Assembly: GCA_046484625.1 (NCBI GenBank)
Contig: JAWOIO010000043.1
Location: forward strand, 1-55,915
DNA: 55,915 nt
Reading direction: 5' to 3'
DNA from: Acidimicrobiia bacterium
Lineage (GTDB): Bacteria; Actinomycetota; Acidimicrobiia; IMCC26256; PALSA-555
Shown: positions 1-55,915 of the stretch, piece after piece
Numbering within the stretch: position 1 is the stretch's first letter
Layout: each line of letters opens with the position of its first letter
Made by a program: the position numbers and the translations under genes
Notes under the pieces: generated by a model
Database searches by the model: none
What the model was told of the DNA's origin: nothing
Seen by the model: the letters and a program-made list of their open reading frames with translations, nothing else

Positions 1-390
<390 letters not shown>

Positions 391-404
391 GCCGAGCCGA
401 GCGG

Positions 405-559
405 GTGTGAGCGGCGCAGGTACCCTGCGGCGCACGAGCGGGGCCCGAGCGGCCCGCCGTCAGGCAGGAGCGGAAGACAGAAGCGAGTGTGAGCGCCGCA
501 GGTACCCTGCGGCGCACGAGCGGGGCCCGAGCGGCCCGCCGTCAGGCAGGAGCGGAAGA
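405..559 (+). repeat. tandem duplication (2 x 73 nt, 82-nt period) of the sucC promoter/leader
   Basis: Copies 405-477 and 487-559 differ at one position. Each holds a 10-bp hairpin GCGCCGCAGG-TAC-CCTGCGGCGC whose loop region contains TACCCT (a TANNNT box at 421-426 and 503-508), a GGGCC/GGCCC hairpin, and AGGAG. Copy 2 ends at the sucC GTG. Confidence 0.85.
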
Positions 560-1714
560 GTGGATCTGTACGAGTACCAGGGCAAGCAGCTGTTCGCCCA
601 GTACGGGATGCCGGTGTCGGCCGGTGAGGCGGTCGAGACCGTCGACGCCGCCGTGGCTGCCGCCGACAAGGTGGGCTACCCGGTCGTGGTGAAGGCGCAG
701 GTGCAGGTCGGCGGCCGCGGCAAGGCGGGCGGCATCAAGCTCGCGGCCGACGCCGACGAGTGCCGGAAGTACGCCACCGACATCCTCGGGATGGACATCA
801 AGGGCCACACCGTCGACATCGTGTGGATCGAGAACGCCAGCGACATCTCCAGCGAGTACTACGCCTCCTTCACGCTCGACCGCTCGGCCAAGCTCCACCT
901 GGGGATGCTGTCGGCCGAGGGTGGGGTCGAGATCGAGCAGGTCGCGGAGGAGAACCCGGATGCGATCGCGAAGATCCACGTGGATCCCGTCGACGGTCTC
1001 ACCGAGGCCCAGTGTCGCGAGTGGATCGCCGCCGCGAAGCTCGACCCGGAGGCGACCGAGGGCGCGGTCGACGTCCTCACCAAGCTGTGGCGCTGCTACG
1101 TCGACGCCGACGCCGATCTCGTGGAGATCAACCCGCTGATCCTGACGCCCGACGGTCGGGTCCATGTCCTCGACGCCAAGGTGACCCTCGACGACAGCTC
1201 GATCTTCCGTCACCCCGAGTACGAGGCCTACGACGCCACGCAGGTGCGCGACGACCGGGAGGTCGCAGCGCACGAGAAGGGCCTCCAGTACGTGGGGCTC
1301 GACGGCTACGTCGGGATCATCGCCAATGGTGCCGGGCTCGCCATGAGCACGGTCGACATCGTGAGCCAGGTCGGTGGCAAGCCGGCCAACTTCCTCGACA
1401 TCGGCGGCGGCGCCAACGCCGACGTGATGGCCGGGGCGCTCGAGGTCATCAACAACGACCCGAACGTCAAGGCGATCTTCATCAACATCTTCGGTGGGAT
1501 CACCAAGGGCGAGGAGGTCGCCAACGGGATCGTGCAGGCGCTCGATCGGGTCGCGATCGACGCACCGATCGTCATCCGGCTCGACGGCACCAACGCCGAC
1601 GAGGGGCGGGCGATCCTCGAGCCCCATCTCACCGACCAGCTGCGGCTCGAGCCGACCATGCGCGACGCCGCCAACACCGTCGTCGAGATCGCCAAGTCCC
1701 GGGGAGGGAAGTAG
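560..1714 (+). CDS. sucC: succinyl-CoA synthetase (ADP-forming) beta subunit
   Basis: The in-frame GTG at 560 is preceded by AGGAG. The N-terminus VDLYEYQGKQLFAQYGMPV and overall sequence are typical of SucC. The first 110 codons of track ORF 230..1714 overlap the mutase gene and the repeat, so they are not used. Confidence 0.95.
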   Translation: MDLYEYQGKQLFAQYGMPVSAGEAVETVDAAVAAADKVGYPVVVKAQVQVGGRGKAGGIKLAADADECRKYATDILGMDIKGHTVDIVWIENASDISSEYYASFTLDRSAKLHLGMLSAEGGVEIEQVAEENPDAIAKIHVDPVDGLTEAQCREWIAAAKLDPEATEGAVDVLTKLWRCYVDADADLVEINPLILTPDGRVHVLDAKVTLDDSSIFRHPEYEAYDATQVRDDREVAAHEKGLQYVGLDGYVGIIANGAGLAMSTVDIVSQVGGKPANFLDIGGGANADVMAGALEVINNDPNVKAIFINIFGGITKGEEVANGIVQALDRVAIDAPIVIRLDGTNADEGRAILEPHLTDQLRLEPTMRDAANTVVEIAKSRGGK

Positions 1715-1719
1715 GAATC

Positions 1720-2604
1720 ATGTCGATCTTCGTCGACGAGACCACCAAGGTCGTCTACCAGGGCCTGACCGGGTCGCAGGGACGGTTCTACGGGCTCCTC
1801 AACCAGGAGTACGGCACGCAGGTCGTCGCCGGCACCAACCCGAAGAAGGCGGGCACCGATGTCGAGGGCATTCCGATCTTCGCCAGCGTGAAGGACGCCG
1901 TCGACGCCACGGGCGCAACCGCGTCGTGCGTCTTCATCCCCGCGCCCGGCGTGAAGGCCGCAGTGATCGACGCCGCTGAAGGCGGGGTGGAGTTCATCGT
2001 CGTGATCACCGAAGGGGTGCCGGCCCACGACGAGGCGTGGTTCTACAACACGCTGCGGCGCGACCACCCGGGCGTGCGCCTGCTCGGTCCGAACTGCCCC
2101 GGGATCATCAGCCCGGGGAAGGCCAACATCGGCATCACCGCCGGCCACATCGCCAAGGCGGGTGGCCCGGTCGGCATCGTGAGCCGGTCCGGCACGCTCA
2201 CCTACCAGGCGCTCTACGAGCTGAAGCAGAAGGACATCGGCGTCACGACCTGTGTGGGCATCGGCGGGGACCCCGTCCCCGGGACCAGCTTCATCGACTG
2301 CCTGCAGGCGTTCGAGACCGACCCTGAGACCAAGGCCGTGATGATGATCGGCGAGATCGGCGGCTCGGCCGAGGAAGAGGCGGCCGCGTACATCAAGGCC
2401 GAGATGACCAAGCCGGTCGTCTCCTACATCGCCGGGGTCACGGCCCCTCCGGGCAAGAAGATGGGTCACGCCGGCGCGATCGTCTCGGGTGGCAAGGGCA
2501 CCGCCGCTGCGAAGATGGAGGCACTCGCCGACGCCGGCGTGCAGATCGGGCTCAACCCGACCGAGGCCGGGGAGCTCATGGTCGGGGTCGTCGCCGGGCT
2601 CTGA
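1720..2604 (+). CDS. sucD: succinyl-CoA synthetase alpha subunit
   Basis: The ATG at 1720 lies 5 nt after the sucC stop and is preceded by GGAGGGAAG. The sequence MSIFVDETTKVVYQGLTG...SRSGTLTY...GHAGAI contains the phosphohistidine loop typical of SucD. Confidence 0.97.
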   Translation: MSIFVDETTKVVYQGLTGSQGRFYGLLNQEYGTQVVAGTNPKKAGTDVEGIPIFASVKDAVDATGATASCVFIPAPGVKAAVIDAAEGGVEFIVVITEGVPAHDEAWFYNTLRRDHPGVRLLGPNCPGIISPGKANIGITAGHIAKAGGPVGIVSRSGTLTYQALYELKQKDIGVTTCVGIGGDPVPGTSFIDCLQAFETDPETKAVMMIGEIGGSAEEEAAAYIKAEMTKPVVSYIAGVTAPPGKKMGHAGAIVSGGKGTAAAKMEALADAGVQIGLNPTEAGELMVGVVAGL

Positions 2605-2630
2605 CCCGCGCGTCCTAGGCCCGCGCGTCC

Positions 2631-2636
2631 TAGACT
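2631..2636 (+). promoter_or_regulatory. -10-like box (TAGACT) of a leaderless-type promoter
   Basis: A TANNNT hexamer ends 6 nt before GTG 2643, and there is no Shine-Dalgarno. Confidence 0.45.
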
Positions 2637-2642
2637 CGACTC

Positions 2643-2999
2643 GTGTCCACTCCCCCCACTCCCCCGGCCCCCGAGCCCGGCGTTCCGCCTCCTGCGCCCG
2701 AACCCGGGCCACCGCCACCCCCGCCCGGGGCGTTCGCGACACCGGGAACCGGGCCGGTTGCGCGCACGAACGGGTTCGCGGTCGCGTCGTTGGTGCTCGG
2801 GTTGCTCTTCTGCCTCGTCATCACCGCGGTCCTGGCCGTGATCTTCGGCAACGTCGCACTGGGACGCATCGACGAGTCGAACGGAACCGAGAAGGGTCGA
2901 GGGCTGGCGATCGCCGGGATCGTGCTCGGCTGGATCGGGATCGCTCTGCTGGCGATCGGCAGCCTCGTGTGGCTCGGCTACGGGATCAGCAACTCCTAG
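2643..2999 (+). CDS. small membrane protein with Pro-rich N-terminus and two TM helices (DUF4190-like)
   Basis: 118-aa track ORF with a PPxP-rich head followed by FAVASLVLGLLFCLVITAVLAVIFG and GLAIAGIVLGWIGIALLAIG. GC3 is high. Confidence 0.8.
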   Translation: MSTPPTPPAPEPGVPPPAPEPGPPPPPPGAFATPGTGPVARTNGFAVASLVLGLLFCLVITAVLAVIFGNVALGRIDESNGTEKGRGLAIAGIVLGWIGIALLAIGSLVWLGYGISNS

Positions 3000-4003
3000 C
3001 CCGCCGTTGCCGTCGCGTCACCGTCGACGGGCTCCTCGAGCTTCGGCGCCAGCACGATCCCGAGGGCAACCAGACCCGCAGCCACCAGCGCGGCGAGTCC
3101 GGCGAGTCCCAGGGCGGAGTCTCCGGCGAGATCGCCGATCACGGCGAGCAAGCCGAACACCACGACGATCCCGCCGATCCACACCGATCCGCGTCGCCCC
3201 TCGCCCCGGGCGCCGATCCAGCCGACGAGCGCTCCGGCCGCGGCCGTCAGCAGGCCACCGAGCACCACGCTCTCCTGGCCGCCGAGCGAGGCCGCGCCCA
3301 CGACTGCGAGGAGCGCACCGACCGCAAGGAAGGGTGTGGCCGCGCCGGCCCGGCCCTTCTTGTCGAGGCCTGCTGCCGCGCCGAGGAAGGCGAGGCCGAG
3401 GATCAGTGACACGACGTCGGTGTCGTCGTCGCTGTCGATCGAATCGAAGCCGTTGGACGAGCCACCGTCGCCGAACGGGGTGTCGAACCCGGTCTCCCCA
3501 CTGATCTCGTTCTGGAACGGCGCCACGGCGTCGCCGCCGGCGACCTCGAAGTTGATCCAGGCCGCCAGGAACACCAGCGCGAGACCCAGGAAGATCGCCC
3601 GTCCCGCGGTCCACCCGAGCAGGTAGAGCGCCACGTACACGGCGAGGCAGAGCAGGAGGATCGCACGGACCGATCCGCTCCCACCGCTCTCGCCGTCACC
3701 CAGGAAGGCGAAGAACCAGAGCACCGGGGTGATGGTGGCCAAGGCAGCGACGCACGCGCTCCGAGCCGGGCCCGGGAGTCGCATCCCGATGGCGAACGCG
3801 GCCGCGGCGACGATGAGGCTGGCGAGCACGCCGGGGGCGGTGAGGTCGTCGGATGCCACCTCGGCCGCGAGTGCGATGGCCGCGATGACCAGGAACAGGC
3901 CCGCGCCGGCTGCGAGCACGTGGGCGAACCCGGCGACAGGTCGGCGCTCAGCACGCCAACCCAGCCGCTCGCCGAGTGAGGGCTTGGCTGCTCCGTCAGG
4001 CAC
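2996..4003 (-). CDS. polytopic integral membrane protein, function unknown
   Basis: 335-aa ORF with about 8 hydrophobic segments and an acidic loop (GFDSIDSDDDTD). GGAGG lies 6 nt upstream of GTG 4003. Its stop overlaps the convergent 2643..2999 stop by 4 nt. Confidence 0.7.
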   Translation of the reverse strand: MPDGAAKPSLGERLGWRAERRPVAGFAHVLAAGAGLFLVIAAIALAAEVASDDLTAPGVLASLIVAAAAFAIGMRLPGPARSACVAALATITPVLWFFAFLGDGESGGSGSVRAILLLCLAVYVALYLLGWTAGRAIFLGLALVFLAAWINFEVAGGDAVAPFQNEISGETGFDTPFGDGGSSNGFDSIDSDDDTDVVSLILGLAFLGAAAGLDKKGRAGAATPFLAVGALLAVVGAASLGGQESVVLGGLLTAAAGALVGWIGARGEGRRGSVWIGGIVVVFGLLAVIGDLAGDSALGLAGLAALVAAGLVALGIVLAPKLEEPVDGDATATAG

Positions 4004-4047
4004 GAGGTTCCTCCGGTTCTGTGTGGCTGAAGTAGTGCGGACGTGAA

Positions 4048-4073
4048 CCGGCCCCCGCAGTGACGGGGGCCGG
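4048..4073 (-). terminator. hairpin terminator candidate downstream of 4112..4588
   Basis: Perfect 10-bp stem CCGGCCCCCG / CGGGGGCCGG with a 6-nt loop, about 40 nt after the stop of the minus-strand gene. There is no U-tract. Confidence 0.5.
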
Positions 4074-4111
4074 ACGCAACGATTCGAGCAGTCTGGGCTT
4101 CGCGCCCGGAC

Positions 4112-4588
4112 TCAGGCGGTAGGCGGCGGGGTCGCGCCGCCCCCGGTCTTCTCCTCCTGGAGGCGCATGTAGCCGCCGGCTGCGAGGCCCGCGGTGGCGA
4201 CCAGACCGAGGAACAGTCCGATCTTCCGGCTGATGTCGATGATGTCCTCAGCACCCTCGGGGACGCTGACGCCGGCGATCGTCTTGATGACGACGAACGC
4301 GAAGGCGACGGCACCCATGCCGAGCAGGATCGCACCCCAGGAGCTACCTCCGACGTCGGGGAGCTTCACCTCGAACAGCTTGAGCGCGACGAGGACCACC
4401 ATCGCGATCCCGATCAGCACGGCGAGCCAGGTGAGGGTGAAGTCCCATGCGTTGCCACCGCTGCTACCGGCACCGGGGATGCCCTTGGCGCTGGCTGCGA
4501 ACCAGTCCAGGAACGAGATCGGGATGAACAACAAGATGCCGCTGACCGCGATCACCTTGTCGCTCGTCGAGAGCTTGGTGAGATCCAT
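4112..4588 (-). CDS. small integral membrane protein (4 TM), function unknown
   Basis: 158-aa ORF with GGAGG upstream of ATG 4588. It has hydrophobic helices and a Gly/Pro-rich tail. Confidence 0.75.
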   Translation of the reverse strand: MDLTKLSTSDKVIAVSGILLFIPISFLDWFAASAKGIPGAGSSGGNAWDFTLTWLAVLIGIAMVVLVALKLFEVKLPDVGGSSWGAILLGMGAVAFAFVVIKTIAGVSVPEGAEDIIDISRKIGLFLGLVATAGLAAGGYMRLQEEKTGGGATPPPTA

Positions 4589-4725
4589 GCACGTTCCTCC
4601 GAACGACTGAGATGTGGGGGCGCGCCGGTCGTCCGAGGCGCCCAGCGCAGCCCATCATGGATCGCGGGCCAGCGCAAGGACCCTCGGGGGCCGGTGCCCC
4701 ATGGGCTCTCCCGAGACGCCGCGGC

Positions 4726-4731
4726 TAGGTT
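4726..4731 (+). promoter_or_regulatory. -10-like box (TAGGTT) for leaderless purN
   Basis: TANNNT ends 7 nt before the in-frame GTG at 4739. Confidence 0.45.
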
Positions 4732-4738
4732 CGGCCCC

Positions 4739-5311
4739 GTGCGGAGGCTCGGCGTGCTGGCATCGGGGAGTGGGACGATCCTCCAGGCCATCGTCGACGC
4801 CGGGCTCCCCGTCGCGGCGCTGATCGTCGACCGACCCTGCGGGGCCGTGGAACGGGCCGAGCGAGCCGGGATCCCGGTCGAGCACGTCCCGCGCGAGTCC
4901 TTCGGCGCCGACTTCGACCGCCGCGCCTACACCGATCGGGTGGTCGATGCCCTGAAGCGTCATGAGGTCGATCTCGTCGCGATGGCCGGCTTCATGACCA
5001 TCCTCGAGCAGCCGGTCCACGACGCGTACGGGGGGCGGATCACCAACACCCACCCCTCGTTGCTGCCCGCGTTCAAGGGCGCCCATGCGGTCGAGGACGC
5101 CCTGGCGGCGGGCGTCCGGGTGACGGGCTGTACGGTGCACTTCGCGACGTTGGCGGTCGACGAGGGCCCCATCCTGGCGCAGGAGTCGGTGGAGGTGGCC
5201 CCCGACGACACCGCCGAGTCGCTGCACGAACGCATCAAGGAGACCGAGCGGCGGTTGTACCCCCGCGTGCTCCGCGACCTGCTCGCGGTGCCGGAGGAGG
5301 AGACGGGGTGA
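4739..5311 (+). CDS. purN: phosphoribosylglycinamide formyltransferase
   Basis: VRRLGVLASGSGTILQAIVDA... plus NTHPSLLPAFKG... match PurN motifs. I prefer GTG 4739 (with its -10 box) over the track ATG at 4694. A GTGA overlap links it to purH. Confidence 0.9.
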   Translation: MRRLGVLASGSGTILQAIVDAGLPVAALIVDRPCGAVERAERAGIPVEHVPRESFGADFDRRAYTDRVVDALKRHEVDLVAMAGFMTILEQPVHDAYGGRITNTHPSLLPAFKGAHAVEDALAAGVRVTGCTVHFATLAVDEGPILAQESVEVAPDDTAESLHERIKETERRLYPRVLRDLLAVPEEETG

Positions 5312-6849
5312 GCAAGGAGCAGGCCGGGCGGCGCGCGCTGCTCTCGGTGTGGGACAAGGCCGGGTTGGCCGACTTCGCCCGCGGGCTCGCCGACCTGGGC
5401 TTCGAGCTCGTCTCGTCGGGCGGGACCGCGGCGGCCGTCGCCGACGCCGGCGTGCCGGTGACGCTGCTGGCCGACATGACCGGCGTGCCCGAGATGCTCG
5501 AGCACCGCGTCGTGACATTGCACCCGAAGGTGCACGGCGGGATCCTCGCCGACCGGGGCAGGGCGTCGCACCGGGCCGACCTCGAGACCCACGGGATCGA
5601 GCCGTTCGACCTCGTCGTGTCGAACCTCTATCCCTTCACCGAGCGCCCCGACATCGAGACCATCGACATCGGCGGGCCTGCGATGACCCGAGCCGCGGCG
5701 AAGAACCACGCGTGGGTGGGGATCGTGAGCTCTCCCGACCAGTACGCGGCCGTGCTCGACGAGCTCCGCGCCAACGACGGCGCCCTCTCCGACGACACCC
5801 GCCGCGGACTCGCCCTCGAGGCGTTCGCCCGGACCGCGGCCTACGACGCCGCGATCGTGCGGTGGCTCCAGGACGACGCGCTCCTGCCGCGCCACGTCGT
5901 GCTGCCCCTCGTGCGGACCGACGAGACGCTCCGCTACGGCGAGAACCCGCACCAGGAGGCCGCCCGCTACCGGCTCTCGGGGACCTCCAGCTGGTGGGAC
6001 GCGGTCGTCCAGCACAGCGGGCTCGCCCTCAGCTACCTCAACTACTACGACGCCGACGCCGCGTGGCGCCTCGTGCACGACCTGAACTCGGAGGATCGGG
6101 GCTCGGCGTCGCCGGCGTGCGCCATCATCAAGCACGCCAACCCGTGCGGTGTCGCGGTGGCCGACGACCTCGCCACCGCGTATCGGCGGGCCCTCGAGTG
6201 CGACGAGCGCTCCGCGTTCGGCGGGATCGTCGCGCTCAACCGTCCCCTGGACGCCGCGACTGTCGAGCTCATGGCTTCCGGACCGCAGGCCGACGTGGTC
6301 CTCGCGCCCTCGTACGAGGACGGCACGGTCGACGCGCTCGTCGCGAAGCGGAAGAACACGCGCATCCTCGAGGGCCCGCCGCCCGAGGAACCGATCATCG
6401 ACGTGCGCCAGATCTCGGGCGGCTTCCTCGTCCAGGCGCCGCATCACTTCGCGGCGTCGCGCGCCGACTGGCAGGTCGTGACGAAGGTCGCGCCCACCGA
6501 CGAGCAGTGGCGCGACGCCGAGCTGGCGTGGCGGATCTGTGGGCACGTGAAGTCGAACGCGATCGTGCTGGTGAAGGACGGCCAGGCCGTCGGGATCGGG
6601 GCCGGTCAGCAGAACCGGGTCGAGTCCGGCGAGATCGCGGCGAAGAAGGCGGCGGGCCGGGCCGAGGGGGGCGCGTGCGCGAGCGACGCCTTCTACCCGT
6701 TCCCCGACGGCGTGGAGGCGGCCGCGGCCGCGGGGGTCGCCGTGGTGGTCCAGCCGGGCGGCGCCATGCGGGACGACGAGACGACCGCGCGCGCCGACGA
6801 GCTCGGTCTGGCGATGGTGTTCACCGGCGAACGACACTTCCTCCACTGA
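5308..6849 (+). CDS. purH: bifunctional AICAR formyltransferase / IMP cyclohydrolase
   Basis: 513 aa with an MGS-like N-domain (ALLSVWDKAGL...VSSGGTA) and a C-terminal AICARFT domain ending FTGERHFLH. Confidence 0.97.
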   Translation: MSKEQAGRRALLSVWDKAGLADFARGLADLGFELVSSGGTAAAVADAGVPVTLLADMTGVPEMLEHRVVTLHPKVHGGILADRGRASHRADLETHGIEPFDLVVSNLYPFTERPDIETIDIGGPAMTRAAAKNHAWVGIVSSPDQYAAVLDELRANDGALSDDTRRGLALEAFARTAAYDAAIVRWLQDDALLPRHVVLPLVRTDETLRYGENPHQEAARYRLSGTSSWWDAVVQHSGLALSYLNYYDADAAWRLVHDLNSEDRGSASPACAIIKHANPCGVAVADDLATAYRRALECDERSAFGGIVALNRPLDAATVELMASGPQADVVLAPSYEDGTVDALVAKRKNTRILEGPPPEEPIIDVRQISGGFLVQAPHHFAASRADWQVVTKVAPTDEQWRDAELAWRICGHVKSNAIVLVKDGQAVGIGAGQQNRVESGEIAAKKAAGRAEGGACASDAFYPFPDGVEAAAAAGVAVVVQPGGAMRDDETTARADELGLAMVFTGERHFLH

Positions 6850-6862
6850 TGAAGGTGCTGCG

Positions 6863-7726
6863 ATGACTGCGGAGCTGCTCGACGGGAAGGCGTTCCTCGA
6901 GGCCACCAAGGCGCGGCTCGCGACGCGTGTCGCCGCACTGCGTGAGCAGGGCGTGGTCCCCGGGCTCGGCACGATCCTCGTCGGCGACGACCCCAACTCC
7001 GACGCGTACGTCCGGGGCAAGCGGACCGCGTGCGAGGAGATCGGGATGATCTCGCACCACCGCGAGCTCCCCGACGACGTGTCACAGCACCACCTGGCGG
7101 CGGAGATCGAGCAGCTGAACCACGACCCCGAGGTCGACGGCTTCATCGTCCAGCTCCCGCTCCCGGACCACCTCGACGAGGAGACGGCGCTCCTCGCCGT
7201 CGATCCGGCCAAGGATGCCGACGGGCTGCACCCCGTGAACCTCGGCCGCTTGGTCATGGGCGTCGCGGCGCCCCGGCCGTGCACCCCCCTCGGCATCCAG
7301 GCGCTCCTCGAGGCCCACGGGGTCCCGATCGCCGGGAGCCACGTCGTGATCGTGGGCCGTGGGCTCACCATCGGCCGACCGCTGGCCCTGCTGCTGGCGC
7401 TCAAGGAGCCCCACGCGAATGCGGCAGTCACTGTGGTGCACACGGGCGTCGCCGACCTCGGGTCGTACACCCGCCAGGCCGACATCCTCGTGGCCGCCGC
7501 GGGGCGCCCGTCGATCATCACGCCCGACATGGTCAAGCCGGGAGCGGCCGTCGTCAGCGCCGGGATCACGATGGACGGGCGGCGCGTCGTCCCCGACGTC
7601 GACGAGGCCGTGGGCGAGGTGGCGCGCTGGATCACCCCCCGGCTGGGTGGCGTGGGGCCCACCACGATCGCCATGCTGCTCTCGAACGCCGTCGACGCCG
7701 CGGAGCGGCGAGCAGCCCGACCGTGA
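6863..7726 (+). CDS. folD: bifunctional 5,10-methylene-THF dehydrogenase / methenyl-THF cyclohydrolase
   Basis: 287 aa. LLDGKA...PGLGTILVGDDPNSDAYVRGK...VVIVGRGLTIGRP... is typical of FolD. Confidence 0.95.
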   Translation: MTAELLDGKAFLEATKARLATRVAALREQGVVPGLGTILVGDDPNSDAYVRGKRTACEEIGMISHHRELPDDVSQHHLAAEIEQLNHDPEVDGFIVQLPLPDHLDEETALLAVDPAKDADGLHPVNLGRLVMGVAAPRPCTPLGIQALLEAHGVPIAGSHVVIVGRGLTIGRPLALLLALKEPHANAAVTVVHTGVADLGSYTRQADILVAAAGRPSIITPDMVKPGAAVVSAGITMDGRRVVPDVDEAVGEVARWITPRLGGVGPTTIAMLLSNAVDAAERRAARP

Positions 7727-7956
7727 GGACCCTCGTGAGCCTGCCCCGATCCCTTCCCGAGCACGTCGCCGGGACCTGCCCGCAGTGCGGGAACCCGGTG
7801 GCGGAGGTGCTCGTGCGGTGCGGCTCCTGTGGCTTCGACCTGGCCGGCGTCGACGGACGCCCGGGGCCGTTCTCTCGAGCCACGCTCCTGTGGACCGCGA
7901 TCGGCTTCCTCACCGTGTACCTCGTTACCCTCGGGATCGTCGCGCTCGCGCGCTAG
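7723..7956 (+). CDS. small zinc-ribbon protein with C-terminal TM helix
   Basis: GTG 7723 overlaps the folD stop (GTGA). It has CPQC...CGSC followed by LLWTAIGFLTVYLVTLGIVAL. It is the tail of track ORF 7030..7956. Confidence 0.6.
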   Translation: MRTLVSLPRSLPEHVAGTCPQCGNPVAEVLVRCGSCGFDLAGVDGRPGPFSRATLLWTAIGFLTVYLVTLGIVALAR

Positions 7957-8013
7957 GCCCCGGACGTCGACCGGCGTCATCGAGGCCACCGCCCTTTCAA
8001 GAGGAGAACCACG

Positions 8014-9207
8014 ATGCCGGAGAAGATCACGCTCGTCGACGGAGAGCTGCAGGTCCCCGACGACCCGATCATCCCGTTCATCGAGGGCGACGGCACCGGC
8101 GTCGACATCTGGCCGGCCGCGCAGCTCGTGCTCGACGCCGCGGCCGAGAAGCACGGCAAGTCGATCGAGTGGACCGAGGTCCTCGCGGGCCAGAAGGCGT
8201 TCGACCAGACCGGCGAGTGGCTCCCCGAGGCGACCGTCCAGTCGTTCCGCGACCATCTGATCGGGATCAAGGGCCCCCTGACGACACCCATCGGCGGGGG
8301 GATCCGCAGCCTCAACGTTGCGCTGCGCCAGATCATGGACCTCTACGTGTGCCTGCGCCCGGTCCGGTGGTTCCAGGGTGTGCCGTCACCCGTGAAGACA
8401 CCTGAGAAGGTCGACATGGTGATCTTCCGGGAGAACACCGAGGACATCTACGCCGGCCTGGAGGTCGAGGAGGGCACGCCCGAGGCCAAGAAGATGATCG
8501 AGGTCCTCCACGAGACGTTCGGCTGGGAGATCAAGGCCGACTCCGGGATCGGCGTGAAGCCGGTCTCGGAGAGCGGGTCGAAGCGCCTGATCCGGGCCGC
8601 CATCAACTACGCCGTCAAGCGGAACCGCAAGAGCGTCACCCTCGTCCACAAGGGCAACATCATGAAGTTCACCGAGGGTGCGTTCATGAACTGGGGCTAC
8701 GAGCTCACGCGCGACGAGTTCTCTGATGTCGCGGTGGGTTGGGACGACTGCAACGGCGACCCGGGCGACAAGATCCTCGTGAAGGACGCGATCGCCGACA
8801 TCACGCTCCAGCAGGTCCTCACCCGCCCCGACGAGTTCGACGTGATCGCGACCCTGAACCTCAACGGCGACTACCTGTCCGACGCCCTTGCCGCCCAGGT
8901 CGGGGGGATCGGCATCGCCCCAGGGGGCAACATCAACTACGTCACCGGTCATGGCGTCTTCGAGGCAACCCACGGCACCGCGCCCAAGTACGCGGGCCAG
9001 GACAAGGTGAACCCCGGGTCGGTGATCCTCTCCGGCGTGATGATGTTCGAGCACCTGGGTTGGCAGGACGCCGCCGACAGCATCGTGGCCGCCCTCGAGG
9101 CCACGATCGCCGACAAGGTGGTGACCTACGACTTCGCTCGCCTCATGGACGGTGCGACCGAGGTGAAGACGTCGGAATTCGCCAAGGCCATCGTCGACCG
9201 GATGTGA
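8014..9207 (+). CDS. icd: NADP-dependent isocitrate dehydrogenase (dimeric prokaryotic type)
   Basis: 397 aa with AGGAG upstream. It carries the [22 protein letters not shown] motif and NLNGDYLSD. Confidence 0.95.
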
Positions 9208-9278
9208 TGAGCGGAATTGATTGCCGGATGTGACGGAGTTCTCTCGTCCGCGGGTCCGGTCCGCGACGAACGCAAGGT

Positions 9279-10127
9279 GTGGAGCCAGAATCTGAGATGT
9301 TGCTCGCCGAGCTGAACGTCCGCCACACGCGTCGGCACATGCCGACCCGGCGCATCGCGTTGGGCGACGTCTACCTCCCCACGAGCGGCCCGGCGTACGG
9401 CGCGGTCCTGCTGGGCGCGGTGGTGTCGGAGTTCGCGCCGGATCTCGACGAAGAGCAGCGCGACTTCCTGCCCCGGCTGCTCGACGACGCCCGGAAGGGC
9501 CTCGCGGTCCCCCGCATCGCCCTGCGGTACCGGCTCCAGACCGACACGCACGGGCTCGATCGCTCCCGGCACCGCATCGTCGGTGAGTCCTTCACCCGGT
9601 CGGGTGCCGAGGTGGGGACGCACACCGATGCACGGGTCGTCCTCGAGATCGACCGGCACGGCCGCCCCGACCCGCAGGTCATCGGCGCGGTGCTCGCGGC
9701 CGCCGCACTCCCCCGCTCGGCCCGGGTCGTTGCCCTGCGCGCGGTCGAGGCGGCGCTCGTCCGGCCGCGCGTCCCGGAGGGCGTGACGATCCGCCGACTC
9801 CTCGACGGCCCCCCCGACCTCCGCCGCTCCCGACCCGGGATGGCCGGCGTCGGCGGCTCCGAGGGCGGACGGATCGACGACGCGTGGCGTGGGATCCCGG
9901 CCGACCGGCGTTGGGCCATGGAGGTCCTCGGCATCGCGGCGAACGGCACCGTCGACCGGGTCGACGTGCAGGCCCGCTTCCGCCGGCTGGCCCGACTTGC
10001 GCACCCGGATCACGGTGGCGCGCGCGACGGTGCGGCCGAACGGCTCGCCCAGCTCGGGGAGGCCAGGGCGATGCTCCTCGCCGACGACGGTCGGCGCGCG
10101 TCCGACGCCGCGGCCCGCACCGGCTGA
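9279..10127 (+). CDS. protein with C-terminal J domain (HPD motif) and an uncharacterised N-terminal region
   Basis: AMEVLGIAANGTVDRVDVQARFRRLARLAHPDHGG resembles J-domain helices I-III with the HPD loop. GC3 is high. The start could instead be ATG 9297. Confidence 0.7.
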   Translation: MEPESEMLLAELNVRHTRRHMPTRRIALGDVYLPTSGPAYGAVLLGAVVSEFAPDLDEEQRDFLPRLLDDARKGLAVPRIALRYRLQTDTHGLDRSRHRIVGESFTRSGAEVGTHTDARVVLEIDRHGRPDPQVIGAVLAAAALPRSARVVALRAVEAALVRPRVPEGVTIRRLLDGPPDLRRSRPGMAGVGGSEGGRIDDAWRGIPADRRWAMEVLGIAANGTVDRVDVQARFRRLARLAHPDHGGARDGAAERLAQLGEARAMLLADDGRRASDAAARTG

Positions 10128-10208
10128 CGGCACCGGCCTCGGGCTCCTCCAGTCGGGGGTCGGGGATCCGCGCCGCGCCGGGCTTCGGGTGCGCCGGGGT
10201 GCGCCCGG

Positions 10209-10214
10209 TAGCCT
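10209..10214 (+). promoter_or_regulatory. -10-like box (TAGCCT) for leaderless mdh
   Basis: TANNNT ends 6 nt before ATG 10221. It is preceded by a 10-bp tandem GGGTGCGCC(G/C) at 10187-10206. Confidence 0.45.
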
Positions 10215-10220
10215 CGCCGC

Positions 10221-11210
10221 ATGGCTCCTTCACCCGTCCACGTCACCGTCACGGGCGCCGCCGGCCAGATCGGGTACGCGCTCGTCCACCGCATCGCGAG
10301 CGGTCAGCTGCTCGGTCCCGACCAGCCGGTCGTCCTGCGTCTGCTCGAGATCGAGCCCGCGCTGCCGTCACTCGACGGTGTGGTCATGGAGCTCGAGGAC
10401 GGTGCCCACCCGCTCCTCGAGGGGGTGGTCGCCACCGCGGACCTGAAGGCCGCGTTCGACGGGACGTCCTGGTGCCTCCTCGTCGGCTCGGTGCCCCGCA
10501 AGGCCGGGATGGAGCGGGGCGATCTCCTCACCGTGAACGGTGGGATCTTCAAGCCGCAGGGCCAGGCGATCAACGCGCACGCCGCCGACGACGTGCGCGT
10601 GCTCGTGGTCGGGAACCCCTGCAACACGAACTGCTTCATCGCCCGTTCGAACGCGCCCGACGTCCCCGCCGATCGTTGGTTCGCGATGACCCGCCTCGAC
10701 GAGAACCGGGCCAAGACCCAACTCGCGATCAAGGCCGGGGTACCGGTGCGCGACGTCACGAACCTTGCGATCTGGGGCAACCACTCGGCGACGCAGTTCC
10801 CCGACTTCGCGAACGCCCGCATCGGCGGCAAGCTCGCGCCCGAGGTGATCGACGACGACGCGTGGCTCCAGGGCCCGTTCCTGGAGACGGTGCAGAAGCG
10901 GGGTGCCGCGGTCATCGAGAAGCGCGGCGCGTCGTCTGCGGCCTCGGCCGCGCACGCGGCGATCGACTCCGTCAACAGCATCTGGCGCCCGACGCCCGAC
11001 GGCGACTGGCACTCACTCGCCGTGGCCGGCAGCGGCGAGTACGGCGTGCCCGAGGGACTGCAGTTCGGGTACCCGGTGCGCAGCGACGGCTCGACCTGGT
11101 CGGTCGTCGAGGGCATCGAGCACGGCGAGTTCGCCCAGGAGCGGATCCGGATCACCACCGAGGAGCTGCTCGAGGAGCGGGCCGAGGTCACCGAGCTCGG
11201 ACTCGTCTGA
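10221..11210 (+). CDS. mdh: malate dehydrogenase
   Basis: 329 aa. [14 protein letters not shown]..., VVGNPCNTN and [12 protein letters not shown] are typical of cytosolic-type MDH. Confidence 0.95.
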
Positions 11211-11218
11211 GCGACCCC

Positions 11219-11716
11219 ATGTTGCGCTGGTGGTCGCACCCCACACCGATCGGTGAGCTGGGGGTGACCGTCGGTGACCACGGCGTGTGCTCGATCTCCC
11301 TCCCCGGTGCCGATCCGGTCCCACCGGACGGTGCGATCGAGGAGCGGGTCGACGTACTCGCGCGTCAGCTCGACGAGCACTTCGAGGGGGTCCGCCGTGC
11401 GTTCGACGTGGAAGTCGACCTCTCGGGCGTGAGCACGGAGTTCCAGCGCGCGGTCCTCCTCGCGTTGCGCCGGGAGGTGCCGTGGGGAACGACCGTCACC
11501 TATCGCGAGCTGGCCGAGATCGCCGGTCGACCGAAGGCGGCGCGGGCGGTCGGCACCACGATGGCGTCGAACCCCGTGCCCCTGGTGGTGCCGTGCCACC
11601 GGGTGCTCGCCTCGTCCGGCAACGGGGGCGTGCGCCTGGGCGGCTATGGCGGGGCCGACGGGCGACCCGACCTCAAGCGCGCGCTGCTGGCGATCGAAGG
11701 TGTGACGATCGCCTGA
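11219..11716 (+). CDS. ogt: methylated-DNA-protein-cysteine methyltransferase
   Basis: ATG lies 8 nt after the mdh stop. It has the active-site PCHRV motif and a TYRELAEIAGRPKAARAVG helix-turn-helix. It is the tail of track ORF 9884..11716. Confidence 0.9.
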   Translation: MLRWWSHPTPIGELGVTVGDHGVCSISLPGADPVPPDGAIEERVDVLARQLDEHFEGVRRAFDVEVDLSGVSTEFQRAVLLALRREVPWGTTVTYRELAEIAGRPKAARAVGTTMASNPVPLVVPCHRVLASSGNGGVRLGGYGGADGRPDLKRALLAIEGVTIA

Positions 11717-11719
11717 CGA

Positions 11720-12502
11720 TCAGCCCTTGGCGGTGCCTTCCTTGGCCTCGCCGGCCGCTTCCTCGACGGGCGGCGGTGGCGTCGACAGGCCGAGCTCGGA
11801 GCGCAGCTCGCTGAGGCGGGCCTGGGCCTCGGCGCTGGCCTGGGCCTGCTCGACCTCGAGCATCTTCACGTCGACGGACGCGCCCGTGAGGTCGGTCGTC
11901 GCCTGCGCCTTCGAGAGCCGCTTCTCGATCTTGTCGCGCACCTGCTCGAACGTCGGCACGTCGTCGCCGACGGTCTCGCTGAGCTGCGTCATCGCCTTGT
12001 TCATCTGCTCCTGCATCTTCGCCTGGTCGAGCTGGCTCAGGAGCTTCTCGCGCTCGGCGAGCTTCTTCTGGAGGGCCGCCGAGTTCTGGGTGACGGCCTG
12101 CTTGGCCTTCTCCGCCGCCTGCGTCGAGTCGAGGAGGCTCTTCTTCATCTGATCGATCTGGGTCTCGAGGCTGATGAGCTTGTTCGCGAACGCCTCGGCG
12201 GCCTCGCCCATCGACTGCGCCTTCTCGGCATTCCCCGCGCGCGTCTCCTGGTCGGAGAGCAGCAGTGCCTGGCGCGCCGACGCGTTCGCCTTCTCGTATT
12301 CCTCGATCGCGCGGTCGAGCTTGAGCTGCGTCTGCTTCTGGTTCGCGATCACGTTCGCGGCCTGCTCGGTGAGCTTGCGGTGCTGATCCCGCGCCTCGGT
12401 GATCGCCTGCTCCAGCTGCACCTTCGGGTCCGCCGACTCCTCGAGCTTCAACCCGAGCTTCGCCCCCAGGTACCTCCACCACTTCTTGATCGCTTTGAAC
12501 AT
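11720..12502 (-). CDS. pspA: PspA/IM30 family membrane-stress protein
   Basis: 260 aa and all-helical. MFKAIKKWWRYLGAKL...PKVQLEQAITEARDQ... is a typical PspA N-terminus and coiled coil. Confidence 0.92.
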   Translation of the reverse strand: MFKAIKKWWRYLGAKLGLKLEESADPKVQLEQAITEARDQHRKLTEQAANVIANQKQTQLKLDRAIEEYEKANASARQALLLSDQETRAGNAEKAQSMGEAAEAFANKLISLETQIDQMKKSLLDSTQAAEKAKQAVTQNSAALQKKLAEREKLLSQLDQAKMQEQMNKAMTQLSETVGDDVPTFEQVRDKIEKRLSKAQATTDLTGASVDVKMLEVEQAQASAEAQARLSELRSELGLSTPPPPVEEAAGEAKEGTAKG

Positions 12503-12508
12503 GCCCGT

Positions 12509-12514
12509 ACCCTA
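12509..12514 (-). promoter_or_regulatory. -10-like box (TAGGGT) for leaderless pspA
   Basis: TANNNT on the minus strand ends 6 nt before ATG 12502. No Shine-Dalgarno lies adjacent. Confidence 0.4.
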
Positions 12515-12708
12515 CCCAAGGGGTCTGGTCGAATACGAGGGCGGGACGGCCGCGGATCGCCACGAACACGCCCGACCTCCCGCTTCCTCCAAGGGCGGCA
12601 TCGAAGGAGCGGGCCCGACCCCGAGCATCGCCATGGCGACGCCCGAAGTGGTCCAGGTGGCCCCCGGTCCGCCGAAGAGCGACTGGGGTGCGCGGAGTCG
12701 ATGAGGTG

Positions 12709-12795
12709 GGCCGGGGGCCACCCCCACCCGTGATCGCGGCCGGGGGCCACCCCCACCCGTGATCGCGGCCGGGGGCCACGCACACCCGCAACGAG
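12709..12795. repeat. 29-bp tandem repeat, 2 perfect copies + 1 diverged
   Basis: GGCCGGGGGCCACCCCCACCCGTGATCGC occurs at 12709-12737 and 12738-12766. A third, diverged copy spans 12767-12795. The array abuts the stop of 12800..13561 and lies about 200 nt upstream of pspA. Confidence 0.85.
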
Positions 12796-12799
12796 GTGA

Positions 12800-13561
12800 T
12801 CAGCCGGAGGCGGTCGCCGCCGTCCCGCCCGCCTCTTCTAGGCCGACCCGCAGGCTCTCCATCTCCCCGACGAGCGCCTCGACGTCCCCGCCGAGCCCGC
12901 CGAGCTGGGCCACGTCCTCGGCCTGGATCGACAGCTCGACGGCGCGGGCCACCGCCTCGTCGAGGCGTGCGTCGAGGAGGCGGAGCCGGTCCTTGGCGTC
13001 GGTCGCGACCGCGGTCAGTCGGTCGGCCGAGTCGACCTGCGACTGGAGCGCAGCGACGGTGGCGTCAGCGGACGGGCCGGGGCTCGCGTTCGCGGCCTGC
13101 TGTGCCGCCTCGAGCTCGCGCCGGGCCGAGGGCGAGTCGAGGTTGGCGATGGCATCGACGAGCGCGTCGCCGCGCCGGGCGACGCGCCACACCTCGCCGA
13201 CACCGGCGTCGATGCGTTCGCCGATCTCGACGAGCCGATCGCGCAGCGGACCTGAGTTCGCGGAGGCGACGGCCTTGCGGTACCGGCGCTGGGCGTCGAG
13301 GGCCTCGCGCACGAACGCCCGCCACGGGTCCGAGATGCTCATCGGGTCGATCCGGCCCCCGCGGGCGCCACGGGGGAGCAGGCTCACGACACGGGCGAGC
13401 CCGACGAGCGCCCCGACCCCGAGCGCGACGAGGATCGGGAGTCCACCGAGGATCGCAGCAGCCGCTCCACCACCGGCGAGGAGGATCGCCGACGGCGCCA
13501 TGACGGCGTCGGCGGTCTGTCGGTTCTTCCACCGCTCGGGCAGCCCCTCGATCACACCCAC
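12800..13561 (-). CDS. 2-TM membrane protein with long cytoplasmic coiled-coil, PspA-associated by position
   Basis: Hydrophobic hairpin (APSAILLAGGGAAAAILGGLPILVALGVGALVGLA) followed by Ala/Arg/Asp-rich helices. I prefer GTG 13561 because GGGAG lies 6 nt upstream. The track start at 13612 falls inside the palindromic element. ATG 13501 is also possible. Confidence 0.7.
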   Translation of the reverse strand: MGVIEGLPERWKNRQTADAVMAPSAILLAGGGAAAAILGGLPILVALGVGALVGLARVVSLLPRGARGGRIDPMSISDPWRAFVREALDAQRRYRKAVASANSGPLRDRLVEIGERIDAGVGEVWRVARRGDALVDAIANLDSPSARRELEAAQQAANASPGPSADATVAALQSQVDSADRLTAVATDAKDRLRLLDARLDEAVARAVELSIQAEDVAQLGGLGGDVEALVGEMESLRVGLEEAGGTAATASG

Positions 13562-13576
13562 CGAACGCTCCCGCTC

Positions 13577-13631
13577 GGGCTTCTCGGCACGTTCAGTGTT
13601 GCCCTGCAACAACCAGCGTGCCGAGAACGGG
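13577..13631 (-). repeat. conserved palindromic intergenic element, copy 1 (consensus orientation on minus strand)
   Basis: GGGCTTCTCGGCACG-TTCAGT-GTTGC-CCT-GCAAC-AACCAG-CGTGCCGAGAACGGG. It begins about 20 nt after the stop of 13650..15461. Confidence 0.85.
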
Positions 13632-13649
13632 AGAGGTGGGTGGGATCCA

Positions 13650-15461
13650 CTAGAAGTTGCTCACCACCGCGTTGAACACGTTCACGATGGTGGCGGGGTC
13701 GACGGCGCTGTACGCAGCGGCGTTCGTGGCCTCGGCGATGCGCTTGAGGGTCGACTCGTCGGCGTCGCTGCCATACGCGATCGTGAAGATCCGCACGGGG
13801 CTCGTGGACTCGCCCTCGGTCGTGGTGCGCAGCGCCGAGAGCAACCCGGCGAGGTCCTCGTTCCGCGGGTCCTCGTTGCGTCCGTCGGTGAGGAGCACCA
13901 CCGCGTTGATGCGGGTCGGGTCGTAACCCTCCCGCATGAACGTGTAGGAGTCCTCGGCCGCCGTGTACAGCGGCGTCCCCTGCGTCGGCTTGAGGCGTTC
14001 GATCTCACTCTCGAGGTCGGGCCTGTTCGCGGAGATCGGCCCGATCGGGACGATGTCGCGGTAGTCGGTGGGCTCACGTTCACTGATCTCGGTGGAGAAG
14101 ATCCGCAGGCCTACCTCGTCCTCGGGTTGGAACTGGTCGAGCGCGGCGATCGCGGCCCGCTTCGCGAGGTCGAGCTTCGTGGCGCCGGTCCTCGGGTCGG
14201 CCTCGTCGCCCATCGACCCCGACACGTCGACCACGAGGAGCACCCGCGCCTTCTTGCGCACCTGGTTCCACTGGTCGATCACACCGGCGAGGACTGCCGG
14301 CTTGGGCACCTCGAGCGTCGTCTGGGGCTGGGAGGGGTCGAGGCCGTTCGCCGCGGTGATCGGCTTGCCGATCGACACCGCGGGGTTGCCCGGTCGGAAG
14401 CCGAACTCGAGCACCCTTCGCTGGTTCTTCTGGCTGGTCACGAACTCGGTGAACGCCCGGGCCGCGGTGGCCTCGGCGTTCGACACCCACGGCGCGTCGA
14501 GGACGATGAGTGGGTTGTCGCTGAAGAGCGTCCCCTCCTTCGGGTAGATCGCGACGAGCGGGACGCGCGGCTTGCGGGGCTGCTCGCCCGGGTCGAGGAT
14601 GCCGTCGGGGTTGCCGCGGTTGTAGTCGACGACCGACTTCTCCTCGACGGCGACGGCGGACGCGTACCCGTAGGGGTCGCCGCGGCGGTCGGCGCGGTAG
14701 AGGTTGTTGAGGAACGTGAGGGTCGTGTCGCCGTAGTGCACGACGGCCGACTCGACACCCCGCGCGAAGGCGTCGACCTCGGGTCGGGCGAGGTCCTCGA
14801 GCGTGAGGTCCGATGTCTTGCCCGTGGCCGCGTAGTACTGCGCGACCGTCTGTGCGAGCCCGCTGGTCGAGAAGTTGGGGTTGGTCTTCCCGAGGCGGAA
14901 CGGGCCCCACTCGGGGTGACCCTTCCCGGCCCATCCGGCTGGGTCCTGGGAGAGGGCGAGGATGTCCGAGAAGCCGATCGGCGTGGCCGGGTAGCCGAGT
15001 GCGTCGGCCATGGGCTGGGGCATCGCGATCACGAGCGGGGTGAGCATGAACGACGTGCCGGGGGTGGTGACGTACGCGTCCTTGCCGTCCTCGGCCCGAC
15101 GTTGGTCGAGCACCGCGCCCCAGGTGCTCGCCGCCGGTGACCAGATGACGGGCCGGGGCCCGTTCTTCGCCGGCTTCGGCCAGTCGGCCGCGAGCAGCGT
15201 CGCCGCCGCGCCCGACGACGCCTTCGTGACCCGCACGTCGACGCAGCGGTTGCCGACCTTGGCGGCGGAGGACCGACCGAAGCGCTTGGCGAGGTCGGTG
15301 AGCAGCTCGAGCTTCTCTGGTGACGACGCGATGTCGACCGTGACGCACGACTGCGCCGCCGCGGGCAGGGCTCCGGTGCCGAGGCCACCGAGCACGGTTC
15401 CCACGAGGAGGAGGCTCGCGGTCGCGCGACGGCCACGGCGTGAAGGGGCGCGCAGGCTCAT
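13650..15461 (-). CDS. secreted solute-binding-fold + von Willebrand factor A (vWA) domain protein
   Basis: 603 aa with signal peptide SRRGRRATASLLLVG...AAAQ. The N-terminal ~400 aa look periplasmic-binding-protein-like. The C-terminal vWA has an intact MIDAS (VVDVSGSM...GTPLY...LLTDGRNED). Confidence 0.9.
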   Translation of the reverse strand: MSLRAPSRRGRRATASLLLVGTVLGGLGTGALPAAAQSCVTVDIASSPEKLELLTDLAKRFGRSSAAKVGNRCVDVRVTKASSGAAATLLAADWPKPAKNGPRPVIWSPAASTWGAVLDQRRAEDGKDAYVTTPGTSFMLTPLVIAMPQPMADALGYPATPIGFSDILALSQDPAGWAGKGHPEWGPFRLGKTNPNFSTSGLAQTVAQYYAATGKTSDLTLEDLARPEVDAFARGVESAVVHYGDTTLTFLNNLYRADRRGDPYGYASAVAVEEKSVVDYNRGNPDGILDPGEQPRKPRVPLVAIYPKEGTLFSDNPLIVLDAPWVSNAEATAARAFTEFVTSQKNQRRVLEFGFRPGNPAVSIGKPITAANGLDPSQPQTTLEVPKPAVLAGVIDQWNQVRKKARVLLVVDVSGSMGDEADPRTGATKLDLAKRAAIAALDQFQPEDEVGLRIFSTEISEREPTDYRDIVPIGPISANRPDLESEIERLKPTQGTPLYTAAEDSYTFMREGYDPTRINAVVLLTDGRNEDPRNEDLAGLLSALRTTTEGESTSPVRIFTIAYGSDADESTLKRIAEATNAAAYSAVDPATIVNVFNAVVSNF

Positions 15462-16534
15462 CCGGTGATCTCCCGCCAGGTCTCGAGGAGTGCGACGAGC
15501 GAGCCGGCGTCGGGGAGGTTCGAGGTATCGGGAAGGTTCGGTGCAGAGGGGATTCCCCGGGCTCGGTCCTCACCGGCGACCCGCCACCCGGCGCGGGCGA
15601 GCGCGCCGCGCCCGTCGTCGCCGGTGACCGTCTCGCGGAGGGCGTCGGCACGGCGTGCGCCGGCCAACGGTGCGTACACGACGTCGAGGGTGGCCACAGG
15701 GGCAGGGTAGAGCAGGCGCACCTGGTCCCGACGGTCGCCGGCCGCCCGGGCGAGGAGGGGACCGGCCTCGGCCTCGTGGGTCCCGACCGCGTCGTAGGCC
15801 GCCGGACCGGCGGTGAGCATGCGCTCGAAGGGCGACGCGGCGGCCGTGAGCCCGCCGGGCACCGCCCGCTCGAGCCGCCCGAACCACTCGAGGAACGCGT
15901 CGTCGGCGTAGTCGTCGCGTGACGGGTCCGGGCGCCCCAGGAACTGCGTGGCGGCCTGCCCGATCACGGCGAGCCCGTCGCCGTGATCGGCCGGGTCGGC
16001 GTGCCCGGGCTTCACCGCGCCCCACCGCACGTCGCCACCGATCGAGTCCCACCGCGTCCCGGCGACGTCGCCGAGGCAGCGCCAGTCGACCTCGCCGCAC
16101 GACTGCGCGAGCACCGACGCCCGGTCGTCCCACACCGCGAGCACGAGGGGGGACCGGCCGATGGGATCGGTGGCCACGCCGACGGCGGGACGCAGCGCGG
16201 CGCGCTCGCGGGCGTCCCGCACGATCTGTGCGTCGCGCTCGAAGGTGAGCCACCCGTCGTAGCCGAGGCCGGCGAGGTCGGCGTCGGCGACCCCGCTGAG
16301 CGTCGCGACGGTGTCGCCCTCCGACGCGATCGTCACCCGGACGTCGGTCCGGGAGGCCAGGTCGTCGCAGGCGACTGCGAGCTCGCGGGCGCAGAGCAGG
16401 CGCAGGGGCGCGTCGGACGATGATCCCGTCCCGCCACTCCCATCGTCGTCGAGCACGGCTCGGATGCCGATGGCGGCCCCGACCAAGGCGACCGCGATGA
16501 CGAGCGCCGCGAACCGGCGCGCGGCGAGGGTCAT
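15458..16534 (-). CDS. membrane-anchored solute-binding-fold protein
   Basis: 358 aa with an N-terminal anchor (FAALVIAVALVGAAIGI). It has 4-nt overlaps with both neighbouring genes. Confidence 0.8.
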   Translation of the reverse strand: MTLAARRFAALVIAVALVGAAIGIRAVLDDDGSGGTGSSSDAPLRLLCARELAVACDDLASRTDVRVTIASEGDTVATLSGVADADLAGLGYDGWLTFERDAQIVRDARERAALRPAVGVATDPIGRSPLVLAVWDDRASVLAQSCGEVDWRCLGDVAGTRWDSIGGDVRWGAVKPGHADPADHGDGLAVIGQAATQFLGRPDPSRDDYADDAFLEWFGRLERAVPGGLTAAASPFERMLTAGPAAYDAVGTHEAEAGPLLARAAGDRRDQVRLLYPAPVATLDVVYAPLAGARRADALRETVTGDDGRGALARAGWRVAGEDRARGIPSAPNLPDTSNLPDAGSLVALLETWREITG

Positions 16535-17961
16535 GGCGTGGGCTCCGGGACGTCGCCGGCCACGAAGGTCACGAGGGTGTCGTGGGACGGCTCGGCGTCA
16601 CCCACGATGCGGGTCGCCTGACGTGCCACGCAGGCCTCGAACAGGTTGCGGGCGAGGCGGCCGTTGCCGAACGTGGGTCCTCGGGTGGAAGCGGCGAAGT
16701 GCGCGAGCACCGCCTCCCTGGCGCCGGGATCGAGGCGGTAGTGGTGCTGTTCCCCGATGGACTCGAAGATCGCGAGGAGCTCGTCGTCGGTGTAGTCGGG
16801 GAAGTCGACCGTCTTGGAGAAGCGCGATCGCAGACCCGGGTTCGAGTCGAGGAACGTGCGCATCGGCGCGGGGTAGCCGGCCACGATGACGATGAGGTCG
16901 TCGCGGTCGTCCTCCATCCGCTTGAGCAAGGTGGCGACGGCTTCGGCGCCGAAGTCCTGCTCGCTCTCGGTGACGAGCGCGTAGGCCTCGTCGAGGAAGA
17001 GGATCCCGCCCAGCGCGTCGTCGCACGCCTTGTGCACCTTGGGCGCGGTCTGGCCGACGTAGCCGGCGACGAGCCCCGATCGGTCGGTCTCGACGAGGTG
17101 ACCGCGCGAGACGACGCCGAGCACGCGGTAGATGCGCGCGAGCAGGCGGGCGACGGTCGTCTTCCCCGTGCCCGGGTTGCCCACGAAGACGAGGTGCTGG
17201 CTGCGGTCGACGATGGGCAGGTCGCGGTCCTTGCGGATCCCCTCGACCCGCACGAGGTTGGTGAGCAGACGGACCTCGGTCTTCACGGCTTCGAGGCCGA
17301 TGAGGCCGTCGAGCTCGAGGAGCAGCGACTCGAGGGTCTCCTCAGGCTGCTCGGGGGTGGTGGCATCGGGCGCGCGCCGGCGGGATCCGTCGCCGCGCGG
17401 GATGCCGGCGGCGTCGATCCGGCGGAGGAGCATGGCGCGCAGCGTGTCGACCGCGAGCAGCTCCTCGCGGGTGGGGGTCGTGTCGATCGCGCAGACCGCG
17501 TGTGCGACGCGCAGCGCGCCGTCGTAGTACCGCCACGCCTCGGAGGAACGCGCCTGCTCGTCGGCGGTGACGATCGTCTCGAACAGTGGGGACGGGGTCA
17601 CGGGGAAGGCGCGGTGCTGGCGGATCGCCGGGCTCCCACGCAGATGGGCGGGTGAGGTGTTCCGTAGCGACTCGAACCACGGCCCGAGCGCCTGGGCGAA
17701 GGCCGCGAGCTCGGCGTCGGAGGGGTGGCCGTCGGCCGCGATCACCGACGCCGCGATCGCCTGCGCCTCGAGCGCGGCGTCGCGCTCCAGGGCACCCGGC
17801 TCGGGCTGCTTCCCGGCCCGCCGGGCCAGTCCCTCGAGGATCTCGGTCAGCTCGACGACGAGGGCCTGGACGGGCTCGTCGAGGAGCCCGGGCATGCCGG
17901 GGCCAGCGGGTCCGGGTGGTGTGCCGTCTCGGCCGGTGGCGCCCATCGCTCCCTGCTCCAT
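16531..17961 (-). CDS. CbxX/SpoVK-type AAA+ ATPase with TerB-like N-terminal region
   Basis: Walker A GNPGTGKTT, Walker B ILFLDEAY, and GLIGLEAVK upstream of the P-loop. I prefer ATG 17961 (or 17946) because the track start at 18282 would overlap the hydrolase gene. Confidence 0.9.
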   Translation of the reverse strand: MEQGAMGATGRDGTPPGPAGPGMPGLLDEPVQALVVELTEILEGLARRAGKQPEPGALERDAALEAQAIAASVIAADGHPSDAELAAFAQALGPWFESLRNTSPAHLRGSPAIRQHRAFPVTPSPLFETIVTADEQARSSEAWRYYDGALRVAHAVCAIDTTPTREELLAVDTLRAMLLRRIDAAGIPRGDGSRRRAPDATTPEQPEETLESLLLELDGLIGLEAVKTEVRLLTNLVRVEGIRKDRDLPIVDRSQHLVFVGNPGTGKTTVARLLARIYRVLGVVSRGHLVETDRSGLVAGYVGQTAPKVHKACDDALGGILFLDEAYALVTESEQDFGAEAVATLLKRMEDDRDDLIVIVAGYPAPMRTFLDSNPGLRSRFSKTVDFPDYTDDELLAIFESIGEQHHYRLDPGAREAVLAHFAASTRGPTFGNGRLARNLFEACVARQATRIVGDAEPSHDTLVTFVAGDVPEPTP

Positions 17962-18031
17962 CGCGTGCGGGGGCCATCCTGTCACCCGGGCCGTCGCCCG
18001 GTGGCGGCGGTACGTCGGGAGGGCGAGCCGC

Positions 18032-18976
18032 TCAGACGCGGCGGGCGACGAGTGCCGCGTCGAGCCAGCCGGTGGTGACGTCCAGGAAGGTCGCAGGATC
18101 CTCGAGCTGAGGTGCATGGCCGAGGTCGTCGAGGACCCGGAGATGGACCTGGTCGTGGCGCGCGGCGGCGGCGTGGGCGAGCTCGACCGCCACCAGCCGG
18201 TCGCGTGCCCCGTGGACGAGCAGGGTCGGGCGTTCGGTCGCGGCCACACCGAGGTCGGTGTCCGCGCCGTCGGTGAGCTCACGGAGCAGCGTCCGGGCCG
18301 CGTCGGCGTAGGCCTGGGGAGCCTCGGGGTAGGCGAACCGCTCGGCGGCGAGGTGGATCAGCCTTCGCCGCAGCACGGGGTCGAGTCGACTCGGGTCGTG
18401 CAGGCTCATCGCGAGGCTGAGGTCGACGAGCCGCGCGGGTCCGAGCGCCCGGGCACGCGTCGCCACCACCCGGTGCCCGACCGACGGGACCATCACGGGG
18501 ACGAAGCGTGCGATCCGTCGCCAGTCGCGGGACTTCACGCCGCGCCACTGCAGCGCCGGGTTCACGAGGACGAGCGCGTCGACGAGGTCGGGTCGCCGGG
18601 CGGCGACGCCCGCGGCGAGCACACCGCCCATCGAGTTCCCGAAGATCGCGGCGGGGCCGTGCTGCTCCAGGAACGACACGAGCAGGTCGCGGTTGCTCTC
18701 GATGGTGGCAAGCCGGGTCGTCGCCCGGGTACGCCCGTGCCCCGCGAGGTCGAGCGCCGTGACCGTCGCGCCCACCCGGTCGGCCAGTCCCTGCGCGAGC
18801 GCGAACCACGACAGCGTGTTGGCGCCCAGACCGTGGACGAGCAGGATGCGGCGATCACCGGCCCCGGACGGTCCCGGCCCTCCCGCGCGCGGCAGCCACT
18901 CGACCGCGTGGACGCGGAGGCCGTCGACCTCGATGCGATGGGCGCGTCCGGGGGCGGGCGCGAGGTTCGTCGGCAC
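18032..18976 (-). CDS. alpha/beta hydrolase
   Basis: 314 aa with LLVHGLGAN, the nucleophile elbow GNSMGG, and a C-terminal GHAPQLE. Confidence 0.9.
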   Translation of the reverse strand: MPTNLAPAPGRAHRIEVDGLRVHAVEWLPRAGGPGPSGAGDRRILLVHGLGANTLSWFALAQGLADRVGATVTALDLAGHGRTRATTRLATIESNRDLLVSFLEQHGPAAIFGNSMGGVLAAGVAARRPDLVDALVLVNPALQWRGVKSRDWRRIARFVPVMVPSVGHRVVATRARALGPARLVDLSLAMSLHDPSRLDPVLRRRLIHLAAERFAYPEAPQAYADAARTLLRELTDGADTDLGVAATERPTLLVHGARDRLVAVELAHAAAARHDQVHLRVLDDLGHAPQLEDPATFLDVTTGWLDAALVARRV

Positions 18977-18983
18977 GGGAGAA

Positions 18984-18989
18984 ATCGTA
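18984..18989 (-). promoter_or_regulatory. -10-like box (TACGAT) for leaderless hydrolase gene
   Basis: TANNNT ends 7 nt before GTG 18976. Confidence 0.45.
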
Positions 18990-18998
18990 TCGGCGTCC

Positions 18999-19004
18999 TA
19001 CGCT
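18999..19004 (+). promoter_or_regulatory. -10-like box (TACGCT) for leaderless 19011..19718
   Basis: TANNNT ends 6 nt before ATG 19011. It sits back-to-back with the 18984-18989 box. Confidence 0.45.
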
Positions 19005-19010
19005 CGGCCC

Positions 19011-19718
19011 ATGCACGGTACCGGGACCTGGCGCTGCGACTTCGTCGCTCCCGGGATCGGGTCGGTCGTGCTCGGGGGGTTCGTGCAGCTCGAGATCCCG
19101 GCTCCCCCGGCGGCCGCGCGGTACTGGGCCTACCTCGTGGGGCCCGACCTCGGGATCGTGGCGGTCCGGGACCACGATGTCCCCCGTCCCCGTCCCGGCG
19201 CGCTGACGGTACGCGCCGACGGGTTGTGGGCCGAGCTCGTGTGCGAGATCCCGGACGTCCACTGGACGATCGGGCTCGAGGCCTTCGGCGTCCGGCTCGA
19301 CGGCCCGGCGGACGCGCTCCAGGGCGAGATCGGCGAGCGGATCGCGGTGGGCCTCGACATCGAGTGGGACGACGGGGCCGTGCTCGGCGACGTGCTGATC
19401 GGGACGGACCGCATCGAGCTCGACGGCACAGGGCCGTTCGTCGCAGCCGGGCCGTCGACGTGGAGCACGACCGCAGGTCTGGAGGCGGCGGTCGACGCCG
19501 TCGGGCTCCCGGTCGCGCTCTCGGTCGCGACCGGGCGCGGTCGCGCGGAGGTCGACGTGCTGGCGGTCGTTCCCGTGCCACTCGGGGATGGTCCCGGGTC
19601 CCCGTTGCTCTTCCGTGTGCTGGGCGCTTGGCGTGACGACGACGGCGCGTCGGTGCGCGGCTGGTTGGACATCGTGAGCTCGCGAGAGGCACGAGGGCGA
19701 CTCGATTCGCGTCGATGA
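19011..19718 (+). CDS. hypothetical protein
   Basis: 235 aa with high GC3. The start is chosen from the -10 geometry. It is the tail of track ORF 18693..19718. Confidence 0.6.
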   Translation: MHGTGTWRCDFVAPGIGSVVLGGFVQLEIPAPPAAARYWAYLVGPDLGIVAVRDHDVPRPRPGALTVRADGLWAELVCEIPDVHWTIGLEAFGVRLDGPADALQGEIGERIAVGLDIEWDDGAVLGDVLIGTDRIELDGTGPFVAAGPSTWSTTAGLEAAVDAVGLPVALSVATGRGRAEVDVLAVVPVPLGDGPGSPLLFRVLGAWRDDDGASVRGWLDIVSSREARGRLDSRR

Positions 19719-19732
19719 CGCGGTGTGTCCGG

Positions 19733-21049
19733 TCAGCGCTCCAGCGTGACCCCGAAACGATCCGTGTAGTCGCGCAGCTGTTCGCGCAGGACGGCCGCGT
19801 CGAGGTCGAAGTCGCCGGCCAGGTCGTAGCGAACACCGCCGTGACGGCCACGCGGGTGCGCGGCGAGGAAGTCGACCATCGCGGCGCGAGCCTCGTCGTC
19901 GAACGGCTGACCAGCCACCGCGTAGATCCGCTCCACCATCGCGAGGTCGTCGGCCATGAACTCATCGAACGCGACGTCGATGGTCCGGTCCATGGGGAGG
20001 AGCGCGTGGTCGCGCATCCCCGCCCGCAGCATCTCCTCGATGCGGTCGGCCCAGTAGTGGCCGATCTTCACGGGGTCCGGGGACGCGGTGGAGAAGCGGG
20101 CCGTGTACGCGATCATCGTCGCGTTGGACGCGATCACCGACACCGGGTCGCGGTGGGTGAACACGAACGTGGCGTCTGGGAACACGTCGAGCAGCACGGG
20201 GATCTGCTCGAGGTGCTGCGGCGACTTCAACACCCATCTGGTCGGATCGGGGCGGTCACCGTCGCGCAGCCATTGGCAGCACTGGAGCACTCGCACGAGA
20301 TACTCGTACGCCGGGGTCTGGTCGTGCCCGACGTACCACTCCCTCCAGGAGGGGAGCACCGCCGAGGTCTCGAACAGCATCGTCGAGCCGGCGATCGCGA
20401 GGAGCTGGATCTCCTCGTGCACGTGATCGACGGTCATCTCGTGCATGCGCTTGAAGAGCGGCATCGCGTCGTTGAGGAAGTCGAGGCCGACCGCGCAGCG
20501 TTCGAAGCGGGGATCCGGCGCGCCCGCCGCGACCGCGGCCTGCTCGTCGTCCGACAGGACCGGCTCGAGGCTCTCCCAGTACCGGAGTGAGCGCAGCGCC
20601 GGGTCCTCGGCCACGAGGTTGTGCAGGTGCGTGGTCCCGGTGCGGGGCTGCCCGACGATCACGATCGGCGCCGCGATGGGAGTGTCGAGGATCTCCGGGT
20701 GCGCGCCGATCAGATGCTCCACCCGGAGACGGTTGCGCATGTGCCCGACCATCTGGCTGTGCACGCTGACGCGTCCGAATGCCGACAGCCCACCCTCGGT
20801 GTCGAGGGCCCCCAGCACGACGCCCATCGGCTCCCGGAACCAGTCGTCGCCCAAGTCGTCGAGTCCTGTCTCGGTCCGCGCGAGCGCGAGCACGGCATCG
20901 AGTGAGAAGGAGAGCCCGGCGGCCATGGGCTCCACGGCCCGCAGCATCTCGGCGACGGGCTCGGTGAACCGGGGCGCGGCGAGATCGTCGATCGCCACCG
21001 ACGGGGGCCGACGTTCGCCGGCCGGGGGGGAGGCGCCAGGTGTGCTCAT
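19733..21049 (-). CDS. sulfotransferase family protein
   Basis: 438 aa with a PAPS-binding-type loop (IVGQPRTGTTHLHNL) and an RSLRYWE region. Confidence 0.85.
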   Translation of the reverse strand: MSTPGASPPAGERRPPSVAIDDLAAPRFTEPVAEMLRAVEPMAAGLSFSLDAVLALARTETGLDDLGDDWFREPMGVVLGALDTEGGLSAFGRVSVHSQMVGHMRNRLRVEHLIGAHPEILDTPIAAPIVIVGQPRTGTTHLHNLVAEDPALRSLRYWESLEPVLSDDEQAAVAAGAPDPRFERCAVGLDFLNDAMPLFKRMHEMTVDHVHEEIQLLAIAGSTMLFETSAVLPSWREWYVGHDQTPAYEYLVRVLQCCQWLRDGDRPDPTRWVLKSPQHLEQIPVLLDVFPDATFVFTHRDPVSVIASNATMIAYTARFSTASPDPVKIGHYWADRIEEMLRAGMRDHALLPMDRTIDVAFDEFMADDLAMVERIYAVAGQPFDDEARAAMVDFLAAHPRGRHGGVRYDLAGDFDLDAAVLREQLRDYTDRFGVTLER

Positions 21050-21272
21050 CGGTGCAGCGTCGCAGCCCCGTCATCCGGCCGTCCACCATGACGCCGAGGG
21101 TCGGGGTGTGATGCCGTGGGGAGACGAGTTGCGTGCGGGCCGCCACGCGACGACGACGGGACGAGGGGGATCGGCGATCACCGTCACGCCGGCGACCCGC
21201 ACGCCTGGCCCACGACCCGCCGCGGCCGCCGGCGTGACGAGAGCCGGGTTCGGGGCGGGCGGCGCGCGGTGC

Positions 21273-22721
21273 TCAGAAGTCGAGGGCCGAGAGCCCGGGG
21301 ATCCAGCCGCCCGCGCGCCGCACCGCGTCCTGCCACCGAGGCCGGTCGGTCGGTGCACCGGGCGTGATCACCTGGGCCGGGCGCCAGGTCGCCGCGATCT
21401 GCTCGTCGTCGGCCCAGAGCCCGACCGCGCGACCGGCACAGAACGCGGCGCCGAGCGCGGTTGCCTCACGGACCGGCGCCACCTCGACGGGGCGCTGCGT
21501 CGCGGAGGCCAGCGCCGTGAGGAACACCTGGTTCGCGGCCATCCCGCCATCGACTCGAAGTCGCGCGAGCGTGAGGTCCGTGTCACGCTCCGCCGCGTCC
21601 ACCAGGTCGGCGCCGCGGTGCGCGATCCCCTCGAGCACCGCGCGTACGACATGTGTCCGCGCGGTGCCGCGGGTCAAGCCGACGAGGGTGCCGCGGGCGC
21701 CGTAGTCCCAGTGTGGGGTCCCGAGGCCGAGCAGTGCCGGGACGAACCAGACGTCGCCCGTATCGGCGCACTCGGCGGCGACGGCGTCGGACTCCTCGAC
21801 GCTCCCGAGCAGCCCGAGGTCGTCGCGCAACCACTCGATGCAGGTCCCGGCGGACAACATCACGCCCTCGGCACCCCACTGGTCGGCGCCGTCGAAGCGC
21901 CGGGTGACGATCGGGAACGTCCCTGCCTCGCCGCGACGGTCGAGTCGTGCGGGGGCGGCGCCGAGCACCACGTCGAGCATCCCGCCGGTGCCGAAGGTGA
22001 TCTTGGCGTCGCCGGGCCGGACACAACCCTGGCCGAGCAGCGACGCCTGCTGGTCGCCGATGAGGCCTGCGAGTGGCGGCGTGCCGGGGAGCGCCACGGC
22101 GTCGGCGAAGACCCCGGCGGTGTCGACGACGGTGGGGAGCGCGTCGTACGGCACGCGCAGGGCGTCGAGCGGTGCCGACGCCCAGTCGGTGTTCTCGGCG
22201 TTGCGGAGTGCGGTGACCTGCGCGTTCGTGGCATCGGTCACGTGGGCCGCGCCCTCGGAGAGCGTCCAGGCGATCCACGAGTCGACGGTCCCCACACAGA
22301 GGTCGCGGGTGCGTTCGGGGTCGGCGAGGTCGAGGAGGTGCTCGGCTTTCGTGGCGCTCTGGTTCGGGGCGAGGCGGACGTCGTCGCCGGCGAGCTCGAG
22401 GCAGCGCCCGAGCGTGCGGAGGTCCTGCCAGCCGAGGCCGGGTCCGACGGGATCCCCGGTCGCCCGGTCCCACACCACCGTGGAGGCGCGCTGGTTGGCG
22501 ATGCCGACGCTGTCGACCGGGCCGGTCGCGTCGAGCGCGGCGCGCGCGAGGTCGAGCGCGACCCGGGCCATCGCGGCCGCGTCGAACTCGACCAGGCCCG
22601 GGGCCGGGGAGCTCGGCAGGAGGGGGCTGCGGTGCTCGGCGACGACGTTCGCCTCGCCGTCGATCACCGCGGCGCGCACCGACGACGTCCCCACGTCGAC
22701 GACGAGCACGCGCCCGTTCAC
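21273..22721 (-). CDS. FGGY-family carbohydrate kinase (glycerol-kinase-like)
   Basis: 482 aa. VLVVDVGTSSVRAAV, GIANQRASTVVWD and LGWQDLRT resemble GlpK but are diverged. Confidence 0.88.
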   Translation of the reverse strand: MNGRVLVVDVGTSSVRAAVIDGEANVVAEHRSPLLPSSPAPGLVEFDAAAMARVALDLARAALDATGPVDSVGIANQRASTVVWDRATGDPVGPGLGWQDLRTLGRCLELAGDDVRLAPNQSATKAEHLLDLADPERTRDLCVGTVDSWIAWTLSEGAAHVTDATNAQVTALRNAENTDWASAPLDALRVPYDALPTVVDTAGVFADAVALPGTPPLAGLIGDQQASLLGQGCVRPGDAKITFGTGGMLDVVLGAAPARLDRRGEAGTFPIVTRRFDGADQWGAEGVMLSAGTCIEWLRDDLGLLGSVEESDAVAAECADTGDVWFVPALLGLGTPHWDYGARGTLVGLTRGTARTHVVRAVLEGIAHRGADLVDAAERDTDLTLARLRVDGGMAANQVFLTALASATQRPVEVAPVREATALGAAFCAGRAVGLWADDEQIAATWRPAQVITPGAPTDRPRWQDAVRRAGGWIPGLSALDF

Positions 22722-22754
22722 CTGTCGCCCGGTTCCGTCACGATGCGTCCGAGA

Positions 22755-24290
22755 TCATGCGGAGCCGGGCCATGCCGGACTCGGCCCGAACGGGCTCGGC
22801 AGCCCGAGCTTGCCGGGGTTGAGGATCCCGCTGGGGTCGAGCGCCTGCTTCGTGGCGGCGAGTACGTCGAACGCCGGGCCGAGGGCTTCGCGCATGAACC
22901 GCGCGCGGTTGAGTCCGACGCCGTGATGGTGGCTGAGAGCGCCGCCGTGCTCGAGCACGGCGCGCGTCCCCGCGTCCCACACCGCGCGGTAGTACGCATC
23001 GCGCTCGTCGAGTGGAGGCTGTCCGGCAAAGGTGAAGTAGAGGCACGCGCCGTCCGTGTAGGCGTGCGACTGGTGAGCCGACGCCACCAGCGTGTGCTCC
23101 ACGGCCCGGATCGCGTCCGTCGCGGCCGCGTAGATCGCCGGGAGCTCCCGCCACCGCGCGGCGATCTCCATCGTGTCGACCACGTAGCCGCGTGTGACGA
23201 GCGGCTCGAGCGCCGAGACGTCGTTGCGGTGGTCGAGCCAGCGACCCACGAGGGTCGCTCCGTCGAGCTCGGCCGCGTCGGCGCACTCCTCGGCGACGAC
23301 CGCCAGGACGCCGTCGACGAGGTGCGCGTCGCCCTCGTCGAGGATCAGCAGGGGATGGAGGTCGGTGCCGGTCTCGAAGCCGCGCTCGCCCTCGATCGCG
23401 TCGTAGAGGCGGAGCACCGCGGGGGTCGCGCCGCGACGCAGGATGCGACGGCACGCGTCGAGTCCGGACTCGAACGACGTGAACCCGTAGGCCGCGCGCC
23501 GTTCGACGGCGGGAACGGGGTGCGCCCGAAGCCGGGCGCCCGTGATCACGCCGAGGGTGCCCTCGCTCCCCACGAAGAGCTGGGTGAGGTCGGGGCCGGC
23601 AGCGGCACGGGGTGCGCCGCCGGTGCGGATCGCCGTCCCGTCGGCGAGCACGACATCGAGGCCGACGACCATGTCCTCGATCTTCCCGTAGCGGGTCGAG
23701 TACTGGCCCGCGCCACGACAGGCGATCCACCCGCCGACCGTTGACAGCGCGATGGACTGGGGCCAGTGCCCCACGGTGAGCCCGTGACCGGCACGCAGGT
23801 CGTCCTCGAACACGTCGCCGAACGTGCCCGGAAGCACGTCGACCACGAGCGACTCGTCGTCGACGTCGACGATCCCGGTGATCCCGCACAGGTCGAGCAC
23901 GACACCGCCGTGGACGGGGACGCTCGCGCCGCAGACGCCGCTCCGGCCCGCGGCCGCGGTCACGGGGACGCGAGCCTCGTTGCAGATGCGCAGCACCGCG
24001 GCGACCTGCGCGGCATCGGTGGGTGCCGCGACCGCGGCGGCGACGGCCGGGACCTGCCCGTCGAGGGCCCAGATCATGGCGAGCGGCCACCAGTCGCGGC
24101 TGGCCTCGGCGCGGGCGCCCGCGTCGACCCGCACGTCGGCGCACGCAGCACGGAGTCGCTCGAGGAGCGCGTCGTCGAGCGTGACGGTGTCGGTGCCGAG
24201 GTGGGCGGTGATCGCGTCCGCGTCCGTCGGCGACCCATCGGTGCCGATCGCGATGGGTGGGGTGGGTTCGCCTCGTCGGACGTCGGGCAT
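22755..24290 (-). CDS. FAD-linked (PCMH-type) oxidoreductase
   Basis: 511 aa. It has an FAD-binding domain (VPVTAAAGRSGVCGASVPVHGGVVLDL) and a C-terminal oxidase domain ending HHHGVGLNR. Confidence 0.88.
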   Translation of the reverse strand: MPDVRRGEPTPPIAIGTDGSPTDADAITAHLGTDTVTLDDALLERLRAACADVRVDAGARAEASRDWWPLAMIWALDGQVPAVAAAVAAPTDAAQVAAVLRICNEARVPVTAAAGRSGVCGASVPVHGGVVLDLCGITGIVDVDDESLVVDVLPGTFGDVFEDDLRAGHGLTVGHWPQSIALSTVGGWIACRGAGQYSTRYGKIEDMVVGLDVVLADGTAIRTGGAPRAAAGPDLTQLFVGSEGTLGVITGARLRAHPVPAVERRAAYGFTSFESGLDACRRILRRGATPAVLRLYDAIEGERGFETGTDLHPLLILDEGDAHLVDGVLAVVAEECADAAELDGATLVGRWLDHRNDVSALEPLVTRGYVVDTMEIAARWRELPAIYAAATDAIRAVEHTLVASAHQSHAYTDGACLYFTFAGQPPLDERDAYYRAVWDAGTRAVLEHGGALSHHHGVGLNRARFMREALGPAFDVLAATKQALDPSGILNPGKLGLPSPFGPSPAWPGSA

Positions 24291-24315
24291 GGGCGCAGCC
24301 TCGCGCTTCGCGCGC

Positions 24316-25959
24316 TTACGCGCCGAGCGAGGTGTCGAGTGCGGTCTCGGGGAGACCGGCGCTGGTCCGCTCGTGCTCGATGGACGCCCGGTACGACGCG
24401 ACCTCGCGCGCGATGTCGTCCTCGCTCCACCCCAGGTCGGGTGCGATCAGACGGGCGACGCTCTCCGCCGCGGCGGCCGACGCGTCGCGCGCCAGCAGGC
24501 GGGCGCGGGTGCGGCGCGACAGGACGTCGTCGAGGGTGCGGGCCATCTCGTGGCGAACCGCGAACACCGCCTCGGCGCGGAGGTACGGGAGGCCGGGCAC
24601 GAGCGCGTCAGCGAGGTCCGGATCGGCCGCGAGGTCGAGCACGGCCGACGCCTCGGTGCCGTACCGGCCGGCGAGGTGCTCGTGGAGGCTCGGCTCCGGG
24701 CTGTCGGGCGGGGCTTCGTAGCCCTCGGACCCGATGATCGGCAACGACTTCGTGCGGCAGCGGGCGCGCGTGCCGGCGAGTCGGGTGACCTGGTCCACGG
24801 CGTCCTTGGCCATCCGCCGGTAGGTCGTGAGCTTGCCCCCCGTGATCGTCACGACCCCGCTCTCGGAGACGTTCACGCCGTGGCGGCGCGAGAGATCAGC
24901 GGTGCGCTCCGATCGGGCGCTGCGCAGCAGCGGTCGCAGACCCGCCCAGGTCGCCACGACGTCGGACTCGGTGACGGTGCCCTCGATCGCCGCGTTCAGC
25001 GCGGTCAGCAGGTAGGCGACGTCCTCCGGGGTGCACTGCGGGTCGTCGAGGGGACCGTCGTACTCGGTGTCGGTGGTGCCGATGAAGGTGGTGTCACGCC
25101 ACGGGACGACGAAGACCGAGCGCCTGTCCTTCGGGACCGGCACGACCGCGGCGATGTCGTTGCGCACCCGGTCCCAGGGCACGGTGATGTGGATGCCCTT
25201 CGCCGGACGGATCGAGTCCGGGTCCGAGCCCTCGTCCATCGCGCGCACCTCGTCGGCCCAGACTCCGGTCGCGTTGATCACGGCGCGGGCGCTCACCTCG
25301 ATGGTCTCGCCGTCGGCGTGCACCCGTGCCCCACGGACCTTGCCGCCGGTGCCCTTGAGGATCTCGTCGACCGAGGCGTAGTTGGCGATCGCGGCACCGT
25401 GCGCCGCAGCGGTGCGGGCGATCGCGAGTGTGAACCGAGCGTCGTCCACCCGGGCGTCGTAGTACAGGTACGCGCTGGCGACGTTGTCACGGCGCAGGGT
25501 CGGCATGTGGGCGAGGGCCTCGTCGCGCGAGATGCGTTCGTGGAACTTCCGGATCCGCCAGCCACCGGTGAGGTCGTACAGCCACATGGCACTACCGAGG
25601 GCGCGGGCGATCCGCCGGTTGATGAGCCCGTCGCGGGTGAGGATCGGGATGAGGAAGGGAAGCACCCGGACGAGGTGCGGCGCGTTGCGCAGCGCGACCT
25701 GCCGCTCGTGGAGCGCCTCGTACACCAGCCGGAACTCGCGCTGCTGGAGGTAGCGGATGCCGCCGTGCACGAGCTTCGACGACTTCGACGATGTCCCGGC
25801 CGCGAAGTCGGACCGGTCGACGAGTGCGGTGCGCAGGCCCCGGCTGGCGGCGTCGAGCGCGCAGCCGACCCCGGTGATGCCGGCGCCCACCACCAGCACG
25901 TCGAACTCCTCTGCGCCGAGGCGGTCCAAGGCGACGCGCCGGTCGGCGGAGGGGGTCAT
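24316..25959 (-). CDS. glpD: glycerol-3-phosphate dehydrogenase (FAD-dependent)
   Basis: 547 aa with FDVLVVGAGITGVGCALDAASRG and SSKSSKLVHGGIRYL. Confidence 0.93.
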   Translation of the reverse strand: MTPSADRRVALDRLGAEEFDVLVVGAGITGVGCALDAASRGLRTALVDRSDFAAGTSSKSSKLVHGGIRYLQQREFRLVYEALHERQVALRNAPHLVRVLPFLIPILTRDGLINRRIARALGSAMWLYDLTGGWRIRKFHERISRDEALAHMPTLRRDNVASAYLYYDARVDDARFTLAIARTAAAHGAAIANYASVDEILKGTGGKVRGARVHADGETIEVSARAVINATGVWADEVRAMDEGSDPDSIRPAKGIHITVPWDRVRNDIAAVVPVPKDRRSVFVVPWRDTTFIGTTDTEYDGPLDDPQCTPEDVAYLLTALNAAIEGTVTESDVVATWAGLRPLLRSARSERTADLSRRHGVNVSESGVVTITGGKLTTYRRMAKDAVDQVTRLAGTRARCRTKSLPIIGSEGYEAPPDSPEPSLHEHLAGRYGTEASAVLDLAADPDLADALVPGLPYLRAEAVFAVRHEMARTLDDVLSRRTRARLLARDASAAAAESVARLIAPDLGWSEDDIAREVASYRASIEHERTSAGLPETALDTSLGA

Positions 25960-25965
25960 GGGCCC

Positions 25966-25981
25966 AGGTTACCGATCGGTA
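25966..25981 (-). promoter_or_regulatory. -10-like box (TAACCT) overlapping a 12-bp perfect palindrome TACCGATCGGTA
   Basis: TANNNT (25966-25971) ends 6 nt before ATG 25959. The palindrome at 25970-25981 overlaps it. Confidence 0.4.
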
Positions 25982-26028
25982 GCAAGAGGCGGCCGAACGG
26001 GCGGAAGCCGAGGCGCGTCCCCCGGTTC

Positions 26029-26082
26029 GGGCTACTCGGCACGCTGGTTGTCGCCAGGCAACGATGAACGTGCCGAGAAGCC
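26029..26082 (+). repeat. conserved palindromic intergenic element, copy 2
   Basis: GGGCTACTCGGCACG-CTGGTT-GTCGC-CAG-GCAAC-GATGAA-CGTGCCGAGAAGCC. It ends 10 nt from the stop of 26093..28219. Confidence 0.85.
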
Positions 26083-26092
26083 GGGTGGAGGG

Positions 26093-28219
26093 TCAGTAGG
26101 CGAGCAGGTGGCCGAGGTCGCGGGCGATGTCGGCGACCTGGGGAAGGACCGCGTGCTCGAGCGTCGGCTCGTAGCCGACCGGCGTGTCGGCCGCGGCGAG
26201 GCGCAGGACGGGCGCGTCGAGGTCCTCGAAGCACTCGTCGGCGATCCAGGCCGCTACCTCGGCCCCGAACCCGGCGGTCAGCGTGTCCTCGTGCAGGACG
26301 AGGACACGCCCGGTCCGCGCGACGGACTCCGCGACGATGTCTCGGTCCCAGGGCGCGATCGTGCGGAGGTCGATGAGGTCGACGCGGGAGCCCTCTGGAT
26401 CGACCTCCCGTGCCGCGAGCGCGGCGCGGTGCACGGTCGCACCCCACGTCACGATCGTCACCCTGTCCCCGTGGAGCACGTGCGCGCCCCGTCCGAACGG
26501 GAGCATCCAGTCGGGCGGAGGGAACGGGTCGCGGTTGTAGCCCTGCCGGTAGAGGTGCTTGTGCTCGAGGAACAGGATCGGGTCCTCACCGGCGAAGGCG
26601 GTGCGCATGAGTCCGGCGGCGTCGCGTGCACGCGACGGGAACGCGATGAGCAGTCCGGGAATGTGGGCGAAGATCGACTCGCCGCTCTGGGAGTGCCAGA
26701 TCGCCCCCCCGGTGAGGTAGCCGCCGATCGGGATGCGGATCACCGTGGGGCAGGTGAAGGCGCCGTTGCTGCGCCAGCGGATGGTCGCGGCCTCGGACCG
26801 GATCTGGGTCATCGCGGGCCACACGTAGTCGAAGAACTGGATCTCCGGGGACGGCCGGAGGCCACGAATGGCCTGCCCGACGGCGCGGCCGATGATGTTG
26901 GCCTCGGCGAGCGGCGTGTTGAAGCAGCGCGCCTGACCGAACGCGCGCTGGAGCCCGAAGGTGATTCCGAAGACGCCGCCCTTTCCCGGGACCTCGTCGA
27001 GCGCGCTCGGGTCGGCGTCGGCGACGTCCTCACCGAAGACACGGATGCGCTCGTCGGCGGCCATCCGCTCGTGGAGCGTCCGGCGGATCGCCTCGCCGAA
27101 GGTCACGGGCTCGGCATCGTCCGCGGCACCCGTTCCGGAGGGTTCCGCCTCGACGACCGGTGGGTCAGGAGGGAGGTCGACGACCGGGGGAGGTCCCACG
27201 AGGTGGTCGCGGACCGTGCTCGGGTCGGGTCGGGGCGACGCGAGCGCGCGCTGGGCAACTTCGGCCACCTCGGCGGTCGCGTCGGCTCGGATCTGTCGGG
27301 CCTCGTCCTCGGTGATCGCGCCGGAGTGGACCAGCTCGCGCTCGAGGACGTCGATCGGATCGTGCTCGGCCTCGTCGACGAGCTCCGCGTCGGGCCGGTA
27401 CTTCTTCTGGTCGTCGGAGAGTGAGTGGGAGTACGGGCGGGTGACGGTCGCGTGGATCAGCCCGGGGCCCTGGCCGGCCCGGACGCGGTGGACGGCGTCG
27501 GCGCCGAGGCGACGCGACTCGAAGTAGTCGCGGCCGTCGAGCTTCGTGACGTGGAGGCCGCGCACGCCGGCGACCATCTCGGAGATCGGGGCAGGCGCCT
27601 GGTCCGTCGCGCGCGTCGAGATCGCGTAGCCGTTGTCGGCGATCAGGAAGAGGACGGGCAGCGCCAGCCGGGCCGCGGAGCTGATGCTCTCCCAGAACTC
27701 GCCTTCTGACGTCGCTCCCTCCCCGAGGGACACGTACGTGACCTCGTCGCCGTGCGCGACGCACCCGGGAAGGTCACGACGCACGATGTAGCGCCCGGCT
27801 TCGGCGCACCCGACCGCGGGGAGGCACTGCGAGCCGGTGGGGCTGGACTGGGTGACGATGTGACGTGCGACATCGCCCCAGTGGCACGGCATCTGGCGGC
27901 CACCGGAGGCCGGGTCGTCGGCCGAGCCGACCGCCTGCAGGAGCAGGTCGAGCGGCGGCACACCCAGCCCGAGGACCAGCGCGCGGTCCCGGTAGTAGGG
28001 GAAGAACCAGTCGTAGCCGGGCCGCAGCTCCCGGGCGAGGGCAAGGAGCAGCGCCTCGTGCCCGGCGCCGGAGATCTGGAAGAAGACCCGGCTCTGCTGG
28101 CGCAGCGTGATCTCGCGGTCGTCGAGCGCTCTCGAGACGCACGCCAGCCGGAAGTCGGCGACGGCCTCGTCAAGGGCGATCCCGCGATGGTGACCACTGG
28201 TCCGGTCGAGCGAGCGCAC
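26093..28219 (-). CDS. 2-oxoacid dehydrogenase E1 component, fused alpha-beta subunits (TPP-dependent)
   Basis: The alpha part has a TPP motif region (VSLGEGATSEGEFWE...LIADNGYAIS). A Pro-rich linker precedes the beta part (RVFGEDVADA...GGVFG...FNTPLAEANIIG). The in-frame GTG at 28219 is chosen because the rest of the 1072-aa track ORF runs antisense through the E2 gene. Confidence 0.85.
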   Translation of the reverse strand: MRSLDRTSGHHRGIALDEAVADFRLACVSRALDDREITLRQQSRVFFQISGAGHEALLLALARELRPGYDWFFPYYRDRALVLGLGVPPLDLLLQAVGSADDPASGGRQMPCHWGDVARHIVTQSSPTGSQCLPAVGCAEAGRYIVRRDLPGCVAHGDEVTYVSLGEGATSEGEFWESISSAARLALPVLFLIADNGYAISTRATDQAPAPISEMVAGVRGLHVTKLDGRDYFESRRLGADAVHRVRAGQGPGLIHATVTRPYSHSLSDDQKKYRPDAELVDEAEHDPIDVLERELVHSGAITEDEARQIRADATAEVAEVAQRALASPRPDPSTVRDHLVGPPPVVDLPPDPPVVEAEPSGTGAADDAEPVTFGEAIRRTLHERMAADERIRVFGEDVADADPSALDEVPGKGGVFGITFGLQRAFGQARCFNTPLAEANIIGRAVGQAIRGLRPSPEIQFFDYVWPAMTQIRSEAATIRWRSNGAFTCPTVIRIPIGGYLTGGAIWHSQSGESIFAHIPGLLIAFPSRARDAAGLMRTAFAGEDPILFLEHKHLYRQGYNRDPFPPPDWMLPFGRGAHVLHGDRVTIVTWGATVHRAALAAREVDPEGSRVDLIDLRTIAPWDRDIVAESVARTGRVLVLHEDTLTAGFGAEVAAWIADECFEDLDAPVLRLAAADTPVGYEPTLEHAVLPQVADIARDLGHLLAY

Positions 28220-28227
28220 CGGTCGCG

Positions 28228-28233
28228 AGCCTA
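28228..28233 (-). promoter_or_regulatory. -10-like box (TAGGCT) upstream of E1 gene
   Basis: TANNNT ends 8 nt before GTG 28219. Confidence 0.3.
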
Positions 28234-28267
28234 CGGCGCACCGGCACGCGGCACGAGCAGGGGTCGG

Positions 28268-28273
28268 TACCGT
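28268..28273 (+). promoter_or_regulatory. -10-like box (TACCGT) for leaderless E2 gene
   Basis: TANNNT ends 6 nt before GTG 28280. Confidence 0.4.
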
Positions 28274-28279
28274 GGGGTC

Positions 28280-29254
28280 GTGCGATCGCCATCGGCGGGC
28301 TTCCTGTCCCCGGTCGTCCGGCGCCTGGGTGCCGAGCTGGGGATCGACCCTGCGCAGCTTGCCGGAACCGGCCGCGGGGGACGGGTCACGCGCGACGACG
28401 TGCTGCGCGCTGCGGCGGCGCCCGGCGCCACATCGGGCACTGCCCCCGTCGACACCATCGACGGACCGACGCCCGCCCCACCGACGCCCGCCCCACTGGC
28501 GCCCGCCCCACCGGCTGGCCCTCCACCGTCTGGCCCTCCACCGTCTGGCGGAGCGATCCCGTTCTCGAAGCTCCGCCGGCAGATGGCGACCCGGCTCGTC
28601 GCGGCGAAGCGCTCGGCGGCCCATGCGTTCTGCTCGACCGAGGTCGATGTGCAGGCGATCGAGCGGGTCCGCGCCGCCTACGGACCGAGCTTCCGGGTCG
28701 AAGAGGGCTTCTCGCTCACGTACCTCCCGTTCTTCGCGCGGGCGACGGTCCACGCGCTGCGCGAGTTCCCGCGCCTCAACGGGACGGTCGGGGAGGACGA
28801 GCTCCGCATCTCGGGGGCGGTCCACCTCGGGATCGCGGTGGATCTCGACGGCGAGGGCCTGCTCGTCCCGGTGGTCCACGACGCCGGGACGAAGGGCCTG
28901 CGTCTGCTCGCGCGGGAGATCGTCGACCTCGCGCGTCGTGCGCGTGCCGGCGCGCTGCGGCCCGACGACGTGAGCGGCGGGACGTTCACCGTGACCAATC
29001 CCGGCCCGTTCTCGACCGTGGTGTCGGTCCCGATCATCAACGCGCCGCAGGTCGGGATCCTCGCGACCGACGCGGTCCGCCGCCTCCCCGTGGTCGTCGA
29101 GCGCGACGGTGCCGACGGGATCGGTATCCACTCGGTCGCGACGATCGGGCTGTCCTTCGACCACCGGGCGGTCGACGGTGCCTACGCGGCGTCGTTCGTG
29201 CGCCGAGTCGGCGAGATCCTCGTGCGCCACCCCTGGGCCGCCGAGCTCGTCTGA
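28280..29254 (+). CDS. 2-oxoacid dehydrogenase E2 acyltransferase lacking a lipoyl domain
   Basis: It starts directly with a peripheral-subunit-binding domain (SPSAGFLSPVVRRLGAELGIDPAQLAGTGRGGRVTRDDV). An Ala/Pro linker follows, then the catalytic domain with DHRAVDG. It is the tail of track ORF 27752..29254. Confidence 0.85.
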   Translation: MRSPSAGFLSPVVRRLGAELGIDPAQLAGTGRGGRVTRDDVLRAAAAPGATSGTAPVDTIDGPTPAPPTPAPLAPAPPAGPPPSGPPPSGGAIPFSKLRRQMATRLVAAKRSAAHAFCSTEVDVQAIERVRAAYGPSFRVEEGFSLTYLPFFARATVHALREFPRLNGTVGEDELRISGAVHLGIAVDLDGEGLLVPVVHDAGTKGLRLLAREIVDLARRARAGALRPDDVSGGTFTVTNPGPFSTVVSVPIINAPQVGILATDAVRRLPVVVERDGADGIGIHSVATIGLSFDHRAVDGAYAASFVRRVGEILVRHPWAAELV

Positions 29255-29275
29255 GCGTTCACCGGCTCCGGCATC

Positions 29276-29329
29276 GGGCTTCTCGGCACGCTGATCGTTG
29301 CTCTGCAACAACGAACGTGCCGAGAAGCC
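29276..29329 (+). repeat. conserved palindromic intergenic element, copy 3
   Basis: GGGCTTCTCGGCACG-CTGATC-GTTGC-TCT-GCAAC-AACGAA-CGTGCCGAGAAGCC. It starts 22 nt after the E2 stop and ends 5 nt before the stop of the convergent rhodanese gene. Confidence 0.85.
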
Positions 29330-29333
29330 TGGC

Positions 29334-29687
29334 TCAGGCGACCGTCCCGGGGCGGCCGTCGTCGGTCTCGGTGACGATGGGGAAGCCCGCCGCGGCCCAC
29401 GCCTGCATGCCGCCGGCGATGTTGCTGGCGTCGTAGCCCGCCTGGACGAGCGCCTGGGTCACCGTGCCCGAGCGGTTCCCCGAGCGGCAGATCACGACGA
29501 CGGGCCTGTCGGTGGGCAGCTCGGCTTGTCGCGCCTGGATCTCACCTATCGGGATCCATGCGGCCCCTGCGGCGTGGCCCGTGTGCCACTCGACCGGCTC
29601 GCGCACGTCGAGCAGCACCGCGCCGGACTCGACCTGCTCCCGAGCGGTCGCCACGTCGACGGTGGGGACCGCGTCGTCCGCGCTCAT
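29334..29687 (-). CDS. single-domain rhodanese (sulfurtransferase)
   Basis: 117 aa with the active-site loop CRSGNRS. An ATGA overlap links it to the upstream gene. Confidence 0.9.
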   Translation of the reverse strand: MSADDAVPTVDVATAREQVESGAVLLDVREPVEWHTGHAAGAAWIPIGEIQARQAELPTDRPVVVICRSGNRSGTVTQALVQAGYDASNIAGGMQAWAAAGFPIVTETDDGRPGTVA

Positions 29688-31072
29688 GCGTTGGTGCCCG
29701 CAACCTCGTGACGCCACGCCTCGAAGCCGCCGAGCACGTCGGACACGTCGGTGAACCCGCGAGTGGCGAGCACGCTCGCGCCGACCGCTGATCGACCGCC
29801 GCCCGCGCAGTACACGACGGTCGGCGCACTCGGGTCGAGCTCGGCGATCGCGTCCAGCAGGCGGGGGAGCGGCGTCTCGTGCGCGCCCGGGACCGTGCCG
29901 AGCGCCGTCTCGCCGGGGTCGCGGACGTCGAGCACCTGGAGTGAGTCGACGTTCGAGCGCCGGTCCTCCAGCTCGCGCGCCGTCATGCGCGAGGAGCGCT
30001 GGGTCGCCTCGGGGTGACTGGACAGGGTGACGAGCGCGTCGGTGAGGAACCCGGCGACGCGATCGAACCCGATGCGACCGAGACGGACCTTGGCCTCGAG
30101 CTCGGTGCCCGGGTTGCCGACGAGCACGATGCGGTCGGCGTGGTCGAGCACGTCGCCGGTCCACTCGGAGAACCGACCGCCGAGCGACACGTTGATCGAG
30201 CCGCGCAGGTGCCCGGCGGCGAAGTCCATGGGGTCCCGTGTGTCGAGGACCGCGGCGCCGTCGCGCTGGGCGGCGAGCACGGCGTCGAGGTCCATCGGTG
30301 GCGGCGATTGCTCCTCGTCGAGGGTGGGTCGCGCCTCGCGGTTGCGGGCGGCGTCGAAGGCGAAGTAACCGGGCGCGGTGGGCTGCCCTTCGGTCACCAC
30401 CGCGACGAACTCCTCCTCGGTCATGGGCTGGAGGGCGTAGTTCACGAGGCGCTGCTCACCGATGGTCGACTGCTTCTCGGTCGAGAGCTGCTTCCCGCAG
30501 GCGGAGCCGGCACCGTGCGCGGGGAACACCCGGGTCTCGTCGGGGAGCGTGAGGAGGCGCTCGTGCAACGAGTGGTACAGCTTGCGTCCCAGCTCGTCGG
30601 CCGTCACACCGATCGAGGACAAGAGGTCGGGGCGACCGACGTCGCCGATGAACAGTGTGTCGCCGGTGAGCACCGCGTACGGGACGTCGTCGTCGACGTG
30701 TTCGAACACGACGATGCTGATGGACTCCGGCGTGTGGCCCGGGGTGGCCCGGATCTCGAGCGTGACGTCGCCGAGCGACAGCCGGGTGTCGTCGGCGAGC
30801 GGCTCGTAGTCGAACCCGATGCCGGTTGCCGCGTCGCCGTAGGAGATGACCGCGCCGGTCTGCTCCGCGAGCTCGAGGTGTCCGGACAGGAAGTCGGCGT
30901 GGACATGCGTCTCGAGGACCCGTTCGATCGTGAGCCCCTGTGCGGCGGCGTCGGCGACGTACTGCGAGACGTCGCGCTGTGGGTCGACGACGACGGCACG
31001 GCCGCTCGTCTCGTCGCCGACGAGGTACGACGCGTGCGAGAGGCAGTCGAGGTAGTACTGCGTGAAGATCAT
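29684..31072 (-). CDS. MBL-fold persulfide-dioxygenase-like protein fused to rhodanese domains
   Basis: MIFTQYYLDCLSHASYL... with THVHADFLSG (HxHxDH-type). The C-terminal rhodanese domains include VVYCAGGGRS. ATG 31072 is chosen over the track start at 31126. Confidence 0.9.
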   Translation of the reverse strand: MIFTQYYLDCLSHASYLVGDETSGRAVVVDPQRDVSQYVADAAAQGLTIERVLETHVHADFLSGHLELAEQTGAVISYGDAATGIGFDYEPLADDTRLSLGDVTLEIRATPGHTPESISIVVFEHVDDDVPYAVLTGDTLFIGDVGRPDLLSSIGVTADELGRKLYHSLHERLLTLPDETRVFPAHGAGSACGKQLSTEKQSTIGEQRLVNYALQPMTEEEFVAVVTEGQPTAPGYFAFDAARNREARPTLDEEQSPPPMDLDAVLAAQRDGAAVLDTRDPMDFAAGHLRGSINVSLGGRFSEWTGDVLDHADRIVLVGNPGTELEAKVRLGRIGFDRVAGFLTDALVTLSSHPEATQRSSRMTARELEDRRSNVDSLQVLDVRDPGETALGTVPGAHETPLPRLLDAIAELDPSAPTVVYCAGGGRSAVGASVLATRGFTDVSDVLGGFEAWRHEVAGTNA

Positions 31073-31084
31073 TGGGCTCCGTCT

Positions 31085-31125
31085 TGGCGTCAGGAACCCG
31101 CTCTCAGGGCGGGTTCCTGACGCCA
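31085..31125 (-). terminator. 17-bp perfect inverted repeat (terminator and/or operator)
   Basis: TGGCGTCAGGAACCCGC - 7 nt - GCGGGTTCCTGACGCCA. It lies 20 nt after the stop of 31145..32725 and 13 nt before ATG 31072. There is no U-tract. A TACCTT box sits at 31131-31126 on the minus strand. Confidence 0.45.
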
Positions 31126-31144
31126 AAGGTAGACGCGGGGCCGG

Positions 31145-32725
31145 TCAGCCGCCGATGCGGGCGCGGGCCACCTCGCGGAGGCGGCGGTAGTCGGCCTTGC
31201 CGGCCGCCGATCGATCGAGGGTGTCGAGCAGGACGACGTGGCGGGGTCGCTTGTAGCCGGAGAGCCGACCGCGACACCACTCCACGATGTCGGCCGACAG
31301 CTCCTCGGCGTCGAGACCCGGCGTCGCGACCACGAGCGCGACGACCTGCTCGCCGAACCGCTCGTCGGGCACACCGACCACGAGGCAGTCGACGATCTCG
31401 TCGTGCTCCCGGAGCAGGAGCTCCACCTCCTCGGGGTACACCTTCTCGCCACCGGTGTTGATGCACGCCGAGCCGCGGCCGAGGAGCCGGATCGCACCGT
31501 CGGCGTCGACCGTCGCGTAGTCGCCGGGGATCGAGTACCGGACACCGTCGACGACGCGAAACGTCGCTGCGGTCTTCTCCTCATCCCCGTGGTATCCGAG
31601 TGGGATCGGCCCGGTCACCGCGACGAGCCCCACCTCGTCACTCCCGGGAGTCACCGGGGCGTTGGTCTCCTCGGACAGCACCGTGACGCGGTCGTCCACC
31701 GAGAAGCGCGCCGGCCGGATCTCGGTACCGGAACGGATGGCGGTGCGCGACATCAGACCCTCCGAGGCGCCGAGGGAGTCGATGAGGGTCAGGTCCGGCG
31801 CGTGGGCGAGGAGGCCGGCCTTCACATCGGGGCTCCACGTGACGCCCGACGACGTGATCGCACGGAGCGCACCGAGGTCCCATCGGTCGGGATGCTCGTC
31901 GAGCTCATCGAGGAGCGGGCGGGCGAAGACGTCACCGACGATCGTGAGCACCGCGACTTCGTGCGCGACCACCTGGTCCCAGAGCAACGTCGCGTCGAGT
32001 CCGACGCGGTCGACGAGTACGACCGTGCCGCCGCCGGAGAGCGTGGACAAGGCGATGAACAGCCCGGTCCCGTGCATCAGCGGACACGCGGGCAGGCACG
32101 TGCCCGTTCGCTTGCCGGCTCGGGCGGCGGCGATCGGGTCGGGCGGCTCGCTGGCGGGCCGTCCCATCTGCCAGAGCGCGCGGTAGAGGTCGTCGTTGCG
32201 CCACATCACGCCCTTGGGCATGCCGGTCGTGCCGCCGGTGTAGAGCAGCATCAGGTCGTCGCCGTCGGGCGACCGGTCCTGCCACGGCCCGGACGGGTTG
32301 GCGGCCGCGAGCGCGGCTTCGTAGTCGGCGCCCGTCTGGAGCACGGCCACCTCGCTACCGATCCGGGCCACGGCGTCACGGACCGCGGGCGCGAACTCGG
32401 GATCGTGGACGATCGCCCGGGCTCCGCTGTTCTCGAGCACGTACCGGACCTCGTCGGCGACGTACCGGTAGTTCACGTTGACGGGTGCGGCGCCGATGCG
32501 CAGCGCCGCGAAGAACGTCTCGAGGTACTCGGGGCGGTTGGTGGCGTCGATCGCGACCTTGTCGCCCGGTCGAACCCCGAGGTCCCACAGGTGGCTCGCG
32601 AGGCGGCCCGAGCGGTCCGAGAACGCGCCCCACGTGATGCGCCGGTCCCCGCAGATCAGCGCGTCGCGATCAGGCACGACCTCGGCGATGCCCGTCCAGG
32701 TGGCGGCGAAGCTCCAGCCCGGCAT
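31145..32725 (-). CDS. acyl-CoA synthetase / AMP-dependent ligase
   Basis: 526 aa with the AMP-binding motif LLYTGGTTGMPKGV and a later GEKVYPEEVE. Confidence 0.9.
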   Translation of the reverse strand: MPGWSFAATWTGIAEVVPDRDALICGDRRITWGAFSDRSGRLASHLWDLGVRPGDKVAIDATNRPEYLETFFAALRIGAAPVNVNYRYVADEVRYVLENSGARAIVHDPEFAPAVRDAVARIGSEVAVLQTGADYEAALAAANPSGPWQDRSPDGDDLMLLYTGGTTGMPKGVMWRNDDLYRALWQMGRPASEPPDPIAAARAGKRTGTCLPACPLMHGTGLFIALSTLSGGGTVVLVDRVGLDATLLWDQVVAHEVAVLTIVGDVFARPLLDELDEHPDRWDLGALRAITSSGVTWSPDVKAGLLAHAPDLTLIDSLGASEGLMSRTAIRSGTEIRPARFSVDDRVTVLSEETNAPVTPGSDEVGLVAVTGPIPLGYHGDEEKTAATFRVVDGVRYSIPGDYATVDADGAIRLLGRGSACINTGGEKVYPEEVELLLREHDEIVDCLVVGVPDERFGEQVVALVVATPGLDAEELSADIVEWCRGRLSGYKRPRHVVLLDTLDRSAAGKADYRRLREVARARIGG

Positions 32726-32732
32726 GGGGAGC

Positions 32733-32738
32733 AGGGTA
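32733..32738 (-). promoter_or_regulatory. -10-like box (TACCCT) for leaderless acyl-CoA synthetase gene
   Basis: TANNNT ends 7 nt before ATG 32725. Confidence 0.4.
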
Positions 32739-32781
32739 GGCGCGGTGCCAACCGCAGCGTCCCGGCCCGCGATGATGGTGC

Positions 32782-33714
32782 ATGGCCATCGCCAAGATCC
32801 CGCGAGCCTTCGCCGAGGCCCTCGCCGGCACCGTCACGGGGGTCGTCACCGACACGACCAGGGCGGTGCGCGACGGGGTCGCGCGGTCTGTCCGCCTGCG
32901 ACTGGTCGAGGACCCGGCCGGGCCCATGGTCGAGACGCACGGCGACGTCGGGTGGTTCGGCCCCGACTCGGTCGCCTGGCGAGTGCATGCCGACCTCTCG
33001 ACGGTCACGGGTGGCCTGCGGGCGCTCTTCTATCAGACGCTCCATCCACTGGCGATGGCGGGGATCGCCGATCACTCCGACTACCGCCGCGATCCTTGGG
33101 GTCGCCTGCGCCGCACTGCGCAGTTCGTGGCGGCGACCACCTACGGCACCAGCGAGGAGGCCGAGGCCGCGGTTGCCCGCGTGCAGCGCGTCCACGAGCA
33201 CGTGCGCGGTACCTCGGCAGACGGGCGCGCGTACTCGGCCGACCGCCCGGATCTGCTCGCATGGGTGCACGCCACGGAGGTCGACAGCTTCCTCGCGGCC
33301 TACCGCCGGTACGGCCCCGGGCTCGACGACTCCGATGCCGACCGCTACGTCGACGAGATGGCCGTGGTCGCGCGCGCCTTCGGCGCCGACCCGGTGCCCA
33401 CCACGGCGGCTGAGCTACGCGCCGTACTCGAGTCCTACGACCTCCACGCGACGCGACAGACCCGGGAGACCGTGCGCTTCCTGCTGACCCCGCCGCTCCC
33501 GCTCGCCGCCCGTCCCACCTACGGACTCATCGCGACCGCGGCCGTCGAGCTGCTGCCGTGGTCGGCGCAGCGGGAGCTGCGCCTCGTCGTACCCCCGGTC
33601 GCCGGACCGTTGGGCGTGCGCCCCGCGACCCGGGCGCTGCTCGGGACGTTGCGCTGGGCGCTCGGAACGTCTCCGGCGCTCGCAGCCGCGCACGCGCGGG
33701 CGGCGAGCCACTGA
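32782..33714 (+). CDS. MpaB/DUF2236-family oxygenase-like protein
   Basis: 310 aa. FGPDSVAWRVHADLSTVTGGLRALFYQTLHPLAMAG resembles the DUF2236 core. Confidence 0.75.
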   Translation: MAIAKIPRAFAEALAGTVTGVVTDTTRAVRDGVARSVRLRLVEDPAGPMVETHGDVGWFGPDSVAWRVHADLSTVTGGLRALFYQTLHPLAMAGIADHSDYRRDPWGRLRRTAQFVAATTYGTSEEAEAAVARVQRVHEHVRGTSADGRAYSADRPDLLAWVHATEVDSFLAAYRRYGPGLDDSDADRYVDEMAVVARAFGADPVPTTAAELRAVLESYDLHATRQTRETVRFLLTPPLPLAARPTYGLIATAAVELLPWSAQRELRLVVPPVAGPLGVRPATRALLGTLRWALGTSPALAAAHARAASH

Positions 33715-33761
33715 CCGGTCGGTCGACGCGCGCCCGCGGGGCGCCGTCCCGGTGCCGGCGG

Positions 33762-34625
33762 TCAGCTCGGAAGGGCGTAGCGGACAGGGACCAGCTCGAC
33801 CGGTGTCGGCTTGCGGCCCGCGGCGTCCACGCCGCTGGGGAGCGGGAGTGCTCGCACGGCCGCAACTGTCCGCTGGGCGTCCCAGCCCGAGTACGCGACG
33901 CCCGCCACGGGCACGAAGCCGGCGCCCCAGCGGGCGAGGAGCCGGGCCGTGACCATCTTGACCATGCCGCGGGTGGCGTGGCGGGTGACGTGACCTGACG
34001 CCGCGGTCGATCCCGTCATGGCCGCGATGACGTCGCTTGCCACCTGTTGGGGATCGGGCTCGAGTCCGGCCGCCTCGAGGTCGTGGACGCGCAGCGACGC
34101 GGCGACGTAGATCTCGACCGACAGTGCGACCAGGTTCGCGCCGATCGCCAGTGGCAGGGTTGCGGGAACGGTCGTCCCGGCCGACACCAGTGCGACGAGC
34201 GCTTGGGCCTCTTCGCCGGCCGCCGCCAGCCCACCGGCCGCGGCGAGGATCCCTCGCGCGCTCGCATCGCGCTGCACCGGGAGGGGGTTCGCGACGAAGA
34301 TCGGGGTCACGATCGTGAGCAGACGCTCGGCCTCGGTCTCCACGACCGCGTTCGCTCGCGCCGGGTTGCGGATCGTGCGCAGCGCGTACAGCGACTTGCC
34401 GATCTCGGGGAGGGCTTCGCGCGGCAACGACCGCAGCATCGTCGTCGTGCCGTCGCGCAGCCGGGCGGCGGCGACCGCGCCGGAGTCACCCGCCACACGG
34501 GCCTTGTCGGTGAGGGAGCGCAGTGGTCGAGCGAGGTCGCGCGCGACGAGCCGCGTCGCGCTTGCGACATCGCGCGCCGCATCAGTGGCCTTGGTCGTCG
34601 GAATCTGCACGTGATTCCCCCTCAC
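33762..34625 (-). CDS. hypothetical protein
   Basis: 287-aa ORF with high GC3. An alternative start at GTG 34610 has AGGGGG upstream. Confidence 0.6.
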   Translation of the reverse strand: MRGNHVQIPTTKATDAARDVASATRLVARDLARPLRSLTDKARVAGDSGAVAAARLRDGTTTMLRSLPREALPEIGKSLYALRTIRNPARANAVVETEAERLLTIVTPIFVANPLPVQRDASARGILAAAGGLAAAGEEAQALVALVSAGTTVPATLPLAIGANLVALSVEIYVAASLRVHDLEAAGLEPDPQQVASDVIAAMTGSTAASGHVTRHATRGMVKMVTARLLARWGAGFVPVAGVAYSGWDAQRTVAAVRALPLPSGVDAAGRKPTPVELVPVRYALPS

Positions 34626-34683
34626 GTCGTGTGGATTCTTCGTGCTCAGGGGTACAACACCGCGGAACCGGAATGAGTTCCCG

Positions 34684-35469
34684 TCACGTTCGCTTCGGTG
34701 GCCGCGGCACGAACGGGCTCGTCCGCGCGACGTACTCGTCGTACCCCGGACGCCGTTTCACCAAGGACTTCTCGAGCAGCGTGACGCCCGAGACTCGCCG
34801 GAGCAGGACGGTCATCACGACCGCGCCGACGATCCCGATCGCGCCGAGCCCGCTCTCCGCAGCGACGATGGCGATGCCCCACCACACGCACGCGTCCCCG
34901 AAGTAGTTCGGGTGACGCGTGTAGCGCCACAGTCCCCGGTCCATGACCCTGCCGGCGTTGGCGACGTCAGCCTTGAAGCGCGCGAGCTGGAGGTCGCCGA
35001 CCGACTCGAACGCGAGCCCGATGGCCCAGAGCACGATGCCGACGATCCCGATCACACCCAGCCCCGGGTCCTCGGGCACCTGGCCCAGCTGCACGGGCAG
35101 GGACACGGTCCACATCAGCAGGCCCTGGAGCCCGAACACCGTGAAGAGGCTCACCCACCAGAAGCGTGCGCCCCAGTGACGGCGCATCGCCTGGTACCGG
35201 AAGTCCTCGCCGCTCCCGAGGTTGCGCCACGCGAGGTACCCGGAGAGCCGAAGCCCCCACGCCGAGACGAGCGCGACGAGGACCCACTGTCGGGTGCTGT
35301 TCCCGTCGACCGCGAGCCGGACCCCCCACGCCACGAGCACGAAGCCGAAGCCCCAGATCGGGTCGACGATCGACGCGTCCCGCAGCGCGACGCTCGCGAT
35401 CCACGCGACCGCCATCAGCACCGCGACGACGGCGGCGGCGACGACGAGCGCGGTGACTGCGTCGCTCAT
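34684..35469 (-). CDS. DUF1295 / steroid-reductase-like membrane protein
   Basis: 261 aa and polytopic, with WRYTRHPNYFGDACVWWG. It is the tail of track ORF 34684..36243. An ATGA overlap links it to the upstream gene. Confidence 0.85.
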   Translation of the reverse strand: MSDAVTALVVAAAVVAVLMAVAWIASVALRDASIVDPIWGFGFVLVAWGVRLAVDGNSTRQWVLVALVSAWGLRLSGYLAWRNLGSGEDFRYQAMRRHWGARFWWVSLFTVFGLQGLLMWTVSLPVQLGQVPEDPGLGVIGIVGIVLWAIGLAFESVGDLQLARFKADVANAGRVMDRGLWRYTRHPNYFGDACVWWGIAIVAAESGLGAIGIVGAVVMTVLLRRVSGVTLLEKSLVKRRPGYDEYVARTSPFVPRPPKRT

Positions 35470-36482
35470 GCGCGCGCTTCGGCGAGCGCGGCGCCCACCT
35501 CGGCGTCCAGCTCCAGCCACCGCTGGTCGAGCCACTCGGTGAACGCTTCCCCCGAGGGGACCTCGGACCGGGGAACCCGGCGGGCCGCGAACCGGATCGT
35601 CCTGCCGACGAAGAGTGGGGGGACGCCGGCGAGGATCCCCGGGAACGTGTCCATCCCGTCGAAGCCGATGTGCCACGCGAGGACCACGTCGGCGTCCGGT
35701 GCGCCCTCCAACATCGCCAGCGCCCCCGCCGGACGCGGCGGGATGAGGTGGCGGAGTCCCGCCAGCCGCTGTGCGCGGGCCGGGTCCCGCTCGCCGATCT
35801 TCTCGAGCGCGCGGGCGCGCTTCTTCGGGTTCGCGCGGGTCCCCTCGGGATAGATCGCGCCGCACTCGTCGGGGCCGAGCCCCACGGTGAGCGCACGCAG
35901 TGCGTCGAGCTCGGGGCCCGAGTCGGTGGCGTGCCGGTCGAGGAAGTGGTTCTGGAGTCGGTTGCCCGCGATGTCGAGGCAGGGATCCGAGAGCAGCTCG
36001 CGCTTGAGCACGAACCGGACGCGCTTGCCTGCCGCGCCCACGATGGAGAAGGCCGTCACGAGCGAGTCGGCGAGGCAGGCATGCCGGGCCATCACGATCG
36101 CCCGGCCCGGCGTGATCGCCTCGAGGCCCTCGATCTCGACGCGCATCCCCGCGGTGAGCCGCAGGGCGCGCAGGAGGTTCGTGGCCCACCACCGCTGGGC
36201 ACCCGTCATGCGCTCGAAGTCGTCGGCACCACCCGTGACCCACACGAAGAAGATGCGGAGGAGGGCACCGGTCTCGAGCCAGAACCAGCAGAGACCGAAG
36301 AACAACAAGCGTGTCCGTGGGAGTCGCTTCGGTGCCGTGACGAGATCCACGACGAGCATGATCGGGACCCAGATCGGGAGCAGCACGAGCAGGAGGACCC
36401 CGCCGAGCGGGATCATCGGGACGGACACGATCCGGCGACGGAACGTCGCCGCCCGTGGGGTCGTCGTGCGGTGACCGGCCAT
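35466..36482 (-). CDS. lysophospholipid (1-acyl-glycerol-3-phosphate-type) acyltransferase
   Basis: HxxxxD motif (ARHACLADS) and YPEGTR, with an N-terminal TM segment. The start at ATG 36482 lies 2 nt after the upstream stop. Confidence 0.85.
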   Translation of the reverse strand: MAGHRTTTPRAATFRRRIVSVPMIPLGGVLLLVLLPIWVPIMLVVDLVTAPKRLPRTRLLFFGLCWFWLETGALLRIFFVWVTGGADDFERMTGAQRWWATNLLRALRLTAGMRVEIEGLEAITPGRAIVMARHACLADSLVTAFSIVGAAGKRVRFVLKRELLSDPCLDIAGNRLQNHFLDRHATDSGPELDALRALTVGLGPDECGAIYPEGTRANPKKRARALEKIGERDPARAQRLAGLRHLIPPRPAGALAMLEGAPDADVVLAWHIGFDGMDTFPGILAGVPPLFVGRTIRFAARRVPRSEVPSGEAFTEWLDQRWLELDAEVGAALAEARA

Positions 36483-36484
36483 GG

Positions 36485-37675
36485 TCAGACCGGATGGCGT
36501 TCGTTGAGCGCGCGGGCGTTGTCCCGCAGCACGAGGAGGCGGTCGCCGTCGCTGAGCTCCTTGACCTCGTTCACGTAGTCGAGTGGTTGGGGCATGCCCT
36601 CGATGTGCGGCCAGTCGGACCCGAAGATCACCCGGTCGGGGCCCATGAGGTCGACGATCTCGTAGACGTCGTCCTCCCAGAACGGGTTGATCCACACGTG
36701 GCGTCGGAAGGTCTCGGCGGGATCCTCGGAGAAGTACCCCATGAGCTTGTTCGCCGTGGAACCGAGCTTGCGGAAGAGGTCGGGGAGGAACCCGGAACCG
36801 TTCTCGACCGAGGCGATGCGCAGGTTGGGGAACCGGTCGAAGAGCTTGTCGAAGACGAGCGACAGCAAGAAGTCGTACGCGGCGCGCTCGATCGCGAACA
36901 TGCGGATCGATGGGCGCCCGGCACCCGAGCCGAACGCGGCGCTGAAGGTGTCGTCGGCGTATCCCTGGCTGGAGTACCCGCTGTCGCCGGCATGGACGAC
37001 CACGGTGATCCCCGCCTCGTTCACGCGGGCCCAGAACCCGTCGAACATCGGATCACCCGGGCTGCGCTGGCCCACGCTCGTCGTCGGCGCCGCGGGACGC
37101 ATCACGATGGTCCGGGCATCGTGATCGAGCGCCCACTCGAGCTCGCGGACAGCCCACTCGGGGTCGCACAGCGAGATCGAAGGCGCGCCGAAGATCCGGT
37201 CCTGGTGGTTGCAGCCCCAGTCGTCCTGGAGCCAGCGGTTGAAGGCGCTGAACATGAGGGTCACGCCCTCGACGTCGTGCTTGAGCAGCTCCTCGTAGAG
37301 GATGCCCAGGGTGGGGAAGAGCCAGACCGCCTCGATGCCCTGGCGGTCCATCACGGCGAGGCGCGCGTCACGATCCCGGTACTCGGGGCGGATCGGCTCG
37401 CGGTCGCGGAGGAATTCCATCGGGCGCTTCCCGCCGGGGTTCCCGCGGAAGTAGTCGTGCATCGCCCCGGCCTTGGCGACCGGGTCGAACGTCGGGTTCA
37501 CGACCGCCCGGCTGACCTTGCCGCCGACGACGTGGTAGCGGCGCCCGTCGATCTCGCACCACTGGACGATGCGGGGGCCCAGTGCGGGATCCAAGTGGCG
37601 GGTGAAGGCGTCGAGCGCCTCGTAGTAGTGGTTGTCGGCGTCGAACGGCCGAAATCCGAGGTCGTCGGCGTTCAC
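36485..37675 (-). CDS. amidohydrolase-2 family metal-dependent hydrolase
   Basis: 396 aa with FDADNHYYE and FGSDWPH. GGGAG lies upstream of GTG 37675. Confidence 0.9.
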   Translation of the reverse strand: MNADDLGFRPFDADNHYYEALDAFTRHLDPALGPRIVQWCEIDGRRYHVVGGKVSRAVVNPTFDPVAKAGAMHDYFRGNPGGKRPMEFLRDREPIRPEYRDRDARLAVMDRQGIEAVWLFPTLGILYEELLKHDVEGVTLMFSAFNRWLQDDWGCNHQDRIFGAPSISLCDPEWAVRELEWALDHDARTIVMRPAAPTTSVGQRSPGDPMFDGFWARVNEAGITVVVHAGDSGYSSQGYADDTFSAAFGSGAGRPSIRMFAIERAAYDFLLSLVFDKLFDRFPNLRIASVENGSGFLPDLFRKLGSTANKLMGYFSEDPAETFRRHVWINPFWEDDVYEIVDLMGPDRVIFGSDWPHIEGMPQPLDYVNEVKELSDGDRLLVLRDNARALNERHPV

Positions 37676-37779
37676 GGGCGTGCTCCCTCTCGAGCGGGGT
37701 GGAACCGGGGCGGCCGCAGCCGGCCAGGACCCGCGGGACGATCGTAGGGGTCCGGCGGTAGCCTGCGCCCCCTCTGCTC

Positions 37780-38478
37780 ATGCGTCCTGCTCGTTCCCCG
37801 ATGCTCGCGGCCCTCGTGGTCGGTGGTGGCCTCCTCCTCGCCGGATGCCTGCCCGCGGGTCAGCCCCCACCGCCGCCACCGCCGGTCGTCCCCGCCACCC
37901 CCGCCTGCAACCCGTGGCGGGGGTATGTCGTGGCGGCCGACCACAACTACGCGGGCATCGGGGCCTACAACGGCAGCACCCGGTTCATGTGCAAGGACAC
38001 GCCGACCCAGGGCGTGCGGGCGCAGATCCAGCACCTCCGGAACTACGCCGACGGCACCTCCACGCCGTCAACGCTCGGCAACCCGTTCGAGCCGCGGCTC
38101 TTCTACGACGAAGCGGCCTTCCTCTCGTTCGTGTACCGCGGCGCGGCGCCGACCTGGCGCGAGCTGGGAGGGAAGTGGGCACCGAGCGCGACCTACGGCA
38201 CGGCGGGAAGCGCCGTCGGACGCTGCACGGGTTGGCGACCGGAGATCACCCCGGTGCAGATGGCCCAGCTGTTCCTCGACGAAGGTGCGGCCGCCAGGGT
38301 CCGCGGCGACGTTGCGTTTGCCCAGTCGATCCTCGAGACCGGCTGGTTCAACTGGCCGAGCTCCCCCGCGACGGCCGCGGCGACCCTCGAGGGAACCGAG
38401 GGCGCGCCGGATCCGGCCGCCGGCGATCCGGTGCTGGACTGGTACTTCGAGCTGCGGGCCGCGGCGTCGAGGGAGTGA
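37780..38478 (+). CDS. lipoprotein with glucosaminidase-like (GH73-type) domain
   Basis: Lipobox LLLAGC, a Pro-rich linker, and an [12 protein letters not shown] motif. Confidence 0.75.
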
Positions 38479-38887
38479 GCACCACACTCGGGTGTGGTAC
38501 CCGGGTGTGGCGTCGGCCCCACACGCTGGTACGCTGGGGAGGTCACGACAGCAACGGGCACCACGGTTCTCTTCGCACGTCTCCCGAAACCGCGACATCC
38601 AGTCGCAGCCGAAGGGTCAGCGCCACGAGGCTCGTCCCACCCCGTGTCCCCACCCTCGCCGGAGCGAGCTCACGACCCGTGTCACCCAGTACCCCCCCAC
38701 CTTCCTGCGGCTCGAAGCCCCTCGCGCACCCGTCGGCTCATGCCGATCGCTGCCGGGGCTCGCTGCACCCGACCGCGGCACGACCACGTCAGTGGACCGT
38801 GCCGGGGAGCAACACCTCCCGCAACCCTGCACGATGCGACCGCGGGAGCCGTCTCAGCAACAAGACAAGTACCAGAGGAGCAACACA

Positions 38888-39088
38888 ATGACGCAAGGCA
38901 CTGTCAAGTGGTTCAACGCCGAGAAGGGATTCGGCTTCATCTCCCGCGAGGGTGGTGACGACGTGTTCGTGCACTTCTCGGCGATCGAGGGCACGGGATA
39001 CAAGTCCCTCGAAGAGGGCCAGCGCGTCGAGTTCGAGGTCGGCCCCGGTCGCAAGGGCGACGAAGCCCGCAACGTCAGGGTCATCTGA
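38888..39088 (+). CDS. cspA: cold-shock protein (CspA family)
   Basis: [18 protein letters not shown] (RNP1) and VFVHF (RNP2). GAGGAG lies upstream. It is the tail of track ORF 37823..39088. Confidence 0.97.
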
Positions 39089-39104
39089 GCGAGTCCGTCG
39101 TGTG

Positions 39105-39130
39105 AGCGGCCGGGCTCCGGCCCGGCCGCT
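39105..39130. terminator. bidirectional hairpin terminator candidate
   Basis: AGCGGCCGGGC-TCCG-GCCCGGCCGCT (11-bp stem) between the convergent cspA and 39129..39731 genes. It overlaps the latter's stop codon. Confidence 0.55.
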
Positions 39131-39731
39131 ACGCGGCGTCGGTGTGTGCGACCTGCCACGCCGCCGTCGCGGCATCGAGCTCCGAGATCCGTCGGAGCTC
39201 GCCCAGGGTGTGGCGCACCGCTTCGGTGAGCGTTCCCCGAGGGTCGTGCCGCGTGAACACCTGCACCATCGCCTGGTAGCGCTCCAGCTGCTCGTCGGGA
39301 GGCACCGCGAAGCGGGCGAACGCCACGCTGCCGGTGCGCCGCACATCGGCCACGAGCGCCCGCAGCTCCCGCACCGTGTCGGACGCGAGCACCCGCCGCA
39401 CCGACTCGTCGTCCTCCTGCTCGAGTCGCTCGTGCCGCGTCGGCGCACCTGCGTCGCGGTCGTCGCGGCACCGTTCGACGAGGCGCGCCACCTTCTTGCC
39501 GAACCGGTCGCGCAGCTCGTCGAGGGCCATGTCATCGTCGCCGAGCGCGTCGAGCACCATCGCGGCGATCGCCTCGCGTTCGGTGCCACCGTCCTCGAGC
39601 ACGAGCGACGCGATCCCCAGAACCTGTCCGAGTGAGGGACGCCCACCGCGCCGGTCGTCCTCGTGGCGTGACGCGGCCCATTCGGTCGCCCGGAAGAACC
39701 GCTTCGAGAGCTGCACCTCGTGTGCCGTCAT
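39129..39731 (-). CDS. HD-domain-like protein with degenerate metal-binding residues
   Basis: 200 aa whose layout resembles SpoT/RelA-type HD hydrolase paralogues (...ATEWAASRH...[17 protein letters not shown]...[12 protein letters not shown]...[12 protein letters not shown]). A TAGATT box lies 9 nt upstream of the ATG. Confidence 0.7.
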
Positions 39732-39757
39732 CGCGACCTGAATCTACCGAGGCCGGG

Positions 39758-39817
39758 GCGCCACCCGGAGCATTCCCGCGCCACCCGGAGCATCCCCTCG
39801 TCGCCGAAGCATCCTGG
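39758..39817. repeat. 20-bp direct repeats (2 good + 1 degenerate) in divergent promoter region
   Basis: GCGCCACCCGGAGCATTCCC (39758-39777), GCGCCACCCGGAGCATCCCC (39778-39797), then a degenerate TCGTCGCCGAAGCATCCTGG. Confidence 0.75.
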
Positions 39818-39830
39818 GCGCCGGCCCACC

Positions 39831-39836
39831 TACGCT
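39831..39836 (+). promoter_or_regulatory. -10-like box (TACGCT) upstream of LLM oxidoreductase gene
   Basis: TANNNT lies 27 nt before GTG 39864. GAAGGAG (Shine-Dalgarno) sits in between. Confidence 0.3.
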
Positions 39837-39863
39837 CGCACCGACGACGACGAAGGAGACATC

Positions 39864-40763
39864 GTGCGGATCGGGATCTTCGGGGGAGTGGCCGGCAACG
39901 GGTCGATCGACGAGATCCTCGAGGCCGCACGGGACGCGGCCGATGGGGGCTTCGCCTCGTACTGGCTGCCGCAGATCTTCGGTCCCGACGCGCTCACCGC
40001 GCTCGCCGTGGTGGGCCGCGAGGTGCCGGGGATCGAGCTGGGGACCGCGGTCATCCCGACGTACCCCCGGCACCCGGCGATGCTCGCGGCACAGGCCCTC
40101 ACGACCCAGGCCATCAGCGGTGGTCGTCTGGTGCTCGGCATCGGCCTCTCGCACCAGGTCGTGATCGAGGGGATGTTCGGCTACTCCTACGACAAGCCCC
40201 TGCGGCACATGCGCGAGTACCTCGAGGTGCTCCTGCCGATCCTGCACACCGGTGCGGCGTCGTTCACCGGCGAGACCCTGTCCGGGAACGTCGGCGTCGA
40301 CGTCCCGGGCTCGTCGCCGTGTCCGGTCCTCGTCGCGGCGCTCGGCCCGAAGATGCTCGATCTCGCGGGCCGCGTCGCCGACGGCACGATCACCTGGATG
40401 ACCGGGCCGGCCACGCTCGAGTCGCACGTCGTCCCCTCGATCACCGCGGCGGCCGAAGCCGCGGGCCGGCCCGCTCCCCGGGTGGTCTGTGGCCTGCCGA
40501 TCTGCGTGACCGACGACGTCGCGGCGGCTCGGGAGCGAGCCGCAAGGAACTTCTCGGTCTACGGGACCCTCCCGTCGTACCGGGCGATGCTCGACCGCGA
40601 AGGTGTCGACGGGCCGGCCGACGTGGTGATCGTCGGCTCCGAGGACGACGTGCGGGCCCAGGTGGCCCATCTCGCCGAGGTCGGCACGACCGACTTCATG
40701 GCCAACGAGTTCGGCTCGTCCGACGACCGTGCCCGTACCCGGGAGCTGCTCCGCAGCCTCTGA
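39864..40763 (+). CDS. luciferase-like (LLM class) F420-dependent oxidoreductase
   Basis: VRIGIFGG...SYWLPQIFG...[12 protein letters not shown]... is typical of the LLM fold. GTG 39864 has GAAGGAG upstream. It is the tail of track ORF 39720..40763. Confidence 0.85.
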
Positions 40764-40825
40764 TCGGGCGACGGGCGCGTCGAGACGGGGCGTTTCCCCG
40801 TTCGGAAGGGCCCGGTTCCGGGCGG

Positions 40826-40831
40826 TACAAT
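40826..40831 (+). promoter_or_regulatory. -10 box TACAAT upstream of typA
   Basis: A near-consensus hexamer 33 nt before GTG 40865. A small hairpin (ACGGGG..CCCCGT) lies just upstream. Confidence 0.35.
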
Positions 40832-40864
40832 GGGGTTCCCCGCTCCTGGAACGGAAAGCCTGCT

Positions 40865-42724
40865 GTGCCCGCGCGCAACGACCTCCGAAACGTCGCGATC
40901 GTCGCCCACGTCGACCACGGCAAGACCACCCTCGTCGACGCCATGCTGCGCCAGACCGGGGCCTTCCGCGCCCACCAGGCGGTCGAGGACCGGGTCATGG
41001 ACTCCATGGACCTCGAGCGCGAGAAGGGCATCACGATCCTCGCCAAGAACACGGCCGTCCGCCACGAGGGCGTGAAGCTGAACATCGTCGACACGCCCGG
41101 CCACGCCGACTTCGGCGGCGAGGTCGAGCGGGGGCTCACGATGGTCGACGGGGTCCTCCTCCTCGTCGACGCGAGCGAGGGGCCGCTGCCCCAGACCCGG
41201 TTCGTGCTCCGCAAGGCGCTCGAAGGCCGCCTGCCGGTGATCCTGGTCGTCAACAAGGTGGACCGGCCCGACGCCCGCGTCGACGAGGTCGTGCACGAGG
41301 TCGAGGAGCTCTTCCTCGACCTCGACGCCGACGAGCACCAGATCGCCTTCCCCATCGTCTACTGCAACGCCCGCACGGGCCGCGCGTCGATGGACGCGGC
41401 CGACCCCGACCTCCAGCTCACGGACCTGTCCGGCGAAGGTGGGCTCAAGCCCCTGCTCGAGATCATCATCGAGCACATCCCGGCGCCCACCTACGACGAC
41501 GCGCATCCGCTCCAGGCGCTCGTCACGAACCTCGACGCCTCCCCCTACGTCGGTCGGCTCGCGCTGTGCCGCATCCGCCACGGCGTGCTGCGCAAGGGGG
41601 CGCCGGTCGCCTGGTGCCGGGCCGACGGCACGATCGAGACCGTCCGCATCACCGAGATGTACGTGACCGAGGCGCTCGAGCGCGTCGACGCGGCCGAAGC
41701 CGGTCCCGGCGAGATCGTCGCGATCGCCGGGCTCGCCGAGGTCACCATCGGCGAGACGCTTGCCGATCCCGACGACCCCCGACCGCTCCCCGTGATCCAC
41801 GTCGACGACCCGAGCCTCTCGATGACGATCGGCATCAACACGTCGCCGCTGTCGGGCACCGAGGGGAACAAGCTCACGGCGCGGCTGGTGAAGACCCGAC
41901 TCGACACCGAGCTGGTCGGCAACGTCTCGTTGCGGGTGCTCCCCACCGACCGGCCCGACGCGTGGGAGGTCCAGGGCCGCGGTGAGCTGCAGCTCGCGGT
42001 GCTCGTCGAGATGATGCGACGCGAGGGCTTCGAGCTCACGGTCGGCAAGCCCGAGGTCGTCACCCGTGAGGTGAACGGCAAGGTGCACGAGCCCGTCGAA
42101 CGCGTGTCGATCGACGTCCCCGAGGAGTATCTCGGCGTCGTCACCCAGATGCTCGCGCTCCGCAAGGGGCGCCTCGAGCAGATGGTGAACCACGGGACCG
42201 GGTGGGTGCGGATGGAGTACCTCGTGGCCGCACGCGGCCTCGTCGGGTTCCGCACCGAGTTCCTCACCGAGACGCGGGGCACCGGGATCCTGCACCACGT
42301 GTTCGAGGGATACGAGGCCTGGCATGGCGATCTGCGGGCGCGGCCGACGGGATCCATGGTCGCGGACCGTCGAGGGGCCACGAACTCCTATGCTCTGATG
42401 AACCTGCAAGAGCGCGGCCAGCTCTTCGTCGGCCCCGGCATCGAGGTCTACGAGGGGATGGTCGTCGGGGAGAACGCCCGTGGCGAGGACATGGACGTGA
42501 ACCCCACGAAAGAGAAGAAGCTCACGAACCACCGGGCGTCCTCGGCCGACGAGATGGTGCGGCTCGTGCCGCCTCGGGCGATGTCGCTCGAGCAGTCGCT
42601 CGAGTTCATCGCCGACGACGAGTGCGTCGAGGTGACGCCCGAGTCCGTGCGCCTCCGCAAGGTGGCGCTCGACGCATCGACGCGTGGCCGCGAGCGCGGG
42701 CGGGCACGTCCGCCGCGCGGCTGA
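40865..42724 (+). CDS. typA: translational GTPase TypA/BipA
   Basis: [21 protein letters not shown] and NKVD, with EF-G-like domains. It is the tail of track ORF 39632..42724. Confidence 0.96.
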
Positions 42725-42769
42725 CGGCCACGAACGACAGGGATACGCCAGACAGAGAAAGGGATCGGC

Positions 42770-43021
42770 ATGGCGGGACGACAGCGGACGACCTTCGCGA
42801 AGCTCCAGAAGGAGCGCGCACGACAGGAGAAGCAGGCGGCCAAGCGGGCCCGACGTCAGGGACTCGCCCCCGAGCCGACGGTCGAGTACACGCCCACCGC
42901 GGATCTCAACGACCCGTCGACGTGGAAGTACGCCGACGAGATCGAGGCCGAGAAGAAGGCTGCAGCCGAGCAGGCCGAAGCCGCGGTTGCCGACGGCGAG
43001 TCGAGTGACGGGGCCGAATAG
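42770..43021 (+). CDS. small charged protein (basic N-terminus, acidic C-terminus), function unknown
   Basis: 83-aa ORF with AAAGGGA upstream and good GC3. Confidence 0.6.
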   Translation: MAGRQRTTFAKLQKERARQEKQAAKRARRQGLAPEPTVEYTPTADLNDPSTWKYADEIEAEKKAAAEQAEAAVADGESSDGAE

Positions 43022-43024
43022 CGC

Positions 43025-43654
43025 TCAGGCGAGGAGCGCGTCCAGCTCGGTGAGGGCGACGCGTGGATCGGGGCCCACGACGATGCCCTGCATCCCGAGG
43101 GCGCGCGCGGCCACGACGTTCTGCTCGAAGTCGTCGAGGAAGACCGCGGCTTCCGGGCCGATGCCCAGGCGCTCGAGCGCCCGCTCGTAGATGACCGGGT
43201 CCGGCTTGCGGATCCCCTCGAGACACGAGTCGACGACCAGGTCGAAGAGCTCGTCGACGTCGAGGCGAGCCCGCCAGTGGTCGCCGTACTCGCGGATGTT
43301 GTTCGTGAGGATCGCGTTGCGGATCCCCCGGCCGCGCAGCGCGCGGACGTAGTCGGTGACGACCGACCGGTCGACCGCGTCGTCCACCATCGTGCCGAAC
43401 ATCTCGCCGACGTCGAAGCGGACCCCGGATGCGACGGCGGACGCCCCGATCTCGTCGAGGGCGACGGTGAAAGCGATCTCCCCGCGCTCGAGGCGGTGCC
43501 ACGCGTGGTCGGTGTCGGCGTCGTAGTCGCCGAACACGATGCGCACGAACGCGTCCGGCTCCGTGCCCTGGGCGCGCGCGTACGTATGCGCGGCGGCGAA
43601 CGGTGAGGGCGTGAAGACCCCGCCGAAGTCCCAGATGACCGCCTCGATCGCCAT
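43025..43654 (-). CDS. HAD-superfamily hydrolase (subfamily IA)
   Basis: MAIEAVIWDFGGVF (motif I), ILTNN (motif II) and FLDDF (motif IV-like). It is the tail of track ORF 43025..43924. Confidence 0.88.
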   Translation of the reverse strand: MAIEAVIWDFGGVFTPSPFAAAHTYARAQGTEPDAFVRIVFGDYDADTDHAWHRLERGEIAFTVALDEIGASAVASGVRFDVGEMFGTMVDDAVDRSVVTDYVRALRGRGIRNAILTNNIREYGDHWRARLDVDELFDLVVDSCLEGIRKPDPVIYERALERLGIGPEAAVFLDDFEQNVVAARALGMQGIVVGPDPRVALTELDALLA

Positions 43655-43660
43655 CCCTCT

Positions 43661-43666
43661 ACGGTA
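43661..43666 (-). promoter_or_regulatory. -10-like box (TACCGT) for leaderless HAD gene
   Basis: TANNNT ends 6 nt before ATG 43654. Confidence 0.4.
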
Positions 43667-43672
43667 GGCGTC

Positions 43673-43876
43673 GTGACGACGGGCGATGCCACCCCGGTTC
43701 CCGACTACGCAGGACAGATCCGCCTCGACGGGCGACGGTCCTCGACGGGCGCCGGCCAGGGCATCGGACGACAGTCCGCGCACGCCCTTGCAGCGGTCGG
43801 CGCCCGCGTGGCATGCGTCGACATCGACGCCGATCGTGCCCACGAGGTCGCGCCGCTTCAGGCGACGCGGCGGTAG
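43673..43876 (+). pseudogene. N-terminal remnant of a short-chain dehydrogenase/reductase
   Basis: LDGRRSSTGAGQGIGRQSAHALAAVGARVACVDID matches the SDR TGxxxGIG Rossmann start. The ORF stops after 67 codons where the convergent ABC permease gene begins. Confidence 0.5.
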
Positions 43877-44646
43877 CGGGCGACTGCGATCGGTGCCGCG
43901 ACGGCCACGATCCCGACGATCCACGCCAGCGCCGCCAGGACCTCGGATCGGGCCTCACCACCGATGGTGAGGACCCGAACCGCGTCGACGACGACCGACA
44001 CCGGCTGGTGTTCGGCGAATCCCTGGAGCCAGCTCGGCATCGTCGCGACGGGGACGAACGCCGACGACGCGAACACGAGCGGGGCCATGATGGGGAAGGA
44101 CGCCGCCTGCGCGGTCTCTGCGTCGGGCGCGTACAGCCCCACGATCGCGAACACCCACGACAGCGAGTACGAGAAGGCGAGCACGAGCCCGAGTCCCGCG
44201 AGGATGCCCAACGTTCCCCCGTTCGGCTCCCAGTCGACCAGGTATCCGACCGCACACATGAGCGCAATGACGAAGGCGTTGCGGAGCAGGTCGGCGAGCG
44301 TGCGACCGACGAGCACGGCGGACCGGGCCATCGGCAACGAGCGGAAACGGTCGATCAGGCCCTTCTGGAGGTCGTCGGCGAGCCCGACGCCGGTCGTGAG
44401 CGAGCCGAACACGACGGTCTGCACGAAGATGCCGGGCATGAGGTAGTTGACGTACGAGCCGCCGGGGACCCGGATCGCACCGCCGAAGACGTAGCGGAAC
44501 ATCAGCACGAAGATGATGGGCTGGATCGTCGAGAACACGAGCAGCTCGGGCGTCCGGCGGATGTTCAGGAGGTTGCGCCACGCGATCGTGAGTGCATCGG
44601 CGGCGATCCGGGGGCCACCGGCTCGGAGCGTGGCGGGCGCGGTCAT
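43858..44646 (-). CDS. ABC-2 type transporter permease
   Basis: 262 aa with 6 TM segments. ATG 44646 overlaps the upstream stop (ATGA). It is the tail of track ORF 43858..45132. Confidence 0.9.
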   Translation of the reverse strand: MTAPATLRAGGPRIAADALTIAWRNLLNIRRTPELLVFSTIQPIIFVLMFRYVFGGAIRVPGGSYVNYLMPGIFVQTVVFGSLTTGVGLADDLQKGLIDRFRSLPMARSAVLVGRTLADLLRNAFVIALMCAVGYLVDWEPNGGTLGILAGLGLVLAFSYSLSWVFAIVGLYAPDAETAQAASFPIMAPLVFASSAFVPVATMPSWLQGFAEHQPVSVVVDAVRVLTIGGEARSEVLAALAWIVGIVAVAAPIAVARYRRVA

Positions 44647-45656
44647 GACCGGCCTCGCCTCCACCGGCGGGGCCGTGCGGCCGCGGGCTCGGCGCCCGGC
44701 GCGCCGTCGGGGCCCGGGACGGGCTCCTCGGCGGCATGGCCGGTGAGGCTGAGGAAGACGTCGTCGAGCGTGGGCTCGTGCAGCGCCATGGTGGCGGGCT
44801 GCAGACCGTTGGCATCGAGGCGTCGGACCGCCTCGAGCATGGCCCGGGCGCTGTCGACGACGGAAAGGTGCACCTGGTCGTCCTGCACCCCGATCTCCCC
44901 GATGCCGTCGAGCGCGGTCGCGGCGCGACGAGCGCTGTCGCCTTCGGCGAACCCGACCTCGATCACCGTCGCCCCGAGGCGCGCCTTGAGCGCCGTCGAG
45001 GTCCCCTCGGCGATGACCAGGCCGTGGTCGATCACGACGATGTGGTCTGCGAGGCGGTCCGCCTCCTCGAGGTACTGGGTGGTGAGCAGCACCGTGGTGC
45101 CCAGCTCGACGAGACCTTCGATGACGGCCCACAGGTCGATACGGCTGCGCGGGTCGAGACCCGTCGTCGGCTCGTCGAGGAACAGCACCGGCGGGCGGTG
45201 CATGAGCGCAGCCGCGAGGTCCAGCCGACGCCGCATCCCGCCCGAGTAGGTCTGCAGGACCCGGTTGGCAGCATCGACGAGCTCGAACTGCTGGAGGAGC
45301 TCGTCGGCCCGGGAGGCGATCACGGAAGCCGGGAGGTGCGTGAGGCGCCCGACGAGCCGCAGGTTCTCCCGGCCCGTCAGCTTCTCGTCGACGGCGGCGT
45401 TCTGCCCGGCCAGCCCGATCGACATTCGGGTCTGGACCGGCTGGCGCGTGACGTCGAGGCCGAGCACCTCGGCCCGACCGGACGTCGGGCGGAGCAGCGT
45501 CGTGAGGATCCGGACCGCCGTCGTCTTCCCCGCGCCGTTCGGCCCGAGCAAGCCCAGCACCGTCCCGCGCGGCGCGGCGAAGGACACGCCACCCAGCGCT
45601 TCGACGTCGCCGAAGTGCTTCACCAGGTTGTCCGCGACGATCGCCGAGTCGGTCAT
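44643..45656 (-). CDS. ABC transporter ATP-binding protein (DrrA-like)
   Basis: Walker A GPNGAGKTT, signature YSGGMRRR, and Walker B LFLDEPTTGLD. An ATGA overlap links it to the TauD gene. Confidence 0.93.
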   Translation of the reverse strand: MTDSAIVADNLVKHFGDVEALGGVSFAAPRGTVLGLLGPNGAGKTTAVRILTTLLRPTSGRAEVLGLDVTRQPVQTRMSIGLAGQNAAVDEKLTGRENLRLVGRLTHLPASVIASRADELLQQFELVDAANRVLQTYSGGMRRRLDLAAALMHRPPVLFLDEPTTGLDPRSRIDLWAVIEGLVELGTTVLLTTQYLEEADRLADHIVVIDHGLVIAEGTSTALKARLGATVIEVGFAEGDSARRAATALDGIGEIGVQDDQVHLSVVDSARAMLEAVRRLDANGLQPATMALHEPTLDDVFLSLTGHAAEEPVPGPDGAPGAEPAAARPRRWRRGRS

Positions 45657-46564
45657 CCTCCGCGCGGTGTCTCGCCTGCGACCGTCGTGCGGTGCATGAG
45701 CCGTCGATGGCCGCTGAAGTCGGCCATGGCCATGTGCTGGACGCTGCGGTTGTCCCAGAACGCGACGTCGCCGACGGCCCAGCGCCACCGGCACGTGAAC
45801 TCGTGGCGCACGCTGTGCGCGAAGACGAAGTCGAGGATGGGCTTCGCCTCGTGCGCGGCGAACCCCTCGAGCCCGATGGTGTACTGCGCGTTCAGGTAGA
45901 GGGCCTTCTCGCCGGTCTCGGGGTGGAGGCGGACGGCCGGATGGGGCTGCACCGAGTTGGCCGAGTCGTCGGTCCGCACGGTCATCCCGGTGAACGCGTC
46001 GTGGACGGCCTGCATCTTCGGGGAGTACGCGTGGACCGCGCTGTGGAGTCCCACGAGACCGTCCAACATCGCCTGCATGCCCTGTGAGAGCGTCCGGTGG
46101 GCGAGGACCTGGTTGGCCCACACGGTGTCGCCGCCCGACGGCGGGACCTCGCGCGCGTGGAGGATCGACCCGAACGGCGGCTCGGGGAGGAACGAGAAGT
46201 CCGAGTGCCACAGACTCCCGAATGTGAACGGTTGGCGCTCCTCGGCCTCGCGCACCACAGCGATGACCTCGTCGTGGCCGGCGATCGGCTCGATGAACGG
46301 CACGGGGCTGAACGGGCCGAAGCGGCGGCTGCACGCGACCTGGCGGTCGGGCGAGAGGTCCTGGCCCCGGAAGAAGACGACCCGGTGGTCGAGGACGGCT
46401 CGGCGGACCTCGGCCACGACCGCGTCGCCGAGGTCGTCGGCGAGGTCGATGCCGCTCACGAGGGCCCCGCACGCACCCGCCACGGGCTCGACCGTGATGT
46501 GTCGGAAGGGCTCGCCGGAGGGCGCGGCGGGGACCGGGATCAGGATCTCGGTGCGAGCGCTCAC
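45653..46564 (-). CDS. TauD/TfdA-family Fe(II)/2-oxoglutarate dioxygenase
   Basis: 303 aa with WHSDFSF (HxD), GGDTVWAN, a distal His, and WDNRSVQH. Confidence 0.92.
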   Translation of the reverse strand: MSARTEILIPVPAAPSGEPFRHITVEPVAGACGALVSGIDLADDLGDAVVAEVRRAVLDHRVVFFRGQDLSPDRQVACSRRFGPFSPVPFIEPIAGHDEVIAVVREAEERQPFTFGSLWHSDFSFLPEPPFGSILHAREVPPSGGDTVWANQVLAHRTLSQGMQAMLDGLVGLHSAVHAYSPKMQAVHDAFTGMTVRTDDSANSVQPHPAVRLHPETGEKALYLNAQYTIGLEGFAAHEAKPILDFVFAHSVRHEFTCRWRWAVGDVAFWDNRSVQHMAMADFSGHRRLMHRTTVAGETPRGG

Positions 46565-46570
46565 CGCGCC

Positions 46571-46576
46571 AGCATA
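46571..46576 (-). promoter_or_regulatory. -10-like box (TATGCT) for leaderless TauD-ABC operon
   Basis: TANNNT ends 6 nt before GTG 46564. Confidence 0.45.
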
Positions 46577-46604
46577 CGAACGACGCCCGACGGGTGCCCG
46601 GCGT

Positions 46605-46610
46605 TAGATT
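46605..46610 (+). promoter_or_regulatory. -10-like box (TAGATT) upstream of thioesterase gene
   Basis: TANNNT ends 8 nt before ATG 46619. Confidence 0.35.
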
Positions 46611-46618
46611 CGGCCGCC

Positions 46619-47407
46619 ATGGACGTCGAGCACGATCGCCCGCAGGTGGGCTTCACGTCGGAGCTCGGCCTCCACGTCTCCCTCGGCGACGATCCCGACA
46701 CGCTCGCCGGTCGCGCCGAGATCACGCCCGAGCTGTGCATCCCCGAGGCCGGGGTGCTGCGTCCGTCGGTCCTGCTCACCTGGGCCGACATCCTCACCGG
46801 CTCCCTCGCCAACGAGCGGACGCTGCCGAAGATCTGCATGACCGTCGACCTGGGCGTGCGCGTCGCGGGGCCGATCGCCGCGGGCACCGAGATCACGGCC
46901 GTCGGGCGGATCCTGAAGAGCGGTCGCACCGTCTCGTTCACCGAGACGACGTTCTCGGCCGCGGGCGCGGCGGGTCGGGACGAGATCGTCGCGATCTCGC
47001 TCGGGACCTTCGTCGCGTCCCCGCGACCCCAGGACACCGCCACCTCGGCGTTCGCCGCGGTGACGACGCGCGAGCGCGCGACCCGCCGTCCGCCGTCCGC
47101 CGTCGCCGAGATGCTCGGGAGCAGGGTCATCGCGCCCGGTGTCGTCGAGGTGCCGCGCAGCCCCCGCATCCTGAACTGGGCCGACACGGTCCAGGGCGGC
47201 GCGGTGGCCGCAGCGGCCGAGGAGGCCGTCCTGGCACTCGACGGTCCGTCGGTGCCGGTCGAGCTGGAGGTCCGCTACCTCGGCGCCGTCCGGGTCGGCC
47301 CGATGCGCGCGACCGCCCGGCGCTTCGGCGAGTGGATGCGGGTCGAGGTGCACGACATCGGCAACGATGACAGAATGGCCGCGGTGGCAACGGCACGCGG
47401 CGCATGA
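46619..47407 (+). CDS. double hot-dog fold (PaaI-like) thioesterase
   Basis: 262 aa in two halves, each with a hot-dog-like pattern (GRILKSGRTVSFTE / ARRFGEWMRVEV). It is the tail of track ORF 46097..47407. Confidence 0.7.
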   Translation: MDVEHDRPQVGFTSELGLHVSLGDDPDTLAGRAEITPELCIPEAGVLRPSVLLTWADILTGSLANERTLPKICMTVDLGVRVAGPIAAGTEITAVGRILKSGRTVSFTETTFSAAGAAGRDEIVAISLGTFVASPRPQDTATSAFAAVTTRERATRRPPSAVAEMLGSRVIAPGVVEVPRSPRILNWADTVQGGAVAAAAEEAVLALDGPSVPVELEVRYLGAVRVGPMRATARRFGEWMRVEVHDIGNDDRMAAVATARGA

Positions 47408-48156
47408 CCGATCCCAGTCCGGCCGGACCGCAGGCGCAGTCGAGCACCACCGCGCGCCTCGAGGCGTTCAGTGACGGCGTCACCGCCATCGCGATCACGC
47501 TCCTGGTCATCGAGATCGGGGTTCCCGAGGTCGGCCACGACGACCTGTGGGACGCGCTCGTGGAACAGTGGCCGTCGTACGCGGCGTTCCTCATCTCGTT
47601 CGCGGTCATCGGCATCATGTGGGTGAGCCACCACGCGATGTTCGAGCGGATCGCGACCGTCGACCGGGGGCTCCTCTTCCTCAACCTGGCCCTGCTCATG
47701 GGGATCGCGTTTGTCCCGTTCCCCACTGCGCTGCTGGCCGAGTACGTGCGCGAGGGAGGGGCCAACTCGCACGTGGCCGCGGCCATCTACAGCGCGGTGA
47801 TGGCGCTCATCGGCCTCGCGTTCGTCGGGATGTGGCGTCATCTCCTGCGGAACCCACACCTGCTCGTCGCAGGGATCCCGCGGGAGCGCATCGAGGTCGC
47901 GATCAAGAAGTCGATGGTGGGACCGGTCGTGTACGGCGCGTCGATCGGGCTGGCGTTCATCAGCGCGCTCGCATGTCTCTTCGTTTACGCACTGGTTGCG
48001 CTGTACTTCGCGGGGAACCCGTCGTCGCGGGTCGCCACCCCGGGGTCCCATGGTGCGGACGCATCCCGGAAGCAGGCTCCGGCGAAGAAGTCCTCGGCGA
48101 AGAAGGCGCCGGCGAAGAAGTCCTCGGCGAAGAAGTCCTCGGCGAAGAGGTCCTAG
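47404..48156 (+). CDS. TMEM175-family (DUF1211) potassium-channel homologue with Lys-rich tail
   Basis: The RLEAFSDGVTAIAITLLV signature sits in TM1, with 6 predicted TM segments. An ATGA overlap links it to the thioesterase gene. The C-terminus is AKKSSAKKAPAKKSSAKKSSAKRS. Confidence 0.88.
   Translation: MTDPSPAGPQAQSSTTARLEAFSDGVTAIAITLLVIEIGVPEVGHDDLWDALVEQWPSYAAFLISFAVIGIMWVSHHAMFERIATVDRGLLFLNLALLMGIAFVPFPTALLAEYVREGGANSHVAAAIYSAVMALIGLAFVGMWRHLLRNPHLLVAGIPRERIEVAIKKSMVGPVVYGASIGLAFISALACLFVYALVALYFAGNPSSRVATPGSHGADASRKQAPAKKSSAKKAPAKKSSAKKSSAKRS
48081..48155 (+). repeat. 15-nt coding tandem repeat x5 (AKKSS units)
   Basis: GGCGAAGAAGTCCTC-type units run back to back to the stop codon. 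Confidence 0.8.
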
Positions 48157-48172
48157 GCCGACGCCAGCGAGG

Positions 48173-49192
48173 TCAGCGCCGACGACGGAAGCACGCCACG
48201 GCGTCCTCGACGCCGAACGCGCAGACCGCCACATCGACCTCGAGTCCGGACGCTGACGCGAGATCCCCCTCGTCGACGGCGCCCAGTGCGACCGCGGCCC
48301 GCAGCTGCGCTGCCCCGGGAAGCCAGTCGCGTCCGAGGTGCGTGCCGATCCACGCGCCGAGGCCCGCGTCGTAGCGGAGCGGATCGGGGAGCGCCGCGCC
48401 GGGCACGACGACGCGCTCGAGGCAGCGCCCGAGCAGCGTCGGTGCTTCGGGCGGCGCCGGCGGAGGGTCTCCCACCACGAACGGGATGCTCCAGAAGTCG
48501 GGGGTCTGCATGTCCGGTGCCCCACCCGGGATCGTCCCCGGCCCATCGGCGGCGATCAGGGAGATCTCGCCTCGTCCGGGTCGACGGGAGTCGAGCAGCG
48601 TGAGCGCGAGCGAGTTCTGGCGGCGGGCCAGCTCGGTGCCGAGGTGTGCGAGCGCGGGAGCGCGGGCGACGAGCTGGAGGTGGACCATCGCGCCGAGTGC
48701 GTGCAGGGTCGCCTCTTCCACCTGGTCGGGCTCGCGCGCACGCCAGAGCAGGTCGTGGGTGAGGGAGATCGCGAGCAACGCGGGGTGCTCGGCCCGATAG
48801 CGCTCGTTCACGACCCGGATGCTCGGGTCGTCGGCAGGAGGACCCACCACCCGGCCGGGCGATGCCGGAGGGCCGATCCCGAGGGTCTCGACCGAAGCGT
48901 GGCCGGCGATGAATGCGTCGAGGAGCGGCGCCGCGACCGTGCCGGCGAGCGCCACCAACCCGGCGCGGACGAGCGGCTCGGGGACGCGCGCCACCAGCTC
49001 GGCGTCGTCGAACCGTTCCGCGTCGGGACACACCACCTGCACCAGGGCCCGGCGCGCCCCCGCGTCGTCGACCGGGGGTCCAGCAGCCGGCACCATCTCC
49101 GGACCGCCGGGGTAGATGCCGGGCTCGCCGAACAGCGAGTTCGACGAGAAGAGCACCGGGTCGCGCGGCGGCCGGGGTGGCCGTGCGAGCAC
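48173..49192 (-). CDS. hypothetical protein
   Basis: 339-aa ORF with uniformly high GC3. No motif recognised. Confidence 0.65.
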   Translation of the reverse strand: MLARPPRPPRDPVLFSSNSLFGEPGIYPGGPEMVPAAGPPVDDAGARRALVQVVCPDAERFDDAELVARVPEPLVRAGLVALAGTVAAPLLDAFIAGHASVETLGIGPPASPGRVVGPPADDPSIRVVNERYRAEHPALLAISLTHDLLWRAREPDQVEEATLHALGAMVHLQLVARAPALAHLGTELARRQNSLALTLLDSRRPGRGEISLIAADGPGTIPGGAPDMQTPDFWSIPFVVGDPPPAPPEAPTLLGRCLERVVVPGAALPDPLRYDAGLGAWIGTHLGRDWLPGAAQLRAAVALGAVDEGDLASASGLEVDVAVCAFGVEDAVACFRRRR

Positions 49193-49318
49193 CTCGGCGG
49201 TGATCCGCGCGATGTCGACGGCGTGGCCGTCGGGGGTTCCGGGAATGGTGGGCGTGTCGATGCGAGCACCCTAGAACCGAGCCCTGCGTGCGAGCCCTAC
49301 GATTCGGCGGTGCCGTCC

Positions 49319-49543
49319 GTCGCCGATCCCGTGCCCGGGTGTGGCGAGTGCCGCGCGTGCCGGAAGGGACGCCCGGCCGTGTGCCTCCGGCGGAGTCCTC
49401 CCGACTACCTGTCGTTCCGTGGTGCCTTCTGCCAGTTCGTCGTGGTGCCTGCCGACCGACTCGTGCGGATCCCCGACTCGCTGTCGCTGCGGGGCGCGGC
49501 CCTCACCGAGCCGACCTCCATCGCCATCCACATCGTCGAGCTC
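49319..49543 (+). pseudogene. internal remnant of a zinc-type medium-chain alcohol/polyol dehydrogenase
   Basis: VADPVPGCGECRACRKGRPAVC...GAFCQFVVVPADRLVRIPDSLSLRGAALTEPTSIAIH matches the structural-zinc Cys cluster and the following strand of MDR enzymes. The N-terminal ~80 aa and the whole Rossmann domain are absent. Confidence 0.55.
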
Positions 49544-51314
49544 AGGGCGACGAGGCGCCGGTCCCCATCCACGAGTCGTAGAGGGCGGAGTACGTGCCAC
49601 CGGCGGCGATGAGGTCGTCGTGGTGCCCGATCTCGGCGATGCGGCCGCCCTGGACCACCGCGACCCGGTCGGCACGTGCCGATGTCGAGAGCCGATGGGC
49701 GATGACCACGACGGTGCGCCCTGCCATCAGCCGTTCGATCGAGTGGCCGACGAGCAGCTCGGTGCCCGGGTCCAGGCTCGAGGTCGCCTCGTCGAGGACG
49801 ATGACGTCGGGATCGGCGAGTGCCGATCGCACGAGCGAGACGAGCTGTCGCTCCCCGGAGGAGAAGTTGGCGCCGCGCTCGCGCACGAGGGTGTCGAGGC
49901 CATCGGGGAACGCCGCGAAGTGGGGGGCGAGGTCCAGCACCTCGATCGCGTGCTCGACCTCGGCGTCGGTCGCGTCGGGCTGCGCGATGAGCAGGTTGTC
50001 GCGGATGGTGCCACCGAAGAGGAAGCCCTCCTGGGGGACGACGACGATCCGGGAACGCAACGAGCGCTTGGTGGTGTCGCGCAGGTCCACACCGCCGTAG
50101 CTGACCGATCCGGACACCGGGTCGTAGAAGCGGACCATGAGCTTCGCGAGGGTGGACTTCCCGGCGCCGGTCGGCCCCACGAGGGCGACGCGCTCACCGG
50201 CGGCCACCGTGAGCGAGACATCGTCGAGCACCAGGGGGCCGTCGCGGTAGCGGAACGACGCATGGTCGACGACGAGCGCCCCCCGGTCGGGGAGGTCGCG
50301 GGCGCCGGGGTGATCGTCGACCGCGACCGGCTCGTCGAGCAGGTCGTAGAGCTTCGCCAGCGCGGCGCCCGCCGCCTGCAACGTGTTGAACAGCTGGCTC
50401 ATCTGCTGGATCGGCTCGAACAGGTTCTGCTGGTAGAGGACGAACGCTGCGAGGGTCCCGACGGTGACGACGTCCTGCCCGGTGAGGTACCCACCGAAGA
50501 GGAGGATGATCGCGATGGAGGTCCCCTGACACAGCTCGAGGATCGTCGTGAAGCGCGCGGTGATCGCCTCGGCGTGCAGGTTGGTGCGGAACTGGCGGTC
50601 GTTCGTCTCCCGGAACTTGTGCCGGAACACGTCCTCCTGGTTGAAGCCCTGGACCACCCGTACCCCGGCGATGCCCTCCTGGAACGAGGAGAGCGTCCCG
50701 CCCACCCGGTCGCGCAGCGCGAGGTAGGCGAGGTTCGACGCCCGCCGGAACCAGCGGGCCGCGAGCACCACCACCGGGACGACCACGAGCACGCCGAGCG
50801 CCAGCTGCCAGCTCATGCCGATCATCACGACGATGGCGCCGAAGAACACCAGCATGTTCACCACGAACATCGAGAGTCCCTGGGAGACCAGCTCCTGGAG
50901 GCTCTCGACGTCGGCCGTCATGCGCGACACGAGATCCCCGGTGCGGGACCGGTCGTAGAACTCGAGCGACAGCCGCATCTGGTGGTCGAAGACCATCTCC
51001 CGCAACGACCGCAGGAAGCCTTCGCCGAGGCGTGCGACGAGGAGGATCGTGAGGCGCCCGAACCCGTAGACCGCCGCGATCGCGACGAGAAACGCGACGG
51101 CGGCGAGGTTGAGCGCGCCGAGGTCCTCTGCCCGCACGCCCTCGTCGATCCCGACGCGGATGATCGCGGGCGCGGCCAGCGTGCCGGCTGCCTGGAGCAG
51201 CGCACCCAGGCTTGCGAGCGCGAGCAGGCCGCGGACGGGACGGAGCAGGCGAACGGTCCGCCGGAAGACGAGCTGCTTGACCTCCCGGGGAAGGCGTTGC
51301 TCCGTCATGGTCAC
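49542..51314 (-). CDS. ABC exporter, fused permease/ATPase (half-transporter B)
   Basis: 590 aa with a 6-TM domain, then GPTGAGKST, FSSGERQ and VIVLDEATS. It overlaps the upstream partner by 4 nt. Confidence 0.93.
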   Translation of the reverse strand: MTMTEQRLPREVKQLVFRRTVRLLRPVRGLLALASLGALLQAAGTLAAPAIIRVGIDEGVRAEDLGALNLAAVAFLVAIAAVYGFGRLTILLVARLGEGFLRSLREMVFDHQMRLSLEFYDRSRTGDLVSRMTADVESLQELVSQGLSMFVVNMLVFFGAIVVMIGMSWQLALGVLVVVPVVVLAARWFRRASNLAYLALRDRVGGTLSSFQEGIAGVRVVQGFNQEDVFRHKFRETNDRQFRTNLHAEAITARFTTILELCQGTSIAIILLFGGYLTGQDVVTVGTLAAFVLYQQNLFEPIQQMSQLFNTLQAAGAALAKLYDLLDEPVAVDDHPGARDLPDRGALVVDHASFRYRDGPLVLDDVSLTVAAGERVALVGPTGAGKSTLAKLMVRFYDPVSGSVSYGGVDLRDTTKRSLRSRIVVVPQEGFLFGGTIRDNLLIAQPDATDAEVEHAIEVLDLAPHFAAFPDGLDTLVRERGANFSSGERQLVSLVRSALADPDVIVLDEATSSLDPGTELLVGHSIERLMAGRTVVVIAHRLSTSARADRVAVVQGGRIAEIGHHDDLIAAGGTYSALYDSWMGTGASSP

Positions 51315-53101
51315 GGGGCCACCTCCTCGGGCTCAGGCCCCGAACCGTCCGCGATCGTCGCTTCCGCGAGCGCCTCGGCTTCGGCGAGGACCTCGCGGTA
51401 GCGAGCCGACGTGCGGAGGAGCTCGTCGTGGGTGCCCTCGGCATCGACACGGCCTTCGTCGAGCAGCACGACCCGATCGGCGAGGGCGATCGTGGCGGGA
51501 CGATGGGCGATGATGATCGTGGTCCGACCGCGCATCACCTCTCCGAGCGCGTCGCGGATCGCGTGCTCCTTGGTCGGGTCCACCGACGACGTCGCGTCGT
51601 CGAGGATCAGGATCCGGGGGTCGGCGACGATCGCTCGTGCGATCGCGACCCGTTGCCGCTGACCGCCGGACAGCGAGTATCCGTGCTCACCGAGCAACGT
51701 GTCGTACCCGTCGGGCAGGGCTGCGACGAAGTCCTGACAGCCCGCGAGGCGCGCCGCGCGCTCGATGGCGTGCTCGGGCGCGTCCTCGTCGGCAAACGCG
51801 ATGTTGGCCCGAACCGAGTCGGAGAAGAGGAACGTCTCTTCGAACACCATGGACACCGCGTCGCGCAGCGACGCCAGCTCGACGTCCCGCACGTCCACGC
51901 CGTCGATCAAGACGCGTCCGGCCTGCACGTCGTAGAACCGGGGGACGAGTCGGGCGACCGTCGACTTGCCCGAGCTCGTGGGGCCGACGACGGCGATGGA
52001 CTCGCCTGGCCGGATGACGAGGTCGAGGTCGCGGAGGACCGGCACATCCGAGAGGTATCCGAACGTCACCCCTTCGAACCGGATCTCTCCGGCTCCGCCG
52101 GGGAGAGCCATGGCACCGGGTCGATCCGACACCTCGGTCTCGGTCGCGAGGATCTCGTGGACCCGGCTGGCCGACGCGGACGCGCGCGCGAGCTGGGCGA
52201 CGAGGAAGCTCGTCATGCGCAGGGGGAACACGAGGAGCAGGACGTACGAGTTGAACGCGATGAGCGCGGCGACCGAGAGGTTCCCGTCGATCACCTGACG
52301 TCCGCCGACGACGAGCACCGCGACCAGGCCGAGCATCGGGATCGTCTCGAGCAAGGGGTTGAACAGACCTCGAAGACGGGCCAGCTCCATCCCGCGTCGG
52401 TACACGTGCGCGGCGGCGGTGCGCAGCCGATCGCTCTGGAGGTCCTCGGCGCCGAAGCCCTTCACGACCCGGATCCCAGAGACGCTCTCCTCCACGACGT
52501 GAGAGACCTCCGCGAGCGACTCCTGGAGCTGGTTCGCGACCGGGTGGACGCGCTGGGAGAACCGTGTCCCGGCGACGGCGAGGAACGGCAGCGCGATCAA
52601 CGACCACACGGCCAGCGTGCTGTTGAGGACGAAGAGCACGACCGCGACGCCGATGATCATCACGAAGTTCGCGCCGCCGACGGGGATGAAGACGAGCAGC
52701 ATCTGCACCTGCTTCGCGTCGGTGCTCACGCGCGCCATGAGCTCGCCGATCTCGGCGCGGTCGTGGTACCCGAAGTGCAGGCGCTGGAGGTGGTCGAAGA
52801 GCCGCCGGCGGAGCTCGGCCTCGGCCCGGAGCGAGATCTGGAAGGCGGAGTAGCGCCGGAGGAACGTGCACGCGCCGGTCACCACCGTCACCGCGAGGAT
52901 CGCGAGGCAGATCCGGAGCAGTGTGGGCCCGTCGTAGGGGTCGACACCCTGCTCGATCGCTTCGAGAGCGAGCAGCGGGATCGCGATCTTCGCCGCAGTC
53001 CACGCGAGCGCGGCGACGACACCGATCGCGATCCAGCGCCGGTTCGTGGTGCTGACCTCGCGCATGAGCTGCCAGCCGCCGCGCCCGTCGTCGGGTGTCA
53101 C
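51311..53101 (-). CDS. ABC exporter, fused permease/ATPase (half-transporter A)
   Basis: GPTSSGKST, LSGGQRQRVAIARA and ILILDDATS. I prefer GTG 53101 because GC3 collapses in the 22 codons between it and the track start at 53167. ATG 53065 is also possible. Confidence 0.9.
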   Translation of the reverse strand: MTPDDGRGGWQLMREVSTTNRRWIAIGVVAALAWTAAKIAIPLLALEAIEQGVDPYDGPTLLRICLAILAVTVVTGACTFLRRYSAFQISLRAEAELRRRLFDHLQRLHFGYHDRAEIGELMARVSTDAKQVQMLLVFIPVGGANFVMIIGVAVVLFVLNSTLAVWSLIALPFLAVAGTRFSQRVHPVANQLQESLAEVSHVVEESVSGIRVVKGFGAEDLQSDRLRTAAAHVYRRGMELARLRGLFNPLLETIPMLGLVAVLVVGGRQVIDGNLSVAALIAFNSYVLLLVFPLRMTSFLVAQLARASASASRVHEILATETEVSDRPGAMALPGGAGEIRFEGVTFGYLSDVPVLRDLDLVIRPGESIAVVGPTSSGKSTVARLVPRFYDVQAGRVLIDGVDVRDVELASLRDAVSMVFEETFLFSDSVRANIAFADEDAPEHAIERAARLAGCQDFVAALPDGYDTLLGEHGYSLSGGQRQRVAIARAIVADPRILILDDATSSVDPTKEHAIRDALGEVMRGRTTIIIAHRPATIALADRVVLLDEGRVDAEGTHDELLRTSARYREVLAEAEALAEATIADGSGPEPEEVAP

Positions 53102-53244
53102 GGCATCAGCTTCCGGAGCGGTTCGAGCACCTCGTCGGATACCCGGCCGAAGCGATCGGCCGCGCACGGGGACGGAGCGGACGGGGAGTGCATGAGGATG
53201 AGAGACTGGCCCACGTGGAGCGAGCCGTCGACTCGACCGCGCAC
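53098..53244 (-). CDS. possible small ORF (48 codons from GTG; frame open for 79 codons) coupled to ABC exporter
   Basis: Not in the track because it is under 60 aa from ATG/GTG/TTG. By my hand count about 70 of 79 third positions are G/C. Its TGA overlaps the exporter GTG (GTGA). No homology recognised. Confidence 0.35.
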   Translation of the reverse strand: MRGRVDGSLHVGQSLILMHSPSAPSPCAADRFGRVSDEVLEPLRKLMP

Positions 53245-53333
53245 GGCCGGGACGGAGTCCCGCGAGATCCGCAGCGCGCGCGGGACGCCGGGAATCTCCG
53301 AGGAGCGCGGGTACTGACCGCTCGGCGTCGGCC

Positions 53334-54200
53334 TCAGGCGGGCAGCGTGGGCCGGATGTCAGTTGCGAGGAACTCGATCACCGCGTTGCTGAACGCGTCG
53401 TTCTGGTCGCCGGCGACCATGTGGGCGGCATCGCCGACGTCGACGAGCCGCGACCCGGGGATCTTGTCGAGGAAGTCCTGCACGCCTTCCTCGGTCACCA
53501 CGTCGCTGAGCACACCTCGGACGAGGAGCGTGGGGACCCGGATGCCCCGCAGCGCAGCTTCGAAGATCGCCTGGAAGTCCTCGGTGGGGACCTCGGTCCG
53601 TCCGCGGCTGATGAACTTCGGGTCCCAGTGCCAGTACCACCTGCCGTCGGGCTTCTGACGCAGGACCTTCATCAGCCCGGCGGGGTTGACCCGCTTCGGA
53701 CGGTTGGGCGTGTACGCGGCGATCACCTCGGCCGCGTCCTCGAGCGTCGCGAAGCCTTCGAGCCCCGACGCCATGAAGTCGTGGATGCGCTGGATGCCCT
53801 CCGGGTTCGAGCGGTGGGTGATGTCGACGATCACGAGTCCGGAGGCCACGACCCGGTCGGAGCCGCCCTCGGCGATCATCGCGGCCACGCCCCCGAGGGA
53901 CGCGCCCACGAGCACCGGCGGTCGTCCGAGGGTGTCGGCGATCGCGACGGTGTCGGCCGCGAAGGCCGTGAACGAGTAGTCGGCGTTCATGGCCCATTCG
54001 CTGTCGCCGTGGCCGCGCAGGTCGAGGGAGACCGCCTTCCATCCCTGGGCCGCGAGCGAGTCGGCGGTCTTCCCCCACGCGTGACGGGTCTGGCCACCGC
54101 CGTGCATGAGGAGGACGGGCCAGGCGTCCTCGTCGCCGCGGACGTCGGCGACGAGGTGGATGCCCTCGAAGCCCTCGAAGCGCACGGTCCTCGGTTCCAT
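53334..54200 (-). CDS. alpha/beta hydrolase
   Basis: MEPRTVRFEGF...LLMHGGGQTRHAW, the nucleophile elbow GASLGG, and GDAAHMVAGD. ATG 54200 is chosen because GC3 is low between 54200 and 54257. Confidence 0.88.
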   Translation of the reverse strand: MEPRTVRFEGFEGIHLVADVRGDEDAWPVLLMHGGGQTRHAWGKTADSLAAQGWKAVSLDLRGHGDSEWAMNADYSFTAFAADTVAIADTLGRPPVLVGASLGGVAAMIAEGGSDRVVASGLVIVDITHRSNPEGIQRIHDFMASGLEGFATLEDAAEVIAAYTPNRPKRVNPAGLMKVLRQKPDGRWYWHWDPKFISRGRTEVPTEDFQAIFEAALRGIRVPTLLVRGVLSDVVTEEGVQDFLDKIPGSRLVDVGDAAHMVAGDQNDAFSNAVIEFLATDIRPTLPA

Positions 54201-54323
54201 CACCGCATCCTGACATGCGCGAAGGGACTTTCGACCTGTCGACATCGCAGGTCGCAACTCCTACGGTCACCCACAACCGAGATGTGTGAGCGAGACCGGG
54301 AGCGGGGTGATCCGTTGATTCGC

Positions 54324-54872
54324 ATGTGGAGTGTGGCGGCGGTCGTTGCCTTGGCGTTCCTGGTCCTCGGCGCGCCCGCTGCGGGCGCCGCCGACGCTGA
54401 CGGTTGCCGCGGGTCAGGGGTCTCGCTGGATGGAGACGGTCTCGAGATCGACTCCGCGTCCGCGCCCGGCCGGGGTGGGACGAAGGACGATCCCTTCGAC
54501 GTCACTACCGACGGTGAGGTGCAGTACGACTACGACGTGCAGGCGCCCGTCGCCGGGGGGACGTGGAAGGTCGAGATCGACACCGGGCTCTTCCCGATCA
54601 GCTTCGGGGGGGATATCAGCGACGACTCCGACCAGTCCGGGGCCGGGGTCGAGCAGCTGAAGGATCACCTGCAGATCGGAGGCTTCGCTCCCCTCACCGG
54701 CCTGCTGAAGGTCGATATCGAGGCAACCGGCCCCTCGGGGGGGACGTGCACGGTGAGCGGATGGCTGAAGATCCACGACTCCGTGTTCACCACGCCGGCG
54801 TTCTACCTCGGGCTGATCTTCGCGGTCCTGGGGATCTTCCTGCTCGGGTTCGGCATGGCGAGTCCGCTGTGA
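54324..54872 (+). CDS. secreted protein with C-terminal membrane anchor, function unknown
   Basis: Signal peptide MWSVAAVVALAFLVLGAPAAGAADA and a C-terminal TM (FYLGLIFAVLGIFLLGFG). It is the tail of track ORF 53421..54872. Confidence 0.65.
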   Translation: MWSVAAVVALAFLVLGAPAAGAADADGCRGSGVSLDGDGLEIDSASAPGRGGTKDDPFDVTTDGEVQYDYDVQAPVAGGTWKVEIDTGLFPISFGGDISDDSDQSGAGVEQLKDHLQIGGFAPLTGLLKVDIEATGPSGGTCTVSGWLKIHDSVFTTPAFYLGLIFAVLGIFLLGFGMASPL

Positions 54873-55492
54873 GCGCGGTGAAGCGTCACCCGATCCGGGG
54901 GTTCTTCGGCGGGCTGTTCCTCGGTCTCGGGGTCGCGCTGCTCCTGGTCGTGACCTCGCAGATCGCGCTCGGCACGCTGACCCCGCTCGTCGTCGTCGTG
55001 GTCGGGGTCGTCGTCGGTGTCGTGTGGGCGATGCTCGGACCCGCGCGTCCGAGACGCGATCGGAGCGATGTGGCACCGGCTCCGATCCCGATGCCGCCTC
55101 CGGCCGTCGAACCTGTCGCGGTCGTGGAGCCCGCCGACCACGTCGAAGCTCCTCCCGCTGACGCCCCTGGTGGTGAGCCGCCGGCGTCAGAGCTGTCGAG
55201 CGAAGAACTCGCACCGGAGGTCGACGCACTCGCGGGGTGGGTGCCCACTCACGCCGCGCCCGAGGGCGGGCTCGTCACCTATGCGGGCTCCGACGAGGGC
55301 GGCGGGGAGAGCGGGAGACTGGAGCCCGGCCTGCCGGTGCAGGTCACCGAACGCCAGGGCGACTGGGCGCGCATCGTGTGCTCGAACGGCTGGTCGGCCT
55401 GGGTCGACGCGAACCTCCTCGTTGAGCAGCCTGGGCTCGTCGAGCAGCCCGGGCTCGTCGAGCAGCCCGGGAGCGACGCCGACGAGGGCTGA
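54869..55492 (+). CDS. membrane protein with C-terminal SH3b-like domain
   Basis: GTG overlaps the upstream stop (GTGA). It has two TM helices, a Pro/Ala/Glu linker, and GLPVQVTERQGDWARIVCSNGWSAWVDANLL. It is the tail of track ORF 54563..55492. Confidence 0.7.
   Translation: MSAVKRHPIRGFFGGLFLGLGVALLLVVTSQIALGTLTPLVVVVVGVVVGVVWAMLGPARPRRDRSDVAPAPIPMPPPAVEPVAVVEPADHVEAPPADAPGGEPPASELSSEELAPEVDALAGWVPTHAAPEGGLVTYAGSDEGGGESGRLEPGLPVQVTERQGDWARIVCSNGWSAWVDANLLVEQPGLVEQPGLVEQPGSDADEG
55418..55471 (+). repeat. 18-nt coding tandem repeat x3 (LVEQPG)
   Basis: CTCGT(T/C)GAGCAGCC(T/C)GGG occurs three times at the 3' end of the SH3b gene. Confidence 0.85.
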
Positions 55493-55528
55493 TCGGCGTT
55501 CCCCGGCCGGCACAGGGAACCGGGATCG

Positions 55529-55915
55529 CTACCGGCTCGCGTTCAGGTCGTAGGTTCCGCTGAACTCCCCGTTCGTCACGTCCGTCGAGCCGTCCTGGGC
55601 GGGCAGCGATGCCGGACCGAATGCGTCGGCGACGAAGTCGGCGAGCCCCTGGGCCTGGGCCCGGCAGTCGTCGCCGAGCGAGCCGGCCGCCACGTCCACG
55701 GAGTCGACGCTGAACGTCGTGGTCGAGAAGGTGAGCGCGTAGCTGCGATTCGGCGGGTCGCCCGAGGCCGTCCCCGAGATCGTGAGCGAGAAGCTGCCCG
55801 AGACGTCGAGGTCGGAGAACCTCTCTCCAGTGCCCTGGTTGTAGCAGCCGCCGTCGAACGTCGCCGTTCCTTGACCCGTCCCGCTGATGGTGTCGCCGTC
55901 GACCGTGAACGATCC
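55529..55915 (-). CDS. C-terminal part of a hypothetical (probably secreted) protein; 5' end outside window
   Basis: An open minus-strand frame of 128 codons runs from the window edge to TAG (55531-55529): ...GSFTVDGDTISGTGQGTATFDGGCYNQ...CRAQAQGLADFV...DLNASR. GC3 is very high. It is absent from the track because no start lies in the window. Confidence 0.65.
   Translation of the reverse strand, partial: GSFTVDGDTISGTGQGTATFDGGCYNQGTGERFSDLDVSGSFSLTISGTASGDPPNRSYALTFSTTTFSVDSVDVAAGSLGDDCRAQAQGLADFVADAFGPASLPAQDGSTDVTNGEFSGTYDLNASR

Follow-up and report, generated by a model that had tools for sequence, protein, structure and literature searches.

The gene cluster at positions 11720 to 17961 of the window (the whole 55,915-nucleotide stretch of DNA analyzed here, from an uncultured member of the Acidimicrobiia) is best explained, with a probability of roughly 0.55, as a lineage-specific form of the PspA envelope-stress system (phage-shock, ESCRT-III-like) in which a new membrane adaptor is combined with a dedicated remodeling ATPase and, optionally, with an extracytoplasmic sensor cassette. 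This explanation draws on the gene content and domain identities of the cluster, the conservation and modularity of its arrangements in relatives, the gene fusions found there, and the expression of related genes. The protein with two transmembrane segments (2-TM), which an earlier note on this DNA had treated as a minor part, is the hub of the module; the cassette of solute-binding-protein (SBP) fold proteins and the ATPase are optional additions to a 2TM–PspA core. The features are as follows:

11720..12502, minus strand: pspA, 260 aa, PspA/IM30 effector (Pfam PspA_IM30, E = 1e-27)
12503..12799, minus strand: intergenic region upstream of pspA, 297 bp, holding a 29-bp tandem repeat
12800..13561, minus strand: 2-TM helical protein gene, 253 aa, predicted 2-TM hairpin and cytoplasmic helical bundle of ~175 aa
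13581..13627, minus strand: stem-loop between the SBP-vWA and 2-TM genes (inverted repeat and fold)
13650..15461, minus strand: SBP-vWA gene, 603 aa, exported SBP-fold and vWA protein (Pfam SBP_bac_11 and VWA)
15458..16534, minus strand: SBP2 gene, 358 aa, membrane-anchored SBP-fold paralog with an N-terminal signal anchor
16531..17961, minus strand: AAA+ ATPase gene, SpoVK/CbbX/EccA clade, helical N-domain at residues ~25-195
18032..18976, minus strand: alpha/beta hydrolase gene (Abhydrolase_1, E = 3e-23), of uncertain membership in the module

The five minus-strand genes that had been proposed to form the module were all found among the open reading frames, as were the 4-nt overlaps between the AAA+ and SBP2 genes (16531-16534) and between the SBP2 and SBP-vWA genes (15458-15461). 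The hydrolase gene has the same direction as the AAA+ gene and lies 70 bp upstream of it. No match to a defense system was obtained. Given the 297-bp gap with its strain-specific repeat and the stable stem-loop, the five genes of the window may represent two or three transcription units. Both noncoding elements, described earlier as a palindrome and a 29-bp repeat, were recovered. The inverted repeat (13581-13627) consists of 22-nt arms and a 3-nt loop, with no U-tract, and folds at −36.5 kcal/mol (z = −3.25; 1 of 200 shuffles was equally stable); it gave no match in a terminator scan, and its stem is kept with substitutions in loci L001 and L010 and is missing in L002. The tandem repeat (12709-12788; 2.8 copies, TRF score 146) begins just past the 2-TM stop codon and is restricted to the window, being present in 0 of 91 searched loci; a short GC hairpin is possible in each unit, but the fold is no better than that of shuffled sequences (z = −1.5). 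The gap between the 2-TM gene and pspA is 15 to 45 bp in many relatives, compared with 297 bp in the window.

Gene order is conserved across 80 Acidimicrobiia genome loci (SBP-vWA identity of 61 to 93%), and this conserved adjacency indicates that the genes are functionally linked and are not chance neighbors. The PspA-linked envelope module of the earlier note is partly supported: the linkage stands; the TerB, AAA+/vWA-pair, and Tat arguments offered for it do not. Among the loci with room, SBP2 adjoins SBP-vWA in 63 of 71 and the 2-TM gene does so in 59 of 69, and the complete set from AAA+ to pspA is found in 26 of the 50 loci that offer room on either side; in other lineages, sub-combinations recur. 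The presence of AAA+ tracks adjacency to pspA (26/5/1/18; Fisher p = 3e-8, not corrected for phylogeny and thus ignoring shared ancestry); in ∼40% of the Acidimicrobiia loci, AAA+ is missing and pspA is located 1 to 4 kb off or beyond the 10-kb flank. In most relatives, the pspA gene itself (97.6 bits for PspA_IM30 versus a cutoff of 33.9 in Pfam) immediately follows the 2-TM gene. Such 2TM–PspA pairs, with gaps of 10 to 46 bp, occur without SBP or AAA+ genes in L089, L090, L094, L098, L112, and L115, and AAA+–2TM–PspA sets without SBP genes are found in L095 and L097; in the latter, the AAA+ stop and 2-TM start overlap by 4 nt, and its ATPase shows 48% identity to that of the window over the full length, including the N-domain. 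In both of these loci, the sequence upstream of AAA+ is short or is ended by a contig edge. In L091, SBP2–SBP-vWA directly abuts PspA, beside FHA, a kinase–2TM fusion (1.4 kb away), and Band_7. The pairing of SBP-vWA with a following 2-TM homolog spans three actinobacterial classes, with hhalign values of Prob 95.7 and E = 9e-9 for the homolog in Thermoleophilia and of Prob 86.7 and E = 4e-6 for that on a Streptomyces plasmid.

No Pfam or NCBIfam family matched the 2-TM protein, Pfam gave no match to XpaC/TelA, and none of its 958 homologs carries a functional annotation; the family comprises 994 representative clusters at 50% identity. Its GTG start at 13561 is backed by the alignment of homologs. 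The helical bundle (residues 70-252) is modeled by AF2 with a pLDDT of about 85 to 90, and Foldseek searches with it returned generic helical bundles only. Because the pLDDT of the transmembrane region is below 50 (low confidence), the hairpin topology relies on the positive-inside rule and on fusions: the hydrophobic stretch has basic residues on both flanks, which fits a hairpin, and in relatives the 2-TM module is fused to a Ser/Thr kinase, to SARP (wHTH+BTAD), or to TerD (in P0318 and P0337, beside a second TerD gene), cytoplasmic domains that require the N-terminus to be cytoplasmic as well. The protein would be a hairpin, with both termini cytoplasmic, that leads into a four-helix bundle. 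We propose, from the gene neighborhoods, that this family is a previously undescribed membrane partner of PspA.

The ATPase, with its AAA and AAA_lid_6 domains (Pfam), scores best in NCBIfam against SpoVK (8e-77), EccA (2e-73), and CbbX (9e-70), all under the equivalog cutoffs, and its closest solved relative in the PDB is CbbX (1e-56). MurG is the target of SpoVK. The GNPGTGKTT and ILFLDEAY motifs, previously read as those of a CbxX/SpoVK-like ATPase, are both found in the translation, along with the clade signatures of the SpoVK/CbbX/EccA ATPases (AGY in sensor-1, an Asn four residues before the Arg finger in NPGLR, and GNGR in sensor-2) listed in PMC11513918. Judged by sequence, the protein belongs in this clade of single-client chaperones and not with the MoxR- or chelatase-type ATPases. 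Members of the clade have dedicated clients, recruited via variable N-domains (PMC11513918). The suggestion that the ATPase and the vWA protein act together as an AAA+/vWA pair fails on topology, because the vWA domain is exported and the ATPase, a CbbX-type enzyme, is cytoplasmic. The start of the ATPase is uncertain (Met codons at 17961, 17946, and 17895), with conservation beginning near residue 25. The N-domain contains two copies of a helix–D(G)xxxxxE–helix motif, and AADGHPSDAEL and AIDTTPTREEL are kept in 31 orthologs. Its AF2 model (pLDDT 86.5) is all-helical, and no relative by fold or sequence was found in Pfam, a PDB profile search, or Foldseek; the Foldseek search gave no match to MIT or another known PspA-binding fold (Spastin MIT, E = 2.9, not significant). 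As modeled, the N-domain appears to be a lineage-specific, new all-helical fold. The TerB-like character ascribed to it earlier was rejected after five tests that revealed no homology: TerB was absent from the Pfam matches of 12 orthologs at E values up to 10, from the PDB profile search, and from the Foldseek search, and hhalign of the N-domain against a TerB alignment gave no support (E = 0.2, 31 columns). Loci with AAA+ and loci lacking it show no difference in the C-termini of their PspA.

SBP-vWA matches SBP_bac_11 at 1e-13 and VWA at 2e-10 in Pfam and has 6121 homologs at E <= 1e-10. Its MIDAS residues D412, S414, S416, T496, and D526 are invariant across 24 homologs, in line with the intact MIDAS noted from the sequence, and the nearest PDB relative of the vWA domain is a BatB-type vWA; a profile search of the PDB with SBP-vWA detected no solved SBP. 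As for the twin-Arg-like signal, SRRGRR is indeed found in the protein of the window, but the RR motif is not conserved across orthologs, most of which have a lipobox; the signal peptide of the window's subclade ends in AAAQ-SC. SBP2 has a sub-threshold Pfam match to SBP_bac_11 only (E = 0.0019); local hhalign with the SBP half of SBP-vWA (Prob 97.7, E = 1.5e-12, 238 columns) identifies it, at the level of sequence profiles, as a paralog of that half.

In other phyla, the role of membrane partner for PspA is filled by PspB/C, LiaI, and PspM. For the present module, we infer the topology, the client of the ATPase, the ligand, and, from gene neighborhoods, all physical contacts. The 2-TM hairpin could read the membrane state or touch the transmembrane anchor of SBP2, and the cytoplasmic bundle could be a docking or regulatory platform for PspA. 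The helical N-domain of the ATPase most likely recognizes either PspA or the bundle of the adaptor, and the enzyme would remodel or take apart PspA assemblies, acting on PspA as Vps4 does on ESCRT-III in function, without being homologous to Vps4; PspA/AAA+ associations have been taken to suggest ATP-dependent membrane remodeling (Ravi et al. 2024, PMC11237479). The anchored SBP2 and the MIDAS-competent SBP-vWA (lipoprotein or secreted) would constitute an optional cassette for sensing or tethering an envelope ligand and would feed the 2-TM adaptor. The module could thus be a testable candidate for bacterial control of ESCRT-III-like PspA polymers.

An unlikely alternative is that two unrelated units happen to be neighbors, with SBP2 and SBP-vWA (perhaps also the 2-TM protein) used for surface binding or adhesion and PspA (possibly with AAA+) serving housekeeping stress and kept near by synteny. 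Such a split would fit the constant synteny of pspA with mdh and icd, the stem-loop and 297-bp gap that divide the units in the window, the many 2TM–PspA and AAA+–2TM–PspA loci that lack the SBP cassette, and the SBP-vWA–2TM pairs of Streptomyces and Miltoncostaea, which have neither PspA nor AAA+ nearby. However, the 2-TM gene bridges the two sets, being tight with SBP-vWA in the three actinobacterial classes and tight with PspA where SBP is absent; L091 joins the SBP genes to PspA directly; and AAA+ overlaps SBP2 in the window and the 2-TM gene in L097. It is less probable still that the ATPase serves another client, such as the upstream alpha/beta hydrolase or a cell-wall enzyme, with an incidental link to PspA. 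Envelope-biosynthesis enzymes are targets of SpoVK and EccA (PMC11513918), and an inserted MurJ-like gene separates the 2-TM gene from pspA in both L053 and L063. The hydrolase–AAA+ adjacency is kept in the window's own subclade only (AAA+ identity of at least 61%), but the hydrolase is missing from five-gene loci whose AAA+ is 47 to 52% identical, and in L095 and L097 the ATPase retains its N-domain and its place beside the 2-TM and PspA genes.

A Ter-type (tellurite, metal, phage stress) system, in which a module with a TerB-like N-terminus and a TerY-like vWA would work like the TerB/TerC/TerD membrane complex, is improbable. It would account for the doubled motif of the N-domain, the TerD fusions of the 2-TM module, and the Variovorax SBP-vWA gene located beside TelA and near flotillin, but it conflicts with the negative TerB searches and the export of the vWA domain. 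In addition, the Variovorax 2-TM neighbor has no detectable homology to the 2-TM family (E = 0.1), Pfam and NCBIfam revealed no TerB, TerC, TerD, or TelA among the five cluster proteins and three scanned flanking proteins, and none of these is found beside SBP-vWA in the annotated loci L081-L083. Least probable is that SBP2 and SBP-vWA are ordinary solute receptors of an ABC importer whose genes lie in another part of the genome. The Pfam matches to SBP_bac_11 and SBP_bac_8 are to importer receptor families, and just 56 kb of the genome is in view; yet the vWA fusion and the constant 2-TM pairing are untypical of importers, and the profile detects no solved SBP. As the earlier note had observed, no importer permease or ATPase accompanies these genes in the window, where the only ABC genes encode two exporter half-transporters (49542-53167). 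Nor was an importer found beside the SBP genes in gene tables, Pfam-annotated gene calls, or ORF lists of 13 loci (L016, L025, L028, L039, L048, L053, L063, L068, L081-L083, L085, and L091), the sole ABC gene of L028 being an inserted exporter type. In L090, which has no SBP genes, an unrelated PstS-type importer is located 3 kb from the 2-TM gene.

For the PspA envelope-stress variant preferred here, Psp surveys and literature text searches yielded no characterized system of the same composition, in agreement with the earlier note. Compared with the mycobacterial ClgR–PspA–PspM–PspN (Rv2745c-Rv2742c), gene order is reversed, with the 2-TM gene upstream of pspA, no ClgR or PspN is seen beside the cluster, and AAA+ and SBP/vWA genes are extra; PspM is reported as limited to mycobacteria and corynebacteria. 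The ATPase shares with SpoVK, CbbX, and EccA the AAA and AAA_lid_6 domains, the GY of sensor-1, the Asn before the Arg finger, the sensor-2 Arg, and a variable N-domain presumed to recruit one client, but it falls under all three equivalog cutoffs, its N-domain fold appears to be new, and its partners are the 2-TM protein and PspA, with no RuBisCO, T7SS, or sporulation context. An AAA+ gene beside a PspA of the ESCRT-III superfamily recalls Vps4–ESCRT-III and the PspA-associated double-AAA+ proteins (Ravi et al. 2024) and suggests ATP-driven remodeling, although the present ATPase has a single AAA+ domain of a different clade, with no MIT found. In the operons of Ravi et al. 2024, the solute-binding partner is PBPB–OmpA with an ABC transporter, whereas here it is SBP–vWA. 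The Ter/TelA/XpaC systems (XpaC–TelA has been linked to daptomycin resistance; PMC6811118) likewise employ, under envelope stress, vWA proteins together with helical proteins close to the membrane, and resemble the module through the TerD fusions and the Variovorax TelA neighbor; unlike them, the cluster has no TerB, TerC, TerD, or TelA homolog. Binding-fold proteins without a transporter that act with a membrane partner are also known from receptors of the TorT–TorS and LuxP–LuxQ type, and 2-TM family members are similarly fused to kinase or DNA-binding outputs, but the 2-TM bundle is predicted to be cytoplasmic and not periplasmic, a histidine kinase is absent, and Foldseek gives the bundle no significant similarity to the sensor domain of TorS (E = 0.05, TM 0.2). 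In close relatives, pspA, the 2-TM gene, and SBP-vWA are represented by metatranscriptome contigs (DNA carry-over is possible), and one such contig from a related strain crosses the AAA+/SBP2 junction.

The window translation bears out the five co-directional minus-strand open reading frames (ORFs) that the earlier note had described in this DNA, which has a G+C content of ~71% and encodes proteins most closely related to those of uncultured Acidimicrobiia (Actinomycetota).

Genes of the PspA-linked module in the window
11720-12502, minus strand: pspA, matching the PspA_IM30 profile (PF04012) at full length (residues 6-237; 97.6 bits, with the cutoff at 33.9; E 1.1e-27)
12800-13561, minus strand: 2-TM protein, the proposed membrane adaptor of PspA; no Pfam or NCBIfam family
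13650-15461, minus strand: SBP-vWA, a binding-protein (SBP) fold fused to a vWA domain (Pfam SBP_bac_11, 1e-13, 51.8 bits against 25; VWA, 2e-10)
15458-16534, minus strand: SBP2, a second binding-fold protein (Pfam SBP_bac_11 at E 0.0019 only, below threshold)
16531-17961, minus strand: AAA+ ATPase, with AAA and AAA_lid_6 domains (SpoVK, EccA and CbbX models at 1e-70 to 1e-77, under their equivalog cutoffs)

The 4-nt overlaps reported for the AAA+/SBP2 and SBP2/SBP-vWA junctions are both present. The palindromic element is an inverted repeat at 13581-13627 that folds stably into a stem-loop (z = -3.25, -36.5 kcal/mol), is retained in two related loci (L001 and L010), and has no U-tract. The GTG start of the 2-TM gene at 13561 is backed by 29 homologues beginning MG-V(I/V)D. 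Directly after the stop codon of this gene lies the 29-bp repeat described earlier (12709-12788), a perfect tandem duplication with a degenerate third copy (2.8 copies), which widens a gap of just 15-45 bp in many relatives. With no further copy in the rest of the window or at the related loci examined, this repeat is a recent duplication specific to one strain. The start codon of the AAA+ gene is ambiguous (Met at 17961, 17946, and 17895): conservation among its orthologues begins at LLDEPV, approximately residue 25, and the ORF stays open to 18282, into the gene for an alpha/beta hydrolase. This hydrolase gene (18032-18976) and a sulfotransferase gene (19733-21049), both on the minus strand, lie upstream of the AAA+ gene in an arrangement kept in the window's own subclade only. 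At the other end, an MGMT/Ogt-like gene with the PCHRV active-site motif (11219-11716, plus strand), nested in a spurious long ORF (9884-11716), is convergent with pspA, its end lying 4 nt from the stop of that gene.

A genome scan with the SBP-vWA alignment returned 575 relatives, and the window proteins were mapped by tblastn onto the best 80 of these 575 loci, all from Acidimicrobiia. Among these 80, SBP2 adjoins SBP-vWA in 63 of the 71 loci with room for it, and the 2-TM gene is adjacent in 59 of 69, with 65 having it at any position in the locus. Of the 50 loci that leave room on either side, 31 have the AAA+ gene upstream, and pspA immediately follows the 2-TM gene in 27 of the same 50. 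The presence of the ATPase tracks pspA adjacency (26/5/1/18 for both, ATPase only, pspA adjacency only, and neither; Fisher p = 3e-8, with shared ancestry ignored). The C-terminal tail of PspA has no feature that sets apart the AAA+-containing loci. Loci devoid of the AAA+ gene have variable upstream genes, and the five-gene form is found in two sub-lineages whose ATPases are just 47-52% identical to that of the window. The linkage of the five genes holds, as does the envelope-stress theme of the earlier note; its TerB, TerY, and Tat arguments and its AAA+/vWA pairing do not.

Since the best 80 of the 575 loci all come from Acidimicrobiia, the breadth of the module outside this class is drawn from a small number of loci on plasmids and in metagenomes. 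Directly 3' of SBP-vWA, both Miltoncostaea (Thermoleophilia) and a Streptomyces plasmid encode a protein with two TM segments and a helical region; against a diverse family profile, these neighbors are homologous to the 2-TM protein (Prob 95.7, E 9e-9, 226 columns in Miltoncostaea; Prob 86.7, E 4e-6 in Streptomyces). In Variovorax, SBP-vWA is likewise followed by a 2-TM and helical protein, with TelA just upstream and flotillin near; homology of this protein to the family is undetectable (E 0.1). The SBP-vWA gene of Thiodictyon has another SBP gene after it. Among diverse members of the 2-TM family, including those from a metagenome scan with a 4-sequence alignment, the following arrangements were seen.

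Arrangements of module genes in related loci
2-TM–PspA pair with neither SBP nor AAA+ genes: L089, L090, L094, L098, L112, L115 (gaps of 10-46 bp in the first four)
AAA+–2-TM–PspA with no SBP genes: L095, L097
SBP-vWA–2-TM–PspA: L102, L109
Five-gene form: L106, L107, L113 (the L113 contig ends before any pspA)
SBP2–SBP-vWA–PspA next to FHA, kinase–2-TM, and Band_7 genes: L091

The AAA+ gene of L097 ends in a 4-nt overlap with the start of the 2-TM gene, and its product is 48% identical to the ATPase of the window across its full length, N-terminal domain included. These varied contexts indicate a modular architecture, [AAA+] – [SBP2–SBP-vWA] – 2-TM – PspA, in which the first two blocks are optional. 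The 2-TM protein, which had been cast as a minor part, occupies the hub. In L091 (positions 1226-4511), Band_7, FHA, and Ser/Thr kinase–2-TM fusion proteins are encoded beside PspA, SBP-vWA, and SBP2, which suggests phosphorylation-based control of the PspA system in that lineage.

The 2-TM family comprises 994 clusters (defined at 50% identity) at E values up to 1e-3 among 1.84 billion representative proteins. Nearly all members are ~250 aa long, and the longer ones are fusions, in which the 2-TM module is joined to a Ser/Thr kinase, to a SARP regulator (wHTH and BTAD domains), or, through a Pro-rich linker, to TerD; the latter fusion is found on two independent contigs, where another TerD gene precedes it. 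The hydrophobic stretch of ~41 residues is Gly/Ala-rich, with a conserved GGLP in the middle and basic residues on both sides, and is followed by a helical bundle modeled by AF2 with pLDDT of ~85-90. Because the domains fused to it are kinase, SARP, and TerD domains, the N terminus of the 2-TM module is placed in the cytoplasm. A bundle placed outside the cell, which would give the kinase and SARP fusions the look of classic receptors, was rejected on account of the basic residues found on either side of the hydrophobic stretch, such as ARRRQRP after it in family member P0345. The fusions suggest that the 2-TM protein is a general, reusable membrane-stress signaling module.

Foldseek searches of the PDB with the bundle found no significant match to a known fold, only generic or designed helical proteins; neither the similarities to the TorS sensor (E 0.05-0.07) nor those to BAR/eisosome proteins (E 0.17 at best) reach significance. 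Assignment to TelA or XpaC also fails, with no Pfam match and an E value of 0.25 in an hhalign comparison with Variovorax TelA, and tblastn searches of plasmids found nothing with either the 2-TM protein or the N-terminal domain of the ATPase. The 2-TM protein resembles PspM (Rv2743c) in its two TM helices, its length of ~250-270 aa, and its adjacency to PspA. The gene order differs from that of the mycobacterial ClgR–PspA–PspM operon, and ClgR is not seen beside the cluster. The 2-TM proteins may be a new family of adaptors, the comparison with PspM being one of architecture and gene order.

The ATPase carries the Walker motifs noted before (GNPGTGKT and ILFLDEAY) together with VIVAGY, NPGLRSRF, and GNGRLARN. 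These are signatures that mark the SpoVK–EccA-like clade, which is characterized by Walker A and B motifs, a GY sensor-1, an Asn that precedes the first Arg finger by four residues, and a retained sensor-2 Arg, and whose members are specialized chaperones, each with one dedicated client that a variable N-terminal domain recruits (PMC11513918). Among solved structures, PDB profile searches place CbbX first (1e-56), with EccA1 at 6e-49. The protein is none of the named members proper, scoring 257.8 against the NCBIfam equivalog cutoff of 422.95 for SpoVK, 248.2 against 466.65 for EccA, and 235.2 against 459.25 for CbbX. Nor does descent from Vps4-like ESCRT-III ATPases fit, as the clade is CbbX-like and the MIT match is limited to Spastin (E 2.9, 64 columns). 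Among the PADLOC anti-phage models, the ATPase has weak generic P-loop matches only (IetA, 2e-7) and PspA just a marginal coiled-coil match to JetC (E 8e-4); the 2-TM protein, SBP2, and SBP-vWA match none.

The N-terminal domain of the ATPase (approximately residues 25-195), which differs from those of CbbX, SpoVK, and EccA, is conserved across 31 orthologues and was modeled by AF2 as all-helical (pLDDT 86.5) from an alignment that is shallow because the homologue search gave only 33 proteins, many of them shorter than the full-length ATPase. It had been called TerB-like (PF05099), and five tests of this assignment were negative. Pfam returned nothing at E values up to 10, either for the window protein or for 12 orthologues; the PDB profile search gave no match; Foldseek against the PDB found generic or designed helical proteins only (best E 0.87); and hhalign with an alignment of verified TerB genes gave E 0.2 and Prob 0.3% over 31 columns, the profiles being shallow and possibly blind to very remote homology. 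As no test found a relative, all that speaks for TerB is a short helix–D–x5–E–helix motif.

The two binding-fold proteins are related: local hhalign aligns SBP2 with the SBP half of SBP-vWA over 238 columns (Prob 97.7, E 1.5e-12), so that SBP2 is its paralogue. SBP2 begins with a hydrophobic anchor that appears uncleaved and is read as membrane-anchored and extracytoplasmic. Of 76 SBP-vWA orthologues, the majority have a lipobox; in the window's subclade, the protein has a Sec-type signal ending AAAQ-SC. Tat export, proposed from SRRGRRATAS, is unsupported, as the sequence matches S/T-R-R-x-F-L-K poorly and most of the 76 orthologues lack an RR motif, having Sec or lipoprotein signals instead. 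The MIDAS is intact, as was stated (D412, S414, S416, T496, and D526 are unvarying across 24 homologues), and the vWA half is nearest to BatB-type domains in PDB profile searches. Nearly every orthologue of the vWA protein starts with a signal peptide or a lipobox, so the protein is exported. An AAA+/vWA working pair of the MoxR–vWA, chelatase, or CbbQ–CbbO type is thereby inapplicable, since the CbbX-type ATPase and the vWA protein are on opposite sides of the membrane, and the argument from TerY does not hold.

No importer permease or ATPase is encoded in the 56-kb window or beside the SBP genes at those related loci for which gene content was inspected; the sole ABC genes of the window are two adjacent ABC_membrane and ABC_tran half-transporter genes of the heterodimeric exporter type (49542-53167, minus strand), ~32 kb away. 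SBP-vWA has >6000 homologues; the literature searched yielded no published function for them and no paper using the NCBI product name "substrate-binding and VWA." The family profile detects no solved SBP. Two motifs, SSPEK (residues 45-50) and KTNPNFSTSG (residues 192-200), encoded within 14862-15329, are invariant; we take them to resemble the loops, rich in Ser/Thr, with which binding proteins of the phosphate and phosphonate types hold oxyanions, which suggests an oxyanion-type pocket.

We know of no general bacterial equivalent of Vps4, and to our knowledge the control of PspA assembly and disassembly outside proteobacteria is an open question. PspA and Vipp1 proteins are at present viewed as the bacterial ESCRT-III. 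That view is echoed in PMC11237479, which also names PspB/C, LiaI, and PspM as filling the role of PspA adaptor elsewhere. The module is best explained, with a probability of roughly 0.55, as a PspA system with a new membrane adaptor, a remodeling ATPase, and an optional surface sensor cassette. The 2-TM protein would be the membrane adaptor or regulator of PspA. Judged by gene neighborhood, the likely client of the ATPase is PspA or the adaptor; the ATPase would remodel or disassemble PspA polymers and be Vps4-like by function, not by ancestry. An optional extracytoplasmic cassette, probably serving as sensor or tether, would consist of SBP2 and SBP-vWA, and the TM helix of SBP2 would offer it the simplest route to the 2-TM hairpin. 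A bolder and rather unlikely proposal is that the CbbX-like ATPase with its new helical N-terminal domain is a bacterial functional counterpart of Vps4, recruited by the 2-TM protein to disassemble or recycle PspA polymers at the damaged membrane and, in the five-gene form, gated from outside by an SBP–vWA sensor pair. If true, this would be a complete outside-in, ATP-driven bacterial repair circuit of the ESCRT-III type, with an origin separate from that of its archaeal and eukaryotic counterpart.

PspA systems are already known; the N-terminal domain of the ATPase and the surface cassette are new here, and the adaptor family probably is as well. The module supplies two candidate regulators of PspA, a large nameless adaptor family that lies beside PspA in the arrangements tabulated and a dedicated ATPase with predicted translational coupling to the adaptor in some lineages, and the link of SBP–vWA to it provides a first hypothesis for an abundant protein family. 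The vWA, SBP–vWA, TerD, TelA, and FHA contexts are unmentioned in the main text of two large Psp surveys (PMC11237479, PMC9239133). The operons described by Ravi et al., in which PspA is joined by a double-AAA+ protein, an ABC transporter, and PBPB–OmpA as binding protein, share the theme but have other components (PMC11237479).

Related strains (90-99% identity) have metatranscriptome contigs for the AAA+ gene, SBP-vWA, the 2-TM gene, and pspA, and one 398-nt contig (run X26, contig 16) crosses the AAA+/SBP2 junction (window position 16530). That contig has a 14-nt insertion exactly where the overlap sits, so that a short spacer replaces the 4-nt overlap in its strain. These contigs weakly indicate that relatives express the module genes and co-transcribe the AAA+/SBP2 junction, DNA carry-over being a possible source of the reads.

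Another cell-envelope link comes from some Acidimicrobiales, where an inserted MurJ/MviN-like (lipid II flippase-like) gene separates the 2-TM gene from pspA (L053, 12453-14036; L063, 12567-14150; and related locus P0374). In lineages devoid of the CbbX-like ATPase, a MoxR-type AAA+ and CoxE-type vWA pair has its genes on the opposite strand a few kb from the cluster (L025, 5032-7209; L028, 1754-3677; L068, 5312-7790; L089, 2521-5027), the MoxR identity being confirmed by Pfam in L089 only, taken from ORF N termini in L025, and not clear in L028 and L068. This pair adjoins a proA-like gene in L025, L068, and L089, and its proximity to the cluster may be coincidental synteny.
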